In this document: positions 1-64,000 of the stretch, piece by piece
How the letters are laid out: every line of letters starts with the position of its first letter
Position numbering within the stretch: the stretch's first letter is position 1
Source of the DNA: a virus
Virus record (IMG/VR): IMGVR_UViG_3300005264_000830
Coordinates: 1-64,000 of that record
Length of the DNA stretch: 64,000 nucleotides
Reading direction: 5' to 3' (one strand)
Made by a program: the position numbers and the translations under genes
The notes under the pieces: model-generated
What the model was told of the DNA's origin: nothing
Seen by the model: the letters and a program-made list of their open reading frames with translations, nothing else
The model's database searches: none

Positions 1-13
1 AATAATAATGATA

Positions 14-19
14 GGAGGA
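14..19 (+). promoter_or_regulatory. Shine-Dalgarno site (GGAGGA) for the tail tube gene
   Basis: GGAGGA lies 8 nt upstream of the ATG at 28. Confidence 0.75.
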
Positions 20-27
20 TTTAAAAT

Positions 28-137
28 ATGGCACGTAATAGAATAATTTATGCCAGTCAATCAGTTTGGGTTGATGGCGAAGTTCTATACAGAGTACAAT
101 CACTAGGAACAACTACATCGTTTACAAGCGAGGACAT
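28..137 (+). CDS. Tail tube/major tail protein-like gene, exon 1 (MARNRIIYASQSVWVDGEVLYRVQSLGTTTSFTSEDI)
   Basis: Strong SD and ATG. The frame stops just after a group I P1 hairpin (GGACAU / AAAUUAAAU / GUGUCC, U137.G wobble). Too short for the ORF track. Confidence 0.75.
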
Positions 138-187
138 AAATTAAATGTGTCCCTTATTCAGTAATGAGTAAGAGAAAAAACTTGGCT

Positions 188-268
188 ATATGCTGGAAAC
201 ACTTGATAAGCTTTAGATACTACCGAAATCGGAGTGATAATTCTAAAGATAGAGTCAATCAGCAGGGA
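188..268 (+). repeat. 81-bp direct repeat, copy 1 (intron P4-P5-P6 domain)
   Basis: ATATGCTGGAAACAC...CAATCAGCAGGGA, identical at 295-375 and 1495-1575. Confidence 0.95.
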
Positions 269-294
269 AGTTCTTTTTAGAAAAAAATTTCACG

Positions 295-375
295 ATATGC
301 TGGAAACACTTGATAAGCTTTAGATACTACCGAAATCGGAGTGATAATTCTAAAGATAGAGTCAATCAGCAGGGA
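295..375 (+). repeat. 81-bp direct repeat, copy 2
   Basis: Identical to 188-268. Confidence 0.95.
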
Positions 376-381
376 GTATTT

Positions 382-1458
382 ATGATAAAAATTAGTAAAG
401 AAAGATTAGAGGATTTATATAAACAATATGGTTCTATACGAGCTGTAGGAAAATTTTTAAATATACCTAAAAGTACTATCGCTTATCAGTTTAAGAAATA
501 TAATATTAAAACTGTAAAAAATAGTATTAAAAAGGTAGATATACTTAGGTTATTAAAAGAACTAGGTTCTGTTTATAAAGTAGCGGGAAGATTAGATGTG
601 TCTCCAGGATTATTATATTATTTTATTAATAAGTATGAAATAGACATAACTAAAGAACGTTTTCCATATAATAAACAAGAATTAATTAAATTACATGAAG
701 AATGTGGTTCTATAACAAATGTAGCATCTAAATTAAATAGAAATTATTCAACAGTTAGACATTGGTATAAAGAGTTCAACATCATACTTAATAAATCAGG
801 TATGACAGTGTTTCATAAACTTAGGAACACCCCAATGTCAGATGTACATAAATCAGCTTTAATAGGTAGTATGTTGGGTGATGGGGGTATGTGGTTAGCT
901 CCTCATAGTAAAAATGCTCGATTATATGTTTGTCATTGTGAAAAACAATTAGGGTATTTAAAATGGCTCAATGAATTATTTCAACCATTTTCTAGACCTA
1001 TCAAACAAACCGAAAAAGCATCGAAAAAATTTATATGTGGAAACGAAGTTAATGGAAGTAATTTTTATAGATTTTACACTATTGCTCATCCAGATATAAC
1101 TTCTATATATAAAACTTATTATAGGAAAAATATTAAGGGAATTGATAAGTCATTAATAAATAAAGTAGATTTATTAGCAATGGCAATTTGGTTCGCTGAT
1201 GATGGGAGTATTCAACGTAATAAGAAAAAAGAACCTGTTTGTTGCAGTATTGCTACTTGTAGTTTTACATATAAAGAACATTTAATTATTGTAGACATTG
1301 TGCGTAAATTTTTTAATGGTACAATAAAAATAAGTAAACATGGTAATAAATTAAGAGAAGATTATGTACTTAATATGTACGGAAAACAACATGTAAATGA
1401 TTTTCTAAATATGATTAAGTTAATATTACCAGAATGTATTCATTATAAATTATCATAA
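382..1458 (+). CDS. Intron-encoded LAGLIDADG homing endonuclease with N-terminal HTH repeats
   Basis: Two LAGLIDADG-type motifs (LIGSMLGDG, AIWFADDG) preceded by three HTH-like repeats (xGSIxxVxxxL). ATG 382 follows GGGAG; the ORF-track start at 310 lies in intron core RNA. Confidence 0.9.
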   Translation: MIKISKERLEDLYKQYGSIRAVGKFLNIPKSTIAYQFKKYNIKTVKNSIKKVDILRLLKELGSVYKVAGRLDVSPGLLYYFINKYEIDITKERFPYNKQELIKLHEECGSITNVASKLNRNYSTVRHWYKEFNIILNKSGMTVFHKLRNTPMSDVHKSALIGSMLGDGGMWLAPHSKNARLYVCHCEKQLGYLKWLNELFQPFSRPIKQTEKASKKFICGNEVNGSNFYRFYTIAHPDITSIYKTYYRKNIKGIDKSLINKVDLLAMAIWFADDGSIQRNKKKEPVCCSIATCSFTYKEHLIIVDIVRKFFNGTIKISKHGNKLREDYVLNMYGKQHVNDFLNMIKLILPECIHYKLS

Positions 1459-1470
1459 ATAACCTTCAGA

Positions 1471-1495
1471 GACTGGGTGTGAAACTCCTACATTA
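1471..1495 (+). repeat. 25-bp repeat of intron P7/P3'/P8 (second copy at 1604-1628)
   Basis: GACTGGGTGTGAAACTCCTACATTA occurs twice. Confidence 0.9.
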
Positions 1496-1575
1496 TATGC
1501 TGGAAACACTTGATAAGCTTTAGATACTACCGAAATCGGAGTGATAATTCTAAAGATAGAGTCAATCAGCAGGGA
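1495..1575 (+). repeat. 81-bp direct repeat, copy 3
   Basis: Identical to 188-268; exactly 1200 bp after copy 2. Confidence 0.95.
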
Positions 1576-1734
1576 GCTGATTTAATAAAATCAGGCCCCC
1601 AACGACTGGGTGTGAAACTCCTACATTAAGTAGGATGATGGTACAGTCTGAACTCATAGGAGACTATGAGAGGGAGAATCGAAGAATTTTCCCCGCCTAA
1701 CAGGTAAAGCTGAGGTCACTAAAGTAACAGAATG

Positions 1735-3151
1735 TCCTGCTGTGACAGTAACTCTGAATACCAATGATTTTGGTGATGTAAGGACCTTTGCTTCTTTAGC
1801 TCAGGTTGCTTCTGCAAAGAAAGCTATGAATGCTTCTGCTACTTCTACTAATGCAAACTTAGTGGCTGGTGGTACGTATCTTCATGGTGTAGCTCTTGCA
1901 GATTTTGCCGTAACTTGCGGTAATTTAACTGGTGTTACTTTATGGGCACCTGTTCAAGATGAGTGTTCTATCGGTACGTTGGCTAACAACATCGATCAGA
2001 CATTATTTTTGGACGAAGTATATGTTAACAGTTTGGAATATAGCTATACTACAGGAGCTAATGCTACTGAAAATTATGGCGCTGAAACTGATAATAAGAT
2101 GTGGCTGTTGAATGACGGTAGGTTTGTTAATTTTGAGGAAGCAACTATTTCTGGTGGAAATATAACTGATGGTTATGTTGATCTTAGTTTAGCAGCATCC
2201 GCTGAAATAGCGACACTTACTGCCGGTTTAGGCTTTCTAAGAAAAGATAATGATGGAGCCCCAGCAGTTACTTGGTTTGATGAGAGTAGAAATGTAATGG
2301 AGAATGTAGAAATTGTTGCCGGGGCATCTTCCTCAGTGGATACATATGTATATGAAGATACTGGATCGGAACATAGAATTTATTTGCCAACTGGAGCAAA
2401 AACTCCAGCTATTGGTGACATTCTTACATTTGTTTATTCTGCAGATGCTTATTCTGCACCGATGAATACTTACTTCACACCTCTAACAGAGGCAACTACT
2501 CGTCCTGACGGTGTAGGGGCTTTAAGACAGGGACAAGTTGAAGTATATGTTGTTGATGCTGCTTCTGCCGCTACAGATTTTGATAATGCTTGGCGTTTAA
2601 CAGGTTGTACTATTAGTACTGACTTGACTCGTGAACCATTAACAGAGCTAGGACATCTTGGTCCTTATGATAGACCACTTACTTTGCCTATTCCGATTAC
2701 AATGACTGTAGATTCTACAGCCGGTGATCTTGAAAACTGGGCAAAATTTGCTGGAAAATTAACAGACTTTGATGCTGATACAATGACAGATATAGATCTT
2801 ACTGACCTTATGGTTAAAGATGATCTTACATTAGTTGTTAAAGTATTTGAACAAACTGACGAAGAGGCTGGTGGAACTGGTTCTAATAGAACTGTTTTGG
2901 CTACTAGTGACATGGTCGGTGATGAATATTTTGACGATGGTGTTATGTCAGTATATGCGGGTGGTGAGCGAGAAAGAGCTCTTAAAACTATTGTAGTTAA
3001 AAACCTTAAAATTACTGATGAGGGTATGACTCTCGATGTAGGTTCTAATGCTACCCAGACATTTGGTTTTAAATCATCAAATGACCTGTATGCAATTAAG
3101 GGTGACGTTTCTTACGCTACAGTAAACACTACTATAGCTCGTAATGCTTAA
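1735..3151 (+). CDS. Tail tube/major tail protein-like gene, 3' exon
   Basis: The ORF-track ORF 1742-3151 has no SD. Joining 137 to 1735 gives a 508 aa in-frame protein. Acidic, beta-rich, with tube-like motifs (VYVNSLEYSY, REPLTELG), and positioned before chaperones and the tape measure. Confidence 0.7.
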
Positions 3152-3173
3152 TAAGAAATAATTAAATAAACTT

Positions 3174-3227
3174 TAAGAAGAGGAGGTTTGGTCATCTCCT
3201 CTTCTTAGGATTCTCATTCGATGAGAA
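3174..3227 (+). terminator. Tandem hairpins after the tail tube gene (terminator or RNA stability element)
   Basis: TAAGAAGAGGAG/CTCCTCTTCTTA 12-bp stem, then TTCTCAT-TCG-ATGAGAA. No clear U tract. Confidence 0.55.
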
Positions 3228-3251
3228 GAGATATGGAGGGGAATAAAGGAT

Positions 3252-3518
3252 ATGGGAAAAACATTTAATGATAATAGTCGTAAAAGATTAGTGAAAGATA
3301 TGCGGCAAGAAGTTACTAAAATGATGGAAAAGTCATTAGACTTCGCTGATGTAGCATGCCCTAAAGATAATTTTAAGCAATTAAGATCTAAAATTTTGCG
3401 AATTGGAAATAACTGTATGCGTAACTTAACTGATATTTTTGAAAGTTATGACGTAAAATACACAAAAATTAATGAAGAAATAATAGAATTCAGAAATGAA
3501 GGACAAGGAGAAAAATAA
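3252..3518 (+). CDS. Hypothetical protein (88 aa)
   Basis: SD present; TAATG coupling to the next gene. Confidence 0.75.
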   Translation: MGKTFNDNSRKRLVKDMRQEVTKMMEKSLDFADVACPKDNFKQLRSKILRIGNNCMRNLTDIFESYDVKYTKINEEIIEFRNEGQGEK

Positions 3519-4249
3519 TGGTTGATAACAAAGAAGAAATTAAGGTAGATTTAAGAAGGAGCTTTATTGGCCCAGACGAAGAGACTGTATATTACATTGA
3601 TAACCCTAATGCAGAAGCTATTAGAGGAGCTGATTGGCAATACAGTAAAACCTATACTAGATGTTTGAGTGAAGGTATTACTACTAGTGCTGAGATGATG
3701 GATATACTTAAACGTAGAGGTGTTATAGGGGATGATTTTGATCGTAGAGTAGAAGAACTTACAATTAAGCTTAATGAGTCTATTCAACGATTATCAGAAG
3801 CTGTTACCTCAGAGGATAAAGCAGCCTTAGCGCTTTCAGTATCACAAGATAGAGAATTACTGTTTCAGTGGAATCAAAGACTTAGTGGTCCAATGAGCAA
3901 TACATGTGAACAAATAGCTGATGATGCTAGATTGGAATTTTTGACAGCAAGTATACTGCAGAATGAAGATGGTACTAGAGTTTGGGATCATTATGATGAT
4001 TTTCTTACTACTAGAGATCAAACTCTTTCTATGAAGGCTAGATACGAAGTAATGTTGTTTCTTCAAGGGTATGAGTCAGATTTTCTTGATAGTACTCCTG
4101 AGGCAATGGCAATGCGAGAAGTTGAAGCTGATATTATAAAGGAAGCTGCTAAAGAAGTAGAAGCAAAAAAACCAGTTAAAAAAGTTACTTCAAAAGCTAA
4201 AATAAAACCTAGAACAAAAAGAACTACTAAAAAACCAACTAAAGAATAA
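3518..4249 (+). CDS. Putative tail assembly chaperone
   Basis: Helical acidic protein with a Lys-rich tail, between tube and tape measure. Function inferred from position only. Confidence 0.5.
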   Translation: MVDNKEEIKVDLRRSFIGPDEETVYYIDNPNAEAIRGADWQYSKTYTRCLSEGITTSAEMMDILKRRGVIGDDFDRRVEELTIKLNESIQRLSEAVTSEDKAALALSVSQDRELLFQWNQRLSGPMSNTCEQIADDARLEFLTASILQNEDGTRVWDHYDDFLTTRDQTLSMKARYEVMLFLQGYESDFLDSTPEAMAMREVEADIIKEAAKEVEAKKPVKKVTSKAKIKPRTKRTTKKPTKE

Positions 4250-4251
4250 TT

Positions 4252-5271
4252 ATGGGAGTAGAATTATTATCTGATGATGAAGTAGAGAAATATATTATTA
4301 AAATATCTACTGGAACAAAACTAGATATTATTAGTGATGAAATTATTTTATTTAAGTACCCAGATAATAATTTAAAATTAAAAACAGATATTTTTTATGA
4401 TATATCCTACAAGAAGGCTATTAAAGATGGCCTTCTTGATAGGGTAGCTCTTGAAAATTTAATAAAGAAAAGAAGTTTATTTTCTGCTGAGGAGCAAAAA
4501 CAATTAGACAAATTAAATTCAAGACTAGAAGGGCAACAAATCCTTCTAGGAAAAACAACAAGAGTAAAAGCCAATCAAGATAGAATTAAAAAAGTTATTG
4601 AAGAATTGAATACAGAAATACTTCAATTAACTTATAAGAAAAAATCTAAATTAATGATGTCAGCAGAAGTAAAAGCCAACGAAGAAAGATCCCTCTATTT
4701 GTGTTGGGCAAGCACATTTAATGAAGAAAACTCAGAGTTATATTGGAAAACTTATCAAGATTTTAATAGAACTACTAAAATAGAATTTAGAGAAAAGGTA
4801 CTATCATCTTTTTTAGATTTTTATTCTGGGATACGTACTGATAAGATTAGATATATAGCTAGACATAATTTATGGAGAATTCGTTATGTAAATAGTCAGA
4901 AGGTGGGAGAACAACTATTCGGTGTTCCTTCTGCAAACTATACTACTGATATGCTAAGTTTAGTATATTGGTCAAATTATTATGATAATATATATCAAAT
5001 GATGCCAGAAGATCGACCTGGGGATTTAATAATAGATGATGATGATGCACTAGACGCATACATGAAATCATTCTATGAGGAAAGGACACGAGAGGATGCT
5101 ACTAGACGTAGTAAACATAAAACCCCTGGAAAATTATCAGCATTTGATTCAGAAGAAGTCATAGTTACAGCTTCAAATGAATTATGGCATGATATTGATT
5201 ATGATAAGCCTAGAGAGGCTCAAAAACTAAAAGATAGAACTGATATAAAGAAACGGACCAAGCGAGGATAG
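4252..5271 (+). CDS. Putative second tail assembly chaperone / pre-tape-measure protein
   Basis: Coiled coil plus a C-terminal PEDRP..IIDDDDALD motif; directly upstream of the tape measure. Confidence 0.5.
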   Translation: MGVELLSDDEVEKYIIKISTGTKLDIISDEIILFKYPDNNLKLKTDIFYDISYKKAIKDGLLDRVALENLIKKRSLFSAEEQKQLDKLNSRLEGQQILLGKTTRVKANQDRIKKVIEELNTEILQLTYKKKSKLMMSAEVKANEERSLYLCWASTFNEENSELYWKTYQDFNRTTKIEFREKVLSSFLDFYSGIRTDKIRYIARHNLWRIRYVNSQKVGEQLFGVPSANYTTDMLSLVYWSNYYDNIYQMMPEDRPGDLIIDDDDALDAYMKSFYEERTREDATRRSKHKTPGKLSAFDSEEVIVTASNELWHDIDYDKPREAQKLKDRTDIKKRTKRG

Positions 5272-5330
5272 GAATTAAGTAACTACTATAATTATAAGAG
5301 TTTTTATTTTAATTTTAGGAGGAATTCGCC

Positions 5331-8300
5331 TTGGGCCTATATACAATTGAATTTACTGATAAATCTACCAATAAAGGTGGTGCTGTAACTAGTAAAACTA
5401 GTTCTAAAAGTACTACTGACATATCCAATACACAAAGAGAACTTGCTAAATTTGTTAGCAGTTTTACTAAATCTCTTGAATCTACAATTTCAAAAGCACT
5501 GACTGATGGATTATCCAGATCCTTAAAAGGGTCAGGAGTCCGAAAAACTCAAGCTTCGAATACTACTAATATTTCTAAAGAAGTAAATACTTATACAAAA
5601 AATCTATTTAAAGATTTAGACTCTAAATTATCATCGCTAGGTAAACAGCCATCTGGAGTAGATGTTCAAACTATAGTTAAAGAGATAATTACTGGGTCTG
5701 ATAAAAAAATAGATCAATTAATAAAAGTAATTCAAATCCAGACTGGTGGGTCAATAGATGTATCTACTATAAAAAAGCTTAAAGAATCATTAAATACTAA
5801 CATAAATAAAGCAGCTTCACCTGAAATAGTTAAAGCCTTAACTAATGTACAATCTGCAGTAAATGAATTAAGTGCGGCTAGTAAATCTATAACTGGTGCC
5901 GCTTTAAAATTATCTTCTATAAGAAAAAGCGATTCAAAAATTTCTATGGATGAGTTTACTTCTTACTTCTCTAATATAAAATCATTTGCTTCTAATTCAA
6001 AAGATTCTTATGAAGTTTTAAAATCATTAAAAAATTCAATAGATACTTTAATAAAAGTAGCTTCCAAAAATAATAAGTCTACAAATTTAGGCCCTTTAGG
6101 TGCTTCTTTTGGAAAAGCTGCAGCTAATTCTAGACAACAAATAATAACTAAAACAAAGACTATAAGAGATAATATAAAAGAAGATCCTAAGAAAATAGCT
6201 ACTACAATAGCTAATGCAATATTAAAAGTACTAAAGGATTCGCCATTAACAAATAATTCAAAATTAGTGGATACCCTAACTAACTTTGAAGGAGGAGTTA
6301 AGGATTTAAATAAATTAGCTGGAGAAATTGCTAATGGATTAAAACAGGCTAAGAGTGTTGATACTAAAGGATTACTTACTACACTTAAATCTATTACTAC
6401 TAAACAAGTTCCAATAGATGCAATACAAAGAAATAAAGAATGGAAAGAGTATGCTACTTCAATAAATACTTTAACTAAGATTGCAAATACTATTGTAACA
6501 AAAATAGAACTTGTAGTAGACAAACTTTCTATTAAAAGACAGGTTAAAAAAGCTACTGTAGAAGCGTCTAAAGAAGTAGACCCTATTAAAATTCCTCTTG
6601 ATATAGACACTTCATCATTAGATATAATAGAGAAACAAACAAAGACAATACAGAGTAATTTAGAAGATATACAAAATACCAGGAAGTCTTTTAATGACCC
6701 AAAGCCTGGAACTGTATCTCCTTTTAGTAAAAAAGAAATAACAAATAGTAAAAAAGATTTGGATAAAACTATAGCAGATTTTATGTCTAATTTAACTACT
6801 AGATCAAAATACGCTAAAGGAGCACAGGGGACAAGAGCAGCCAACACTTCATATGCTAAAGGGGAATTAAGACAATTAATAGAAATAAAAGATCTGGATA
6901 AGTTATTTTCTTTTGTTAAAGAGAGACGTTCTAACATTGAAAAACAAGGACCAGATAAATTCTTTTATTCAGGCTGTGATGATGGAAAACAATCATTGGA
7001 ATTATTAAATAAAATATTTAATATATTATCTACCATCTCTCCTGCATATTTAAATGATGCCAAAAATCTTGCTAATAAAGATACTTCTAAAAATATAGAT
7101 TTAAAAGATATAGTTAAAGAATTAAAAACTATTGTAGCATCATTAAAGAATAATGATAGTAGGGGGCTAGAAAATAATACAGTAGATTATTTGGATAGGT
7201 TTACTAAAGCTGTCGAAAAATCTCAAGATAATTATACTGAATTAAAGAAAATTATTGATTATAGTAAAAGTTCGCCAGAACAGGCAAATATTACATTTTC
7301 AGGGTTTGATGAGTTAATTTCACTAGTGACGAAGATTCAAGAGAGTCAGGATATAAAAGCAGACCCAGTAACTGTAAAAGTATCGTCTGTAATTGAATCT
7401 CCTAAAATTAAACCAGCACTTCAACCTACCACAGCTGCTACCAGTAAAGATCCTGCTGCTGGTTCCTCAGGGATAAGAAGAGTGAATCTTGCTAAAGAAA
7501 AACTTGCCCAAAAATCTGTGTATTCTTATAAAGATGCGATTATTCCTCCTTCCAAATCTTTGTCAATGCCAATTATAGGTAGAGGTAAAAAATTAAATCA
7601 AGCTGAGGAGTTACGTAAACTTACTCATGATAATATATCTGAATTGGCCTCTTCGTTAGTAGATTTGAGACAATATATAGTGGATACTTTAAGTAAAGAG
7701 TTAAAAAAATATAATTCTGGTTGGGAAATTGTAAGGGATAGTGAAACACAGCCTATTTCAGAATATTTTAATATGCAAACAGGGTTTAATAAGAAGAAAG
7801 CTGGAAAGCAGTATTCTTTAAAAATCGCAAATATGAAAGAATTAAGATCTCAGACAGGTAATTACAATAAAGATGCTACTCCTACATCTTTAATCTCAGA
7901 TTTTAAAAATATTACTCATAATAAATTAATATCATCTAATAAAGGAGTAATAACCGAAGAGATTGCAAAATGGTTAAAAAGAAATACTGATAAGAATATA
8001 GACGATTGGGATTGGAAAAATGTAGGTAAGTCGGTTGTTGAAAATTTAAAAAGCGCTAAGAAAAATTATGGTGGTAAAGGTTTTGATCCTCCTCAGAAAT
8101 TTATTGATGAATTAAATAAGTTAGGAAGAGCTCAATTAGAGAGTATTTATAAAGATACATTGAGTGAAATACATTCAAATAAATTACTTAATATAGGAAC
8201 TACAAATAAGTATAAGAAAAAAGTATCTCTTACTAGGAATATTAGTGTTCAAGCAGCAAGACGAACCAGTACAGGCGCTGCTACATTTGAAACTGCAACA

Positions 8301-11300
8301 GGCAGCCAACGTGTAATACCAAAATTTGCTACGTATAAATCTGGATTTGAAAATTTATATGAAGATTTAAAAGAAACTAAAGCTTTAAATATGGATAAAG
8401 GGTATGCTACAACTATACAAGGGTTTGGTGTACGTCCAGGTGCTTCTAAATTTAAAGAGGTTAGTAAGACATCTAAAGCCATGTTATTAGACTTGGCCTC
8501 TGTATCTAAAAAAACTAGAGCCGATATAATAGATGATTATAAAGCTGCTACAATAATAAAAGGTAAAGAAATAAAAGATCAGGGAAGAGTAGAATCATCG
8601 GAGCAGTTTACTGGCAAAATTGATAATACTTTAGCTAATGTAGAGCAAGCATTTATAGATGGAAAACTTGCTGCAGAAGACTTCATAAGCACAATGGATG
8701 ATTTAGGACTTACTACAGTTGATGTAGTAAAAAATATGGAATCAGTAGACTTTGAGAATATATATCAAGTTTTTAAACGTATGCTCTCATCTGACACAGG
8801 TACAAAACCACTTACAACTTTAGCTATGAGTCCAGACTTTGATAAAAGCATTCGTGATTATGAAATGAATATGAGAAAATTAATTGGTACTATTCCAATA
8901 GCTGATTCGTCAAGACCAAGACGTTTTTCACATCAAGAAAAGATAGTAAATTTACAAACAATGGCATCAGATGTATATGACGGATCAACTGGCGCAGCAC
9001 AGTTTAATTCTGAGGAACAAAAACAGTATATACGAGATTTAAATTTAGTGCTTAAGGACTTTATAAGTAATTCAGATACATTGAAAGGTACTAAATATGA
9101 AAGAAATATACCAACAAGTGTCTCAAATTTAACTAGTTTAGGTGTACCGGAAGAACAAGCGTCTACATTAAAGGAATTTAGAAATTCTATTAAGTCAGAG
9201 GACTCAAAATATCTAGCCGCTTTAAATGCTACCAATGTAAAAATGTACACAGATACTCTTACTGATTATGCACCATTTGGACAATTCCAGCAGGCTGGTA
9301 GGAATATATCAAGTACTACTAATGCTATGTCTTATAGACCTACAGATTCATCAATAGGTACTGATTTTCCAAGTTTACGTACTACAAAAGAAAATGAAAC
9401 CATAGCTGCAGGTAGATATGGTTCTCAAGGATATGGATTTAATGTAATAGCTGAATTAAGAAATACTGCTAATACTTTTGAGGATCAAATAGTAATAGCT
9501 GGTAAATTGGGAAAAATATTAACTTCAGTGACAAAAACAATAGTACAGCCTTCTGCATTAGGAAGATCTAGTTTGACTGATGCAAGAGGAAGATTGAAAG
9601 ATGTACCTGACAAAGAGCTTGGAGTTAGTACTATTATAGATGGTAAAGAGAGGCAAAACTTAGTAGATGTTAGGAAGAGTATAGATGATCTTAATAGAGT
9701 ATTTCAAAATGTATTAGGGGTGCCGCAAAAATACAGAGGGCGCGCAGATAAAGCGCTAATAAAAGATATAGAACAAGCAGTAACTGTTGTACGTGGTGAA
9801 GATCTAAATATACAAACGGCTAAAATTGCTGAAACATTTTTTAATTACTATGGCAGAAAGTTTACCACCAGATATGGTTCTAAAGGAGTTTCAGTTCAAT
9901 CTACTGCTGGTGTAGTTGACAAGTCTCTTGTCAATAAATTAGGTAATATTAAAAATATCAAAGTTTTGGATGATACCAGTAGAGAGAATACTGGTTTAGG
10001 TTCTGCAATTATGCCTAGAAGTATGGGGGCGTTAATGTCTGATATATTTACTAAGTATAGTAAAGAATTGGTAGCTGGTGGGTATGATGTTACTGAGTTG
10101 AAACGAAGTTTGCAAGAAAGTGGTAATAAGTTTATGATTAGTATATTTTCTAATTCTGATTTAGGAGTAGTTCCTAAATATGAAGCAGAAGCCCAACGAA
10201 TACTTTATACTAAGGTATTTGCAGCTCTTAATAGTTTAGATTTAGGTTTTTCATTAGGTAAAGACATAGAAGGCATTAAGAAATTTAAAAAGGACTACTC
10301 ATCGGAGATTGAAGATGGTAAATTATATGAAGAGAAACCTATAGATATAAGAATAAGCTCATATGGGGCAGGCAAGCGTGGTTTACAGACTGAATTATTG
10401 GAATCCGCTATGGGTAATGTGGTAGGTACTGGGCAACAAGGTTCAACTACTCTTAACACTAATTTTAAACCAGACGTATACAAGAGTATATTAGGTACTG
10501 AAGGTGGGGGTAAGTTTCCTAGTCTAAGTGAGTACAGTAAGGCTCTTGGTTTTACTGTGGTAGACAAAAATACAGGAGAAATGGAAAAAGAAATATTTAA
10601 TATGTTGGCCATACAGAAAGATATTATATCCGAAAAGGAAGCAAGTAGTTTAATATCTAAAAAAGATTCAAAAGAAGGAATTACTATAGAGCAGCAATCT
10701 AAACTAGATGAGAGAATGGCAGTACAAGCGCAAGCCAGATCAATGGCCAAATTAGAGGCATCTTCCAATTTTTATTCTAATACGATAGATGAATTTGGGA
10801 ATGAAAGAAAAAGCATCATCGGGCCAAAATTTGTTGAGATAGTGGAAGATCCAAATGCAAATCCTCCTTGGAGCAAGTCAGATATTTCAAAACAGATAAA
10901 AGGGGAGCGTTTAAATATCCCTGCCTTTGGAGCATACGCTTCAATTTTTGGAAAAGATTCTAATATAATAAGTGAAATGTCAAAGAGTATTCCATTGGAT
11001 GCAAAAAAACATTGGGAATATTTAAAAGCACTACAAGCTATTACTGATGAGACTGGGGTTTTAAAAGATAACCTACTAAAATCTGCTCAAAAAGTGGACG
11101 TAAGCACACTAACTACTTTTACTGAGTCTACTGGTACTTTTATGCCATCAGAGATAGATTCTGGAAGAAGTTTAATTAACACTATATTAGATACTAAAAA
11201 ATTTCCAGGTGCAATAAATCTTCAAATTCCAGACTCAAAAGATCCAAGCAAACGACAAGATTTTTATGTTCCAGGAGCTTTAGCAAGAAGTACTTATCCA

Positions 11301-18923: not shown

Positions 18924-21900
18924 TGAGTGATTTTTCATCTGAAAATACCAAATTAATAAAAGCAATGGCTCCTTTGGTAGGAACTGGTGTAGGTGTGGCT
19001 TTAGTGGCACCGTCTGCTATTAAAGGGCTTAAGTCACTAGTCACTACGGCAAAAGATTACAGAGATGAGAAATATAAAATAATATCAGCTGATGAAGCTC
19101 ATATACAAGCAATACGAAGTGTGGAATTAGAGTATGATGGTTACGAAAAGAAATTAAAGAAAATAAATAGAATAAGTGATTCTTCAGAATTACAGACTAA
19201 AATGGTTGATTTAGATACGTATAAAAGTCCTATATTAGAATTGATACGTATGCAGAAACAATTACAAGGGTTTAACAATAATTTAATAGACATTAATCCA
19301 AATGTTATAACAGGATATGATACATTTGGAAATGCTATTATTGGAACATCTAGTAGTCTTAAACAGTATTTAGCTATATTAGAACAAACAAAGGTTAAAG
19401 AATTAGCTTTAGAAAAAGTAGATGTTGCTAAAAGATTTATTTCTGATTTAACTAAAACTGGAGGTTCTGAGAAAGTAAAAGAAGAACTTAAATCTTTAGC
19501 GTCTGAGTTCCCTGTTATTGGCAAACTTATTTCTTCTAATATAGTAATAGGCACTAGACAGGCTATAGGCACTGTACAAAAAGAATTAAATAAATTAATT
19601 ACTTCTAGAAATGAAAACCCAATATCAACAGCTTTTGATAGTGATATTAAAAAATTAGAAGATAGCTTATCTAAGCTTAGAGATAATTTTAAAAGTTCTG
19701 TTTCTGATTTAAAAAAGACTCTTTCTGACATTGACTTACAAGGTTTATCAGCCGAAGATATAATAGATGTGTTTAGTTCTCCAGATTTAAAGAAAGGTTA
19801 TGAATTATTACTTGAGTACGATGTAAAATTTAATACCCCATTTACTAAAGGAAAAGCTGATATTGGCGATTTAATAGGTAAACAGGTTCTTGGTGGAATT
19901 AATCCTAGAATAACCCCTGTGTTAGAGGCTATACCGGAATTAACTTTAGAACGTACTAAAGAAGCAGGTATACAGCCACTAGAAGGAAAGAAAGAAGTTT
20001 CTCTACGGTCGGGAGATATAGCAATTTTAAATGATGAATTCTCAAAAGATTATAATGTAGCAGGAAGACAAGCTCTAATAGATGTAAAAGATACAGATAA
20101 CATAATATTAGAATATTTTGATAAAAGACAGAATGAATTAAAAAGAAAAACCTTTGATATAACGGATATAAGTCCTTTTGTCCAAGCAATTCTACCTACT
20201 AAACAGATTATGGATGCTACAGAGGACAAATTACAGCAATTAAATGCTTTTGTGGTAGGAGCTTCAGCAGGTATATCTTCTATGGATAATAGATTATTAC
20301 TAGAACGTAACTTAGATTTAGGTGGTAGATTTTTTAGTGATATTAGTACGGGCACTCTAGTTCAATCAGACAAAGGGTATAATCCTATAACGGAAACGTT
20401 TGGAACACAGTCAGAAAAACAAGGGTATGCTGCAGATTTCAAAAAATATTTTTCGGATCCTATGAATGATTATAGTAAACAAATGAATCAATTAAAGAGT
20501 TTAACATATGAAGGTATTGATACTAGTGAGGTACAATTAGTAGGTGCCCTCAGAGAAGAATTATCTAATATGCAAAGTATACTTAAGAATAATCAAATAG
20601 TATTTCAATATAGAGCGGTACATGAAGATCTTAATAAAACATTGGAAGAAGGTACTAGAGTATTAGAGCAAAATATTAATTTAGAAAAACAAAGGCAAAA
20701 AGTAGATACACATAGTACAGGGTTTTTATCTGGAGTAGCAAAAGAGTTAGATAATTTGGATTTAGGTAATTATGATTTTAGTTCTTTAAATACGCAACAA
20801 AAGCTATTATCAGAATCAGATAGTTACAGACAAACCGCTGGTACAGTAAAAGTACGTGAAATTGCTTTAGAAGGTGTTAAACAACAATTGAACGAAATAG
20901 AAAAAGCAAAATTAGCTATAACATCTATAGATAAACTTAATACTGGTTTTGGAAATAAAATTACCCCAGATCAATTTGAACAGTTTGTAAAGATTACAGA
21001 TACTGGCGGATCCCCTATAGATGCTAAAATGCTTCTTCAAAATGAAGCTATATTGAAAGAAGAAAAACTTACAAATTCTAATTTAGAAGAACTTATTAAT
21101 ATTATGGGAAATGAAGATGACATAGCAGGTAAATTAAGTGCAAGTTTAGAACGCAATGTTAGTTCAAAAACTTCTGTATTACCAATTGCAGCAATAAAAG
21201 ATTTAAGTTCTTTAGGTAATATACGAGAGAAAGCCATCAAAGGGGAAAATTATGAATTTGCTGCAAAAATAGATCAAGTAATGAATACTTTTTCAGCAAA
21301 ACTAATAGGAACAGTAGGAACAGATAAAGTATTTAAAGCGATATCTGCTAATAAAGCATTAAATTTAGTAAACCCGTTTTCTAAACAGATCTCAAAAGAA
21401 GAGTTTATAGGAAGGTCTATTAGGGGCGCTAATTTGTCTCCTGAAAAATTTATTGCCGATCTAGATAAATCTCAGAAAAAGGGGTGGTCGTTATTTAATT
21501 CTTCTATAAAAGATTCTCAAAATTATAAACAGTTTATATCTTTGAGAGAAAACAATTCAAATGAATCGTTTATAAAATCAAAAGATGTAGTTAAGGCTGC
21601 TGCAGCTTTAGCTGTGGCAACACAATTTTCTAAACTTTCCCAGGGTAGTAAATCTTCAGAACTGGCAAAACAGTCACAGAGTTTGGAAGAAAGAATAGAT
21701 TTTGCTACTAAATCAAAAGCAACACCTGCAGTTATATCAGCACTTGAAAAAGAATTAAAAGCTACTAGAATAGCTTATGAAAAATCTGATAAAATGTCAG
21801 CAATATATGGTGTGACTCAGGCAGCAAGTGGTATTGTTGGGGGGTCTACTTTATTAGCTCAAACTTTAGGAGCATCAGAAGGAACGGCTAAAGGAACAGC

Positions 21901-24900
21901 TGCTGTAGCTTTAGGTACTTATGGGTTATTAAAGATGCTTAGTAAATCTGTTGGGCAGGATCTGCCCACTTATGTAAAAGAATTTGGGGATAATGTAAAG
22001 CCTTACATGAAGAAATTTTCTGAAGGAAAGGAAGTAGGTGACTACAAATTTAAGAAGATGACTGAAGATTTTGTTAAAACATATAAAGAAGAATCTAAAA
22101 GAGCAACGGGAACTGAACAGGGGAAAGTTGCAGCACAAACTAAAAAAGAATATGATAGTTTATCATCAAAAGAGCTAAAAGAATTGAATAAAATGTCAAA
22201 AGAATTTTATGAAAAAGCTTCTACAAAGGTGGATGAAAAGTCTTTGACATTATTAAAAACTTTAACTGTAGGTTTAACTGCGGCTTTTGCTGGGTATGCT
22301 GCCAAACAACCAGATACAAGACGTAATACCTTAGTAAATAATGCACAAAGAGAAAGTGAAGCATTCAATAGTTTATTGGCCTCTAACACTAAATATGTAG
22401 ATGATGTATTTAAACGCACAGTAAAACAGCAAGACGATTCAAGCATAATTTCTCAGAAACAAGAGCAGACTACAGAGTCTAAACTAATTAATCCTGATGA
22501 TGAGAAAAAGAAACAATTACAGTTATTAGATAATAAGTCTGAATCTATCAGTAAAGAGTTACAGTCTATTTTAAAAACTCAAGCAAGAGATATAGCTAGT
22601 TTAGATGCTGCGAATTTATTAAGAGAAGCACAATCAAGACTAGAAGATTATGTTTTATCAATTAGAGACAGTTTTGTTGAATTCTCAGTTCAAAAAAGAT
22701 TAGGGGGCCCTTTATCAACAGGAAATAAATTAGAAGGTTATGAAGAAGATGCTGTTTTTCCTTCATTTATTAAAGACATGAGTGCTCAAGCAAGAACATT
22801 CGCAAAGTACAAAGACGAAAAAGTTAGAGGAGGAACTTTTGGTGGTGCAATTAAAGATAGTATAGGTAATGGATTTAATGCTATTATTTCAGGAATAGGA
22901 AATAAGTTTGAACAGTTATTGACTCCTTTTACTAATTTTAATGAATTCATGGCGTCATATAAAGTAGGTGATATGACTTATAGTGATCAAACTGGAGTGT
23001 ATAATAGACTTGGCAAACAACAACAATCATATATTGGACTTGGTTCTGTTATATCTAAGGAAATAATGAAACTAAATACTGTTATAAATACTTCTGGCCA
23101 AAATAAACAAGTTAAAAATGCTGCCGAAGATAGAAAAGATGATTTAGAAGATTTATATCGAAAGCTAATTGAAGAGTCTGATAAGACTAAGGACCATTTA
23201 AATCAGTTAGGTACAGCTTTAAGTAATTTTAATTCTTATACTGAAAGTCTACAAAAATTAAATAACGTTATAAAGGAATTATCAGTAACAAGGGTCGTTA
23301 ACAATCTCAAAGGTATGAAGGAGTATCAAGAAAATATATCTAAAATGGTAGGCGGCTCCCATCCGTCAGCTGCTACAAATATAACATATGAGCAGGAACG
23401 TATGGGTGAAAGAGTAGGCATCGATTTAACTAATAGAAAAAGTACGAAGTATGATGTTGAAGAAGTACAAACATTAAATGCTATACAAAAAGGTGATACT
23501 AGTTTAGAAACTATGATGAAGTATTTAGATATTCGTAAACAGGAAAATAGAGATTCTTCAAATGATACTAAACAGAAGGAAGAAGATATATTTAGAGCAT
23601 CATTACAACCATATGAGGAGTTTATCACGTCTTTACAGCGCCTTAAAGGTATGGAAGGTGTAGGTTCAAAAGAAGGTAAAGATATTACTAGTGTAATGGA
23701 AAGCTTGGCAGATAATATGGCAAGAGCAACAGATATGATTACTGTAAAGCAAGCGAAGATAGAATTAAAAGATTCTTTTGGTTTTTTTGAACGTGGAAAT
23801 AAAACGTATAAAGATGAAATGCAGCGATTAAAAGCTATGGACCCATATGATACTGTGAGAAGAGGTATGCCAGTAAAAGAGATGGAAAAATTTAAAAAAG
23901 GTGGAGAGTATGATGAATTACTTACTAAATCTCTATTAGAGATTCCTTCTTTAGATATGAAAGAAATGACTCTCGCAGTAGCGGATCCTATTACTGAAAA
24001 ATTAGATATTAGTAATAAGTTACTTAGTGCACTAGTTAAAGAATCAGGCGGAATGTCCCGTTTAGATATTAAAGATTTATTTAATCCTGAAAAAAAGGCC
24101 AGCGGTGGTCGTATTTTTGGAGCAGGAGGTCCGAGAGATGATAAAGTTCCTGCATATCTAAGTCCTGGAGAGTTTGTAATTAGACAAAGTGCTGCAGTCG
24201 ACATAGGTTACGCTAATTTAGAGCATATGAATCAAGCCGGTTCTATACCAAAATTTGGAGCAGGCGGAAAATTGACTAAACAGCATATATCCGGGGCAAT
24301 ATCTTATTTTAATGATGAGGATGGTTCTTTACCAGACGTATTTAATCCAGAATCAAAACTGTTTAATAAAGGTATAACGAAACGATATCTTAAATACTAT
24401 AAAGAAACACTACCACAAAAAGTTCAAGAAAGAGACGATATTAAATCTATTAAATCATTAAAAGATCTTTATAATACATTATTAGATGTAAGTGATGGGG
24501 GTATTTATACCCAAAATGATTTATTTTTAGAAGACTACTCCCCTCTGTTTAAAAGACTAAAAGAGGATAATAAGCCAGCCCTAACTAAGTGGGTAGAGAA
24601 AAATCTAAGAGGAACTAAAAGTACTGCTACTAAAGGTACTAGAGGTATTATAGGTATGAATATAGAGGAAGCTTTAAAAGAAAAAGATGGAGGATTAATA
24701 CCTAGATTAGCATCTGGAGGATTTTTAGAATCTATAGCTTCAGGAAAAGGTTTTAGACATGTTTCAGATAAAATGCGCGGGGCTCAAAATTGGTTAGAAA
24801 AGAAGAGATTAGACTCTGTTTATACTGAAAATTTTAGTATAGGGAATTTACTAAAACAAGGAGCTTTTGCCACAGCGGAATTAGGAACTCGTTTAGGTAA

Positions 24901-27900
24901 AATGCCAATGGATATGTTTTCTATGATTGAAGGTACTTCAGATTTAGGAATAAGTGGTCTGAAAGATGTAGGTTCTCAGTTGTATACTGCAGCATCTGGT
25001 AAGATTAAAAATGATGGAGTGGTTGGTACATTAAAAGATATTGGAACTGCTGGAATGGATGCTTTAAAAGACTCTATTTCTAAAGGTGGATTGGGTATTA
25101 CATCAGAGGTTTTAGCTGCTGTTACTGGAATAGGTGTAACTAAACAATTAGCTAAATTAGATAAAGCTTCTATACCAAAATTATTTTTAAACGAGCGTGG
25201 CTCATTAAATTTTCCAGTTCCAAAAATGCTGCAATCAAAAATAGATGGTGTAACAAAATCATCTGGGCATTATTCAAATAAAGATATATTAGATGTGTAT
25301 AGACGTCAAGCAGGTACCCCTAGTGAATTAGTAGATGAAGAGCTTGTTAATATTACAGAGGACAATATAGGTACTTTAATAAATTTAACTAGGCCTAAGA
25401 TAGGATCATCAGTAAAAGAACTTAAAGAGGCAGAATTATTACATAAACAACTAAGAGCTTCTATGGTTAAAGTTAAAACCTATTCAGACTCTGATTTAAT
25501 ATCTATGTTAAGGTCAGAGGCTAAAGAGAAATTATCTAATGAATTATGGCAGAAAAGATTAAATTTAATTACTGATTCACACATAAAAACTAAAAATATA
25601 CAAAAATCTAATATAACTAAAGAGGCTTTAAATTCATTAGAGAATAAAGCCTTTGGAAAATTAAAGAAGATAGAAAAACAACCATTATTAAGTACGAATG
25701 ATTATATTAAACAGGCCGGTTTTCCAGCTGATATGCCAAGCAGTGAGTTAAACGCACTTAAAAATCAAGTCAGACAAGCTAAAAGTTTTGCAAAAGCTAA
25801 TAATGTTCAATTTAATGGTTTACAACGTACTCATAACCCAGACCCAGAAAAAAGCGCAGCTTTTTTCTATACTTTATCTGATAAAGCTGAGTACACTAAA
25901 GGAGTTGATTTAGGACTAACATGGCAAGGGTATGGAGGACAAGATCCAATAAAAGTAATGGAAAAAGCTAAAGTTTTAAATTTACAAAAACTTCAAGATA
26001 TTTCTACTAGTGATATGAAGAAAAAAGTAGAAATGGTAAAACAATCGGAAGTTAAATTGACTCCAGCTCAGGAATTAACAAAGAAATTAGAAGCAAAAGC
26101 TTTTGGTCTTAAAGAAGGGGGTATTGTAAACTGGATTAATAATTTTGGAACCTCAAATGAGATAAGTAAGGGTATTGATACTCTTCAAAATCAAAAAAAT
26201 AAATATGGCAAATTTAATAAAGGTATTACTAAAGATTTAGATACTAAAGATTCTAAATTTAATTGGCAAAAACTTAAAGAGAGATTTTTCGGTGGAGGGA
26301 CTACTGGAGTAGAGTTTCAAGATACTATTGACAAATGGCAAAAAGGCGAATTAAAAAAATCAGATGGCGGTTTAATCCAAAAATTTGAAAATGGAGGTTT
26401 GTTATCAGGCCCAGGGTGGTTAGAATCTTTTAAAAAAGAGTCAGATGAGTTTGAAAAAGTAAGTTACTTAGGTAAAGCTGCTAAAAAACAATCTACTTAT
26501 AAAAGTTTTACCGGAGATAGTTCTGACGCACAAGAGGTTTCAAGCACTGATTATGCTAAATCTATTACGAATAGCCAACTTCCAACTAGTAATGTTGAAG
26601 ATTTACCATTCGAATCAAAGTCACTGGATGAAGCAGTTTCTAGTAGTAATGAGTCATCTAATAAATTAAAATTTTTTGATAGACATAAGAATAATTTTAA
26701 TACTTATAGAGGAATTACCAGTAGTTTAGAAGTTAAAGCAGCACCAACTACGTTTCATGCAGATCAATTAAAATCTACAATTGATATTGCTAAAAAAAGA
26801 AATGATTTTATTCCATATACTAATAGTGAATTAGATAATTTAGTACAATTGGGGAATGTGGATCAATTAAATAAAAGAATAAAAGCTTATGATGGCACAG
26901 ATACTGTAGCTCCTGTAGCTCTTTTTAATTCATTGGCAAAAGCTAGAAGGAAGACTACTAATGTTGATGACCCGTCTTTGACTAATACAGTTGATAAGAC
27001 TATAAAAGATCCATCACAGCCTAATTCTTTTAAGACTATTGAAGATTTCTTGGCAGCAGGATTTTCTGAACAAGAAGCTAACTCTATAATAGTTCCAGAT
27101 TTTAAAAAAGAAGATGGATTATTTGGGTTTAAAGGTACTCATCGTGATTTAATGAAAATAAAATCTGAGTTTAGAGAGGAAAGATTATCAGGTAAGCATG
27201 GTCCTCAAAAAGAAGTAGATTTTTATATGGCTGAACTAGGAACAACATTATTATCTACATTAACAGGCTTAATGGCTATGGCAGAGTCTCCTATAGAGAC
27301 TACAAAAAATTTAAAATCATCTTTGGATAGTATAGCTGGTTTAGCACAGGATAAGATACTGAATGATGGAGTATATCAGACAGGAAAAGATACAGCAAAA
27401 GCAGCAGGAACTATGTTATGGGATGACTTAAAAACAGGTGGAGTAGGTACTTTAGCTACTTTAATAGATCTTTTTGTTGGAAGTAAAGTTAGTACTATTA
27501 GGAAAATCCCAAGTTCTATGGGTACTGCACGCTCTACTGTTCCTAAAATACTTAAGCCTCAAGCAGGAATGTCAAGTAATACTATAAAATATTTTAAAAA
27601 GCCAGTAGATGTCGATACTATGATTACTCCTTCTGAATTAAAAGAATTAGATCGTATGTTAAAACCTCAAGCTGGTGCTTCAACATCTGTAATAAAGGAT
27701 TATTTTAAAAATAAAAAACCATCTATGTTTACTAATATTGGAGATAAATTTTCTAATGTTAAATCTAAAATGAAATCTTATTTACCTTCTTTTTCTAAGA
27801 GTAAGAAGGATTTGTCTTTGAATAATAGAAGAAAAAACCAAATACTCATGGATTTGGAGAATAATCCATCACTTATGTCACGATTACAGGGTAGAGTTAC

Positions 27901-30900
27901 TACAGATAAAAATATATACGATGTGATGGAGCAGTACGCAAGTAATAAAGTAAGATCAGAAGATTTTATGCAAATGGTAGGTTCTGCTGTTAGAAAACCT
28001 AAAGATATTATTAACAAATATTCTCCTATAATGGGTAATAAATTTTCTAATTTTGGTGATATAATAGCGTCTAAATTTTCAAAAACTACACGAGATAAAC
28101 GAAAATTTGAACGAGCAAAGAAAAATGCTAAACGTGGAAAAACTAATATAGATAAGCAGCGAAAATTTGCAAAAGATCAAGCGATATATAATAGAACTAT
28201 TAAACAGCAGCTTCATTCAGAGCCTACTACTTCACGCAATCAATTTTTAGATGGTATTTATAGTTCTTTTGATGATTTGACTTCTGCACCTTCTAGAGTT
28301 ACTAATATTAAGGAAACGCTAGGATTAAAAACAATAAAAGAAAATTTAAATAAATTTAAAAGTTCTAAAATTGATATAAATTCAGCAGATTATTTTGAGC
28401 TACAAAAAATACCTGGGGTTGGGCCAGTTCGTGCAGAAGCTATAATGGATTATAGAGAAAAGATTGGAGCATTTGAAAATATATCAGCTCTAGGAGATGT
28501 TCCTGGAGTTCCTTTAAGTGTTTTTAATAAAAATAAAGATATTATTACATCAGTACAGAGGCCTACTATTGATACTACCCCTATTACAAAACCTATGTAT
28601 TCTGTGTACGATATGTTTGCAAATGTTAAATCAAAAGCTGAGGCGGCAAAACCTTTTGTAGAAGATTTAGTCCCAAATAAGTTATCAAAATCAAGAGTAG
28701 CTGCTGCTGCCACAGGTTCGGAAAAAATAAATAAAAATGAAATAAAAAAAGTATTAAAAAAGATACAAAAGGCAGTAGATAAAGGTAAAATGGAAAAAGC
28801 AAATAAAATACTTAATGCTGCTGAAAAAAAATACGGAGTAGCCTATGAAAAATTCGCACAAGGTGGAACAGTAGGGTTTAAAACACCTCAATACTTTAAT
28901 ACAGGTACGACCGATTTAATAAAAGATCTTGAAAAAGAAAAAGAATTACCACTTTGGGGATATAATACATGGAAAGATGTGTCTACTATTTTTACTGAAG
29001 AGGAACGTAACAAGGCTATTAACAGACAACTATTTGGTGTAGAATTTGGAAAAAAATCAGATGAAGAAGTGAGACTGTTAAAAAATGATCGTTTAGTAGC
29101 TAAAGCAATAACTTCTGGAACGATTAAACAATACTTGGCCTCAGCATCTAGAGTAAGGGATGGAGTAGTAAAACTTCAAGGCAAAGACGGATTTCATGAT
29201 ATAGATATAAATGGCCGTATACTAGCTGGAAAGGTAGGAATAGGAGCATACAGAGCGGATACGCCAGAAGAGCGCAAAAAACTAGAATCATATAAAGTTC
29301 CAAAATCAGAAATATTGGAGCAACAAAAAAATTATTTCGACAAAAAAGAAAAAATAGCTACTTTACGTAATGATTTTTTTAGTTCAAATGATTTTTCTAG
29401 AGAACTTCCTAAAGAACTTAGAGGAACTTCTTCTGCAAAATATTATAATTATTTAAAAAATATACATAATTTAAGGGCTATTAATAAAAAGAAGCACTTA
29501 GATTTAGATGGAAAATTTTTTAAGAAAGATGAACGCGCAGCTTTAGAGAAAGACTCAGAATATATGGATTGGGCAGCTCAATTTACAGGACCTATAATGG
29601 AGAAATTAGCTAAAGGAGAGCGCCCAGAAAGTCTAATAATGAAGATTAAGACCGGTAATAGTTTACGCCCTTATGAAAATTTATCTCTTTCAGAGGCAGT
29701 AAATGCTGCAGGAAGAGTTGCAGGGGCAAAATTACAAGGATTTCAATCGAAAGACTTTGAAGATAAATACGGATTTGATGAAACATCTGCATTTTTTGTA
29801 AGTCCTAGTTTATTAGAAGCTGCTAAAAGTGGAGATGAAGAAGCAGCTAATAGACTAAGATTAATGACCACCGATAAAAAAGAGTATTTAAAATTAATAA
29901 GTAATAAAAAAGAAGATCAAGCTTCGGCTGTTGAATTTTATAAAAAATTCTTTGTAGTTAATAGCGGACAAAAATATTACGGAGAAGGTAGTATTAAAGA
30001 ATTACTTAAACAATTAACTGAAATGAAAGGGTCCGGTATAGCTTCAGTAACACCCCAGAAAGCTGCATGGGGAGGACGTATTTTTGGGGCAGGCGGACCG
30101 ATGGATGATAAAGTGCCTGCTTATGTGAGTCCAGGAGAGTTTGTTGTAAGAGCACCTGCTGCAAAGAAACTAGGTTATGCCACACTTGATTTTATGAATC
30201 AAAGTGGTAATGTGCCTAAATTTAGTACTGGTAGTGAACAAAAAACAGATTTTAGTAACCTTAGTATGAATCCATTAGCTTCAAGTGCTATGAATAAAAC
30301 AACTAATGTAAAAGCCACATTAGAAAATAATATTGTAAAGTTAGAAAATGACGTTGTAAAATTAGACAAAGATACAATAAAAGCAAAACTGGATGGTCCT
30401 ATAGAAGTTAAATTAGAAAATGACACGGTTAAATTAGAAAGTGATACCGTTAAATTAGAAGATAATATTGTTAAATTAGAAAGTAATACTATCACTGCAG
30501 TCATGGACGGTCCAGTAGCTGCTGAACTTAAAGATAACATTGTACAATTAGAGAGTAATATTGTTAGGTTAGAAAATGATTCTATTACAGCTGTTATAGA
30601 TAGTCCAGTGGAAGCAATACTTAGTGATAATGTAGTTAAATTGGATGTATCGGCTTTAGGAAATATAGGAACTGATATTGCGTCTGCAATAACAAGTGCT
30701 TTAAGTAACTTAGATTTAGGAAGTACAGTTGGAGCCGCACAAACTAATTTAGATGATTTTATGAATAAATGGAATGATAGAATACCCACTTTAATTATAG
30801 AAGGTATAGATAAAGAAATTGAAGTTTTAGCTGGTAATACACAACAAGTAGCACCACAATATAATAATGACTTAATTGAAAAAGTTAATTATCTAACTAA

Positions 30901-31009
30901 TGTAATAGATAGTACTCAAGAAGATTTGAGAACACTGAGAATTAGTTATGACCAAAGGATAGGAGATGCAGAATATAATGCTAAAGAAGCAAGAAATATT
31001 AATACTTAA
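18923..31009 (+). CDS. Tape measure continuation / giant virion protein (4028 aa) with ComEA-type HhH domain
   Basis: Starts with a hydrophobic segment, then long coiled coils, two GGRIFGAGGP-DDKVPAY-SPGEFV motifs typical of tape-measure C-termini, an HhH domain and heptad repeats. Confidence 0.75.
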   Translation: MSDFSSENTKLIKAMAPLVGTGVGVALVAPSAIKGLKSLVTTAKDYRDEKYKIISADEAHIQAIRSVELEYDGYEKKLKKINRISDSSELQTKMVDLDTYKSPILELIRMQKQLQGFNNNLIDINPNVITGYDTFGNAIIGTSSSLKQYLAILEQTKVKELALEKVDVAKRFISDLTKTGGSEKVKEELKSLASEFPVIGKLISSNIVIGTRQAIGTVQKELNKLITSRNENPISTAFDSDIKKLEDSLSKLRDNFKSSVSDLKKTLSDIDLQGLSAEDIIDVFSSPDLKKGYELLLEYDVKFNTPFTKGKADIGDLIGKQVLGGINPRITPVLEAIPELTLERTKEAGIQPLEGKKEVSLRSGDIAILNDEFSKDYNVAGRQALIDVKDTDNIILEYFDKRQNELKRKTFDITDISPFVQAILPTKQIMDATEDKLQQLNAFVVGASAGISSMDNRLLLERNLDLGGRFFSDISTGTLVQSDKGYNPITETFGTQSEKQGYAADFKKYFSDPMNDYSKQMNQLKSLTYEGIDTSEVQLVGALREELSNMQSILKNNQIVFQYRAVHEDLNKTLEEGTRVLEQNINLEKQRQKVDTHSTGFLSGVAKELDNLDLGNYDFSSLNTQQKLLSESDSYRQTAGTVKVREIALEGVKQQLNEIEKAKLAITSIDKLNTGFGNKITPDQFEQFVKITDTGGSPIDAKMLLQNEAILKEEKLTNSNLEELINIMGNEDDIAGKLSASLERNVSSKTSVLPIAAIKDLSSLGNIREKAIKGENYEFAAKIDQVMNTFSAKLIGTVGTDKVFKAISANKALNLVNPFSKQISKEEFIGRSIRGANLSPEKFIADLDKSQKKGWSLFNSSIKDSQNYKQFISLRENNSNESFIKSKDVVKAAAALAVATQFSKLSQGSKSSELAKQSQSLEERIDFATKSKATPAVISALEKELKATRIAYEKSDKMSAIYGVTQAASGIVGGSTLLAQTLGASEGTAKGTAAVALGTYGLLKMLSKSVGQDLPTYVKEFGDNVKPYMKKFSEGKEVGDYKFKKMTEDFVKTYKEESKRATGTEQGKVAAQTKKEYDSLSSKELKELNKMSKEFYEKASTKVDEKSLTLLKTLTVGLTAAFAGYAAKQPDTRRNTLVNNAQRESEAFNSLLASNTKYVDDVFKRTVKQQDDSSIISQKQEQTTESKLINPDDEKKKQLQLLDNKSESISKELQSILKTQARDIASLDAANLLREAQSRLEDYVLSIRDSFVEFSVQKRLGGPLSTGNKLEGYEEDAVFPSFIKDMSAQARTFAKYKDEKVRGGTFGGAIKDSIGNGFNAIISGIGNKFEQLLTPFTNFNEFMASYKVGDMTYSDQTGVYNRLGKQQQSYIGLGSVISKEIMKLNTVINTSGQNKQVKNAAEDRKDDLEDLYRKLIEESDKTKDHLNQLGTALSNFNSYTESLQKLNNVIKELSVTRVVNNLKGMKEYQENISKMVGGSHPSAATNITYEQERMGERVGIDLTNRKSTKYDVEEVQTLNAIQKGDTSLETMMKYLDIRKQENRDSSNDTKQKEEDIFRASLQPYEEFITSLQRLKGMEGVGSKEGKDITSVMESLADNMARATDMITVKQAKIELKDSFGFFERGNKTYKDEMQRLKAMDPYDTVRRGMPVKEMEKFKKGGEYDELLTKSLLEIPSLDMKEMTLAVADPITEKLDISNKLLSALVKESGGMSRLDIKDLFNPEKKASGGRIFGAGGPRDDKVPAYLSPGEFVIRQSAAVDIGYANLEHMNQAGSIPKFGAGGKLTKQHISGAISYFNDEDGSLPDVFNPESKLFNKGITKRYLKYYKETLPQKVQERDDIKSIKSLKDLYNTLLDVSDGGIYTQNDLFLEDYSPLFKRLKEDNKPALTKWVEKNLRGTKSTATKGTRGIIGMNIEEALKEKDGGLIPRLASGGFLESIASGKGFRHVSDKMRGAQNWLEKKRLDSVYTENFSIGNLLKQGAFATAELGTRLGKMPMDMFSMIEGTSDLGISGLKDVGSQLYTAASGKIKNDGVVGTLKDIGTAGMDALKDSISKGGLGITSEVLAAVTGIGVTKQLAKLDKASIPKLFLNERGSLNFPVPKMLQSKIDGVTKSSGHYSNKDILDVYRRQAGTPSELVDEELVNITEDNIGTLINLTRPKIGSSVKELKEAELLHKQLRASMVKVKTYSDSDLISMLRSEAKEKLSNELWQKRLNLITDSHIKTKNIQKSNITKEALNSLENKAFGKLKKIEKQPLLSTNDYIKQAGFPADMPSSELNALKNQVRQAKSFAKANNVQFNGLQRTHNPDPEKSAAFFYTLSDKAEYTKGVDLGLTWQGYGGQDPIKVMEKAKVLNLQKLQDISTSDMKKKVEMVKQSEVKLTPAQELTKKLEAKAFGLKEGGIVNWINNFGTSNEISKGIDTLQNQKNKYGKFNKGITKDLDTKDSKFNWQKLKERFFGGGTTGVEFQDTIDKWQKGELKKSDGGLIQKFENGGLLSGPGWLESFKKESDEFEKVSYLGKAAKKQSTYKSFTGDSSDAQEVSSTDYAKSITNSQLPTSNVEDLPFESKSLDEAVSSSNESSNKLKFFDRHKNNFNTYRGITSSLEVKAAPTTFHADQLKSTIDIAKKRNDFIPYTNSELDNLVQLGNVDQLNKRIKAYDGTDTVAPVALFNSLAKARRKTTNVDDPSLTNTVDKTIKDPSQPNSFKTIEDFLAAGFSEQEANSIIVPDFKKEDGLFGFKGTHRDLMKIKSEFREERLSGKHGPQKEVDFYMAELGTTLLSTLTGLMAMAESPIETTKNLKSSLDSIAGLAQDKILNDGVYQTGKDTAKAAGTMLWDDLKTGGVGTLATLIDLFVGSKVSTIRKIPSSMGTARSTVPKILKPQAGMSSNTIKYFKKPVDVDTMITPSELKELDRMLKPQAGASTSVIKDYFKNKKPSMFTNIGDKFSNVKSKMKSYLPSFSKSKKDLSLNNRRKNQILMDLENNPSLMSRLQGRVTTDKNIYDVMEQYASNKVRSEDFMQMVGSAVRKPKDIINKYSPIMGNKFSNFGDIIASKFSKTTRDKRKFERAKKNAKRGKTNIDKQRKFAKDQAIYNRTIKQQLHSEPTTSRNQFLDGIYSSFDDLTSAPSRVTNIKETLGLKTIKENLNKFKSSKIDINSADYFELQKIPGVGPVRAEAIMDYREKIGAFENISALGDVPGVPLSVFNKNKDIITSVQRPTIDTTPITKPMYSVYDMFANVKSKAEAAKPFVEDLVPNKLSKSRVAAAATGSEKINKNEIKKVLKKIQKAVDKGKMEKANKILNAAEKKYGVAYEKFAQGGTVGFKTPQYFNTGTTDLIKDLEKEKELPLWGYNTWKDVSTIFTEEERNKAINRQLFGVEFGKKSDEEVRLLKNDRLVAKAITSGTIKQYLASASRVRDGVVKLQGKDGFHDIDINGRILAGKVGIGAYRADTPEERKKLESYKVPKSEILEQQKNYFDKKEKIATLRNDFFSSNDFSRELPKELRGTSSAKYYNYLKNIHNLRAINKKKHLDLDGKFFKKDERAALEKDSEYMDWAAQFTGPIMEKLAKGERPESLIMKIKTGNSLRPYENLSLSEAVNAAGRVAGAKLQGFQSKDFEDKYGFDETSAFFVSPSLLEAAKSGDEEAANRLRLMTTDKKEYLKLISNKKEDQASAVEFYKKFFVVNSGQKYYGEGSIKELLKQLTEMKGSGIASVTPQKAAWGGRIFGAGGPMDDKVPAYVSPGEFVVRAPAAKKLGYATLDFMNQSGNVPKFSTGSEQKTDFSNLSMNPLASSAMNKTTNVKATLENNIVKLENDVVKLDKDTIKAKLDGPIEVKLENDTVKLESDTVKLEDNIVKLESNTITAVMDGPVAAELKDNIVQLESNIVRLENDSITAVIDSPVEAILSDNVVKLDVSALGNIGTDIASAITSALSNLDLGSTVGAAQTNLDDFMNKWNDRIPTLIIEGIDKEIEVLAGNTQQVAPQYNNDLIEKVNYLTNVIDSTQEDLRTLRISYDQRIGDAEYNAKEARNINT
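28367..28510 (+). other. ComEA-like helix-hairpin-helix DNA-binding domain
   Basis: KIDINSADYFELQKIPGVGPVRAEAIMDYREKIGAFENISALGDVPGV. Confidence 0.9.
30308..30645 (+). repeat. Degenerate 21-bp (7 aa) coding tandem repeat
   Basis: LENNIVK, LENDVVK, LENDTVK, LESDTVK, LEDNIVK units, punctuated by DGP/DSP turns. Confidence 0.85.
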
Positions 31010-31024
31010 AAGGACATTTAAAAT

Positions 31025-32302
31025 ATGGCAGAGTCAATAAATTCACCGGATGGGTTGGAAGATGTGTGGGAAATGTACGGAGATGACTCAGGCTTTGTAG
31101 AAATAGAGTGTGAAGAATCTTCAGATTTAATAGGAGATATTTTAAATACTTATAGTATTCCGTATGATTCTACTACTAGTTTAGGGGGCTCATTAACTAC
31201 GTTAGATATAAAACATATGGACGCCATAACAGTCATTAACTTATCATTACTAGAAGGCTCCATTAAGGCTGGCGGCATATTAGAATATTTTATAAATGAA
31301 GAAGGTGAATTCGAAGTAATGGAAATAGGACATCGTAATGGTAGTTTATCTCCTATCTATTATGAATTACAAACAAGTTCATATAAAGAAATGTGTGCAG
31401 GAGTAATGATTACTGGTGGAAAACCATTGATTAATAGAAAAAACTTAATATGGAAAAATATTTGGGGAAATTCGAAGACAATATATGATTCTACTAATAT
31501 TATAGCTAATTGTTCTTTGGATAACTTCAGTACAAATGCTTTAATAGTTTTTAATGACCCCCATTTGGATTCTGCATATGAAGATGGGATAAATAATTTT
31601 TATGAATTAACACAAGATAACCCATGGGATAGGATAGTTGGCTACGCTACATATATAACTGTGCCAGGATATTCAAAGGATCAGTTATTAGACACAAAAA
31701 TTGCCTATCATAAAACTTCAAAATTACCTATAATATGTGGAGTGGCCGAGGGTACAGAGGATGGTCCGGGATTAGGTACATTATTAGAACGTCCTATATA
31801 CTCTGGCAATGATTCACCATCCTCATCAGTAGATAATTGCTGGAAGAATAATGGAAAAACAGTAGGCTCATATAAAGATGGAATTAAAATCCCATTAGAT
31901 AAAAGTTTTTTTTATGAAAATGTTCGTGGGGAATTAGTAAGTAAGTTTGTAAATGTAGAAGCAGTTTATGTAGTAGGATACAAATTTGATTGGGTACACT
32001 CCATTCCGAAATCAGATGTTTATGCTAGACAAGAGCAGACAGAGGCTACTACTGATTTGATAGCTTCTATTTCGGATACAGTTAAAAATACCTATAAATT
32101 AGAGGAAGGTACACATTATTCTATAATGTTCTCCCCGAAAGATGAGGAAATTTCTAAATTTAAAGAACCTTATATAGTATTTGCTAAGAATACACGACCA
32201 AATGAGCCACAACAATTTAAACCATCACAAGAATACTATTTGGGAGCAGATTATTGCCATGGTAAATATCGACACCCCATCTATTTCAGTGTACGATCCT
32301 GA
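31025..32302 (+). CDS. Putative tail tip/hub protein, N-terminal part
   Basis: Acidic 425 aa ORF directly after the tape measure; overlaps the next ORF out of frame. Confidence 0.6.
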   Translation: MAESINSPDGLEDVWEMYGDDSGFVEIECEESSDLIGDILNTYSIPYDSTTSLGGSLTTLDIKHMDAITVINLSLLEGSIKAGGILEYFINEEGEFEVMEIGHRNGSLSPIYYELQTSSYKEMCAGVMITGGKPLINRKNLIWKNIWGNSKTIYDSTNIIANCSLDNFSTNALIVFNDPHLDSAYEDGINNFYELTQDNPWDRIVGYATYITVPGYSKDQLLDTKIAYHKTSKLPIICGVAEGTEDGPGLGTLLERPIYSGNDSPSSSVDNCWKNNGKTVGSYKDGIKIPLDKSFFYENVRGELVSKFVNVEAVYVVGYKFDWVHSIPKSDVYARQEQTEATTDLIASISDTVKNTYKLEEGTHYSIMFSPKDEEISKFKEPYIVFAKNTRPNEPQQFKPSQEYYLGADYCHGKYRHPIYFSVRS

Positions 32303-32999
32303 ATTAAATGATGACCCAGGGGAACCTACTACTAAAGCTATAGATATAGCCAATGTTTTAGAGTATAAGATGGCGCCTATTGTTATAACAGAGCCCCCTG
32401 CTCCGATATCTTTTTGTGAAGGAGGAAGAGCACGTATAATAGATCAATCTTCTACACTTAAAGATAGCGACCCTACTACTAAACAAAACTTTACTGATAC
32501 TGAATTGGAACTAGCTAATGATGTGATGTCTAGTGGGCCTGGTATTAATCTAACCTTATCATTTATAGAGGAAGAAAATGATTTACTTGATTTGGCAGAA
32601 AGTCTTTATGATTATATGAACTCTGCAGGAAATGGTGCTATAGAAAAGACATATATATGTGGTCCTGAGGCGGACCCAAAATTAGGAGCATTAGGGGATG
32701 ATGGTATAATTAACGAAATTACTTATGCTTATTCTGATAGCGGATCTTATACTATTTCAGTAAATGAGGGAGCTTGGTTGGTAGGGAACTTAACTTCTGT
32801 AAATACCAGCACTTCTTTTAAAATTTCAGAGAGTGTATCTGCAAGAGGTACCGTTATAGAAGGTATTGGTGATGGAATATTTTTTAAAGTAAAATTAGAT
32901 GGCTATGGAGAAAGAATTGCTATTAATACAGCTACTTCTATTTTAAGAGTAGGGGATGTTGTAACTTGTACAGTACATAACAACCCAGTGGAGACATAA
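32181..32999 (+). CDS. Putative tail tip/hub protein, C-terminal part with OB-fold-like end
   Basis: C-terminal RGTVIEG..FKVKLDG..LRVGDVV resembles a spike-type OB fold. True start uncertain (possibly ATG 32259, or a continuation of the upstream ORF). Confidence 0.55.
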   Translation: MLRIHDQMSHNNLNHHKNTIWEQIIAMVNIDTPSISVYDPELNDDPGEPTTKAIDIANVLEYKMAPIVITEPPAPISFCEGGRARIIDQSSTLKDSDPTTKQNFTDTELELANDVMSSGPGINLTLSFIEEENDLLDLAESLYDYMNSAGNGAIEKTYICGPEADPKLGALGDDGIINEITYAYSDSGSYTISVNEGAWLVGNLTSVNTSTSFKISESVSARGTVIEGIGDGIFFKVKLDGYGERIAINTATSILRVGDVVTCTVHNNPVET

Positions 33000-33001
33000 A
33001 T

Positions 33002-33589
33002 ATGGCACAAATTGAAAAAGTTGAGATCAGAGCACAAATAACTATTGGTAATTTAACTGTAAGAACACCTTACATACAATCATTTAATGTGAGAAAGGCT
33101 AGAGGTCAAGTATCTTCTTTTGACGCCTCTTTAAAGGTTGAATATGAAAAAATGCAAGGAAGTGGAGTAGGTGGAGATATAGTAATCAAAGCAGGAACTT
33201 CTTCAACCATAAAAAAAATTTTTACAGGCATAATAAAGAAAGCTACCATATCTCCTTGTTGGAATGACCCAGGATTTGTTTTTCTTAATGTAAATGGTAT
33301 TGATGCTTTAGGTATGTTACAAGGGAAGAAGTATTCTAGAAGATGTAGGGCAACTAAAGGGGTCTGGGTTAGTATTGACAGTGTTGTTAGATCAGGGCTA
33401 AGGGATGGCAAATTTGCATACAATACTGATACCGTAATAGTAGATCCAGCACTATCCCATGATCAAATTAATGAGTTAAATGAAACTAAACAACAGGGAA
33501 AAAACGTAGGAAAAGCGCCTAGGAGTAAAAAAGAAAAAACTCCTTTAGTAGAAATTTCAAGAAATATAGATACAGGGGTAGCTCCATAA
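33002..33589 (+). CDS. Baseplate/tail hub-like protein
   Basis: IQSFNVRKARG..SFDASL..IFTGII..GID pattern resembles hub (gpD/gp27-like) beta barrels. Confidence 0.5.
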   Translation: MAQIEKVEIRAQITIGNLTVRTPYIQSFNVRKARGQVSSFDASLKVEYEKMQGSGVGGDIVIKAGTSSTIKKIFTGIIKKATISPCWNDPGFVFLNVNGIDALGMLQGKKYSRRCRATKGVWVSIDSVVRSGLRDGKFAYNTDTVIVDPALSHDQINELNETKQQGKNVGKAPRSKKEKTPLVEISRNIDTGVAP

Positions 33590-33978
33590 TGGCAGATATT
33601 ACAAATATACAGATGTCAGGACTATCTCCTGGGAATACATATAAAATTAAAGTACCTATCAAAAAAGATCTTGGAACAGGGTATTCTCCAAAAACAGGTA
33701 ATGTTGAGTTAGATAACAAAACATATGAATTAAAAGTCGGATTTTTATTAGTAAATGAGGAGAGTGGTATAGGTGAACTATTAGATAATTATCCAAACGA
33801 GGTGGCGATAGATTATAAACCGTTATTATATGGGGAGTCAACTATATATTTTTATGCTAGTACAGGAGAAATCATACGTTTTGGAATTATGCCTACAGAA
33901 GTACATGATCATTCTAGTATAGTGACAGGTGGACCAGCATATGGTACATACTTCACTGATTTAACTGAGGAGACTTAA
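33589..33978 (+). CDS. Small virion protein with C-terminal HxH motif (spike-apex-like)
   Basis: EVHDHSS near the C-terminus; TAATG-coupled to the upstream gene. Confidence 0.5.
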   Translation: MADITNIQMSGLSPGNTYKIKVPIKKDLGTGYSPKTGNVELDNKTYELKVGFLLVNEESGIGELLDNYPNEVAIDYKPLLYGESTIYFYASTGEIIRFGIMPTEVHDHSSIVTGGPAYGTYFTDLTEET

Positions 33979-33980
33979 TT

Positions 33981-34580
33981 ATGTCGGAAGTATGTTGTAA
34001 TTTAGTAGGAAATTTTGATGATGTGGGGTTTAATCTTCCAGGAGGTTGTTTTATATCAGTAAATAATAATATAAATACTGAATATGGTAATTTCCAATGT
34101 GATAATTTAGATACTAGTGGTTACACGGTTGGTTCTTTAAATTTGTCAGCCTATATAGACCCACCAGACGTATACTCAGGCTGTGGTGGAAGGGCAGGAG
34201 TACAAATACTTTGGTTACGTAAATATAATTGTAGTATAGATAGGCTTCATTTTATATACGCTGGAGAAGGTCGTTCGTTTAGATCTACAGGTGCGGAAAA
34301 TTTTGTCACACTAAATACAGAGTTTACTAAACGTACTAAGATAATAAATGCATCTTCCCAATCAGGACCAGGTGCTTTATATACTGATAATGAACAAATA
34401 GAAGGATTAGGTATGACCTTCAGTAAAGGACCTATTACATTTGATACTTCTTCATCAGAAGGCTGTACTTTAGCTAATATGGGAATAGGAACAGGGAGTT
34501 ATTATTTACAGAATTTTAATATGGAATTAGTTCCAGGGTCAATTCCAGTAGTTAATTACACTTTTGCGTATTTACCATAA
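33981..34580 (+). CDS. Hypothetical Cys-containing virion protein
   Basis: GAGGAG SD; 199 aa ORF. Confidence 0.7.
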   Translation: MSEVCCNLVGNFDDVGFNLPGGCFISVNNNINTEYGNFQCDNLDTSGYTVGSLNLSAYIDPPDVYSGCGGRAGVQILWLRKYNCSIDRLHFIYAGEGRSFRSTGAENFVTLNTEFTKRTKIINASSQSGPGALYTDNEQIEGLGMTFSKGPITFDTSSSEGCTLANMGIGTGSYYLQNFNMELVPGSIPVVNYTFAYLP

Positions 34581-34593
34581 GGAGAAAATATAA

Positions 34594-34878
34594 ATGGCAC
34601 ATTATCAAGGTAAAAATTATAAATTAAGAACTAGTAATCCTATGCCTACTTCTACACGAGGTCATTTTGTTTTACATACTTTTATGGCAGCTTTACAGGA
34701 TTCTGATATAGAAACATGTACTGATGAATTACCATCTTCTAGTGATTTTGTTGGACAGGGTGGAAATTTAACTTCTGCTAACTTCTCCAGGCTTCCAATT
34801 GGAGGAGGAGGGTTATTCCAAGGAAAAACATCAGATGTGGAAACATATGATGAAGAAGGTGTGTGGGGGTTTAATTAA
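34594..34878 (+). CDS. Hypothetical protein
   Basis: AAGGAG SD; 94 aa. Confidence 0.7.
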   Translation: MAHYQGKNYKLRTSNPMPTSTRGHFVLHTFMAALQDSDIETCTDELPSSSDFVGQGGNLTSANFSRLPIGGGGLFQGKTSDVETYDEEGVWGFN

Positions 34879-34880
34879 TA

Positions 34881-35114
34881 ATGACAGATTTTATTGAATG
34901 TGAATCATTAAGTATTAGTTATAATGAAATGGGTATAGCTACTATTACATACACTGTAGTTTCAGATAATAGCAGTATACCTTCATCGGTTGGAAATAGT
35001 ATCAGTGTGGGGGGTCTTAATTTCAGTGGTTTTATAACAAATTTATATCAGCAACCTATTCCAAACACTGAAAATTGGTATACAACTAATGTAACTATGG
35101 TTGCAGTTTCATAA
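34881..35114 (+). CDS. Hypothetical small beta-rich protein
   Basis: 77 aa ORF packed in the operon. Confidence 0.65.
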   Translation: MTDFIECESLSISYNEMGIATITYTVVSDNSSIPSSVGNSISVGGLNFSGFITNLYQQPIPNTENWYTTNVTMVAVS

Positions 35115-35125
35115 GGAGAAATATT

Positions 35126-35350
35126 ATGGCATGTGGTGGATGTGGTAGGAGAAGAGTACCTCCAAATACTAATGTAACTTCGTCAAAAGATTATGATTTG
35201 GCAGGAGGAATGGATATAAGAAGTCTTAATGATAGACAAATAAGAGCTAGATTAGAAGTATTTAAACGCAAGTTTTGTAATGGGTGTAATATTAGGTATG
35301 AATGTGATTATACATCCTATTTAAATTGTAAGGGGTTACATAAAAAATAA
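35126..35350 (+). CDS. Small Cys-rich protein (CGGC, CxxC..C..C)
   Basis: AAGGAG SD; MACGGCG start. Confidence 0.7.
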   Translation: MACGGCGRRRVPPNTNVTSSKDYDLAGGMDIRSLNDRQIRARLEVFKRKFCNGCNIRYECDYTSYLNCKGLHKK

Positions 35351-35385
35351 TAATGTAATCTATTAATAACTAGGAGGAATTTATT

Positions 35386-36069
35386 ATGTCAATGACAGTT
35401 GTTATAGGTGCTGGTACTACAGCATCATTAGATGGAGGTACTGGTTACTGTATATTGTCCGCACAATGGGGCTTCAATCCAGGTAGACAAGACGCTTTCT
35501 GTTTAGGTGAATGGGAACCAAGTCCAGATCATGTAGTGTATAAACCTACACAGACTTTAAGTTTAACTTTATACGCTCCAGGGCCATCAAACAAATCAAT
35601 ACCAGCGACTACTGATTGTAATGATGCAGACACTATTTCTGCTTCGGTTGCCCCAGCTGCTTGTGACGGTGCCATAGATAATATAGCTGGGGATTGGTTT
35701 ATCCAATCATTTAGTTATACAAAAGAAAGTAGAGATCAAGCTGGACAGGAAAGTTGGTCCTTGATAAAATATAAAGGGGATGTTGCAACTTTTTTAACTT
35801 CTCAAGGAGTTCCATCTGAAAGAATTGCAACTCCTACTTTTATTTCTAGGGGAATCACAATGGGTGAAGCTACGGATGAAACACAAGCAGGTATAACTTT
35901 TTCAAGTACATTTGCAAGAGCACAAACTGGAAGTGTGTCTGCTGGAAGTATGGGCAAAGCATCAGAGGTAATATACGGGTCGGTATCTGAAGTAGGAGGA
36001 GGAAGTTCTGATTCTGGGTTTGTCGGAACAGGAAGTGCTTCAATACCTTACACACCTAATTATATTTAA
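35386..36069 (+). CDS. Putative minor tail (tube-like) protein
   Basis: AGGAGG SD; Ser/Gly/Thr-rich beta pattern. Confidence 0.6.
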   Translation: MSMTVVIGAGTTASLDGGTGYCILSAQWGFNPGRQDAFCLGEWEPSPDHVVYKPTQTLSLTLYAPGPSNKSIPATTDCNDADTISASVAPAACDGAIDNIAGDWFIQSFSYTKESRDQAGQESWSLIKYKGDVATFLTSQGVPSERIATPTFISRGITMGEATDETQAGITFSSTFARAQTGSVSAGSMGKASEVIYGSVSEVGGGSSDSGFVGTGSASIPYTPNYI

Positions 36070-36088
36070 AAAAAAGGGAAAAAAGCAT

Positions 36089-36523
36089 ATGACAGTGTTT
36101 TTATTATCAGAACAATTTAGATTAGAGCTACGATGGCAAGAAGTTTTGTATGAACGAGATGGGGAATGTAAATTAATAAACGCTTTTTTTACTGGACCTG
36201 TAATACAGATAGCTCAAAAGATTAATTCTAATGATTACATGTTATTGGATTTTTATTCACAGTATTTACATTTAGTGAATAATGTATATGTAGCAAATTT
36301 TTCTTGGAAAGAGGTTACTTACAGTGAAGATGGTAAAATAGTATTTTTAAAAAATGCCTTACTGAGTCATAGGAGTGAATTAAATACCGCTCCAAACTTA
36401 AAAAGTGATGATTATTTCGTAATAGATACTAGTGATCATGTAATTGAAAAACATAGTGCTAATTTAGTTTATAAAACTTATCTAATTAATAATGATAATA
36501 TGAGGTATAATTTTAATAAATGA
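36089..36523 (+). CDS. Hypothetical protein
   Basis: ATG 36089 is preferred over 36020, which overlaps the upstream gene. Confidence 0.65.
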   Translation: MTVFLLSEQFRLELRWQEVLYERDGECKLINAFFTGPVIQIAQKINSNDYMLLDFYSQYLHLVNNVYVANFSWKEVTYSEDGKIVFLKNALLSHRSELNTAPNLKSDDYFVIDTSDHVIEKHSANLVYKTYLINNDNMRYNFNK

Positions 36524-37011
36524 GTTGTAAAGACAAATATTGTATAACAGTTTCAGGAACTACTAATGAAGAGATCTGGAAAGAAATTAGATCTTTAGTA
36601 GGTGGAACTAATGTAGGTACAGATTCTGAAGTATTAATGAATTCTGAAATAAATGATTATAATTTATGGGTTGCAGATAATTGGCCCGTATCATTTGATA
36701 AATGGTTAATTTGGAGGATTAGAATAGGGACTACTAGTTATGGAAATCTTCCAAGGGACAAAAAACATGATGATAAAGTAGGGCACTGTTACGCCCCATG
36801 TCCTTATAGTATTCAAAGTACTGATTTGAGGACTAGACATTTATTAAACTTAACTGAAATAGAGGCTCTTCCCACTAAAGTAGATCATGAAATTGCAGGA
36901 ACCACTTATTATATGAAAACATCTAGTAGAGGAAGTAAATGGGGATTTGAGTGTACTTATATAGGGTGTACACATTATATATTATATGGCAAAAAGTATT
37001 TTTATACTTAA
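36520..37011 (+). CDS. Hypothetical Cys/Trp-rich protein
   Basis: 163 aa ORF overlapping the upstream stop. Confidence 0.65.
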   Translation: MSCKDKYCITVSGTTNEEIWKEIRSLVGGTNVGTDSEVLMNSEINDYNLWVADNWPVSFDKWLIWRIRIGTTSYGNLPRDKKHDDKVGHCYAPCPYSIQSTDLRTRHLLNLTEIEALPTKVDHEIAGTTYYMKTSSRGSKWGFECTYIGCTHYILYGKKYFYT

Positions 37012-37046
37012 AAGAAATAGATTTTAATTAAAGGAGGAAGTAATAA

Positions 37047-38027
37047 ATGGCAATTAACATAGATACACAAAATTTAGAATTATATCCAGGAACAACAAAA
37101 CGAGTATCAATAGATTTAGATAGTATGGTAATTATTGGTGCTGAAGGCGACGAAACCTTTACATTAAATGTCGCTACTAGTGCTTATAGTGATAATACTA
37201 ATAGAACTAATATACCTGATTTATATATTACTAATATGAAAACAGGATGGATTAAGAGCTCTGGTTTTGCTGGTAGTTCAGGTAAATATTATTTGAATGC
37301 AACACACAACAGTTTAAAAGTAAAATTAGATGCGACTGTTAGTGGTAATGACGGTAATGGTTATTATACAATTAGCCTTACTCCGAATGACGATGATACT
37401 CCAGTACCTGGGGAAGTTGTAGCCGCAGAATTAGAAACAAAAATAAGAGCTCTTGCTCCTATTTTAGCAACTGCAGACACAGGATTTACTACTGCATATA
37501 GAAATGCATCTGTAGAATATAAGAATGGTAAATTTTGGGTGGTTTCTGGCAGTGTTGGAAACTATTATTCAGGTAATTTACGTTCATCTGTTGATATAAT
37601 TCCAGCAACTGTTAATGATTGTTCTACAGAATTAGGTTTTGATTTACCAACATCTAGTCATTTTTTAGCAAACGTTGCAGTAAAAGAAACATTGTTAAAT
37701 TCTAGTTACACTGCTGATACTGATACATTAAGTGTAAATACAGGCACAGGTGCTACTGCAGGAATGGCATTTATGATAACTGATGGAACAAATTCAGACT
37801 ATTTTACAGCGTTGTCTGGAACAACTGATTCTAGTATAACAGTGGCTACAGAATCTACTAATGGGTTTATTGGTATAAATAATTCATATACTGGAGGGGC
37901 TGCTAGAATTCAATTATTGAAAGAACAAGACCCTGAAAGTATTCCTAATAGTTGGTATACTTCTATAGATCAATTAGTACGTTATGGTATTAAAGCAATG
38001 GTAAATCAAATAGATTACAGTAGTTAA
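37047..38027 (+). CDS. Virion structural protein with repeated '..LGF' domain
   Basis: AAGGAGG SD; Ser/Thr-rich; shares a domain with ORFs 49809 and 58215. Confidence 0.7.
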   Translation: MAINIDTQNLELYPGTTKRVSIDLDSMVIIGAEGDETFTLNVATSAYSDNTNRTNIPDLYITNMKTGWIKSSGFAGSSGKYYLNATHNSLKVKLDATVSGNDGNGYYTISLTPNDDDTPVPGEVVAAELETKIRALAPILATADTGFTTAYRNASVEYKNGKFWVVSGSVGNYYSGNLRSSVDIIPATVNDCSTELGFDLPTSSHFLANVAVKETLLNSSYTADTDTLSVNTGTGATAGMAFMITDGTNSDYFTALSGTTDSSITVATESTNGFIGINNSYTGGAARIQLLKEQDPESIPNSWYTSIDQLVRYGIKAMVNQIDYSS

Positions 38028-38047
38028 TATGACAAAAAGGATTATGA

Positions 38048-38467
38048 ATGCAAGAAAAAGGGTTTTGGAATATATTATGTACCGAATTTAATTATAGGTT
38101 ATATGCTGGTGTGCCGGTGCTAGGACATGGGAATTTATACGACACTATGGATTCAGAAATCATGCATTTTGTTCCAGCTATAAATGAATCCATAGCATTA
38201 GGAATAGTTACTGGAGGATTTTTATCTGGTTATAAAGGTTGTGTACTAATGGATGCTAATAATTTTGATTTGATATTACATCAATTCAAACAATTTAATA
38301 TTATGTTTAATATACCTGTACTATTTATTGTAACTGGAGGTTATAATCCATTAAATTTACATAAATTCGAATTTAATAATGATTTAACTATTTTAAATAA
38401 AATAGATTTTTATATGAAAAAATATAATAAATCGTCCATTTTAGTGTATAATGAGATTGTATTATGA
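38048..38467 (+). CDS. TPP-dependent decarboxylase alpha/PYR-domain-like protein (sulfopyruvate/phosphonopyruvate decarboxylase family)
   Basis: YAGVP, NESIALGIVTGGFLSG and IPVLFIV match the ComD/Ppd N-terminal pattern. Confidence 0.65.
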   Translation: MQEKGFWNILCTEFNYRLYAGVPVLGHGNLYDTMDSEIMHFVPAINESIALGIVTGGFLSGYKGCVLMDANNFDLILHQFKQFNIMFNIPVLFIVTGGYNPLNLHKFEFNNDLTILNKIDFYMKKYNKSSILVYNEIVL

Positions 38468-39090
38468 AAACAACTTTAAAGAAAGTATTAATGTATTATG
38501 ATTCAATATTAACAGACAATGATATTGTATTTTATATAGGAAAAAATATTTATAATGAAGCGTCTAGCAATAAGTTAGTAGGTAGATATTATGTAGATAA
38601 TGAATCGATAGATTATTTTTCAATAGTGTTGGGGTTGGCTATGACAACTACTAAAAGAGTAATTATTATATTTGAAGATTCTTATTTATTAAGATATTTT
38701 AATACACTTTTACAAGCTGGGGTCAGTAAACTTACAAATTTATTTTTTGTTGTACTTATTACAAATAAATATGTACACTCAATAAAACAATCTACTATAT
38801 TTAGCTTTTTAAAGTCGAGTAAAGGAGTTTTATTTGAGGCTGGATTTTTAATTCATACTTATACAAAATTTTTTAATAATAAAAGTTCTTTGAAACAACT
38901 TAAAGACACTTATAATAGAATTAAAGGACCAGCAATAGGAATAATTTATATAGAGAACAATAAATTAAGTAAAATATCAAACGATCATGAATTTAAGTTT
39001 GATGAATTTATAAAATTTATTAGAACGGATAATGAAATTATTAATAAAATTAATACTGATGTAGTATTAGTATTAAAGGGAGAAAAATAA
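38464..39090 (+). CDS. Degenerate TPP-dependent decarboxylase beta/PP-domain-like protein
   Basis: SIVLGLAM..KRVIIIFEDSYLL..NLFFVVLITN..KGPAIGII. The GDG motif is replaced by FED. Confidence 0.55.
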   Translation: MKTTLKKVLMYYDSILTDNDIVFYIGKNIYNEASSNKLVGRYYVDNESIDYFSIVLGLAMTTTKRVIIIFEDSYLLRYFNTLLQAGVSKLTNLFFVVLITNKYVHSIKQSTIFSFLKSSKGVLFEAGFLIHTYTKFFNNKSSLKQLKDTYNRIKGPAIGIIYIENNKLSKISNDHEFKFDEFIKFIRTDNEIINKINTDVVLVLKGEK

Positions 39091-39102
39091 TTATTATAAT
39101 CA

Positions 39103-39618
39103 ATGGCACATATATTTGTAAAAAATAGTTTAAATACTTCCAAAGCTGCTAAAGTAGATATAAATTTTCCAATATTTGTCACTACTGATTCGGATGGTGA
39201 TCCTATATGGGTATTGGAAACTGCCACTACTTATCCTTCCGCAAGTGGGTCAGAGATACTACCTACATATATAAATAAAGCTACAGAGTTTGAAAATTTA
39301 GATGAGGCTGTAGCAGAAGCAGTTTCAGAAATTGCAAAACAGATAGATTGGTTACCTTTAGTAGACGACACTGCTCCTCCATATGTAACAGAAGTACGAC
39401 CTACAGTGAGTGGTGTATCAATAGCTTCAAATATTTATATAGATATACAAGAAGATGCCCCATCAGCTGGCATAGATTTATCAGAAATGAAAGTGATACT
39501 TAATAATGGGACTATTGATATAGATATAACAGATGATTGTATTACTACTGGAAATCCTTTTATGTATAATATACATTGGGAACCATCGGAGCGATTAACT
39601 AGACACTATGAGGAGTAA
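39103..39618 (+). CDS. Virion protein with Ig-like C-terminal domain
   Basis: DTAPPYV..P...V.IAS.IYIDI.ED...GID pattern, also seen in ORF 42122. Confidence 0.6.
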   Translation: MAHIFVKNSLNTSKAAKVDINFPIFVTTDSDGDPIWVLETATTYPSASGSEILPTYINKATEFENLDEAVAEAVSEIAKQIDWLPLVDDTAPPYVTEVRPTVSGVSIASNIYIDIQEDAPSAGIDLSEMKVILNNGTIDIDITDDCITTGNPFMYNIHWEPSERLTRHYEE

Positions 39619-39623
39619 TTTTT

Positions 39624-40874
39624 ATGGCAGATAAAGACAATTTAAATTTTAGAAAACCACACATGACTTTTGTAGAAGGATATTTTTATATGTTTGACGA
39701 TGATTCAGACATGCTTCTTCAAAAAACGGACGATGGTGTAACATCTTTTTCGTACCCGTTTGACACATTAATGACTGGAGTAGCTTCAAGTATTGAACAT
39801 GACGGTATAAATTTTTGGAGTATGGAAACGGGCGGGACAGCTAATACTAAATTAATTAAACGATGGAGAATTGAGAATTATACATGTAAGTTAAAGGATG
39901 AAATTACCTTAAGTAACCCTGTTCATTATTTTAATGCAAATACATTTACTGTAGAACATTACCATTGTACCATTAGTGGCGGATATTCTGCAGGAGATAC
40001 AATTATAACTACTAATAATGTAGGGATTCTTCCTGGTGAATTGTTGGCCGGTATGGCTGTTACTATTGGTCCAAATTCTTCAGGTGAATTAGAAACAATT
40101 AATGTACAGCATGTAAGCGGAGAAATTATTACAATAGCAGATCCATTAGTTAATAATTATTCTAACGACGATCCATTATTATTTTATAATTATTTATGGG
40201 TATTTAACAATTCACATGGAACTGACTCCTCTACAGGGTGTTTATATAAACTTAATGCTTATTCTGGATCGATAATAGCACAGTACCCTGGCGGGGTATA
40301 CAAAGGAATTATGGCATCAACTTTTGCTGAAATCACACATTTTACATCATTAGGGGTAGTAGATTCGTTGATGTATGTAAAAGCAAGTAACTTACTTTTT
40401 GTGGACATAAACTCTGCATCTTTAGACTACCATGGGTCAATGGCTATGGATACAATAGATGATAATGAAATAGATATTCTAGAAGTGTATGATTTGGCAG
40501 TATATAATAAAAATCTGTATAGATTACAAAGGTCTATGACATATTTTGGAAATACTTATTCTTTTAGTCAGTATAATTATCAAGCTGCAACATTTAATTC
40601 GATGGTGGCATCTATTAGTATGGTCACATCTCCTAATGTTATTGCTGCAAATGAAGTGAGTATATCAGAAATAACTGCTAGAGTAAGAGATCAATTTGCA
40701 TTACCAGTAGTTGGAAGGTTAGTGTACTTTGAGGTAGAGGCTGGATCTGGAGGATCTATTGTTACCGGGCAAACCATTGTTAATACAGATTCTGATGGGA
40801 AAGCGTTATCATCATATAGGGCAGGGGATACAGCAGAACTGGTAGTTATTAAAGCAAGAGTTGACCAAGTGTAA
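39624..40874 (+). CDS. Virion protein, paralog 1 (C-terminal invasin/Big_1-like Ig)
   Basis: ITARVRDQF..PV.GRLVYF..TDSDGKA; similar to ORFs 40893 and 42122. Confidence 0.7.
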   Translation: MADKDNLNFRKPHMTFVEGYFYMFDDDSDMLLQKTDDGVTSFSYPFDTLMTGVASSIEHDGINFWSMETGGTANTKLIKRWRIENYTCKLKDEITLSNPVHYFNANTFTVEHYHCTISGGYSAGDTIITTNNVGILPGELLAGMAVTIGPNSSGELETINVQHVSGEIITIADPLVNNYSNDDPLLFYNYLWVFNNSHGTDSSTGCLYKLNAYSGSIIAQYPGGVYKGIMASTFAEITHFTSLGVVDSLMYVKASNLLFVDINSASLDYHGSMAMDTIDDNEIDILEVYDLAVYNKNLYRLQRSMTYFGNTYSFSQYNYQAATFNSMVASISMVTSPNVIAANEVSISEITARVRDQFALPVVGRLVYFEVEAGSGGSIVTGQTIVNTDSDGKALSSYRAGDTAELVVIKARVDQV

Positions 40875-40892
40875 TAGGAGGAAGGGTTTTGT

Positions 40893-42110
40893 ATGGGCAA
40901 AGAAAATATTAAATTTTCAAGAAAAAATATAGCTATACAGGATGGTTACTATTATTATTTTGATGAACGAAACGATACACTATATAAAAAAGTAAGTAAT
41001 GGTAAAACAGCTTTTACCTACCCACTAGAACCACCGTTAGGGACTAAACAAGTTGAATCCCTTAATTATGATGGATACTATTTTTGGACTCTTCAAGAGG
41101 GAACTACTTCAGAAGATGTTGTTGTAAAAAAATGGAAAATAGAAAATTTTATTTGTATTTTGGCAGACACTTTTGACTTCATTCATGATTCTAGCAATAA
41201 ATATGATTGCCCATCATTCTCGTTAGAATATTATAATACTACATTATCCTACGAGCTACCTTCTCATTCAACAGAATTAACAGTAAGTACTTTTGGGGAT
41301 AAGATTGAATCAGGGACTGTTCTAACTTTAGGCCCGAACGCTGCAAATCAATACGAAGATGTTACTGTCACAGGAACTTTAGGTGTAAATGGCCGTTTTG
41401 GTTTGGATTTTTATACATCTCATTCTTATAATAGTGGCACACCTATTTATTTCTCTAAAAATTTATGGCTTGTTAATCACTTTATTTATACATCTACTGG
41501 AGGTGCTTTATATAAAATTAATTTACCAAATAAACACCAGGAATATGTATTAGAAGATTCTGATTTAGAATTAGCTGAAGCAAGTTGTTTTTATAATACT
41601 GTCGATAATCAGTATATACTTTTTCCAGTAGGAAATGTATTACGATTTTTTAATATTAACACTTTAGTTGTAGAAAAGTCAATGTTAATGGATAACATAA
41701 GAACTAATCAGTCGACTATTATTCCTATATATGCTTTAAAGGTAGTAGATGGATCTTTATATAGGCTACAAGAGGAAGCTACTTATTTTAGTCAGAATAA
41801 TAGTTTTTCATCGTACAATTATCAATTATCGCCTTTACGTCCTTTTGTGGACTCTGTGACCATAGATGTCGCGCCAAAAATTCTACCTTCAAATGGAATG
41901 AATATAGCGGACGTGGTGGCTGTAGCAAGAGATCAATTTGATGACCCAATACAAATTAAACCTATGTTATTTTGGGATACAGATAGTACGGGCTTTATGA
42001 CTATAATAAATACTTATACTAATTTATATGGGGTGGCCAGGTCATATTATAATGCAGGGGTTATACCTAGTACAGTAACTATAGCTGCTAAGGTTACTCA
42101 ATATGATTAA
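40893..42110 (+). CDS. Virion protein, paralog 2
   Basis: Colinear similarity to ORF 39624 (GYYYYFDE..L.KK..G.T.F.YP; DG.YFW; YRLQ; RDQF). Confidence 0.7.
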   Translation: MGKENIKFSRKNIAIQDGYYYYFDERNDTLYKKVSNGKTAFTYPLEPPLGTKQVESLNYDGYYFWTLQEGTTSEDVVVKKWKIENFICILADTFDFIHDSSNKYDCPSFSLEYYNTTLSYELPSHSTELTVSTFGDKIESGTVLTLGPNAANQYEDVTVTGTLGVNGRFGLDFYTSHSYNSGTPIYFSKNLWLVNHFIYTSTGGALYKINLPNKHQEYVLEDSDLELAEASCFYNTVDNQYILFPVGNVLRFFNINTLVVEKSMLMDNIRTNQSTIIPIYALKVVDGSLYRLQEEATYFSQNNSFSSYNYQLSPLRPFVDSVTIDVAPKILPSNGMNIADVVAVARDQFDDPIQIKPMLFWDTDSTGFMTIINTYTNLYGVARSYYNAGVIPSTVTIAAKVTQYD

Positions 42111-42121
42111 AGGAGTTATTT

Positions 42122-44926
42122 ATGACACTTGAAAATATTAGAGCTACTAGGTCCAATTTTTGTATAGGTCCTCAGTCAGGTACTTTTTGTACTGTGGATG
42201 ATGAGGTATCTCCGGTGGTTATGCATGTTAAAAACGACACTGGGGTAATAATAAGAACTTACACTTTTTTTCCACACGACATACTACATACAGGCCCTGC
42301 ACCAGCTGTAACTAATTACCAAACACTACCTGATCCTACATCTTATTCTTTTCATAAATTTGTGACAATTCAATATGTAGGACCTTATAATCAAACATCT
42401 TACTTTGATGGTGCCGTGTTTTATACACTAGAAAAAAGGGCTTTAGGTAGTCGTAGATACTATACTTATACAAATGAGAATGACCCAGAAGAGTGGAGAA
42501 ATAGAATAGAATATAATAGCAATATTATTAGAAGATGGATACTCGACGCAGCCAATTTTAGATTAGAATTAGATCAAACATTTGTTAAGAATAGTTCTAT
42601 TGATAACTGGTTTGATGCTAATGCTTTTGTAGTACAACATACACTTACTACATTTGATGATCATACTACAACAGGTACTGAGAGTATTGAAATTACTACA
42701 ACATCTGGACTTAAGAAATATGATACATTATTTTTAGGCCCGTCTTCTGATACCAGTAACCAAGGGGAAGTTGAAGAGGTATATGTACATTCTATTACTG
42801 GAACTACAGTAGAAATTAGAACTTATGGTGGTACACTACCTACTAAATGGGAATATATGGCCGGCGATCCGATAACTATGTATCAAGATTTATTTTTATT
42901 TAGTAATCCACGTCCAGCAATTAATGAGCAGGAAATTGCTTATGGGATTAGTACTTTATCAGGTACACTATATAAGATGGATCAGACTAACTATGCATCT
43001 ATAACAGATATAGATTATTCAGGAATGTATAGTGATATAGTTGCTGCCACTTGGAATAATTATTTTTCTACATTAAGTTTTGTAAAAGGAACTAATTTAG
43101 TACATTTAGATATATCTGATTATGAAATAAGTCGTTCGCAAAATATAAACCTAGAGAATCCGAATAGTCAAACTATAATTCCTATATATGACATCGATAT
43201 AAAAGATGCGTCTGTTTATAAATTACAAGAAAGTATATTACAGCATGACGATGATGGGGTTTATTTTGAAGTGACCTGGGACTCATATAATTATCATGTT
43301 GATACATTTATTCCTTATTCAAGCGTCATTACTTTAAGTGTTTCTGAAAGAGTACTAGTTAGGGAAGGTCAATCATTTATAACTGTGGGGGTAAAAGACC
43401 AGTTTGGTGTCGGGTTATTGGCAAAAGATGTATGGTTTACAGCAGAGGGGGATATATACGGGGAATTAACACCGTCTGATGGATATATGGTAACAGATGC
43501 AGACGGCAACGCTACTGTTCAATATGATGCAGGAAATTTTTACACTGGATTTGAGGATATTAAAGTAAGGGTTGGTGGGGGAAATAATGCTCATGGTAGT
43601 GCATTTTTAACAGCTATTACTATTTTAACACAGTATCATGAGCATCTTCAAGAAGCTAAAGTATTTTTAAAAACGTTAGATAAATTTTCTACTTCATTAA
43701 TAACTAATGATGCTATTAATGCTACAGGGTCTGTTTGTGGTAAAGTAGCATATGTTTTTCCAAACAATGATTTGACTGATAATTCTATGGCCGGCTGGCC
43801 CAATAGGACAAGGTCTTCTTCTCCATTGATACGTCAAGTACTTCAGCCTAATTTAAGTGCCTATGTCTCTGGATCAGATGAGTATGATACTCTAGTATCT
43901 GTAAAGGTATTACAGACCGATTTAATGTTAAATAGAGCTGTCAATAATAGTAATCAAGAGTCAGCATCTATTTACAGTAAAAGTGTTATTCAAAATGAGC
44001 AACAAATAAGCTCTAATTATATAAGTAGGCATCTTTTATTCGGCCATATTGACAACGTAACATTAGATCAGTATATTTTTGTTCAAGATGCAAGGCCAGT
44101 TATGTGGTCATTAAAAAATAATATAAATACGGATTATTGGATCAGACTACGTCCATTTGCAGCATCATTAAATCCAGCTACGTTAATAGTTAAATTAAAA
44201 GAAGAGTCTTATGCGGGAGTACCTGAGTGGGAAGATGTTACTTCATTAGGCACTATTACCATGTTTGATGCTGGTGGTGGCATTTTGGGTATAGACTTTC
44301 TGTATGTCCCAGGTAATATTTTTCATCACAATTCGATTGTATACGTAGATATAGAAGTATATGATTCAGCAACAATACCTAATAAAATAGTATTAACTTA
44401 TTGGTTCAAGATAATTCAAGATTATAAAGCCCCTTATTTGGCGAATCAGATACCTATGGTGGAAGCATGCCATGTACCTATAAATTCTTCGATTACTTTT
44501 GATTTGATAGATGAAGGTGAGGGTGTTGATATAGCTACATTAGAAATATTTGTTAATCAAAGGGCTACTGACTTCTCATATGATGAGTATGAGCCTGGAA
44601 ATTATCATGTAATTTGTAATTTAAATCATCAGTTTCATTTTGGAGAAGAAGTATCAGTTGATGTAATAGTGTCTGATCGATCAGATAGTGACAATAAGTT
44701 ATTAGATGGTTGGGTATTTTATTGTAATGATAGTACTGGACCTTGGATTAATTTAGATAATACAGAGCCAGATTTATGTATAGAGGGAGCAAAAAGAACC
44801 CAACCAGTTTCAGCGCAGGTTTATGGAATTAATGATACGGGAATTGAGTATGACAGTATTAGGTTGGAAGCAGGCGGTAAGTATAGAAATTTAAAAATAA
44901 TTCCAATAGTCTACAGATTAAGTTAA
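42122..44926 (+). CDS. Virion protein, paralog 3, with additional Ig-like domains (934 aa)
   Basis: LFLGP..EEVYV, YKLQ, VKDQFG, TDADGNA; C-terminal DYKAPY..GVD Ig-like repeats. Confidence 0.7.
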   Translation: MTLENIRATRSNFCIGPQSGTFCTVDDEVSPVVMHVKNDTGVIIRTYTFFPHDILHTGPAPAVTNYQTLPDPTSYSFHKFVTIQYVGPYNQTSYFDGAVFYTLEKRALGSRRYYTYTNENDPEEWRNRIEYNSNIIRRWILDAANFRLELDQTFVKNSSIDNWFDANAFVVQHTLTTFDDHTTTGTESIEITTTSGLKKYDTLFLGPSSDTSNQGEVEEVYVHSITGTTVEIRTYGGTLPTKWEYMAGDPITMYQDLFLFSNPRPAINEQEIAYGISTLSGTLYKMDQTNYASITDIDYSGMYSDIVAATWNNYFSTLSFVKGTNLVHLDISDYEISRSQNINLENPNSQTIIPIYDIDIKDASVYKLQESILQHDDDGVYFEVTWDSYNYHVDTFIPYSSVITLSVSERVLVREGQSFITVGVKDQFGVGLLAKDVWFTAEGDIYGELTPSDGYMVTDADGNATVQYDAGNFYTGFEDIKVRVGGGNNAHGSAFLTAITILTQYHEHLQEAKVFLKTLDKFSTSLITNDAINATGSVCGKVAYVFPNNDLTDNSMAGWPNRTRSSSPLIRQVLQPNLSAYVSGSDEYDTLVSVKVLQTDLMLNRAVNNSNQESASIYSKSVIQNEQQISSNYISRHLLFGHIDNVTLDQYIFVQDARPVMWSLKNNINTDYWIRLRPFAASLNPATLIVKLKEESYAGVPEWEDVTSLGTITMFDAGGGILGIDFLYVPGNIFHHNSIVYVDIEVYDSATIPNKIVLTYWFKIIQDYKAPYLANQIPMVEACHVPINSSITFDLIDEGEGVDIATLEIFVNQRATDFSYDEYEPGNYHVICNLNHQFHFGEEVSVDVIVSDRSDSDNKLLDGWVFYCNDSTGPWINLDNTEPDLCIEGAKRTQPVSAQVYGINDTGIEYDSIRLEAGGKYRNLKIIPIVYRLS

Positions 44927-44967
44927 TAAAGTAACCTAATTATAAGTAGGAGTTAAGGAGAAAAAAC

Positions 44968-45651
44968 ATGTCAGAACCAAATTTAACATTTTTATATAAT
45001 TATTCAGAAGTGGATAGCCCTTATTCTGGCAGTGGAGGGCCTTCTGGAACTTGGAAAGAAATATATTTAGCAACAGGGTCTGGGATTAGTCCAGATAAAA
45101 AAATATATACTGGTGGAGGTATTCATCAATCATTACCTGTACCTATAGCTACATATGGTAGTAGAGAAGCTACTATTAGGCCCGTTACGGGGCAATATCC
45201 AGTACCACAGATTTATATAGAATCAGAATTAAATAATGTAATGTATCATGTCCCACTTGCTAGTGGACAGCCTAATACCAATAGATATGTATTTGGGGTG
45301 TATATTGATGGATTAATAACGAGCGACCTATATTTAGAAATGTGGGACGATTTAACTTTTTCTTCACACTCATTACCTACTTTATCTGGGTCAGAAGAGT
45401 ATCCTTACTCTGTATTTAATGCTATTAGAACTACTAATACAGCACCCTTAACTGGGTGGAATGGTTCAACTGCGTCTGGTATTGCTAATGGAGGGGTTTG
45501 TTTAGCGGGCTATACAAACAGGTTAAGATTAAAGGGTGTAGATAATATACAAAATGAAGCTGTATATTACAGCATGTACGCAACTATTCCATGGGATTTA
45601 GTATTTACCCATGACCAACCGGTAGAAACATATAGGTATTTATATATATAG
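44968..45651 (+). CDS. Hypothetical virion protein
   Basis: AAGGAG SD; YLEMWDD motif similar to RLTAWDD in ORF 46129. Confidence 0.7.
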   Translation: MSEPNLTFLYNYSEVDSPYSGSGGPSGTWKEIYLATGSGISPDKKIYTGGGIHQSLPVPIATYGSREATIRPVTGQYPVPQIYIESELNNVMYHVPLASGQPNTNRYVFGVYIDGLITSDLYLEMWDDLTFSSHSLPTLSGSEEYPYSVFNAIRTTNTAPLTGWNGSTASGIANGGVCLAGYTNRLRLKGVDNIQNEAVYYSMYATIPWDLVFTHDQPVETYRYLYI

Positions 45652-45662
45652 AAAGGATTAAT

Positions 45663-46115
45663 ATGGACAAAAGAATAAAACCAATAAGTAATTTAGACGC
45701 TGTAGATGGCACAATCTATGGTAAGTATAATAAAGTGCACATGGTAAATCCATATAAATCGTACTTTATTGTTCACTACAGTGATGGTACTTTACAGAAA
45801 GGGAACAACTTATTTGATACTGGTTGGTCTGGTGTTAGACAAGGAGTTAGCTTATTACAATATAAACTTTCAACTGGTCATCTAATTACAATACCCAAAT
45901 CTAAAGGATATTTACCAACTATTGAAGTAAGTGAGTCTATTGAGGGGTTTAAATTATTTCATGCTATACATGTAAATTGTATGGGTTTTGATAAGTTAAT
46001 TAAATATAAAATAATATTAAAAGAAGATAATATAAATAGATATAAAATAGGAGATATAATAATTTCAGAAACTGCTAAGAGGATAGAATCTTCACAATGG
46101 AAAATGGCAGCTTAA
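45663..46115 (+). CDS. Hypothetical protein
   Basis: AAGGA SD; 150 aa, basic. Confidence 0.7.
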   Translation: MDKRIKPISNLDAVDGTIYGKYNKVHMVNPYKSYFIVHYSDGTLQKGNNLFDTGWSGVRQGVSLLQYKLSTGHLITIPKSKGYLPTIEVSESIEGFKLFHAIHVNCMGFDKLIKYKIILKEDNINRYKIGDIIISETAKRIESSQWKMAA

Positions 46116-46128
46116 AAGGAGTGAATCG

Positions 46129-47793
46129 ATGGCGGTAACAATAACAAAAAAATTTTGGGAAGGTTCTGAGTATAAAAGTCTTGCAAAAATTGTCTTCACG
46201 AGTCCTAATTTTACAAGTCCAGCAGTAGCTGGAACAAGATCTCATATGCCCCCAGGTGGAATATACATGGGAACATGGTTTGAAGCCGTTGATTGGATGT
46301 ACAGACAAAAACAAAATCAAAACTACACAGAGCTTCCTACAGAAATGGAAAGTTTTTTTGGTAAATTAACTTTAAGTGGCACTTTTGATTTAGATAACGA
46401 CACCTCCGCTTTATTTACTCATGAATATGGAGAAGATTATGATGTAGTAGGGACAGGAATTTATCCTAATATACTATATAAGGATAAAGATAATTACGCC
46501 GTGATAGCTACATGTATTTCTGGAACAATTAGTGGTACATCTCCAATATATACTTCAGCTGTTACTTTTAGTAATGTAGAGGGTACTGGGGTTTTAAATG
46601 GATGGATTGGTTGTACTACTAGTGGTGTGTTAAACACGTTAATAAGCGGAAATGCTAACCCAGTTGGGACTACTACTGTAGTGGATGTTAGTGAGATTAT
46701 AACAACACAAGCTAATAATGAAAATAATACTATTCTCACAGGCACTATTGGAGGAGGTATTACTGGAATTTTAAGTAGTATTGGAACAGAAACTGTCAGT
46801 GGGACACTAACTAGTAACATTTCGGGTAGAGCCTTTAAGAATGTTCCCGGCAAGATAGATGAAATATATAGTAATATTTCTGATAGTGTTTCAGTTATAA
46901 TGACAGGGCATGATTATGGTACTGCAAGTGGGGTCATGCTCACTACTTTTTCTGGTTTTGTAGGGGAAGCTGGTGAAACTCTAGATGTATTTGTGAGTGA
47001 CGAAGTTACAGCGCAAACAGACGATTCTAGAAATGTGACTGTGACTGGTACTGTTGATGGGGTTGTGTCTTGTACTATAAATAGTTCCGGCGGCAACTTT
47101 GTTAATGGTACTCTTACAGGGGTAGTTTCTGGAGAGCTAATTGGAGATGACGATGGGGATCTTGTTAGAAGTACCGTTTCTGGCACCCCTTCAATTTATT
47201 TTTTTGGCACAAAAAATACTATAATAGTTGATACTGATGATACTTGTCAAGTATCAGGACCAGCTACAGGGGTCATACGTGGTACATTAGATAGTAGTTT
47301 TAGTGGTAACTATGTAGAACCGTCAGTGGTAATGAATCATCAATATTCAAATACAGTTGTGGATGCTAGTACATCTAGTCCGAGACCTAGACGGCATCAT
47401 GGTAGTAATTCTATTATTTTTACCGTAACTTTTGGAGAGGCTTATAATTGTAGACTAACTGCCTGGGATGACGACACACACTCTACTACTACAAATAAAG
47501 TAATAGATGAAGAACATTATAGGGTTGACGCTGTAGCTTATAGATCTAATATAATTGACACCGCCCATACACCTATTTTTAGGACAACTAATAATTTAAT
47601 ATATCCTCAAGTATATGATATAGCATTGAAGGGAAACGAAAGATATTATGGAGATTTTGATTTGGTATTTGCTATCGAGACTGATAATTATGGAGAATAT
47701 TTGGCTTTCATCCCACGATTAATTAATATGGATAGTTCTTTTGTAGCAGGAAGTTACGATTTTGTAACTACATTACATTACCAATATACTTAA
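46129..47793 (+). CDS. Thr/Ser/Gly-rich virion protein with internal duplication
   Basis: Two copies of a segment (VSEIITTQANNENNTILTGTIGG vs VSDEVTAQTDDSRNVTVTGTVDG); many xSG motifs. Confidence 0.7.
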   Translation: MAVTITKKFWEGSEYKSLAKIVFTSPNFTSPAVAGTRSHMPPGGIYMGTWFEAVDWMYRQKQNQNYTELPTEMESFFGKLTLSGTFDLDNDTSALFTHEYGEDYDVVGTGIYPNILYKDKDNYAVIATCISGTISGTSPIYTSAVTFSNVEGTGVLNGWIGCTTSGVLNTLISGNANPVGTTTVVDVSEIITTQANNENNTILTGTIGGGITGILSSIGTETVSGTLTSNISGRAFKNVPGKIDEIYSNISDSVSVIMTGHDYGTASGVMLTTFSGFVGEAGETLDVFVSDEVTAQTDDSRNVTVTGTVDGVVSCTINSSGGNFVNGTLTGVVSGELIGDDDGDLVRSTVSGTPSIYFFGTKNTIIVDTDDTCQVSGPATGVIRGTLDSSFSGNYVEPSVVMNHQYSNTVVDASTSSPRPRRHHGSNSIIFTVTFGEAYNCRLTAWDDDTHSTTTNKVIDEEHYRVDAVAYRSNIIDTAHTPIFRTTNNLIYPQVYDIALKGNERYYGDFDLVFAIETDNYGEYLAFIPRLINMDSSFVAGSYDFVTTLHYQYT

Positions 47794-47803
47794 GGGTTAG
47801 TAG

Positions 47804-49783
47804 ATGACACTACAATCACATGAATTACCAACAGTAGTAATTATTAATGATTTAGATGCTTTTGACAAAGATATTTCTACAGGTGCAATATATAATACAA
47901 TTACTAGTAGTGGAGTACAATTATTTACTGATTTGGCTATTTATAATATAGATTACTATGATTTAATTGACTCATTGTTAGAAATAGAAGTATTGGATTT
48001 AGATGATATTATTTTAGATATGATACATGAATTACGTATTAGTTTACTAAACCAATTAGATATTGATACAGCAGTAACGATGTTATTGGCTTTGAAAAAC
48101 GGAACCGCTACTGATGTAGAGATAGAACTATTTTTTAGTTTATACTTACAGCAAGCAGTAAATGATTCAAAAGTAACATTTAGGATCAATATAGGAACCA
48201 TTCCAACAGAGTATGATACGGATGTAGAGATGTATATCTCTGGAATAAAATACTATAATTGTAGTTCTGATATATATTGTAGTACCGCTACTATATCATC
48301 AGGCATTATTACTGATATAGTACAAGATTTTGGTAGGATAGGTTATTTAGATACTGATTTATATAGTAGTGGGCTATTAACTACTAATTTAAGTACATAT
48401 ATTTGTAATTCAGCTTTAGATACTAAAACAGCTCATACTGAATTAACTACTACTTCAGGTAGACTGGTTATAATGGATACAGATATATTTTCTACAGCAT
48501 TAGGTTTGGCTGGCACTACCAGAGTAGATTTGAAAACAAGAAGTATTTTTACTAGTAATTTTTTTATTGAACGTGATAGATTTACTACAGCATCTTCAAT
48601 AGCTTGGGTCGATATTATTGATTATTTATACCCTATAAATACAGAGAATACGTATTTATATGTTGAAGGCGCTGAGGCTAGTGGAATTTATTTTACAGAT
48701 ATAGTTAATGGCAAACGATTACATTATGATCCATTAGATGATTTTTATAACGTAGGGGTGATAACATATAGTTTACATGCTGAGAATAGTATTGGAGAAG
48801 TAGAAGAAAAAGATTTTTATTTATTATATGGGTATGATTTACAGTTAGATGAGGTTATAGATTGGGGTCCTCATAAGAGAGTAATAGTAAGAGTAGAAGC
48901 CAGCAATCTAGTTTTTTGTCCAAATATGGAGTCTATAGCTTATGACTTTATAACTGTGGATTTAAAATCATTTAATTTAAATTGCACTATTTATCCGGTA
49001 GGATTTGTTGATTTACCTGTATCTATATTTCCACAAAGTGCTGCATTTTTCTATGGAAAGACCTATACTGTTAAGTTACAAAATGTAAAGGATTTTGCAG
49101 GGAATATAATGGAAGATATAGAGTATACATTTACTATCGAAGATCCTTTGGTGAAGGATATTATTCCAGAAAAAGAAATTGATATTTATGAACAGACATC
49201 TGTTTTTGATGGTACCTTTCCAGATACTATTTGGAGAGACTACCATAATGGGTTTACTAAAACTATATCTTCAATGTTTCATAATGATGGATTATATCTT
49301 AATTTTTCAGAAGAAGATGCTGGAAGTGTAGTTTTTTTTACGGATTATACTTATGGAAATTGTGAGTGCGCTGTTAAATTTAGTTGTAATAATAATACTT
49401 TATTAGACAGGTTATATATAAAGTTGAAGATACATCTTGAAAATATAGGTACTTTTGATATTAGAAGGCACATGTATAGTTACAGACAGCAATGGGTTTG
49501 TTATAATGGGAAAACGTACACAAATTACGGGTCTGTGTATACTACTGATATAACAGGACTAAAAATTGTGAAATATAATAGCGTAATAACACTTTATTAT
49601 ATGCTTAATTCTGAATGGATAGAGACTGAAACATTTATTATTGAATTATCAGATGATACGTTTGAGTCATTAGATATAAAAACATATTTTGAGTTTAATG
49701 TAGAAAAATCTAAAGCATATCCAGCAATTAATGTGCTCTTAGAGAGTATTAGTCTTAAAAGTAATAAAGAATTTTTTAAATAA
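47804..49783 (+). CDS. Virion protein with short acidic repeats and a lectin-like C-terminal domain
   Basis: xxTDIY/xDTDL repeats; Ig-like YTVKLQNVKDFAGN; C-terminal GLKIVKYNSVITLYY. Confidence 0.6.
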   Translation: MTLQSHELPTVVIINDLDAFDKDISTGAIYNTITSSGVQLFTDLAIYNIDYYDLIDSLLEIEVLDLDDIILDMIHELRISLLNQLDIDTAVTMLLALKNGTATDVEIELFFSLYLQQAVNDSKVTFRINIGTIPTEYDTDVEMYISGIKYYNCSSDIYCSTATISSGIITDIVQDFGRIGYLDTDLYSSGLLTTNLSTYICNSALDTKTAHTELTTTSGRLVIMDTDIFSTALGLAGTTRVDLKTRSIFTSNFFIERDRFTTASSIAWVDIIDYLYPINTENTYLYVEGAEASGIYFTDIVNGKRLHYDPLDDFYNVGVITYSLHAENSIGEVEEKDFYLLYGYDLQLDEVIDWGPHKRVIVRVEASNLVFCPNMESIAYDFITVDLKSFNLNCTIYPVGFVDLPVSIFPQSAAFFYGKTYTVKLQNVKDFAGNIMEDIEYTFTIEDPLVKDIIPEKEIDIYEQTSVFDGTFPDTIWRDYHNGFTKTISSMFHNDGLYLNFSEEDAGSVVFFTDYTYGNCECAVKFSCNNNTLLDRLYIKLKIHLENIGTFDIRRHMYSYRQQWVCYNGKTYTNYGSVYTTDITGLKIVKYNSVITLYYMLNSEWIETETFIIELSDDTFESLDIKTYFEFNVEKSKAYPAINVLLESISLKSNKEFFK

Positions 49784-49808
49784 ACATAGTAATTAAGGAG
49801 GAGTAATA

Positions 49809-51386
49809 ATGGTGGCAATAACAAGATGGGTAAATTATCCAGTTGATGCAGAAGGAGAAGCGACAGATGGAAACGGTAGTGGCTGCAAAGGGGCTGGTGC
49901 TTACGCTAGAGCTACAGCTAGTGTTGGTGATACTTTTACAATAGGTTCAACTACTAATAGACTTTATTTAACAATTGATGGGGATAGTGGTCCTTACATT
50001 ACGATGTATTCAGGTACTAATCTTGACCCTAGATTTTTAGCTAAAGATATAACAGAAAAAATGCATGATTTAGGAAAAAATAATGATAGATGGGACGCTG
50101 CTAGGTGTATATGGACTAATGATGGTAGTCAAGGTAACCATTTTAGGATTTATTCTGGCACTTTAGGATCTTCTGCCAGTGTTACTGTAGATGGTGGAGG
50201 GACTAATAATGGTCGGTCTATTTTAGGTTTTGGTACTCAAACAAATCAGGGCGGAGTAGCCTCTACAAATGGGTTTAGTGGAGATATATCTGTTTCAGGA
50301 ACTTATTATGGTTTTGTAGATGAAAAATATAAAATCGTAATCACAAACGATTCTTACGGAGAAGCTACAGTAGCTCCTAGAGGAATAGGTACTCCTATAA
50401 AAGATGGGTCTAATAGTTATGATGGTATTTTTATAACTGGAGGTACATTCAATGGGGTATCAGATATTACATATGTTATATCTGTTGATGTAACAAATGG
50501 AACAACAATGGGAGGAGGTACTGGTAATGTGCCTAGAATTACTTGGACATCTACTGGAGGGGATTCTTCTACTACAGAAACTGAACTTCTTTTTCCAAAG
50601 TATTGGCAAAAAATAGGTGACTACGGGCTCATGGTAAAATTTTCTGATGCTGTATTTAACCAAGCAAGCCCTGCTTGGACAATTGTATGTAAAAAACCAG
50701 ACTATGTAGGAGGAACAAATGCTACAGGTCCTGTAGGGACTGCAGAGTATGTATGGTCGTCCGAAAGAGGGGAAATGAGCACTGCCCCTGTTGTAACTTC
50801 GTCAGGCACATTTACTCAATTAGGTTCCAGAGGACTATCCATTAGATTCAACCCTTCAGGATCTCCCGACAATTTTGCGGCTGGCGATGAATTTTTTGTT
50901 ATATGTAAAGCCCCAAAACCTGCCAGCTATAATATTACAAGTTTAAATTATGGTAATGTTACTGTCAGTACTGAATCAGATGTTAAGTGTGTTACGTTTG
51001 AAGTAGAGAGTGGCGCGGTCGAAGTTTCCACTATTAAATTTGGTTTACAAAATCATGGTACATTTAATCACCATGAGGCAGGTAACAATGATACTAAATT
51101 TAGATTTGGAACTGTTGGGCCAGAAAATAATGCAGGTATTAATCCAAATAATGGTATAGAATGGTGGCCTAATGTAACGGCAGGAGATATTGATTCAAAT
51201 ACTCCTCCGTCCTACTTGTATAACACTAACGAAAATTTGGCAGTAGTAGGTACTGCTGATGCTAGTGAAGCTATAGGTAATATCGATTTAATGAGCGATC
51301 CTATGTGGGTCAATATACGACTTGGAACAAGTGAGGTTGGAGCTAATAGTACGATTAATATGCGATTATATTTTGATTATAGTTGA
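49809..51386 (+). CDS. Gly/Thr-rich virion structural protein
   Basis: AAGGAGG SD; contains the shared '..LGF' domain and FAAGDEF motifs. Confidence 0.7.
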   Translation: MVAITRWVNYPVDAEGEATDGNGSGCKGAGAYARATASVGDTFTIGSTTNRLYLTIDGDSGPYITMYSGTNLDPRFLAKDITEKMHDLGKNNDRWDAARCIWTNDGSQGNHFRIYSGTLGSSASVTVDGGGTNNGRSILGFGTQTNQGGVASTNGFSGDISVSGTYYGFVDEKYKIVITNDSYGEATVAPRGIGTPIKDGSNSYDGIFITGGTFNGVSDITYVISVDVTNGTTMGGGTGNVPRITWTSTGGDSSTTETELLFPKYWQKIGDYGLMVKFSDAVFNQASPAWTIVCKKPDYVGGTNATGPVGTAEYVWSSERGEMSTAPVVTSSGTFTQLGSRGLSIRFNPSGSPDNFAAGDEFFVICKAPKPASYNITSLNYGNVTVSTESDVKCVTFEVESGAVEVSTIKFGLQNHGTFNHHEAGNNDTKFRFGTVGPENNAGINPNNGIEWWPNVTAGDIDSNTPPSYLYNTNENLAVVGTADASEAIGNIDLMSDPMWVNIRLGTSEVGANSTINMRLYFDYS

Positions 51387-51411
51387 CAATTAGTATTTTA
51401 ATTACTATATT
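51383..51411 (+). promoter_or_regulatory. Sigma70/sigmaA-type promoter
   Basis: TTGACA (51383-51388), 17 bp, TATATT (51406-51411), upstream of the small-gene cluster. Confidence 0.6.
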
Positions 51412-51447
51412 ATATTAGATATAGTTTATTTATTATAGGAGAATTAT

Positions 51448-51663
51448 ATGAAATCAAAAATTTATTTAGAAGAGTTAGTAGATAATAAGGATAGAAAATT
51501 TGGCTCAACTTTAGAGTACTACCCTGTTAGAATTGAAAGTAATGATGGGCATATAGTAAATGCTTTATTTACAAATAGTCAATTAGATAAAGCAATTTTT
51601 CGAGCTAATAAAAATCCAGAGGATGTCCCAGAATTAACTATTTGGGAAAGTATCTTTGGTTAG
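51448..51663 (+). CDS. Hypothetical protein
   Basis: AGGAG SD; 71 aa. Confidence 0.7.
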   Translation: MKSKIYLEELVDNKDRKFGSTLEYYPVRIESNDGHIVNALFTNSQLDKAIFRANKNPEDVPELTIWESIFG

Positions 51664-51678
51664 AAAGGGGGCTAGATA

Positions 51679-51879
51679 ATGCCAGTATATGAATTTAATT
51701 GTGAGTGTGGTCAGGAAAATGAGGCTTTAGTTCCAATGGGAACTAAAACAATTAGATGTAAAAAATGCGGAAAAGATATGAAAAAAATAATTTCACAAAG
51801 TACTTTTCATCTAAAAGGGAAAGGTTGGTATGCGACCGATTATGGCGATAAGTCGGAAAAAGTAAAACAAAAAAATTAA
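51679..51879 (+). CDS. FmdB-family zinc ribbon protein
   Basis: MPVYEFNCECG...CKKCG..MKKIIS...F.LKG.GWYATDY. Confidence 0.85.
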   Translation: MPVYEFNCECGQENEALVPMGTKTIRCKKCGKDMKKIISQSTFHLKGKGWYATDYGDKSEKVKQKN

Positions 51880-51897
51880 GGTCTAAAGGAGGATAGT

Positions 51898-52209
51898 ATG
51901 CGTAGAGGGTGGGAAGTTACACTTAAAGATGATACAGTATTAAATGAAGACAATACCGAATGGAAAGATGTTCCAAAAGTAAAAATAAAGGTATTGTCTT
52001 TGTTGTATGATGGTAGACGCTGGGATTTATCAGATAAACAAGCTTATTTTATTCGTAATAAAGCTTCTATGGTCCCAGGCATAGCAGAATCTTTTAAAGT
52101 AGAACGTAGATGTATAGGTTATTATGAAGGGGCAAAAAAGATTCATTATACTGTAGAAGAAGATACTGGAAAATTTAATATGGAAGTAATTGATAATGGA
52201 GCTAGTTAA
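51898..52209 (+). CDS. Hypothetical protein
   Basis: AAGGAGG SD; 103 aa. Confidence 0.7.
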   Translation: MRRGWEVTLKDDTVLNEDNTEWKDVPKVKIKVLSLLYDGRRWDLSDKQAYFIRNKASMVPGIAESFKVERRCIGYYEGAKKIHYTVEEDTGKFNMEVIDNGAS

Positions 52210-55200
52210 TGAAAGAGGACTCTATAAATAAGTGTCAATATTGGAACCAATACGAGCCTAATATATGTAGATTTTGGGATGTAGAAAATACCATATGTAA
52301 ATACATTGTAATAAGATCAGCGGAAGTTAATGACATAATTAATCAAGCAGAAAAGGGGCCATATTGTAATATATTAGGTACTAGTTTAAGTTGTGGTCAA
52401 TATGAATCAATCACTCCAGGAAAACCTTTAGCTAGGTGTATACTGCCTGACTCTAGGCGTCATGTATGTAATAGAGATTCTGGTAATAAATGGGTAACTG
52501 TGTTAAGTGGAACTGATTCATATGTAGAAGGAATTCCAATATATGATTGGTCTTTTGACGAAATAAATGGGTATAACGAAGGACAATGCGATACTTATGG
52601 AACTACTGTAACTTGTTCTGGTTATTCTCCCTATCATTTAGGGTTTGGTGTACTAAAACCTTCAGATGAAGAGGGGCTATATGATACCTTTATAGAAAAT
52701 AGATATTCTACTGAAGAAGAATTTGGTTATAGACTTCCTACTAATTTTGTTATATATAATATAAGAGCAATTTTATCCAAATGTTACTGGTGGAAAGAGC
52801 CCTATTCAGAATTTGTAGTAGATGACACTGGGCGTGTTGAATTATCAAATATATGGGCATGTTCGTGTACAGAAGATACAAGTGCCTATAGCGAGTTCAC
52901 ACTAGAAAACGGCCCGCCTTGTAATGGTTGTAAACCAGAATGTTCTAATTATACCGGAATTTGCTGGAAATACTGTATTGATGCTAAAATGGAATCTGGC
53001 GATCCCATTCTGGCCGAACAGATTCATGAATTAAGGTATTATCATAGAGAACATAAATGGACTACGGAAGATATACAATCTATTTTTATAGATGACGGAC
53101 ATATTTTTACTTGGCAGGGGGCAAAAACCTCCAATCAGTCCGAGGACATTGAAAATACTGAAGAGGGGCCTACCTATACAAATTCATCCACATTACAAGG
53201 AAACCTTTCTGTCACTATTGGCCCAAACAATTATGTAGAAGAGTACCAAATTCCTGTGGTAGAGGTGTTTATGCCAAAATTTGATAAATTTACATTGGAA
53301 ACAAAACTAGTGCTATTAACCGCTGGAACTGAAGTAACTAGAAAATTAAAAGATTATCCTACCTTAATAAGACATATTCAACAACTTCCCTTGTCTCCTA
53401 TAATAAAAACTAAATTAGCGAAATATAACAGTACCGACGGCAAGAGTATAAATTTTTTTGATACTCCTTATTTAAATAAGAACGTGGATATTCTTATATA
53501 TGGAAAAACTTTTTATACACAGGATACATATGCTGTTAATATTAGTAGTAAAGATATAAATGCTATTCTACCACAAGAAATTTTTTTGTTCGATTCCATT
53601 TATGATGCAGAACAAGCCTTGTCAGAAGATCACTTTATATATTTTAATACTAGATTAGAAGCAGTACTTAATGGTATTAGTAGTATAATGCCAGAAATGG
53701 TCTCTAATAATACATTACCTAATGAAGATCATACTTTTATAATGCCTGTAAAAACTTTGTTTAGTGATAAAACATATAATACTACAAATGAAAATATAAT
53801 ATTAGTATGGCAAAAAGTTAATGGGTATATTACGTATGATAAGATATCTTTTACACTTAGAGTTATAGGTGGAATATTATCTCAAACTGATTTTTCTTTA
53901 TTGGGTGATGAAGGAGATACAGACGCCCCCCAAGATTTTGAAAATGATTATTTTGCACAATTTAATAATAATGGAAATTTTAGTTTTGATTTCATTCCTT
54001 TTATAGTATCAGGAATAAGATCTAAAGCTTCATTTGTTTATAATGCGTCAGTTATGGCTGATTCTGTAAAACTTCTAACATTCAAAGGACACAAGACTTT
54101 TAAATTACTAGCAGAAACATATATTTTATCTGACAATGATCATATTATTACTATTGGGTCTAATGGCTATATGTTAATCGATATTGACCACCCATATTTA
54201 AATAGTGTTTTAAAACCTTGGGAAGTATCTGAAATAAATATAACATACACAATAGATAACCCAAATGCAGACGAAGAAGGAGAATCTAATACAATTTCAA
54301 GAGATTGTGAGATGGAGATTGTATATCACGGCTCTAATTTTCAAATTGGAAGCCAACAACTTATTATTAAACCAAAGAATTTAAATAATTTTAGTTCTAT
54401 ATGTGAGGATAATGTAGTAATAACTCTAAAAAATTTAACATATTGGGAAAAAAGAAGTTACGATCAAACCCCTATTGAGGTAGATTTTGAATCATCTCAA
54501 GAATATGAAGTAGACACGTTTTATACGCTGGATGACGGAGAAATAACATTAGATGGGAACGAAGGCGATATTAGAGGAGTTTCTTTGACTGCTTTTGGAT
54601 CTGCTAATACTCCAACAATTATTATTTTAAACTCTGAAGGAAAACCGTTTACGCAATATAGAACTAAAGCATTAGGCATGATAAAACAACCATCATGCCC
54701 AGATGTTGAAGTATTTTATAATTGGCAAGCAAACTATATAGACTCTCAGAATAAGCCTATATGTAGATGTTGTGGAAAATGGACTCAAATCAATCCAGTA
54801 GAAGGTAAAGGGGATCTTGCCCCGTTCTGTGGGGATCATTTCCAAAGCCCATGGCAAAAAAAAGGACCAATGTGGTGGCCATACAATGCTTGTAGAGAGT
54901 GGGATGTTTATGGTAAATTAACTAATTTAAATAATTACAATATAAATGTGATAGGACTATTTCAATTAAAAAATAATGAAGGGCAATGGGCACATGGATC
55001 TTTTGATATGAGAATGATGGGCCCTTATAATTATTATGGAAGGACTGGGATAGGTTGTAACCCATTAATGCCGTGTTCTTGTGGTATGAGGACATATAAT
55101 TCTAAACGGGTTAGTGATGCTGTTTTTACTGGGTATGCTAAAATACGTGGCGGAATTTCTTCATCTCAAATAGACGCATGGGTAAGTATTGGAGGTACTG

Positions 55201-57800
55201 CTCCGAAATTTGGAAACGCTGTCAGACCTTTACTACGTTCTTATCGTACTCTTGGTATGGTTATGTACCCGGACCCAATGCAAGAGAAGATATTAAGAAA
55301 ATTAATGCCGGCTACAATGGTTTTTTCTAATGCTGATTTTACGTCAGTAGAAGATGAAATGTGGGATTTTCAATGTGACACTTCTAGCACATCCACTATA
55401 AATCCGTTAGGATTTTTACTGGCAGGTTCATTTGATAATGTAGATGTAAATGAAACTATTGACAATGATAATAGATTTACACACGATCAGGTTTTTAGAT
55501 GTAAATGGACGGTAGATATAGCATATCAAAAGACTGTAGGGAAATATGTTAGACCTAGAGGAGAAAAAATAATTGTTCCGTGGTATGAGTTTAAACGATA
55601 CCCATTAGGAGATGGTTTTATACAATGGGCTTGGCAGGAGATATGGAAACCTATTGAGAGAAACTATATAGTGGACGATAATAAGTCCTTATTAGATGAT
55701 TTTATTATGGAATATATTGATGCGGGGAGTACAGGTGTAATTAAGGGCCCCTATATAGATTTACCAGAGGAAGGTCCTTTAGGAAGACATTTATGTTTAG
55801 AGGTGCAGTATCCTTCATATGAGTATGATTGGAAAAATCAAGAATTTAGCTTAGTACTGGCTGAGGGGGAGTATGAGTTAATATTTAAAGCTCCAATTAA
55901 AGATGAGTATACTGGCGAGTACATCAGTTATCCATCTTTTAGTATTGGCAAAGGTCCAAAAAGAGGAATAAATTGGGCAGGTCAATGGCTTACAAAAGAT
56001 AATCAGGATAGTAATTTAGCTGAAGAAGATTTAGATGATTTTAATATTGATTTATATAAAAACTGTATTGGAGATACTAGTAAAACAATAGGAATAGATG
56101 AAAATTTTGGCTATTCAGCGGATTTAATTTGGTCAGAAGAAGTAACTTTGTTTGGCCCTGGGTATGACAATGAAAGTACTAAAGTTGCTCAAGATGATGG
56201 TAGAATGATTACTGTTTATACAGCATCAGATCCAGGCGAAAAGCCTAAGGCTATACAGACTCATTTTCAACGTGGGCTGAATGTACAGATAGGAGATCTT
56301 TCTACTTTACCCTTACGTGTTAGTAGTATTGATCAATTAGATACATTAGGAACTGATGAGGCTTTTGAAGTTATTTGTGGCATTACTGAAACAGTAGTAG
56401 TTAGATATACTTTTGACCAGATTAAACGGACTATCGGAAGGTTTGATTTTTCTGCTAAGTTTGGTCGTGAAATAATTACTGAGGCTACAAAGGGAGTTAC
56501 GGCGGTATATAAATACTATCATATACCTCAAATATCCATTTATAAAACTTCTGACGGATATACAAAAGAAGAATTACTATATCAAACTAACAGTATGGAA
56601 ATGTATAAAGTTCAAGCACAGGATGATGTATCTATTGTAAATAAAGTTTTTGACTGGCGGAATGACTGGGAATATATAAGTAACGGAAGCTATGGAGCTA
56701 TAGTTGAATATAGAGTCAATCCTACATTAGCTGAAATAGAAGCATTTGAGTCTGAAAGTAATGTGATAGGTAGATATAATATGTCCATTAATAGCGTACA
56801 AGTAATAAATTCTACTATTTTTGAAGAAGTTTTAGTAGACGCTATAGAGAATTTGAATGTACATGAACGTAAATATTTTGTTTCCTATGGCGGAACAGGT
56901 GTACTTCCTCCACAAGGAGAGGATGATGACGAGTCAAAAAGGGTTTTAGGAAAACGTAGAGGAAATGATGGATCTACAGTATGGCAAACCGATACATCGG
57001 AAGGAGTTTATGACGTACCAGAGTCATCAGGGGAGATGTCTTTTATGAATAAAGTTAGAGGCAGGCATGTTTTTGATCTTTACGAGGATAATACTTTATT
57101 AACTGATGATTTAATAACAATTGAAGGTAAACAAAAAGAAATGTATGATAAGGCGATAAGTAAGATAGAACGCTCATCGACTATGGAAGGGGTATTACCA
57201 TTATGTACTAAAGAGTTATTAATAAATAAAGGGGTTACTTTTCAAGGTCCGAGAAATTTGAGTTTAACTAATAGCATGGTCACACCATTGGCAGAAATAA
57301 ACCAACCGCCTCCAATGTATCCTGAAGGAAATATGTATAGGCCAGGCCCAGCAGAACAAGAAGAATGTAATGCAGGAAGCGCGTGTAACGATGATGACAG
57401 GTTCCCTTATGTTTATATGTCAATGGATTATAAGTTGGCAGAATACATAGAAATTTTTCAGGTTAGTAATACGGGGGTAGCAGCCGCAGGGTTCAATTAT
57501 CATGAGGTCGATGACTCATTTGTACAGTTTTATGGCGGAGCGGCTTTTCAGGTAGATCGTACTATGGCTTTTGAGGAACTAATGGATTATCATTTTCCAT
57601 TAAAATACGATAGATCCACATCCAGTAGTATTTGGAGAAATAAAAATTCTATTACTAAATTACGATATGTACCTTTAGGTTTAATTTCGTATGGAGGAAC
57701 TATTAACGACAGTTATAAGCCAGGTGGTGGCTACAGTGGGCAGTATTCATTTGCTCCGTCATGGACAACTCCCGTGTTTTGGTTTTTTGGAAGTATATAA
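52209..57800 (+). CDS. Large Cys-rich acidic protein (1863 aa), probably virion-associated
   Basis: Cys clusters at the N-terminus (CQYW, CNGCKPECSNYTGIC) and mid-protein (CRCC, PCSC). Confidence 0.7.
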   Translation: MKEDSINKCQYWNQYEPNICRFWDVENTICKYIVIRSAEVNDIINQAEKGPYCNILGTSLSCGQYESITPGKPLARCILPDSRRHVCNRDSGNKWVTVLSGTDSYVEGIPIYDWSFDEINGYNEGQCDTYGTTVTCSGYSPYHLGFGVLKPSDEEGLYDTFIENRYSTEEEFGYRLPTNFVIYNIRAILSKCYWWKEPYSEFVVDDTGRVELSNIWACSCTEDTSAYSEFTLENGPPCNGCKPECSNYTGICWKYCIDAKMESGDPILAEQIHELRYYHREHKWTTEDIQSIFIDDGHIFTWQGAKTSNQSEDIENTEEGPTYTNSSTLQGNLSVTIGPNNYVEEYQIPVVEVFMPKFDKFTLETKLVLLTAGTEVTRKLKDYPTLIRHIQQLPLSPIIKTKLAKYNSTDGKSINFFDTPYLNKNVDILIYGKTFYTQDTYAVNISSKDINAILPQEIFLFDSIYDAEQALSEDHFIYFNTRLEAVLNGISSIMPEMVSNNTLPNEDHTFIMPVKTLFSDKTYNTTNENIILVWQKVNGYITYDKISFTLRVIGGILSQTDFSLLGDEGDTDAPQDFENDYFAQFNNNGNFSFDFIPFIVSGIRSKASFVYNASVMADSVKLLTFKGHKTFKLLAETYILSDNDHIITIGSNGYMLIDIDHPYLNSVLKPWEVSEINITYTIDNPNADEEGESNTISRDCEMEIVYHGSNFQIGSQQLIIKPKNLNNFSSICEDNVVITLKNLTYWEKRSYDQTPIEVDFESSQEYEVDTFYTLDDGEITLDGNEGDIRGVSLTAFGSANTPTIIILNSEGKPFTQYRTKALGMIKQPSCPDVEVFYNWQANYIDSQNKPICRCCGKWTQINPVEGKGDLAPFCGDHFQSPWQKKGPMWWPYNACREWDVYGKLTNLNNYNINVIGLFQLKNNEGQWAHGSFDMRMMGPYNYYGRTGIGCNPLMPCSCGMRTYNSKRVSDAVFTGYAKIRGGISSSQIDAWVSIGGTAPKFGNAVRPLLRSYRTLGMVMYPDPMQEKILRKLMPATMVFSNADFTSVEDEMWDFQCDTSSTSTINPLGFLLAGSFDNVDVNETIDNDNRFTHDQVFRCKWTVDIAYQKTVGKYVRPRGEKIIVPWYEFKRYPLGDGFIQWAWQEIWKPIERNYIVDDNKSLLDDFIMEYIDAGSTGVIKGPYIDLPEEGPLGRHLCLEVQYPSYEYDWKNQEFSLVLAEGEYELIFKAPIKDEYTGEYISYPSFSIGKGPKRGINWAGQWLTKDNQDSNLAEEDLDDFNIDLYKNCIGDTSKTIGIDENFGYSADLIWSEEVTLFGPGYDNESTKVAQDDGRMITVYTASDPGEKPKAIQTHFQRGLNVQIGDLSTLPLRVSSIDQLDTLGTDEAFEVICGITETVVVRYTFDQIKRTIGRFDFSAKFGREIITEATKGVTAVYKYYHIPQISIYKTSDGYTKEELLYQTNSMEMYKVQAQDDVSIVNKVFDWRNDWEYISNGSYGAIVEYRVNPTLAEIEAFESESNVIGRYNMSINSVQVINSTIFEEVLVDAIENLNVHERKYFVSYGGTGVLPPQGEDDDESKRVLGKRRGNDGSTVWQTDTSEGVYDVPESSGEMSFMNKVRGRHVFDLYEDNTLLTDDLITIEGKQKEMYDKAISKIERSSTMEGVLPLCTKELLINKGVTFQGPRNLSLTNSMVTPLAEINQPPPMYPEGNMYRPGPAEQEECNAGSACNDDDRFPYVYMSMDYKLAEYIEIFQVSNTGVAAAGFNYHEVDDSFVQFYGGAAFQVDRTMAFEELMDYHFPLKYDRSTSSSIWRNKNSITKLRYVPLGLISYGGTINDSYKPGGGYSGQYSFAPSWTTPVFWFFGSI

Positions 57801-57816
57801 TAGTAAGGAGGTAATG

Positions 57817-58218
57817 ATGATAGAAACTAAATGTAAAAAATGTGGCTTTAGATTAGCTTTAGATATATTCCATACGGCAAAAAAATATAATTTAGATGTC
57901 GATATTCTAATAAATGAAGATGGTAAATTAGCATTGGAAAATTTACCAGATTATTATATATTTGTTTGTGGTAAATGTGGAAATACCAAAAAATACTCTT
58001 TTGAAGAAGTTCAGTTAAAGTTTAAAACAATTGTTATAGAGACAATATTAAATTCTAGACAGCAAGATTCATATATGTATTTGGACAGTTCAAAAATACA
58101 GGAAGAGAATGGAATCAGTTATTGTGGTATGTGTTTAGGTCCGTTTGATGAAAATGGATATTGTTATAACGATATAAAATTACAGTGTTCTGTTAGGAAA
58201 GATTATTTAAAAAAATGA
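57817..58218 (+). CDS. Zn-finger-like protein (three CxxC motifs)
   Basis: AAGGAGG SD 5 nt before ATG 57817; CKKC, CGKC, CGMC. Confidence 0.7.
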   Translation: MIETKCKKCGFRLALDIFHTAKKYNLDVDILINEDGKLALENLPDYYIFVCGKCGNTKKYSFEEVQLKFKTIVIETILNSRQQDSYMYLDSSKIQEENGISYCGMCLGPFDENGYCYNDIKLQCSVRKDYLKK

Positions 58219-61200
58219 ATACTTTTAATCTTTTAAAAGACGCTTATAGTATAAAAAATACTACTACCTGTAGATATGACTCTTTAAATGGATATACTAG
58301 TTTATTTGAAGTAAATGGTGATGTAGATGGTTGGGATATTTATAGTTCTGTGTGTTTATACGGTGTGTGGAATTCGGTGCTTTTTGGGACTACTACAGAA
58401 AAAAGTTGTTTTATAGGAAGGACTAATCCATTTGTTAGAATACAGGCAGAAAAATATTATATGTTAAAACTGACAATGAAGATAACATTGCCAGATGATA
58501 TAAAAAAACACGAAGTGCCGACTAAAGGTAAGGTAATGTGGCAAACAGTGGCAGATCCTACTTGGTATGATGGCGCTTCAAAAGAATTTGACTTAGTATT
58601 AGCAGACCAGTGGCATACTTATATCATTAATATGGGAGAAGCTAAAGATTGGATAGGGTACATAAATAATTTACGTATTTTTCCAATAATAGATGGTTTT
58701 TCAGGTATCAATTTTATTATAAAATCCATAGTTATTGATTCACTAAGTGATTTTGTATGTAACAATACTCAGTGTTCGTTTTATACACAATATTCTCACC
58801 CTTGTGAGGGTGTAGGTACAAGAGCATCTATTACTTCAGCGCCAACGTCTCAATTTTTTACCACTATTTCAGGGGTATCAGATAAATTAATTGTAAACAT
58901 AGACGGTTACGGTAATGAGCAGGTAGCGTTGGGCAATAATATTAATATAACTGGTCATGAAATGGCAAAAGTTATAGTTGATAGAATAAGTAGAGTGAGT
59001 TACGGTCAATATGCTTATGCAGAAGTTGTTTTTCAAGAAGAGCAGAAAAAATTAACTATCTTTTCAGGTGCCCAGTCACTTGACTCTAATATAACTATTT
59101 CTGGGACTGCTGCAACAGTATTAGGTTTTGTTGACGATTTAGGCAACAATATATCTACTTATAGCAGTGGGAAAATAGCAGCGACAGGTTTTGATTTTGG
59201 GTCATCTAGAAGATTGAAGGGGTTCGAACTAAATGCCTTGGTAGACTCTGATGATGATAAAATTGCGTACTATCATGATCCAAATCAATATAGTGTAGAA
59301 GCAGGAAGAAGAGACTTTTTTGAATCTATGGACTCAGGTCACATAGCTAATGCTGATCATGTTGAGTATTATAAAACCATAGATGGAGCTCAAAAATTAA
59401 TTATAGACGCATCCCATCCAGTAAATGATTCTGGAAGATTATCAGTTATATGGGTAAATGGTGATTACATTGAATATCGAAATAAAAATTCAACTACTAC
59501 AAGTACTTTTATTCCAAAAGTATTTATACTACGTCCTGATAAATATAATAATTTAACTATAATACATGAAGTTGTCATTGACTTAGAAGATATAGATTTA
59601 CGTTATACTGTGGATCATGTTACTTATAAAGTGGAGTGTGATTTATTAGTTAACAAGGGAGATTTAGTAGGGTTTTATAATTTAAATGTTTTGGTTCCCT
59701 GTTCTTCAAAAAATGGAAATCCTAATGCTGTATATTTTCAAGTCATGGGAGGATTAACTGGGCCTTTAACAACTAAATTTGATATGGGTCCTCCAATGGC
59801 ACAAGGGGTGGTAGGAATATCTTTTTACGCACGTAGTAATCGTATCCAAGATAGCATACAATTAGATATCGATATCGGAAAACGTACCAATATCGAATAT
59901 TTATCTGTATATGGAAGAGAGAATAGTGACTCATTTGAGTACAATATAGCTTCTTGTTTAGATGTAAGTTGGACGTGTGATTGTCATAACAATACCCATT
60001 GGCATAGAGCATCTACATCAATTTGCCTGACAGTGGGAGTAGTAGCTTATTTTGAGCATAGGAATAAGTATTATGGTATAGAATGTTTAAGTGATTGTAT
60101 TAGAACGCCAGATGGAGGCAAAGAAGGGGATAGCTACGTTATTGCAACGATAGGCGGGCCACCAACTAGTTTACCTAACTCGTTTAGCCATATATATAAT
60201 TCAGATCCGGATACTTATTCAGGAATAGAAACTGCAGGGGGACACGCTTATTTTTATGTAAATGGAGATGCTGAATGGTTAAATGGCGGATGTAAAAATT
60301 CACCAAATAATCAGTTATTTGAACAAGCGGAATTTAAAGGTCCTTGGGTAGCAACATCTACGTTTAGTTATGAAATGGACCCAATATCTTTTTATTTAAT
60401 TTTCCCGGAAAATATGGAATTATCTGTTTATAGAAGTATTATGTATTTTAAGGAATCTCAAAATTTTAAACGGTACTCGTTATCTTATTTTATGGGAGAA
60501 ACGGGTCCACAAGGTAATGCTGAGGAAAAACACTTTAATTATGTTCCAAAGTATAATAGTATTACGCTCGATGGATTAAAATTAACAAAAGAGAATGTAA
60601 CCTCCGGAGATGATCTTACCCAGGTGTATGATAAAACACTATTTTCGAATCCTACCCCCTGGGCATACCCTGAATATGTAAATGGGAAATGTATTAATTG
60701 GGATATATTTCAGACAGTAATGGCAACTGAAATGAATATTCTACAGCATGATTTTGATGCTATAAAGTGTAGAGGCTTTAAAATACACACTACTTGGCAT
60801 AAAAGTACCAAACTTACCGAATTAGAGTTATATAGTAGTGTTCCAGTGAGGCCTACTTTATTAGATAATGTAAGGATTCAAGCATCAGTATATGGAGAAC
60901 TATGGAATGAGTTATCATTTTTAGAAGATGAAATAAATAGCGAAAAAATAAATTCTCGTGTGGCAGGGAGTCCTAGATATTTTAAATTACAATTACAATC
61001 ACAAGATATTTTTGAATTGAAGGAAATTTCAGCGGTTATTTCTAAACAACCTTTAAAGTCATTAGGCTGCCAAGACGTTGTTTCTGCAATTAATGCCCCA
61101 CGAGGAAAGACCACCGAGGCCCAAAAGATTGAAATAGAAAATACTAGAGATATTAATTTAGATTTGTCTGTAACTATACCAACACAATTATTTAAACAAA

Positions 61201-64000
61201 ATTACTTACTGTCCTGGATCAAATTTGACTCAGAAGCTACTTCTATAAATGGAGAAGTTGGACCTGGCGCACTTATAAAAAAGGCTGATGACTTTCCATT
61301 ATTATTAGATGAAGGTCAAGTAGCTATTAATACTCCAGCCTATTATCTTAAAAATTTAATTGATAATAAACACGCGTATTTTTTTACAAATGAACATTCT
61401 TGGACAGACTTTGGAGTACTTGAACATGGAGTAGATGTTGAATGTACTAATGTTCCTAATGGCAAAGTAACTACTGTTGGTTTTGCTCCTATTTCTAGTA
61501 AGTATTGGAAATTAAATACACATTCTCCAATAAGTTATAGTATATATAATTTAACCCCGTTTTTTAATTCTAATACTACTATAACTCCAGTTTCACCTAA
61601 TGAAATATTTAATTTATATTCAGAAGGTAGCTATTTAAATTCTGATCTTTGGCATCAACAACAAGTAATAGAAAATGGAAAACTAGTTATCAGTGCACAA
61701 GGCGGATATTCATATCAGAGGAGTAAATTTTTTATAGATGGAAATTTTGACATAGAAATTGATTATGACTACAAAACTTTTCCAGGTTCAACAATAAATT
61801 ATTTTAACGCTCCGTTGATTAAAATTTTATCAGCAAATGATACTGGAAAACAGGTTGAATTTAATAGACATATAAATCACCGTTATAGATTACAATATAG
61901 AACAAGCGATGGTACATGGACTATTGTAGAGACAAGGTCAACATCTATTAATGGGGGAAAAATGCGCTTGGTACGTATCGGGGACACATTTACTGCCTCA
62001 TTTAAGAACAGTACTTCTTATTATGAAGTTGCTAGTTATACATATACAGGTTTTGGAAATAAAGTGTATGTTGATCTAGCTGCTTACTCTGGTGGATCGA
62101 CAAATCCATTAGTCGAAGTTTATTTTTACTATTTTTCTTTATTTTCTGGTCTATGTTACATAGGGGATTTAGATTCAGAATTTTTAGTAGTTACCCCTCT
62201 TATACCTCATAAAGTATATATACAAGCACCTCCGGGGCAAAGTAGTGGGGTGTACGAAGCTGCTTTTAATAGTAGTACTAATGACTTAGCACCAGTTACA
62301 TTAATAGATGATTCTTTTTCAAGTTCTGATTGGTATACTAATTGGGAATACAATTTAGGTACTACTGACAGTAATAATACTTTTTTAGAGAAGGATGGGG
62401 AGCTCCACCCATTTATCGGGCCTTGGGAAACGATTTACATTGAAAAACAATTTCCTCCTGGAATTATAAGTTTTGATTTAGAGGTACATTTTAGACTTGA
62501 TTTTCCTAATACTATGGAATATGCAATAGAGTTACTTAATTCTAGTGATGAAGTCGTTTTACAAATGATATTAACAGGGTATGGGAACAACACTGCAAAA
62601 TTAAATATAGAGTCTCCTGTGCCATTAGATCAAGAAATTTTACGTGAAATTGGGTCTGTTAATTATAATGATCTTATTTTTAAAGATGGCACATTTACAA
62701 AAGAGACTAGTAAGTATACAGAGGGGTTTAAGTTTATTGTTAAAAAAAACTATAATACATTAAACACTATTAAATTACAAAATACTAGTGGTAGTACTAA
62801 TTATTATAATAGTACAAATAGAGGAGGTTTTGTTGACAGAGTAAGTAAATTAAAAATTTCTTATACAAACCTATCAAGTGACTCTATTTTTGATCAGAAA
62901 ATGAATTTTAGTACAAACTATGTGGGTCTTACATTACTACCAAAATTTAGTGATAAAGAGTCCATTGTGTTAGAGTTTTTAGATAGTCAACCGGTAGATG
63001 CTATTAAAATAGTACAACCTGTTGGGGATATTACACACATGTCGGTCGCCATAAGCAATTTTAATGATAATGATTTTATTATGTGGGCCAGAAATTTTAT
63101 AAAATCGAGTAATTTAACTATACCTCATTATAAAATATATGCTAATTGTGGGTATTACCAACAATACGCTCTTTATTCTAGACCATGGTATATTTTTGAT
63201 AGTGATTCCACTTTGTTTACTGGAGCTAATGAGACTACAGTACACACAATTTATGATTTTGGTGAAGGAAATCATCGTGTACTTTCAGCAATGAGGTATC
63301 AAATTTATTATTCTAATCCTAGCTACACTGAATATACAACAATGCAGATATACGGATCAAACGAGTATAAGGCTGGCTACGACACAACAGCCTCCTATTT
63401 TTCCACAGTCAGGTTCGATTTTTCTGTCGCTACTTTGTTATCAGAATTTACTGTTCAATATAACTACGATTCTTATATGTATGGCAGAGAAGAAATATTT
63501 AATAATAATAATGCTTATAGATATTATATAATAAATTTTCCGGCAATAGATGATGAAAATCACACAATAAAAATACGTTTTATGCAATTGTATGAGTACT
63601 TACCACGTATTTTCAATGGGCTTATTATTACAAATGAAAATTATATAAATTCTTTAGCTATTGATTTAGAGCAAATACATAATTTAGAATTTTTAAGAAA
63701 TTATGGACCAATTGGTTCTCCAGGTCTATTAGATTTATTAAATGAAAACTATCTACATTATTCTTCAACTGAAACGTCTAATATAAATGATGTAGTTTGG
63801 AAGTCTAACATTCCTACTTTATTATTACATTTTAATAAGTATGAAGATGAAGTTACCGCTACTAGAGAAATAAGTACTGCTGGAGCAGTTAGTTTATATT
63901 CAGGCGGAGGAGTATTTGCCGGACAGGCGGTTTTTGGTAATTTGAATTTAACAACTTTAACCCCCCATATGACTGCTGGACATGGAACCGCTTATAATTA
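58215..64000 (+). CDS. Giant multidomain adhesion/tail-fibre-like protein, truncated by the window end
   Basis: ATGA overlap with the upstream stop; MNTFNLLKDAY... The frame was spot-checked by hand; its absence from the ORF track is consistent with no stop. Contains a CBM-like segment (WHTYIINM..INNLRIFP), the '..LGF' domain, a lectin-like segment (DGNFDIEIDY..MRLVRIG), a discoidin-like segment (YDFG..YRYYII) and a LamG-like start (LLLHFN). Confidence 0.75.
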   Translation, partial: MNTFNLLKDAYSIKNTTTCRYDSLNGYTSLFEVNGDVDGWDIYSSVCLYGVWNSVLFGTTTEKSCFIGRTNPFVRIQAEKYYMLKLTMKITLPDDIKKHEVPTKGKVMWQTVADPTWYDGASKEFDLVLADQWHTYIINMGEAKDWIGYINNLRIFPIIDGFSGINFIIKSIVIDSLSDFVCNNTQCSFYTQYSHPCEGVGTRASITSAPTSQFFTTISGVSDKLIVNIDGYGNEQVALGNNINITGHEMAKVIVDRISRVSYGQYAYAEVVFQEEQKKLTIFSGAQSLDSNITISGTAATVLGFVDDLGNNISTYSSGKIAATGFDFGSSRRLKGFELNALVDSDDDKIAYYHDPNQYSVEAGRRDFFESMDSGHIANADHVEYYKTIDGAQKLIIDASHPVNDSGRLSVIWVNGDYIEYRNKNSTTTSTFIPKVFILRPDKYNNLTIIHEVVIDLEDIDLRYTVDHVTYKVECDLLVNKGDLVGFYNLNVLVPCSSKNGNPNAVYFQVMGGLTGPLTTKFDMGPPMAQGVVGISFYARSNRIQDSIQLDIDIGKRTNIEYLSVYGRENSDSFEYNIASCLDVSWTCDCHNNTHWHRASTSICLTVGVVAYFEHRNKYYGIECLSDCIRTPDGGKEGDSYVIATIGGPPTSLPNSFSHIYNSDPDTYSGIETAGGHAYFYVNGDAEWLNGGCKNSPNNQLFEQAEFKGPWVATSTFSYEMDPISFYLIFPENMELSVYRSIMYFKESQNFKRYSLSYFMGETGPQGNAEEKHFNYVPKYNSITLDGLKLTKENVTSGDDLTQVYDKTLFSNPTPWAYPEYVNGKCINWDIFQTVMATEMNILQHDFDAIKCRGFKIHTTWHKSTKLTELELYSSVPVRPTLLDNVRIQASVYGELWNELSFLEDEINSEKINSRVAGSPRYFKLQLQSQDIFELKEISAVISKQPLKSLGCQDVVSAINAPRGKTTEAQKIEIENTRDINLDLSVTIPTQLFKQNYLLSWIKFDSEATSINGEVGPGALIKKADDFPLLLDEGQVAINTPAYYLKNLIDNKHAYFFTNEHSWTDFGVLEHGVDVECTNVPNGKVTTVGFAPISSKYWKLNTHSPISYSIYNLTPFFNSNTTITPVSPNEIFNLYSEGSYLNSDLWHQQQVIENGKLVISAQGGYSYQRSKFFIDGNFDIEIDYDYKTFPGSTINYFNAPLIKILSANDTGKQVEFNRHINHRYRLQYRTSDGTWTIVETRSTSINGGKMRLVRIGDTFTASFKNSTSYYEVASYTYTGFGNKVYVDLAAYSGGSTNPLVEVYFYYFSLFSGLCYIGDLDSEFLVVTPLIPHKVYIQAPPGQSSGVYEAAFNSSTNDLAPVTLIDDSFSSSDWYTNWEYNLGTTDSNNTFLEKDGELHPFIGPWETIYIEKQFPPGIISFDLEVHFRLDFPNTMEYAIELLNSSDEVVLQMILTGYGNNTAKLNIESPVPLDQEILREIGSVNYNDLIFKDGTFTKETSKYTEGFKFIVKKNYNTLNTIKLQNTSGSTNYYNSTNRGGFVDRVSKLKISYTNLSSDSIFDQKMNFSTNYVGLTLLPKFSDKESIVLEFLDSQPVDAIKIVQPVGDITHMSVAISNFNDNDFIMWARNFIKSSNLTIPHYKIYANCGYYQQYALYSRPWYIFDSDSTLFTGANETTVHTIYDFGEGNHRVLSAMRYQIYYSNPSYTEYTTMQIYGSNEYKAGYDTTASYFSTVRFDFSVATLLSEFTVQYNYDSYMYGREEIFNNNNAYRYYIINFPAIDDENHTIKIRFMQLYEYLPRIFNGLIITNENYINSLAIDLEQIHNLEFLRNYGPIGSPGLLDLLNENYLHYSSTETSNINDVVWKSNIPTLLLHFNKYEDEVTATREISTAGAVSLYSGGGVFAGQAVFGNLNLTTLTPHMTAGHGTAYN

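Follow-up and report, generated by a model that had tools for sequence, protein, structure and literature searches.

A giant phage tape-measure protein joined to a single-chain beta/beta'-like RNA polymerase module

Introduction

[quoted passage not shown] Genome entry in T7 and N4 is driven by transcription, which pulls the DNA into the cell.

The closest described system is that of Thermus phage P23-45, in which gp96 is a tape-measure-fused virion RNAP (Chaban et al. 2024, PMC10770324). As reported there, gp96 shows activity in vitro, occurs in virions at its full size, and is bound to the pre-early region at 5 min after infection; the authors propose that transcription accompanies the passage of DNA through the tape-measure pore, and crAss-like and N4-related phages are said to have virion RNAPs fused to large proteins of unknown function (PMC10770324). 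An earlier sequence-only reading of the locus analysed here was not aware of a described case, and its claim to novelty for the RNAP-tape-measure fusion fails because gp96 had been published. Full-text literature searches turned up no tape-measure-fused RNAP beyond P23-45; the supplementary survey of PMC10770324 may include the family described below.

Here, we analyse a 64,000-nucleotide stretch of DNA (positions 1 to 64,000 of IMG/VR record IMGVR_UViG_3300005264_000830; hereafter the window), in which the evidence supports one open reading frame (ORF) joining a single-chain beta/beta'-like RNAP module to a tape-measure core. The fused family is separate from gp96, widespread and much larger, and the fusion design itself is already known.

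Results

Organization of the giant ORF

The source phage is represented by a 129-kb contig estimated to be 49% complete, and the records of its relatives span 234-269 kb. The run table, the only source of habitat labels, assigns the runs holding the contig to sediment or marine sediment metagenomes, and no RNA runs are among the sequencing runs listed as holding the stretch.

As assembled, the giant ORF occupies 5331..18923 on the plus strand and encodes 4530 aa from a TTG start, with AGGAGG about 10 nt ahead of it; it probably makes up only the opening ~4525 codons of a gene for ~8613 aa that extends to 31009. The N-terminal region (aa 1-1340; 5331..9350, plus strand) is without family match, and its first ~650 aa are weakly conserved (22-26% identity in relatives) with the remainder conserved; the open frames of relatives start ~1190-1370 aa ahead of the RNAP match. 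Next comes the predicted single-chain two-barrel RNAP module (aa ~1341-2640; 9351..13250, plus strand), assigned from conservation, fold, and homology to stand-alone proteins bearing Rpb2_6 and Rpb1_2, with the beta-like part followed, after a long connector, by the beta'-like part, which has a clamp/active-site region containing DFDGD.

Between this module and the tape-measure core, at aa ~3388-3554 (15492..15992, plus strand), the residues E3409, G3424..D3427, D3442-I-K3444 and Q3499..Y3503 form a nuclease-like set in the order E / GxxD / D-x-K / QxxxY, a candidate PD-(D/E)XK (RecB/Cas4-like) signature. Of 84 relatives of at least 3000 aa, 62 match, and in these the listed residues are 97-100% conserved; no Pfam family matches over the set.

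The tape-measure core (aa ~3980-4430; 17268..18620, plus strand) contains a Pfam PhageMin_Tail/TP901 (PF10145) match at aa 4116-4312, with E 5.5e-25 and 88.9 bits against a cut-off of 33.2, spanning profile positions 3-201 of 201. Nine PHROG tape-measure families also match within aa ~3890-4500 (best E 3.4e-71; ~180-540 residues aligned each), and together these matches confirm the TP901-type core noted in the sequence-only reading. The core domain is common to TP901-family tape-measure proteins, relative to which the giant ORF is several-fold longer and carries enzyme modules upstream.

Probable continuation into a second giant ORF

Public contigs diverge from the window at a joint at 18907..18908: the contigs of all three runs covering it depart from the window exactly there, and a 24,193-base contig of the probable source run has 163 additional letters at this point. 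The second giant ORF (18923..31009, plus strand; 4028 aa) is probably a tape-measure continuation with weak tape-measure PHROG matches, and has a family match to the HHH_3 DNA-binding domain at its aa 3147-3208 (28361-28546). Because 163 = 3x54+1, the additional letters would bring it into frame with the ORF at 5331..18923, and relatives have a single colinear ORF spanning both, with ~52-53 extra residues at the joint. The two ORFs are most probably one ~8613-aa protein from which 163 bases were lost in the assembly. A description of the ORF as 4530 uninterrupted residues is accurate for the window as assembled, but its stop at 18923 is probably an assembly artefact.

Upstream genes

Four ORFs of 469, 88, 243 and 339 aa lie upstream (1742..5271, plus strand), and this block is syntenic in 13/13 relatives, with 56-79% identity for the 469-aa product. 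The 469-aa ORF (1742-3151) falls in a tail-tube cluster of the ESM Atlas with a score of 0.93, and is a tail-tube candidate by that lead only. Pfam and PHROGs match none of the four ORFs, and Pfam Phage_tube_2 and Phage_sheath_1 return nothing in 5/5 records. A G/GT-type -1 frameshift into ORF 4252-5271 was rejected by eye, since past each A-run (~4165-4250) the -1 frame stays open for no more than a few codons. The proposal that the giant ORF sits in a canonical tube-chaperone-tape-measure position finds no support in these searches beyond the Atlas lead and the synteny. At gathering score Rfam matched nothing in the window, and by that test a group I intron suggested at ~138-1734 is not confirmed.

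RNAP motifs and their conservation

Six motifs of cellular RNAP were recognized in the module, each of those previously quoted being found once and in the order given; the beta and beta' versions agree with the E. coli rpoB/rpoC record. Residue counts are from an alignment of 43 sequences restricted to loci of near-full coverage (42 of the 74 relatives' loci), from which near-duplicates (>80% shared 5-mers), two loci with 1-2 in-frame stops in the region (L017 and L060), one in the wrong frame with 48 stops (L064) and one short locus (L075) had been dropped beforehand. Overall identity in this alignment is only 32-51%.

All six lie on the plus strand. In the beta-like part, NTFED (aa 1381-1385; 9471..9485), within NTFEDQIVI beginning at aa 1381, corresponds to beta NFED, and its E1384 and D1385 and the following Q1386 are present in 43/43 sequences. 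The segment GRKFTTRYGSKGV (aa 1508-1520; 9852..9890) corresponds to beta GDKMAGRHGNKGV, with K1510 and R1514 in 43/43 and K1518 in 42/43, and PIDIRISSYG (aa 1670-1679; 10338..10367) to beta PVDIVLNPLG, with I1671 in 43/43 and position 1672 being D in 36 sequences and E in 7. In the beta'-like part, GKTGSVQEFLFTRKVP (aa 2216-2231; 11976..12023), with GKTG at aa 2216 and FTRKV at aa 2226, corresponds to beta' GKQGRFRQNLLGKRVD (hhalign alternative match to the stand-alone relatives described below, E 0.034). It is followed by VRYPFTGISSVQPYE (aa 2389-2403; 12495..12539), with VRYP at aa 2389, which corresponds to beta' NRAPTLHRLGIQAFE (alternative match to these relatives, E 0.073) and has R2390, P2392, T2394 and G2395 in 43/43. 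Last is DFDGD (aa 2495-2499; 12813..12827), a candidate Mg-binding triad whose three aspartates (D2495, D2497 and D2499) are kept in every sequence.

In ungapped BLOSUM62 comparisons with E. coli, the observed score was reached by 0/500 shuffles for DFDGD, 22/500 for the PVD segment, 72/500 for GDK and 301/500 for NFED, and the best match of the GKQG and NRAP segments fell elsewhere in the sequence. Two of the six motifs therefore stand out against single-sequence chance, DFDGD alone lying beyond all 500 shuffles; the case for an RNAP is made from family conservation, profile comparison and fold rather than from motifs alone. A barrel with a DxDxD metal-binding triad is indicated by the conservation of DFDGD, the shuffles, the beta' alignment and the model described below. 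For a second barrel, which would supply two basic residues (GxKxxxRxGxKG in beta), the indications come solely from sequence and homology.

Relatives and stand-alone paralogues

The RNAP region was found in 46 relatives, 43 of which have PF10145, and the module profile matches 129 clusters (50% identity) at E<=1e-3 and 96 at <=1e-30. Among proteins of at least 3000 aa, 78/85 have the tape-measure core, and the 77 with both features all have DxDGD ahead of the core, by a median of 1466 aa. The presence of RNAP and tape measure in one chain is a natural join conserved across dozens of independent contigs, the order shared by 77/77 relatives arguing that it is not a chimera; the sequence-only reading had called for just such a search. 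The module starts at ~820-1370 in full-length relatives, compared with aa ~1341 here, and in a more distant fused lineage (P0137) DFDGD is at 1007 and PF10145 at 2084-2274.

The module also has stand-alone relatives of about 800-1180 aa (including L081 and L082), among which proteins of 800-1161 aa match the family profile with whole-library E-values of 5.9e-13 to 5.1e-4. Among six short proteins scanned (758-1161 aa), Pfam RNA_pol_Rpb2_6 is present in five and RNA_pol_Rpb1_2 in four at E<=3.3e-5, in that order; examples are Rpb2_6 in P0138 (39.9 bits, cut-off 23.4) and Rpb1_2 in P0151 (32.7 bits, cut-off 25.3). Of five relatives' records, G001 (87% complete) and G003 (100% complete) each encode a full-length stand-alone paralogue, with Pfam matches near or over the cut-offs; none was found in the other three, nor in the 129-kb contig at its estimated 49% completeness. 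Stand-alone RNAPs had no match among GenBank phages. These single-chain beta-beta' RNAPs are homologous to the module, share its motif order and come from genomes of the same phage group; unlike the fused module, they are detectable by Pfam Rpb2_6/Rpb1_2 and lack both the fusion and the ~560 aa insertions between the barrels.

Homology and predicted fold of the module

Alignment of the fused family to the stand-alone family with hhalign gives a match of 99.6% (E 8.6e-24, 426-446 columns) that includes the NxED, GxKxxxRxGxKG and PxDI motifs, and three weaker colinear matches take in the beta' motifs. The stand-alone alignment in turn matches E. coli beta 1049-1125 (78.9%, E 1.6e-5) and beta' 324-465 (E 0.0017). 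Through these colinear matches the motif-to-motif assignments are upheld.

Direct comparisons yielded much less. The fused-family profile gives short motif-level matches only against single sequences of gp96, RpoC and RpoB, the best stretch in E. coli beta' being 457-481. In the ORF at 5331..18923, no Pfam RNAP family matches at E<=1 and no PHROGs RNAP family at E<=0.01. Searches of PDB sequences with the ORF or module found no RNAP by phmmer or profile (the latter returning coiled-coil noise only), tblastn of the module against 50,697 GenBank phage records found no match, and a search of the ESM Atlas gave no usable match.

An AlphaFold model of aa 1361-2560 has a pLDDT of 69.1, and up to aa ~2545 it aligns with the N-terminal parts of beta'/Rpb1, including the active-site region, in 48 of the 50 entries listed; the model thereby supports a resemblance of the beta'-like half to the fold of N-terminal beta'. 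Searches of PDB and BFVD with Foldseek produced nothing at E<=1e-3; RNAP beta' chains were frequent among the weak PDB rows. The structures of phi14:2 gp66, YonO and P23-45 gp96/gp64 are absent among the matches listed, which is not evidence of difference. In a second model, built for aa 1341-1960 from 53 sequences, the beta-like barrel was no better predicted, and a single helical hairpin (residues 405-473) accounted for most of what its fold search matched. Barrel strands are predicted at low confidence, and large insertions separate the motifs.

The module thus resembles E. coli RpoB/RpoC in its six colinear active-site motifs and, as modelled, in the N-terminal fold of beta'. It differs in being one chain rather than two and in having no significant direct sequence match, and no counterpart of most of beta or of the C-terminal half of beta' was found in it.

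Discussion

Like P23-45 gp96, the protein described here is a giant tape-measure protein with a single-chain, predicted two-barrel RNAP, its DFDGD triad lying upstream of the tape-measure part, and the second stand-alone paralogous RNAP of the P23-45 genome has its parallel in two of the five relatives' records. Homology between the two was not detected: BLASTP gives a best E of 0.5, and hhalign of the family against gp96 1-1200 gives 0.8%. P23-45 gp64, compared with the stand-alone alignment, gives 1.2%. The stand-alone alignment against gp96 reaches 46.5% over 75 columns around DFDGD, and is the only one to do so. The RNAP is internal here (aa ~1341-2640, behind 1340 aa) and N-terminal in gp96 (DFDGD at 779), with the P0137 lineage closer to the gp96 layout. 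Its motifs are much closer to those of cellular beta/beta', and a nuclease-like motif set and an HhH domain are present in addition, in proteins of about 7000-8600 aa compared with 5002 in gp96. Moreover, the model aligns with the clamp-bearing N-terminal ~500 residues of beta', whereas the text of the P23-45 report describes gp96 as flat and clamp-less (PMC10770324).

The giant ORF is likely to encode the tape measure of a large tailed phage that has not been cultivated and, by analogy with P23-45 gp96, to provide a tail-delivered polymerase for pre-early genes. The protein would lie in the tail tube and be pushed out into the host envelope before the DNA follows. Its polymerase module would transcribe the genes that enter first (pre-early) with no need for the host enzyme, and in relatives carrying one the stand-alone paralogous polymerase would take over later. 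Tail delivery and host-independent early transcription are both plausible on this analogy.

An active polymerase could instead serve a mainly mechanical or priming role, pulling the long genome in by transcribing it or making primers, and the nuclease-like and HhH modules nearby would process the end of the incoming DNA. This would explain the catalytic conservation equally well, and would suit the fusion of the module to a channel-forming core alongside the PD-(D/E)XK-like set and the HHH_3 domain of the second ORF, as well as the suggestion in the P23-45 report of transcription during DNA translocation through the pore (PMC10770324). The data are compatible with both pulling and expression and do not separate them, and we regard a mainly mechanical role as rather unlikely. 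Somewhat less probable again is that the giant protein does not set tail length, being ejected cargo or a polyvalent protein that happens to include a PhageMin_Tail-like domain, either delivered in the manner of crAss-like or N4-like phages or cut into separate proteins after synthesis. The family searches without tube, chaperone or sheath match, the unusually long tail implied by an all-helical ruler of ~8600 aa, and the virion RNAPs reported in PMC10770324 as fused to large proteins in crAss-like and N4-related phages would all fit such a role. However, PF10145 is far over its cut-off, nine PHROG families align along the core, the upstream block is conserved and has a tail-tube lead, no second tape-measure candidate is present among the ORFs scanned, and the fused form of P23-45 is described as full-sized in virions (PMC10770324).

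That the polymerase-like region is an inactive relic with only a structural role, as a spacer within the tape measure, is very improbable: the ORF lacks a Pfam RNAP match and has large inter-motif insertions and low-confidence barrel strands, but a spacer would not keep catalytic residues, and the three aspartates, both lysines and the NxED acidic pair are retained in 42-43 of 43 sequences at 32-51% identity. A chimeric assembly can be dismissed, for the one error-like joint, at 18907/18908, is downstream of the core and its mending lengthens the fusion, while the module-core order is common to all 77 relatives, from many records, and the loci examined keep an open frame throughout the region.

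A tail-delivered polymerase for pre-early genes may also be part of something larger, and here we are decidedly tentative. The RNAP-tape-measure fusion might have arisen at least twice, once in Thermus Oshimaviruses and once in the widespread sediment-phage group described here, and the ~8600-aa protein might be a complete tail-delivered infection-starting machine that both pulls in and transcribes a genome of ~250 kb. A beta/beta'-type polymerase with a clamp, a nuclease, a DNA-binding HhH part and a channel-forming tape measure would then act together, threading through the tail and gripping the incoming DNA end, before the duplicated stand-alone copy takes over.

A practical gain of the analysis is the correction of a probable assembly error splitting the gene, and if the two ORFs are one, few phage proteins on record are longer. 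P23-45 was described as an isolated and unusual example, and the arrangement is here common in uncultivated large phages, with 129 clusters and several distant fused lineages. The architecture also differs, the polymerase being nearer to cellular beta/beta' and, judging from the model, apparently having a clamp-like part. These features bear on how so large a folded polymerase travels a tail tube and on whether the fusion evolved more than once, and the family is a natural sequence set for studying minimal single-chain beta-beta' polymerases.

Polymerase motifs and a tape measure core in one reading frame

ORF1, a giant open reading frame at 5331..18923 on the forward strand, encodes 4530 aa from a TTG start with AGGAGG ~10 nt before it. 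A sequence-only reading had placed RNA polymerase (RNAP) motifs in this frame ahead of a TP901-type tape measure core, and both parts of that claim hold. In the translated ORF each motif is found once and in the order proposed – NTFEDQIVI at aa 1381, GRKFTTRYGSKGV at aa 1508, PIDIRISSYG at aa 1670, GKTG and FTRKV at aa 2216 and 2226, VRYP at aa 2389, and DFDGD at aa 2495 – and the C-terminal part matches Pfam PhageMin_Tail (aa 4116-4312, E 5.5e-25, 88.9 bits vs a cut-off of 33.2) and nine PHROG tape measure families (best E 3.4e-71, aa 3978-4374). The Pfam and PHROG searches of ORF1 returned no RNA polymerase family. Between polymerase and tape measure core lies a further motif set (E3409, G3424..D3427, D3442-I-K3444, Q3499..Y3503; window 15492-15992) with no Pfam match, 97-100% conserved in the matching 62 of 84 long relatives, which we take to resemble, putatively, PD-(D/E)XK nucleases. 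The next giant frame, ORF2, contains a helix-hairpin-helix DNA-binding domain (HHH_3, window 28361-28546, ORF2 aa 3147-3208, Pfam E 1.6e-15). Enzyme load differs among the giant proteins, because a 6972-aa relative (P0046) has an RNase_T-type exonuclease domain (PF00929) besides PF10145.

The four ORFs upstream of ORF1 (469, 88, 243 and 339 aa) have no match in Pfam or PHROG; their order is kept in 13/13 relatives, with the 469-aa ORF 56-79% identical. In the ESM Atlas this ORF lies near a tail-tube cluster (score 0.93; Phage_tube_2 in 25% of members), which is a lead only. Pfam tube and sheath models found no match in five records, and no chaperone frameshift was seen upstream of ORF1; the proposed canonical tube-chaperone-tape-measure position is plausible. 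Directly before the 469-aa candidate for the tail tube is a LAGLIDADG_2 homing endonuclease gene with HTH domains (window 310-1458, Pfam E 1e-24), and a short ORF begins at window base 28 (region 28-1741). Rfam gave no RNA family in the window at the gathering score, group I introns included.

Identity of the polymerase module

Taken as a single sequence, the window's similarity to Escherichia coli RNAP is weak. The E. coli motifs, checked in the records, are NFEDSILV, GDKMAGRHGNKGV and PVDIVLNPLGVPSR in beta, and GKQGRFRQNLLGKRVD, NRAPTLHRLGIQAFE and DFDGDQMAVH in beta'; an ungapped BLOSUM62 scan put the top match at the claimed site for four of six segments, and just two exceeded chance, DFDGD (0/500 shuffles) and PVD (22/500). 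This weak case is made good by stand-alone relatives, unfused RNAPs that link the module (the beta/beta'-like region, aa ~1341-2640 of ORF1) to Rpb2_6 and Rpb1_2 by sequence.

Across a 43-sequence module alignment, A6, with identity to the window of just 32-51%, residues E1384, D1385, K1510, R1514, R2390, P2392, D2495, D2497 and D2499 are conserved in 43/43 and K1518 in 42/43. The A6 profile also matches five stand-alone proteins of 800-1161 aa (P0138, P0144, P0146, P0147 and P0151; whole-library E-values 5.9e-13 to 5.1e-4), which bear NxYED, GFKITNRHGNKG and DFDGD, and match Pfam RNA_pol_Rpb2_6 followed by RNA_pol_Rpb1_2, several over curated cut-offs. When the profile of the window family was compared with that of the stand-alone proteins, the probability was 99.6% (E 8.6e-24, 426-446 columns) with the NxED, GxKxxxRxGxKG and PxDI motifs paired, and three weaker colinear hits pair GKxG..RKxP (E 0.034), RxPxxG..Q (E 0.073) and DFDGD (E 0.0024). 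Aligned together, the stand-alone proteins match E. coli beta 1049-1125 (78.9%, E 1.6e-5) as well as, in the expected register, beta' 324-465 (E 0.0017). Since the stand-alone relatives thus pair both with the module motifs and with E. coli beta and beta', the motif-to-motif assignments are upheld, and we consider it highly probable that the fusion is genuine and the module an RNA polymerase.

The fusion in related viruses

A word-indexed search with ORF1 aa 1340-2640 yielded 46 relatives, mostly of 6600-7900 aa, with PF10145 in 43; the contigs that carry them reach 318 kb. Scanning viral contigs turned up 23 loci, and scanning metagenome contigs 51. When the A6 profile (aa 1365-2515) was run against 1.84 billion representatives, 129 clusters matched at E<=1e-3, of which 96 reached E<=1e-30; ~60 are full-length proteins (6400-8000 aa) in which the module occupies residues ~820-2550. 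The window's tape measure core is matched by 78 of 85 proteins of at least 3000 aa, and the other seven (3050-4331 aa) are probably truncated where their contigs stop. DxDGD precedes the core in 77/77 proteins bearing both elements, and more distant lineages also have both (P0101, P0104, P0123, P0127, P0137, whose core was confirmed with Pfam, and P0141); an arrangement so shared excludes a chimeric join of the RNAP and tape measure parts. Two loci on one 55,152-base contig (L017 and L060) have 1-2 in-frame stop codons within the polymerase region, which could reflect an error in sequencing, a gene that is broken or recoding; none occur in the other near-full-length relatives examined, the wrong-frame L064 apart.

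ORF2 (18923..31009, 4028 aa) starts on the last base of the ORF1 stop codon in a different frame. In relatives a single ORF covers ORF1 and, beyond it, the initial ~2000 aa of ORF2 in colinear order, with ~52-53 extra residues at the joint. Public contigs from four runs were aligned over window 17900-19900, those of the fourth lying off the joint. A 24,193-base contig from the possible source run matches 17900-18907 and 18908-19900 without mismatch, with 163 letters in between, and short contigs from two further runs, of other studies, diverge from the window exactly at 18907 and 18908. As 163 is 3x54+1, ORF2 enters the ORF1 frame, and the 54 residues agree with the stretch missing relative to relatives; no in-frame stop was present in the 30 letters after 18907 (one run, read by eye). 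With frame restored and gap filled, ORF1 and ORF2 are most likely one gene of ~8613 codons.

Genome context

The window makes up the first half of one virus record of 129,404 bases, estimated to be 49% complete, in which every gene is on one strand. Elsewhere the record encodes a family A DNA polymerase with an intein, a clamp-loader-like ATPase, ribonucleotide reductase, a DNA methylase and sugar-modifying enzymes. Three further very large ORFs have no PHROG match: 1863 aa at window 52209-57800 (also no Pfam match), 3766 aa from window 58215 to genome 69515, and 3499 aa at genome 72209-82708; five genes take up ~53 kb of the contig. Neither the ten downstream window ORFs scanned nor the three adjoining the tape measure gene matched PHROG, and the sole other Pfam signal among the ten is a C-terminal bacterial Ig-like domain (Big_1/Invasin_D3, below gathering cut-offs) in a 416-aa ORF at 39624-40874. 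The genome is rich in selfish elements, with intein splicing and LAGLIDADG_3 domains in the DNA polymerase (L080 12231-15317, genome 122631-125717) and a glycosyltransferase (L079 16971-19163, genome 108271-110463), and the homing endonuclease near base 310.

Comparison with Thermus phage P23-45

That no such fusion had been described, as the sequence-only reading supposed, is out of date, because Chaban et al. (Nat Commun 2024;15:317; PMC10770324) reported gp96 of phage P23-45. According to that paper, gp96 is a 5002-aa tape measure protein whose N-terminal ~1200 residues form a two-barrel RNAP with DFDGD at 779-783; its RNAP fragment is active in vitro, and at 5 min after infection gp96 is bound to a pre-early region of 9 kb, which encodes gp64, a second, non-virion RNAP. 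The authors call gp96 flat and clamp-less, and propose that it transcribes during DNA passage of the tape measure pore (PMC10770324). When the whole records of five relatives were searched with the stand-alone alignment, two proved to have a full-length stand-alone gene (G001, 237,910 bases, 87% complete, 1180 aa; G003, 268,764 bases, 100% complete, 1109 aa), with Rpb2_6 and Rpb1_2 matches near or over cut-offs, a fused and stand-alone pair that resembles gp96 and gp64; in such searches only the fused copy was seen in the contig of the window and in the three remaining records (55-89% complete).

No similarity to gp96 was detectable in either the polymerase or the tape measure part (BLASTP best E 0.5; hhalign 0.8%), and 50,697 GenBank phage records held no match to the module or to a stand-alone relative. 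The module is internal, after ~1340 aa, whereas the gp96 RNAP is N-terminal; its motifs are near those of cellular beta and beta'; its predicted model aligns with the N-terminal portion of beta' that bears the clamp, whereas gp96 is described as clamp-less; and the family adds the putative nuclease-like set and HHH_3 domain. The window family is not the first tape-measure-fused RNAP; it is separate, widespread, larger and differently built, and possibly an independent fusion event. By analogy with P23-45, its polymerase would likely be a tail-delivered virion RNAP serving pre-early transcription.
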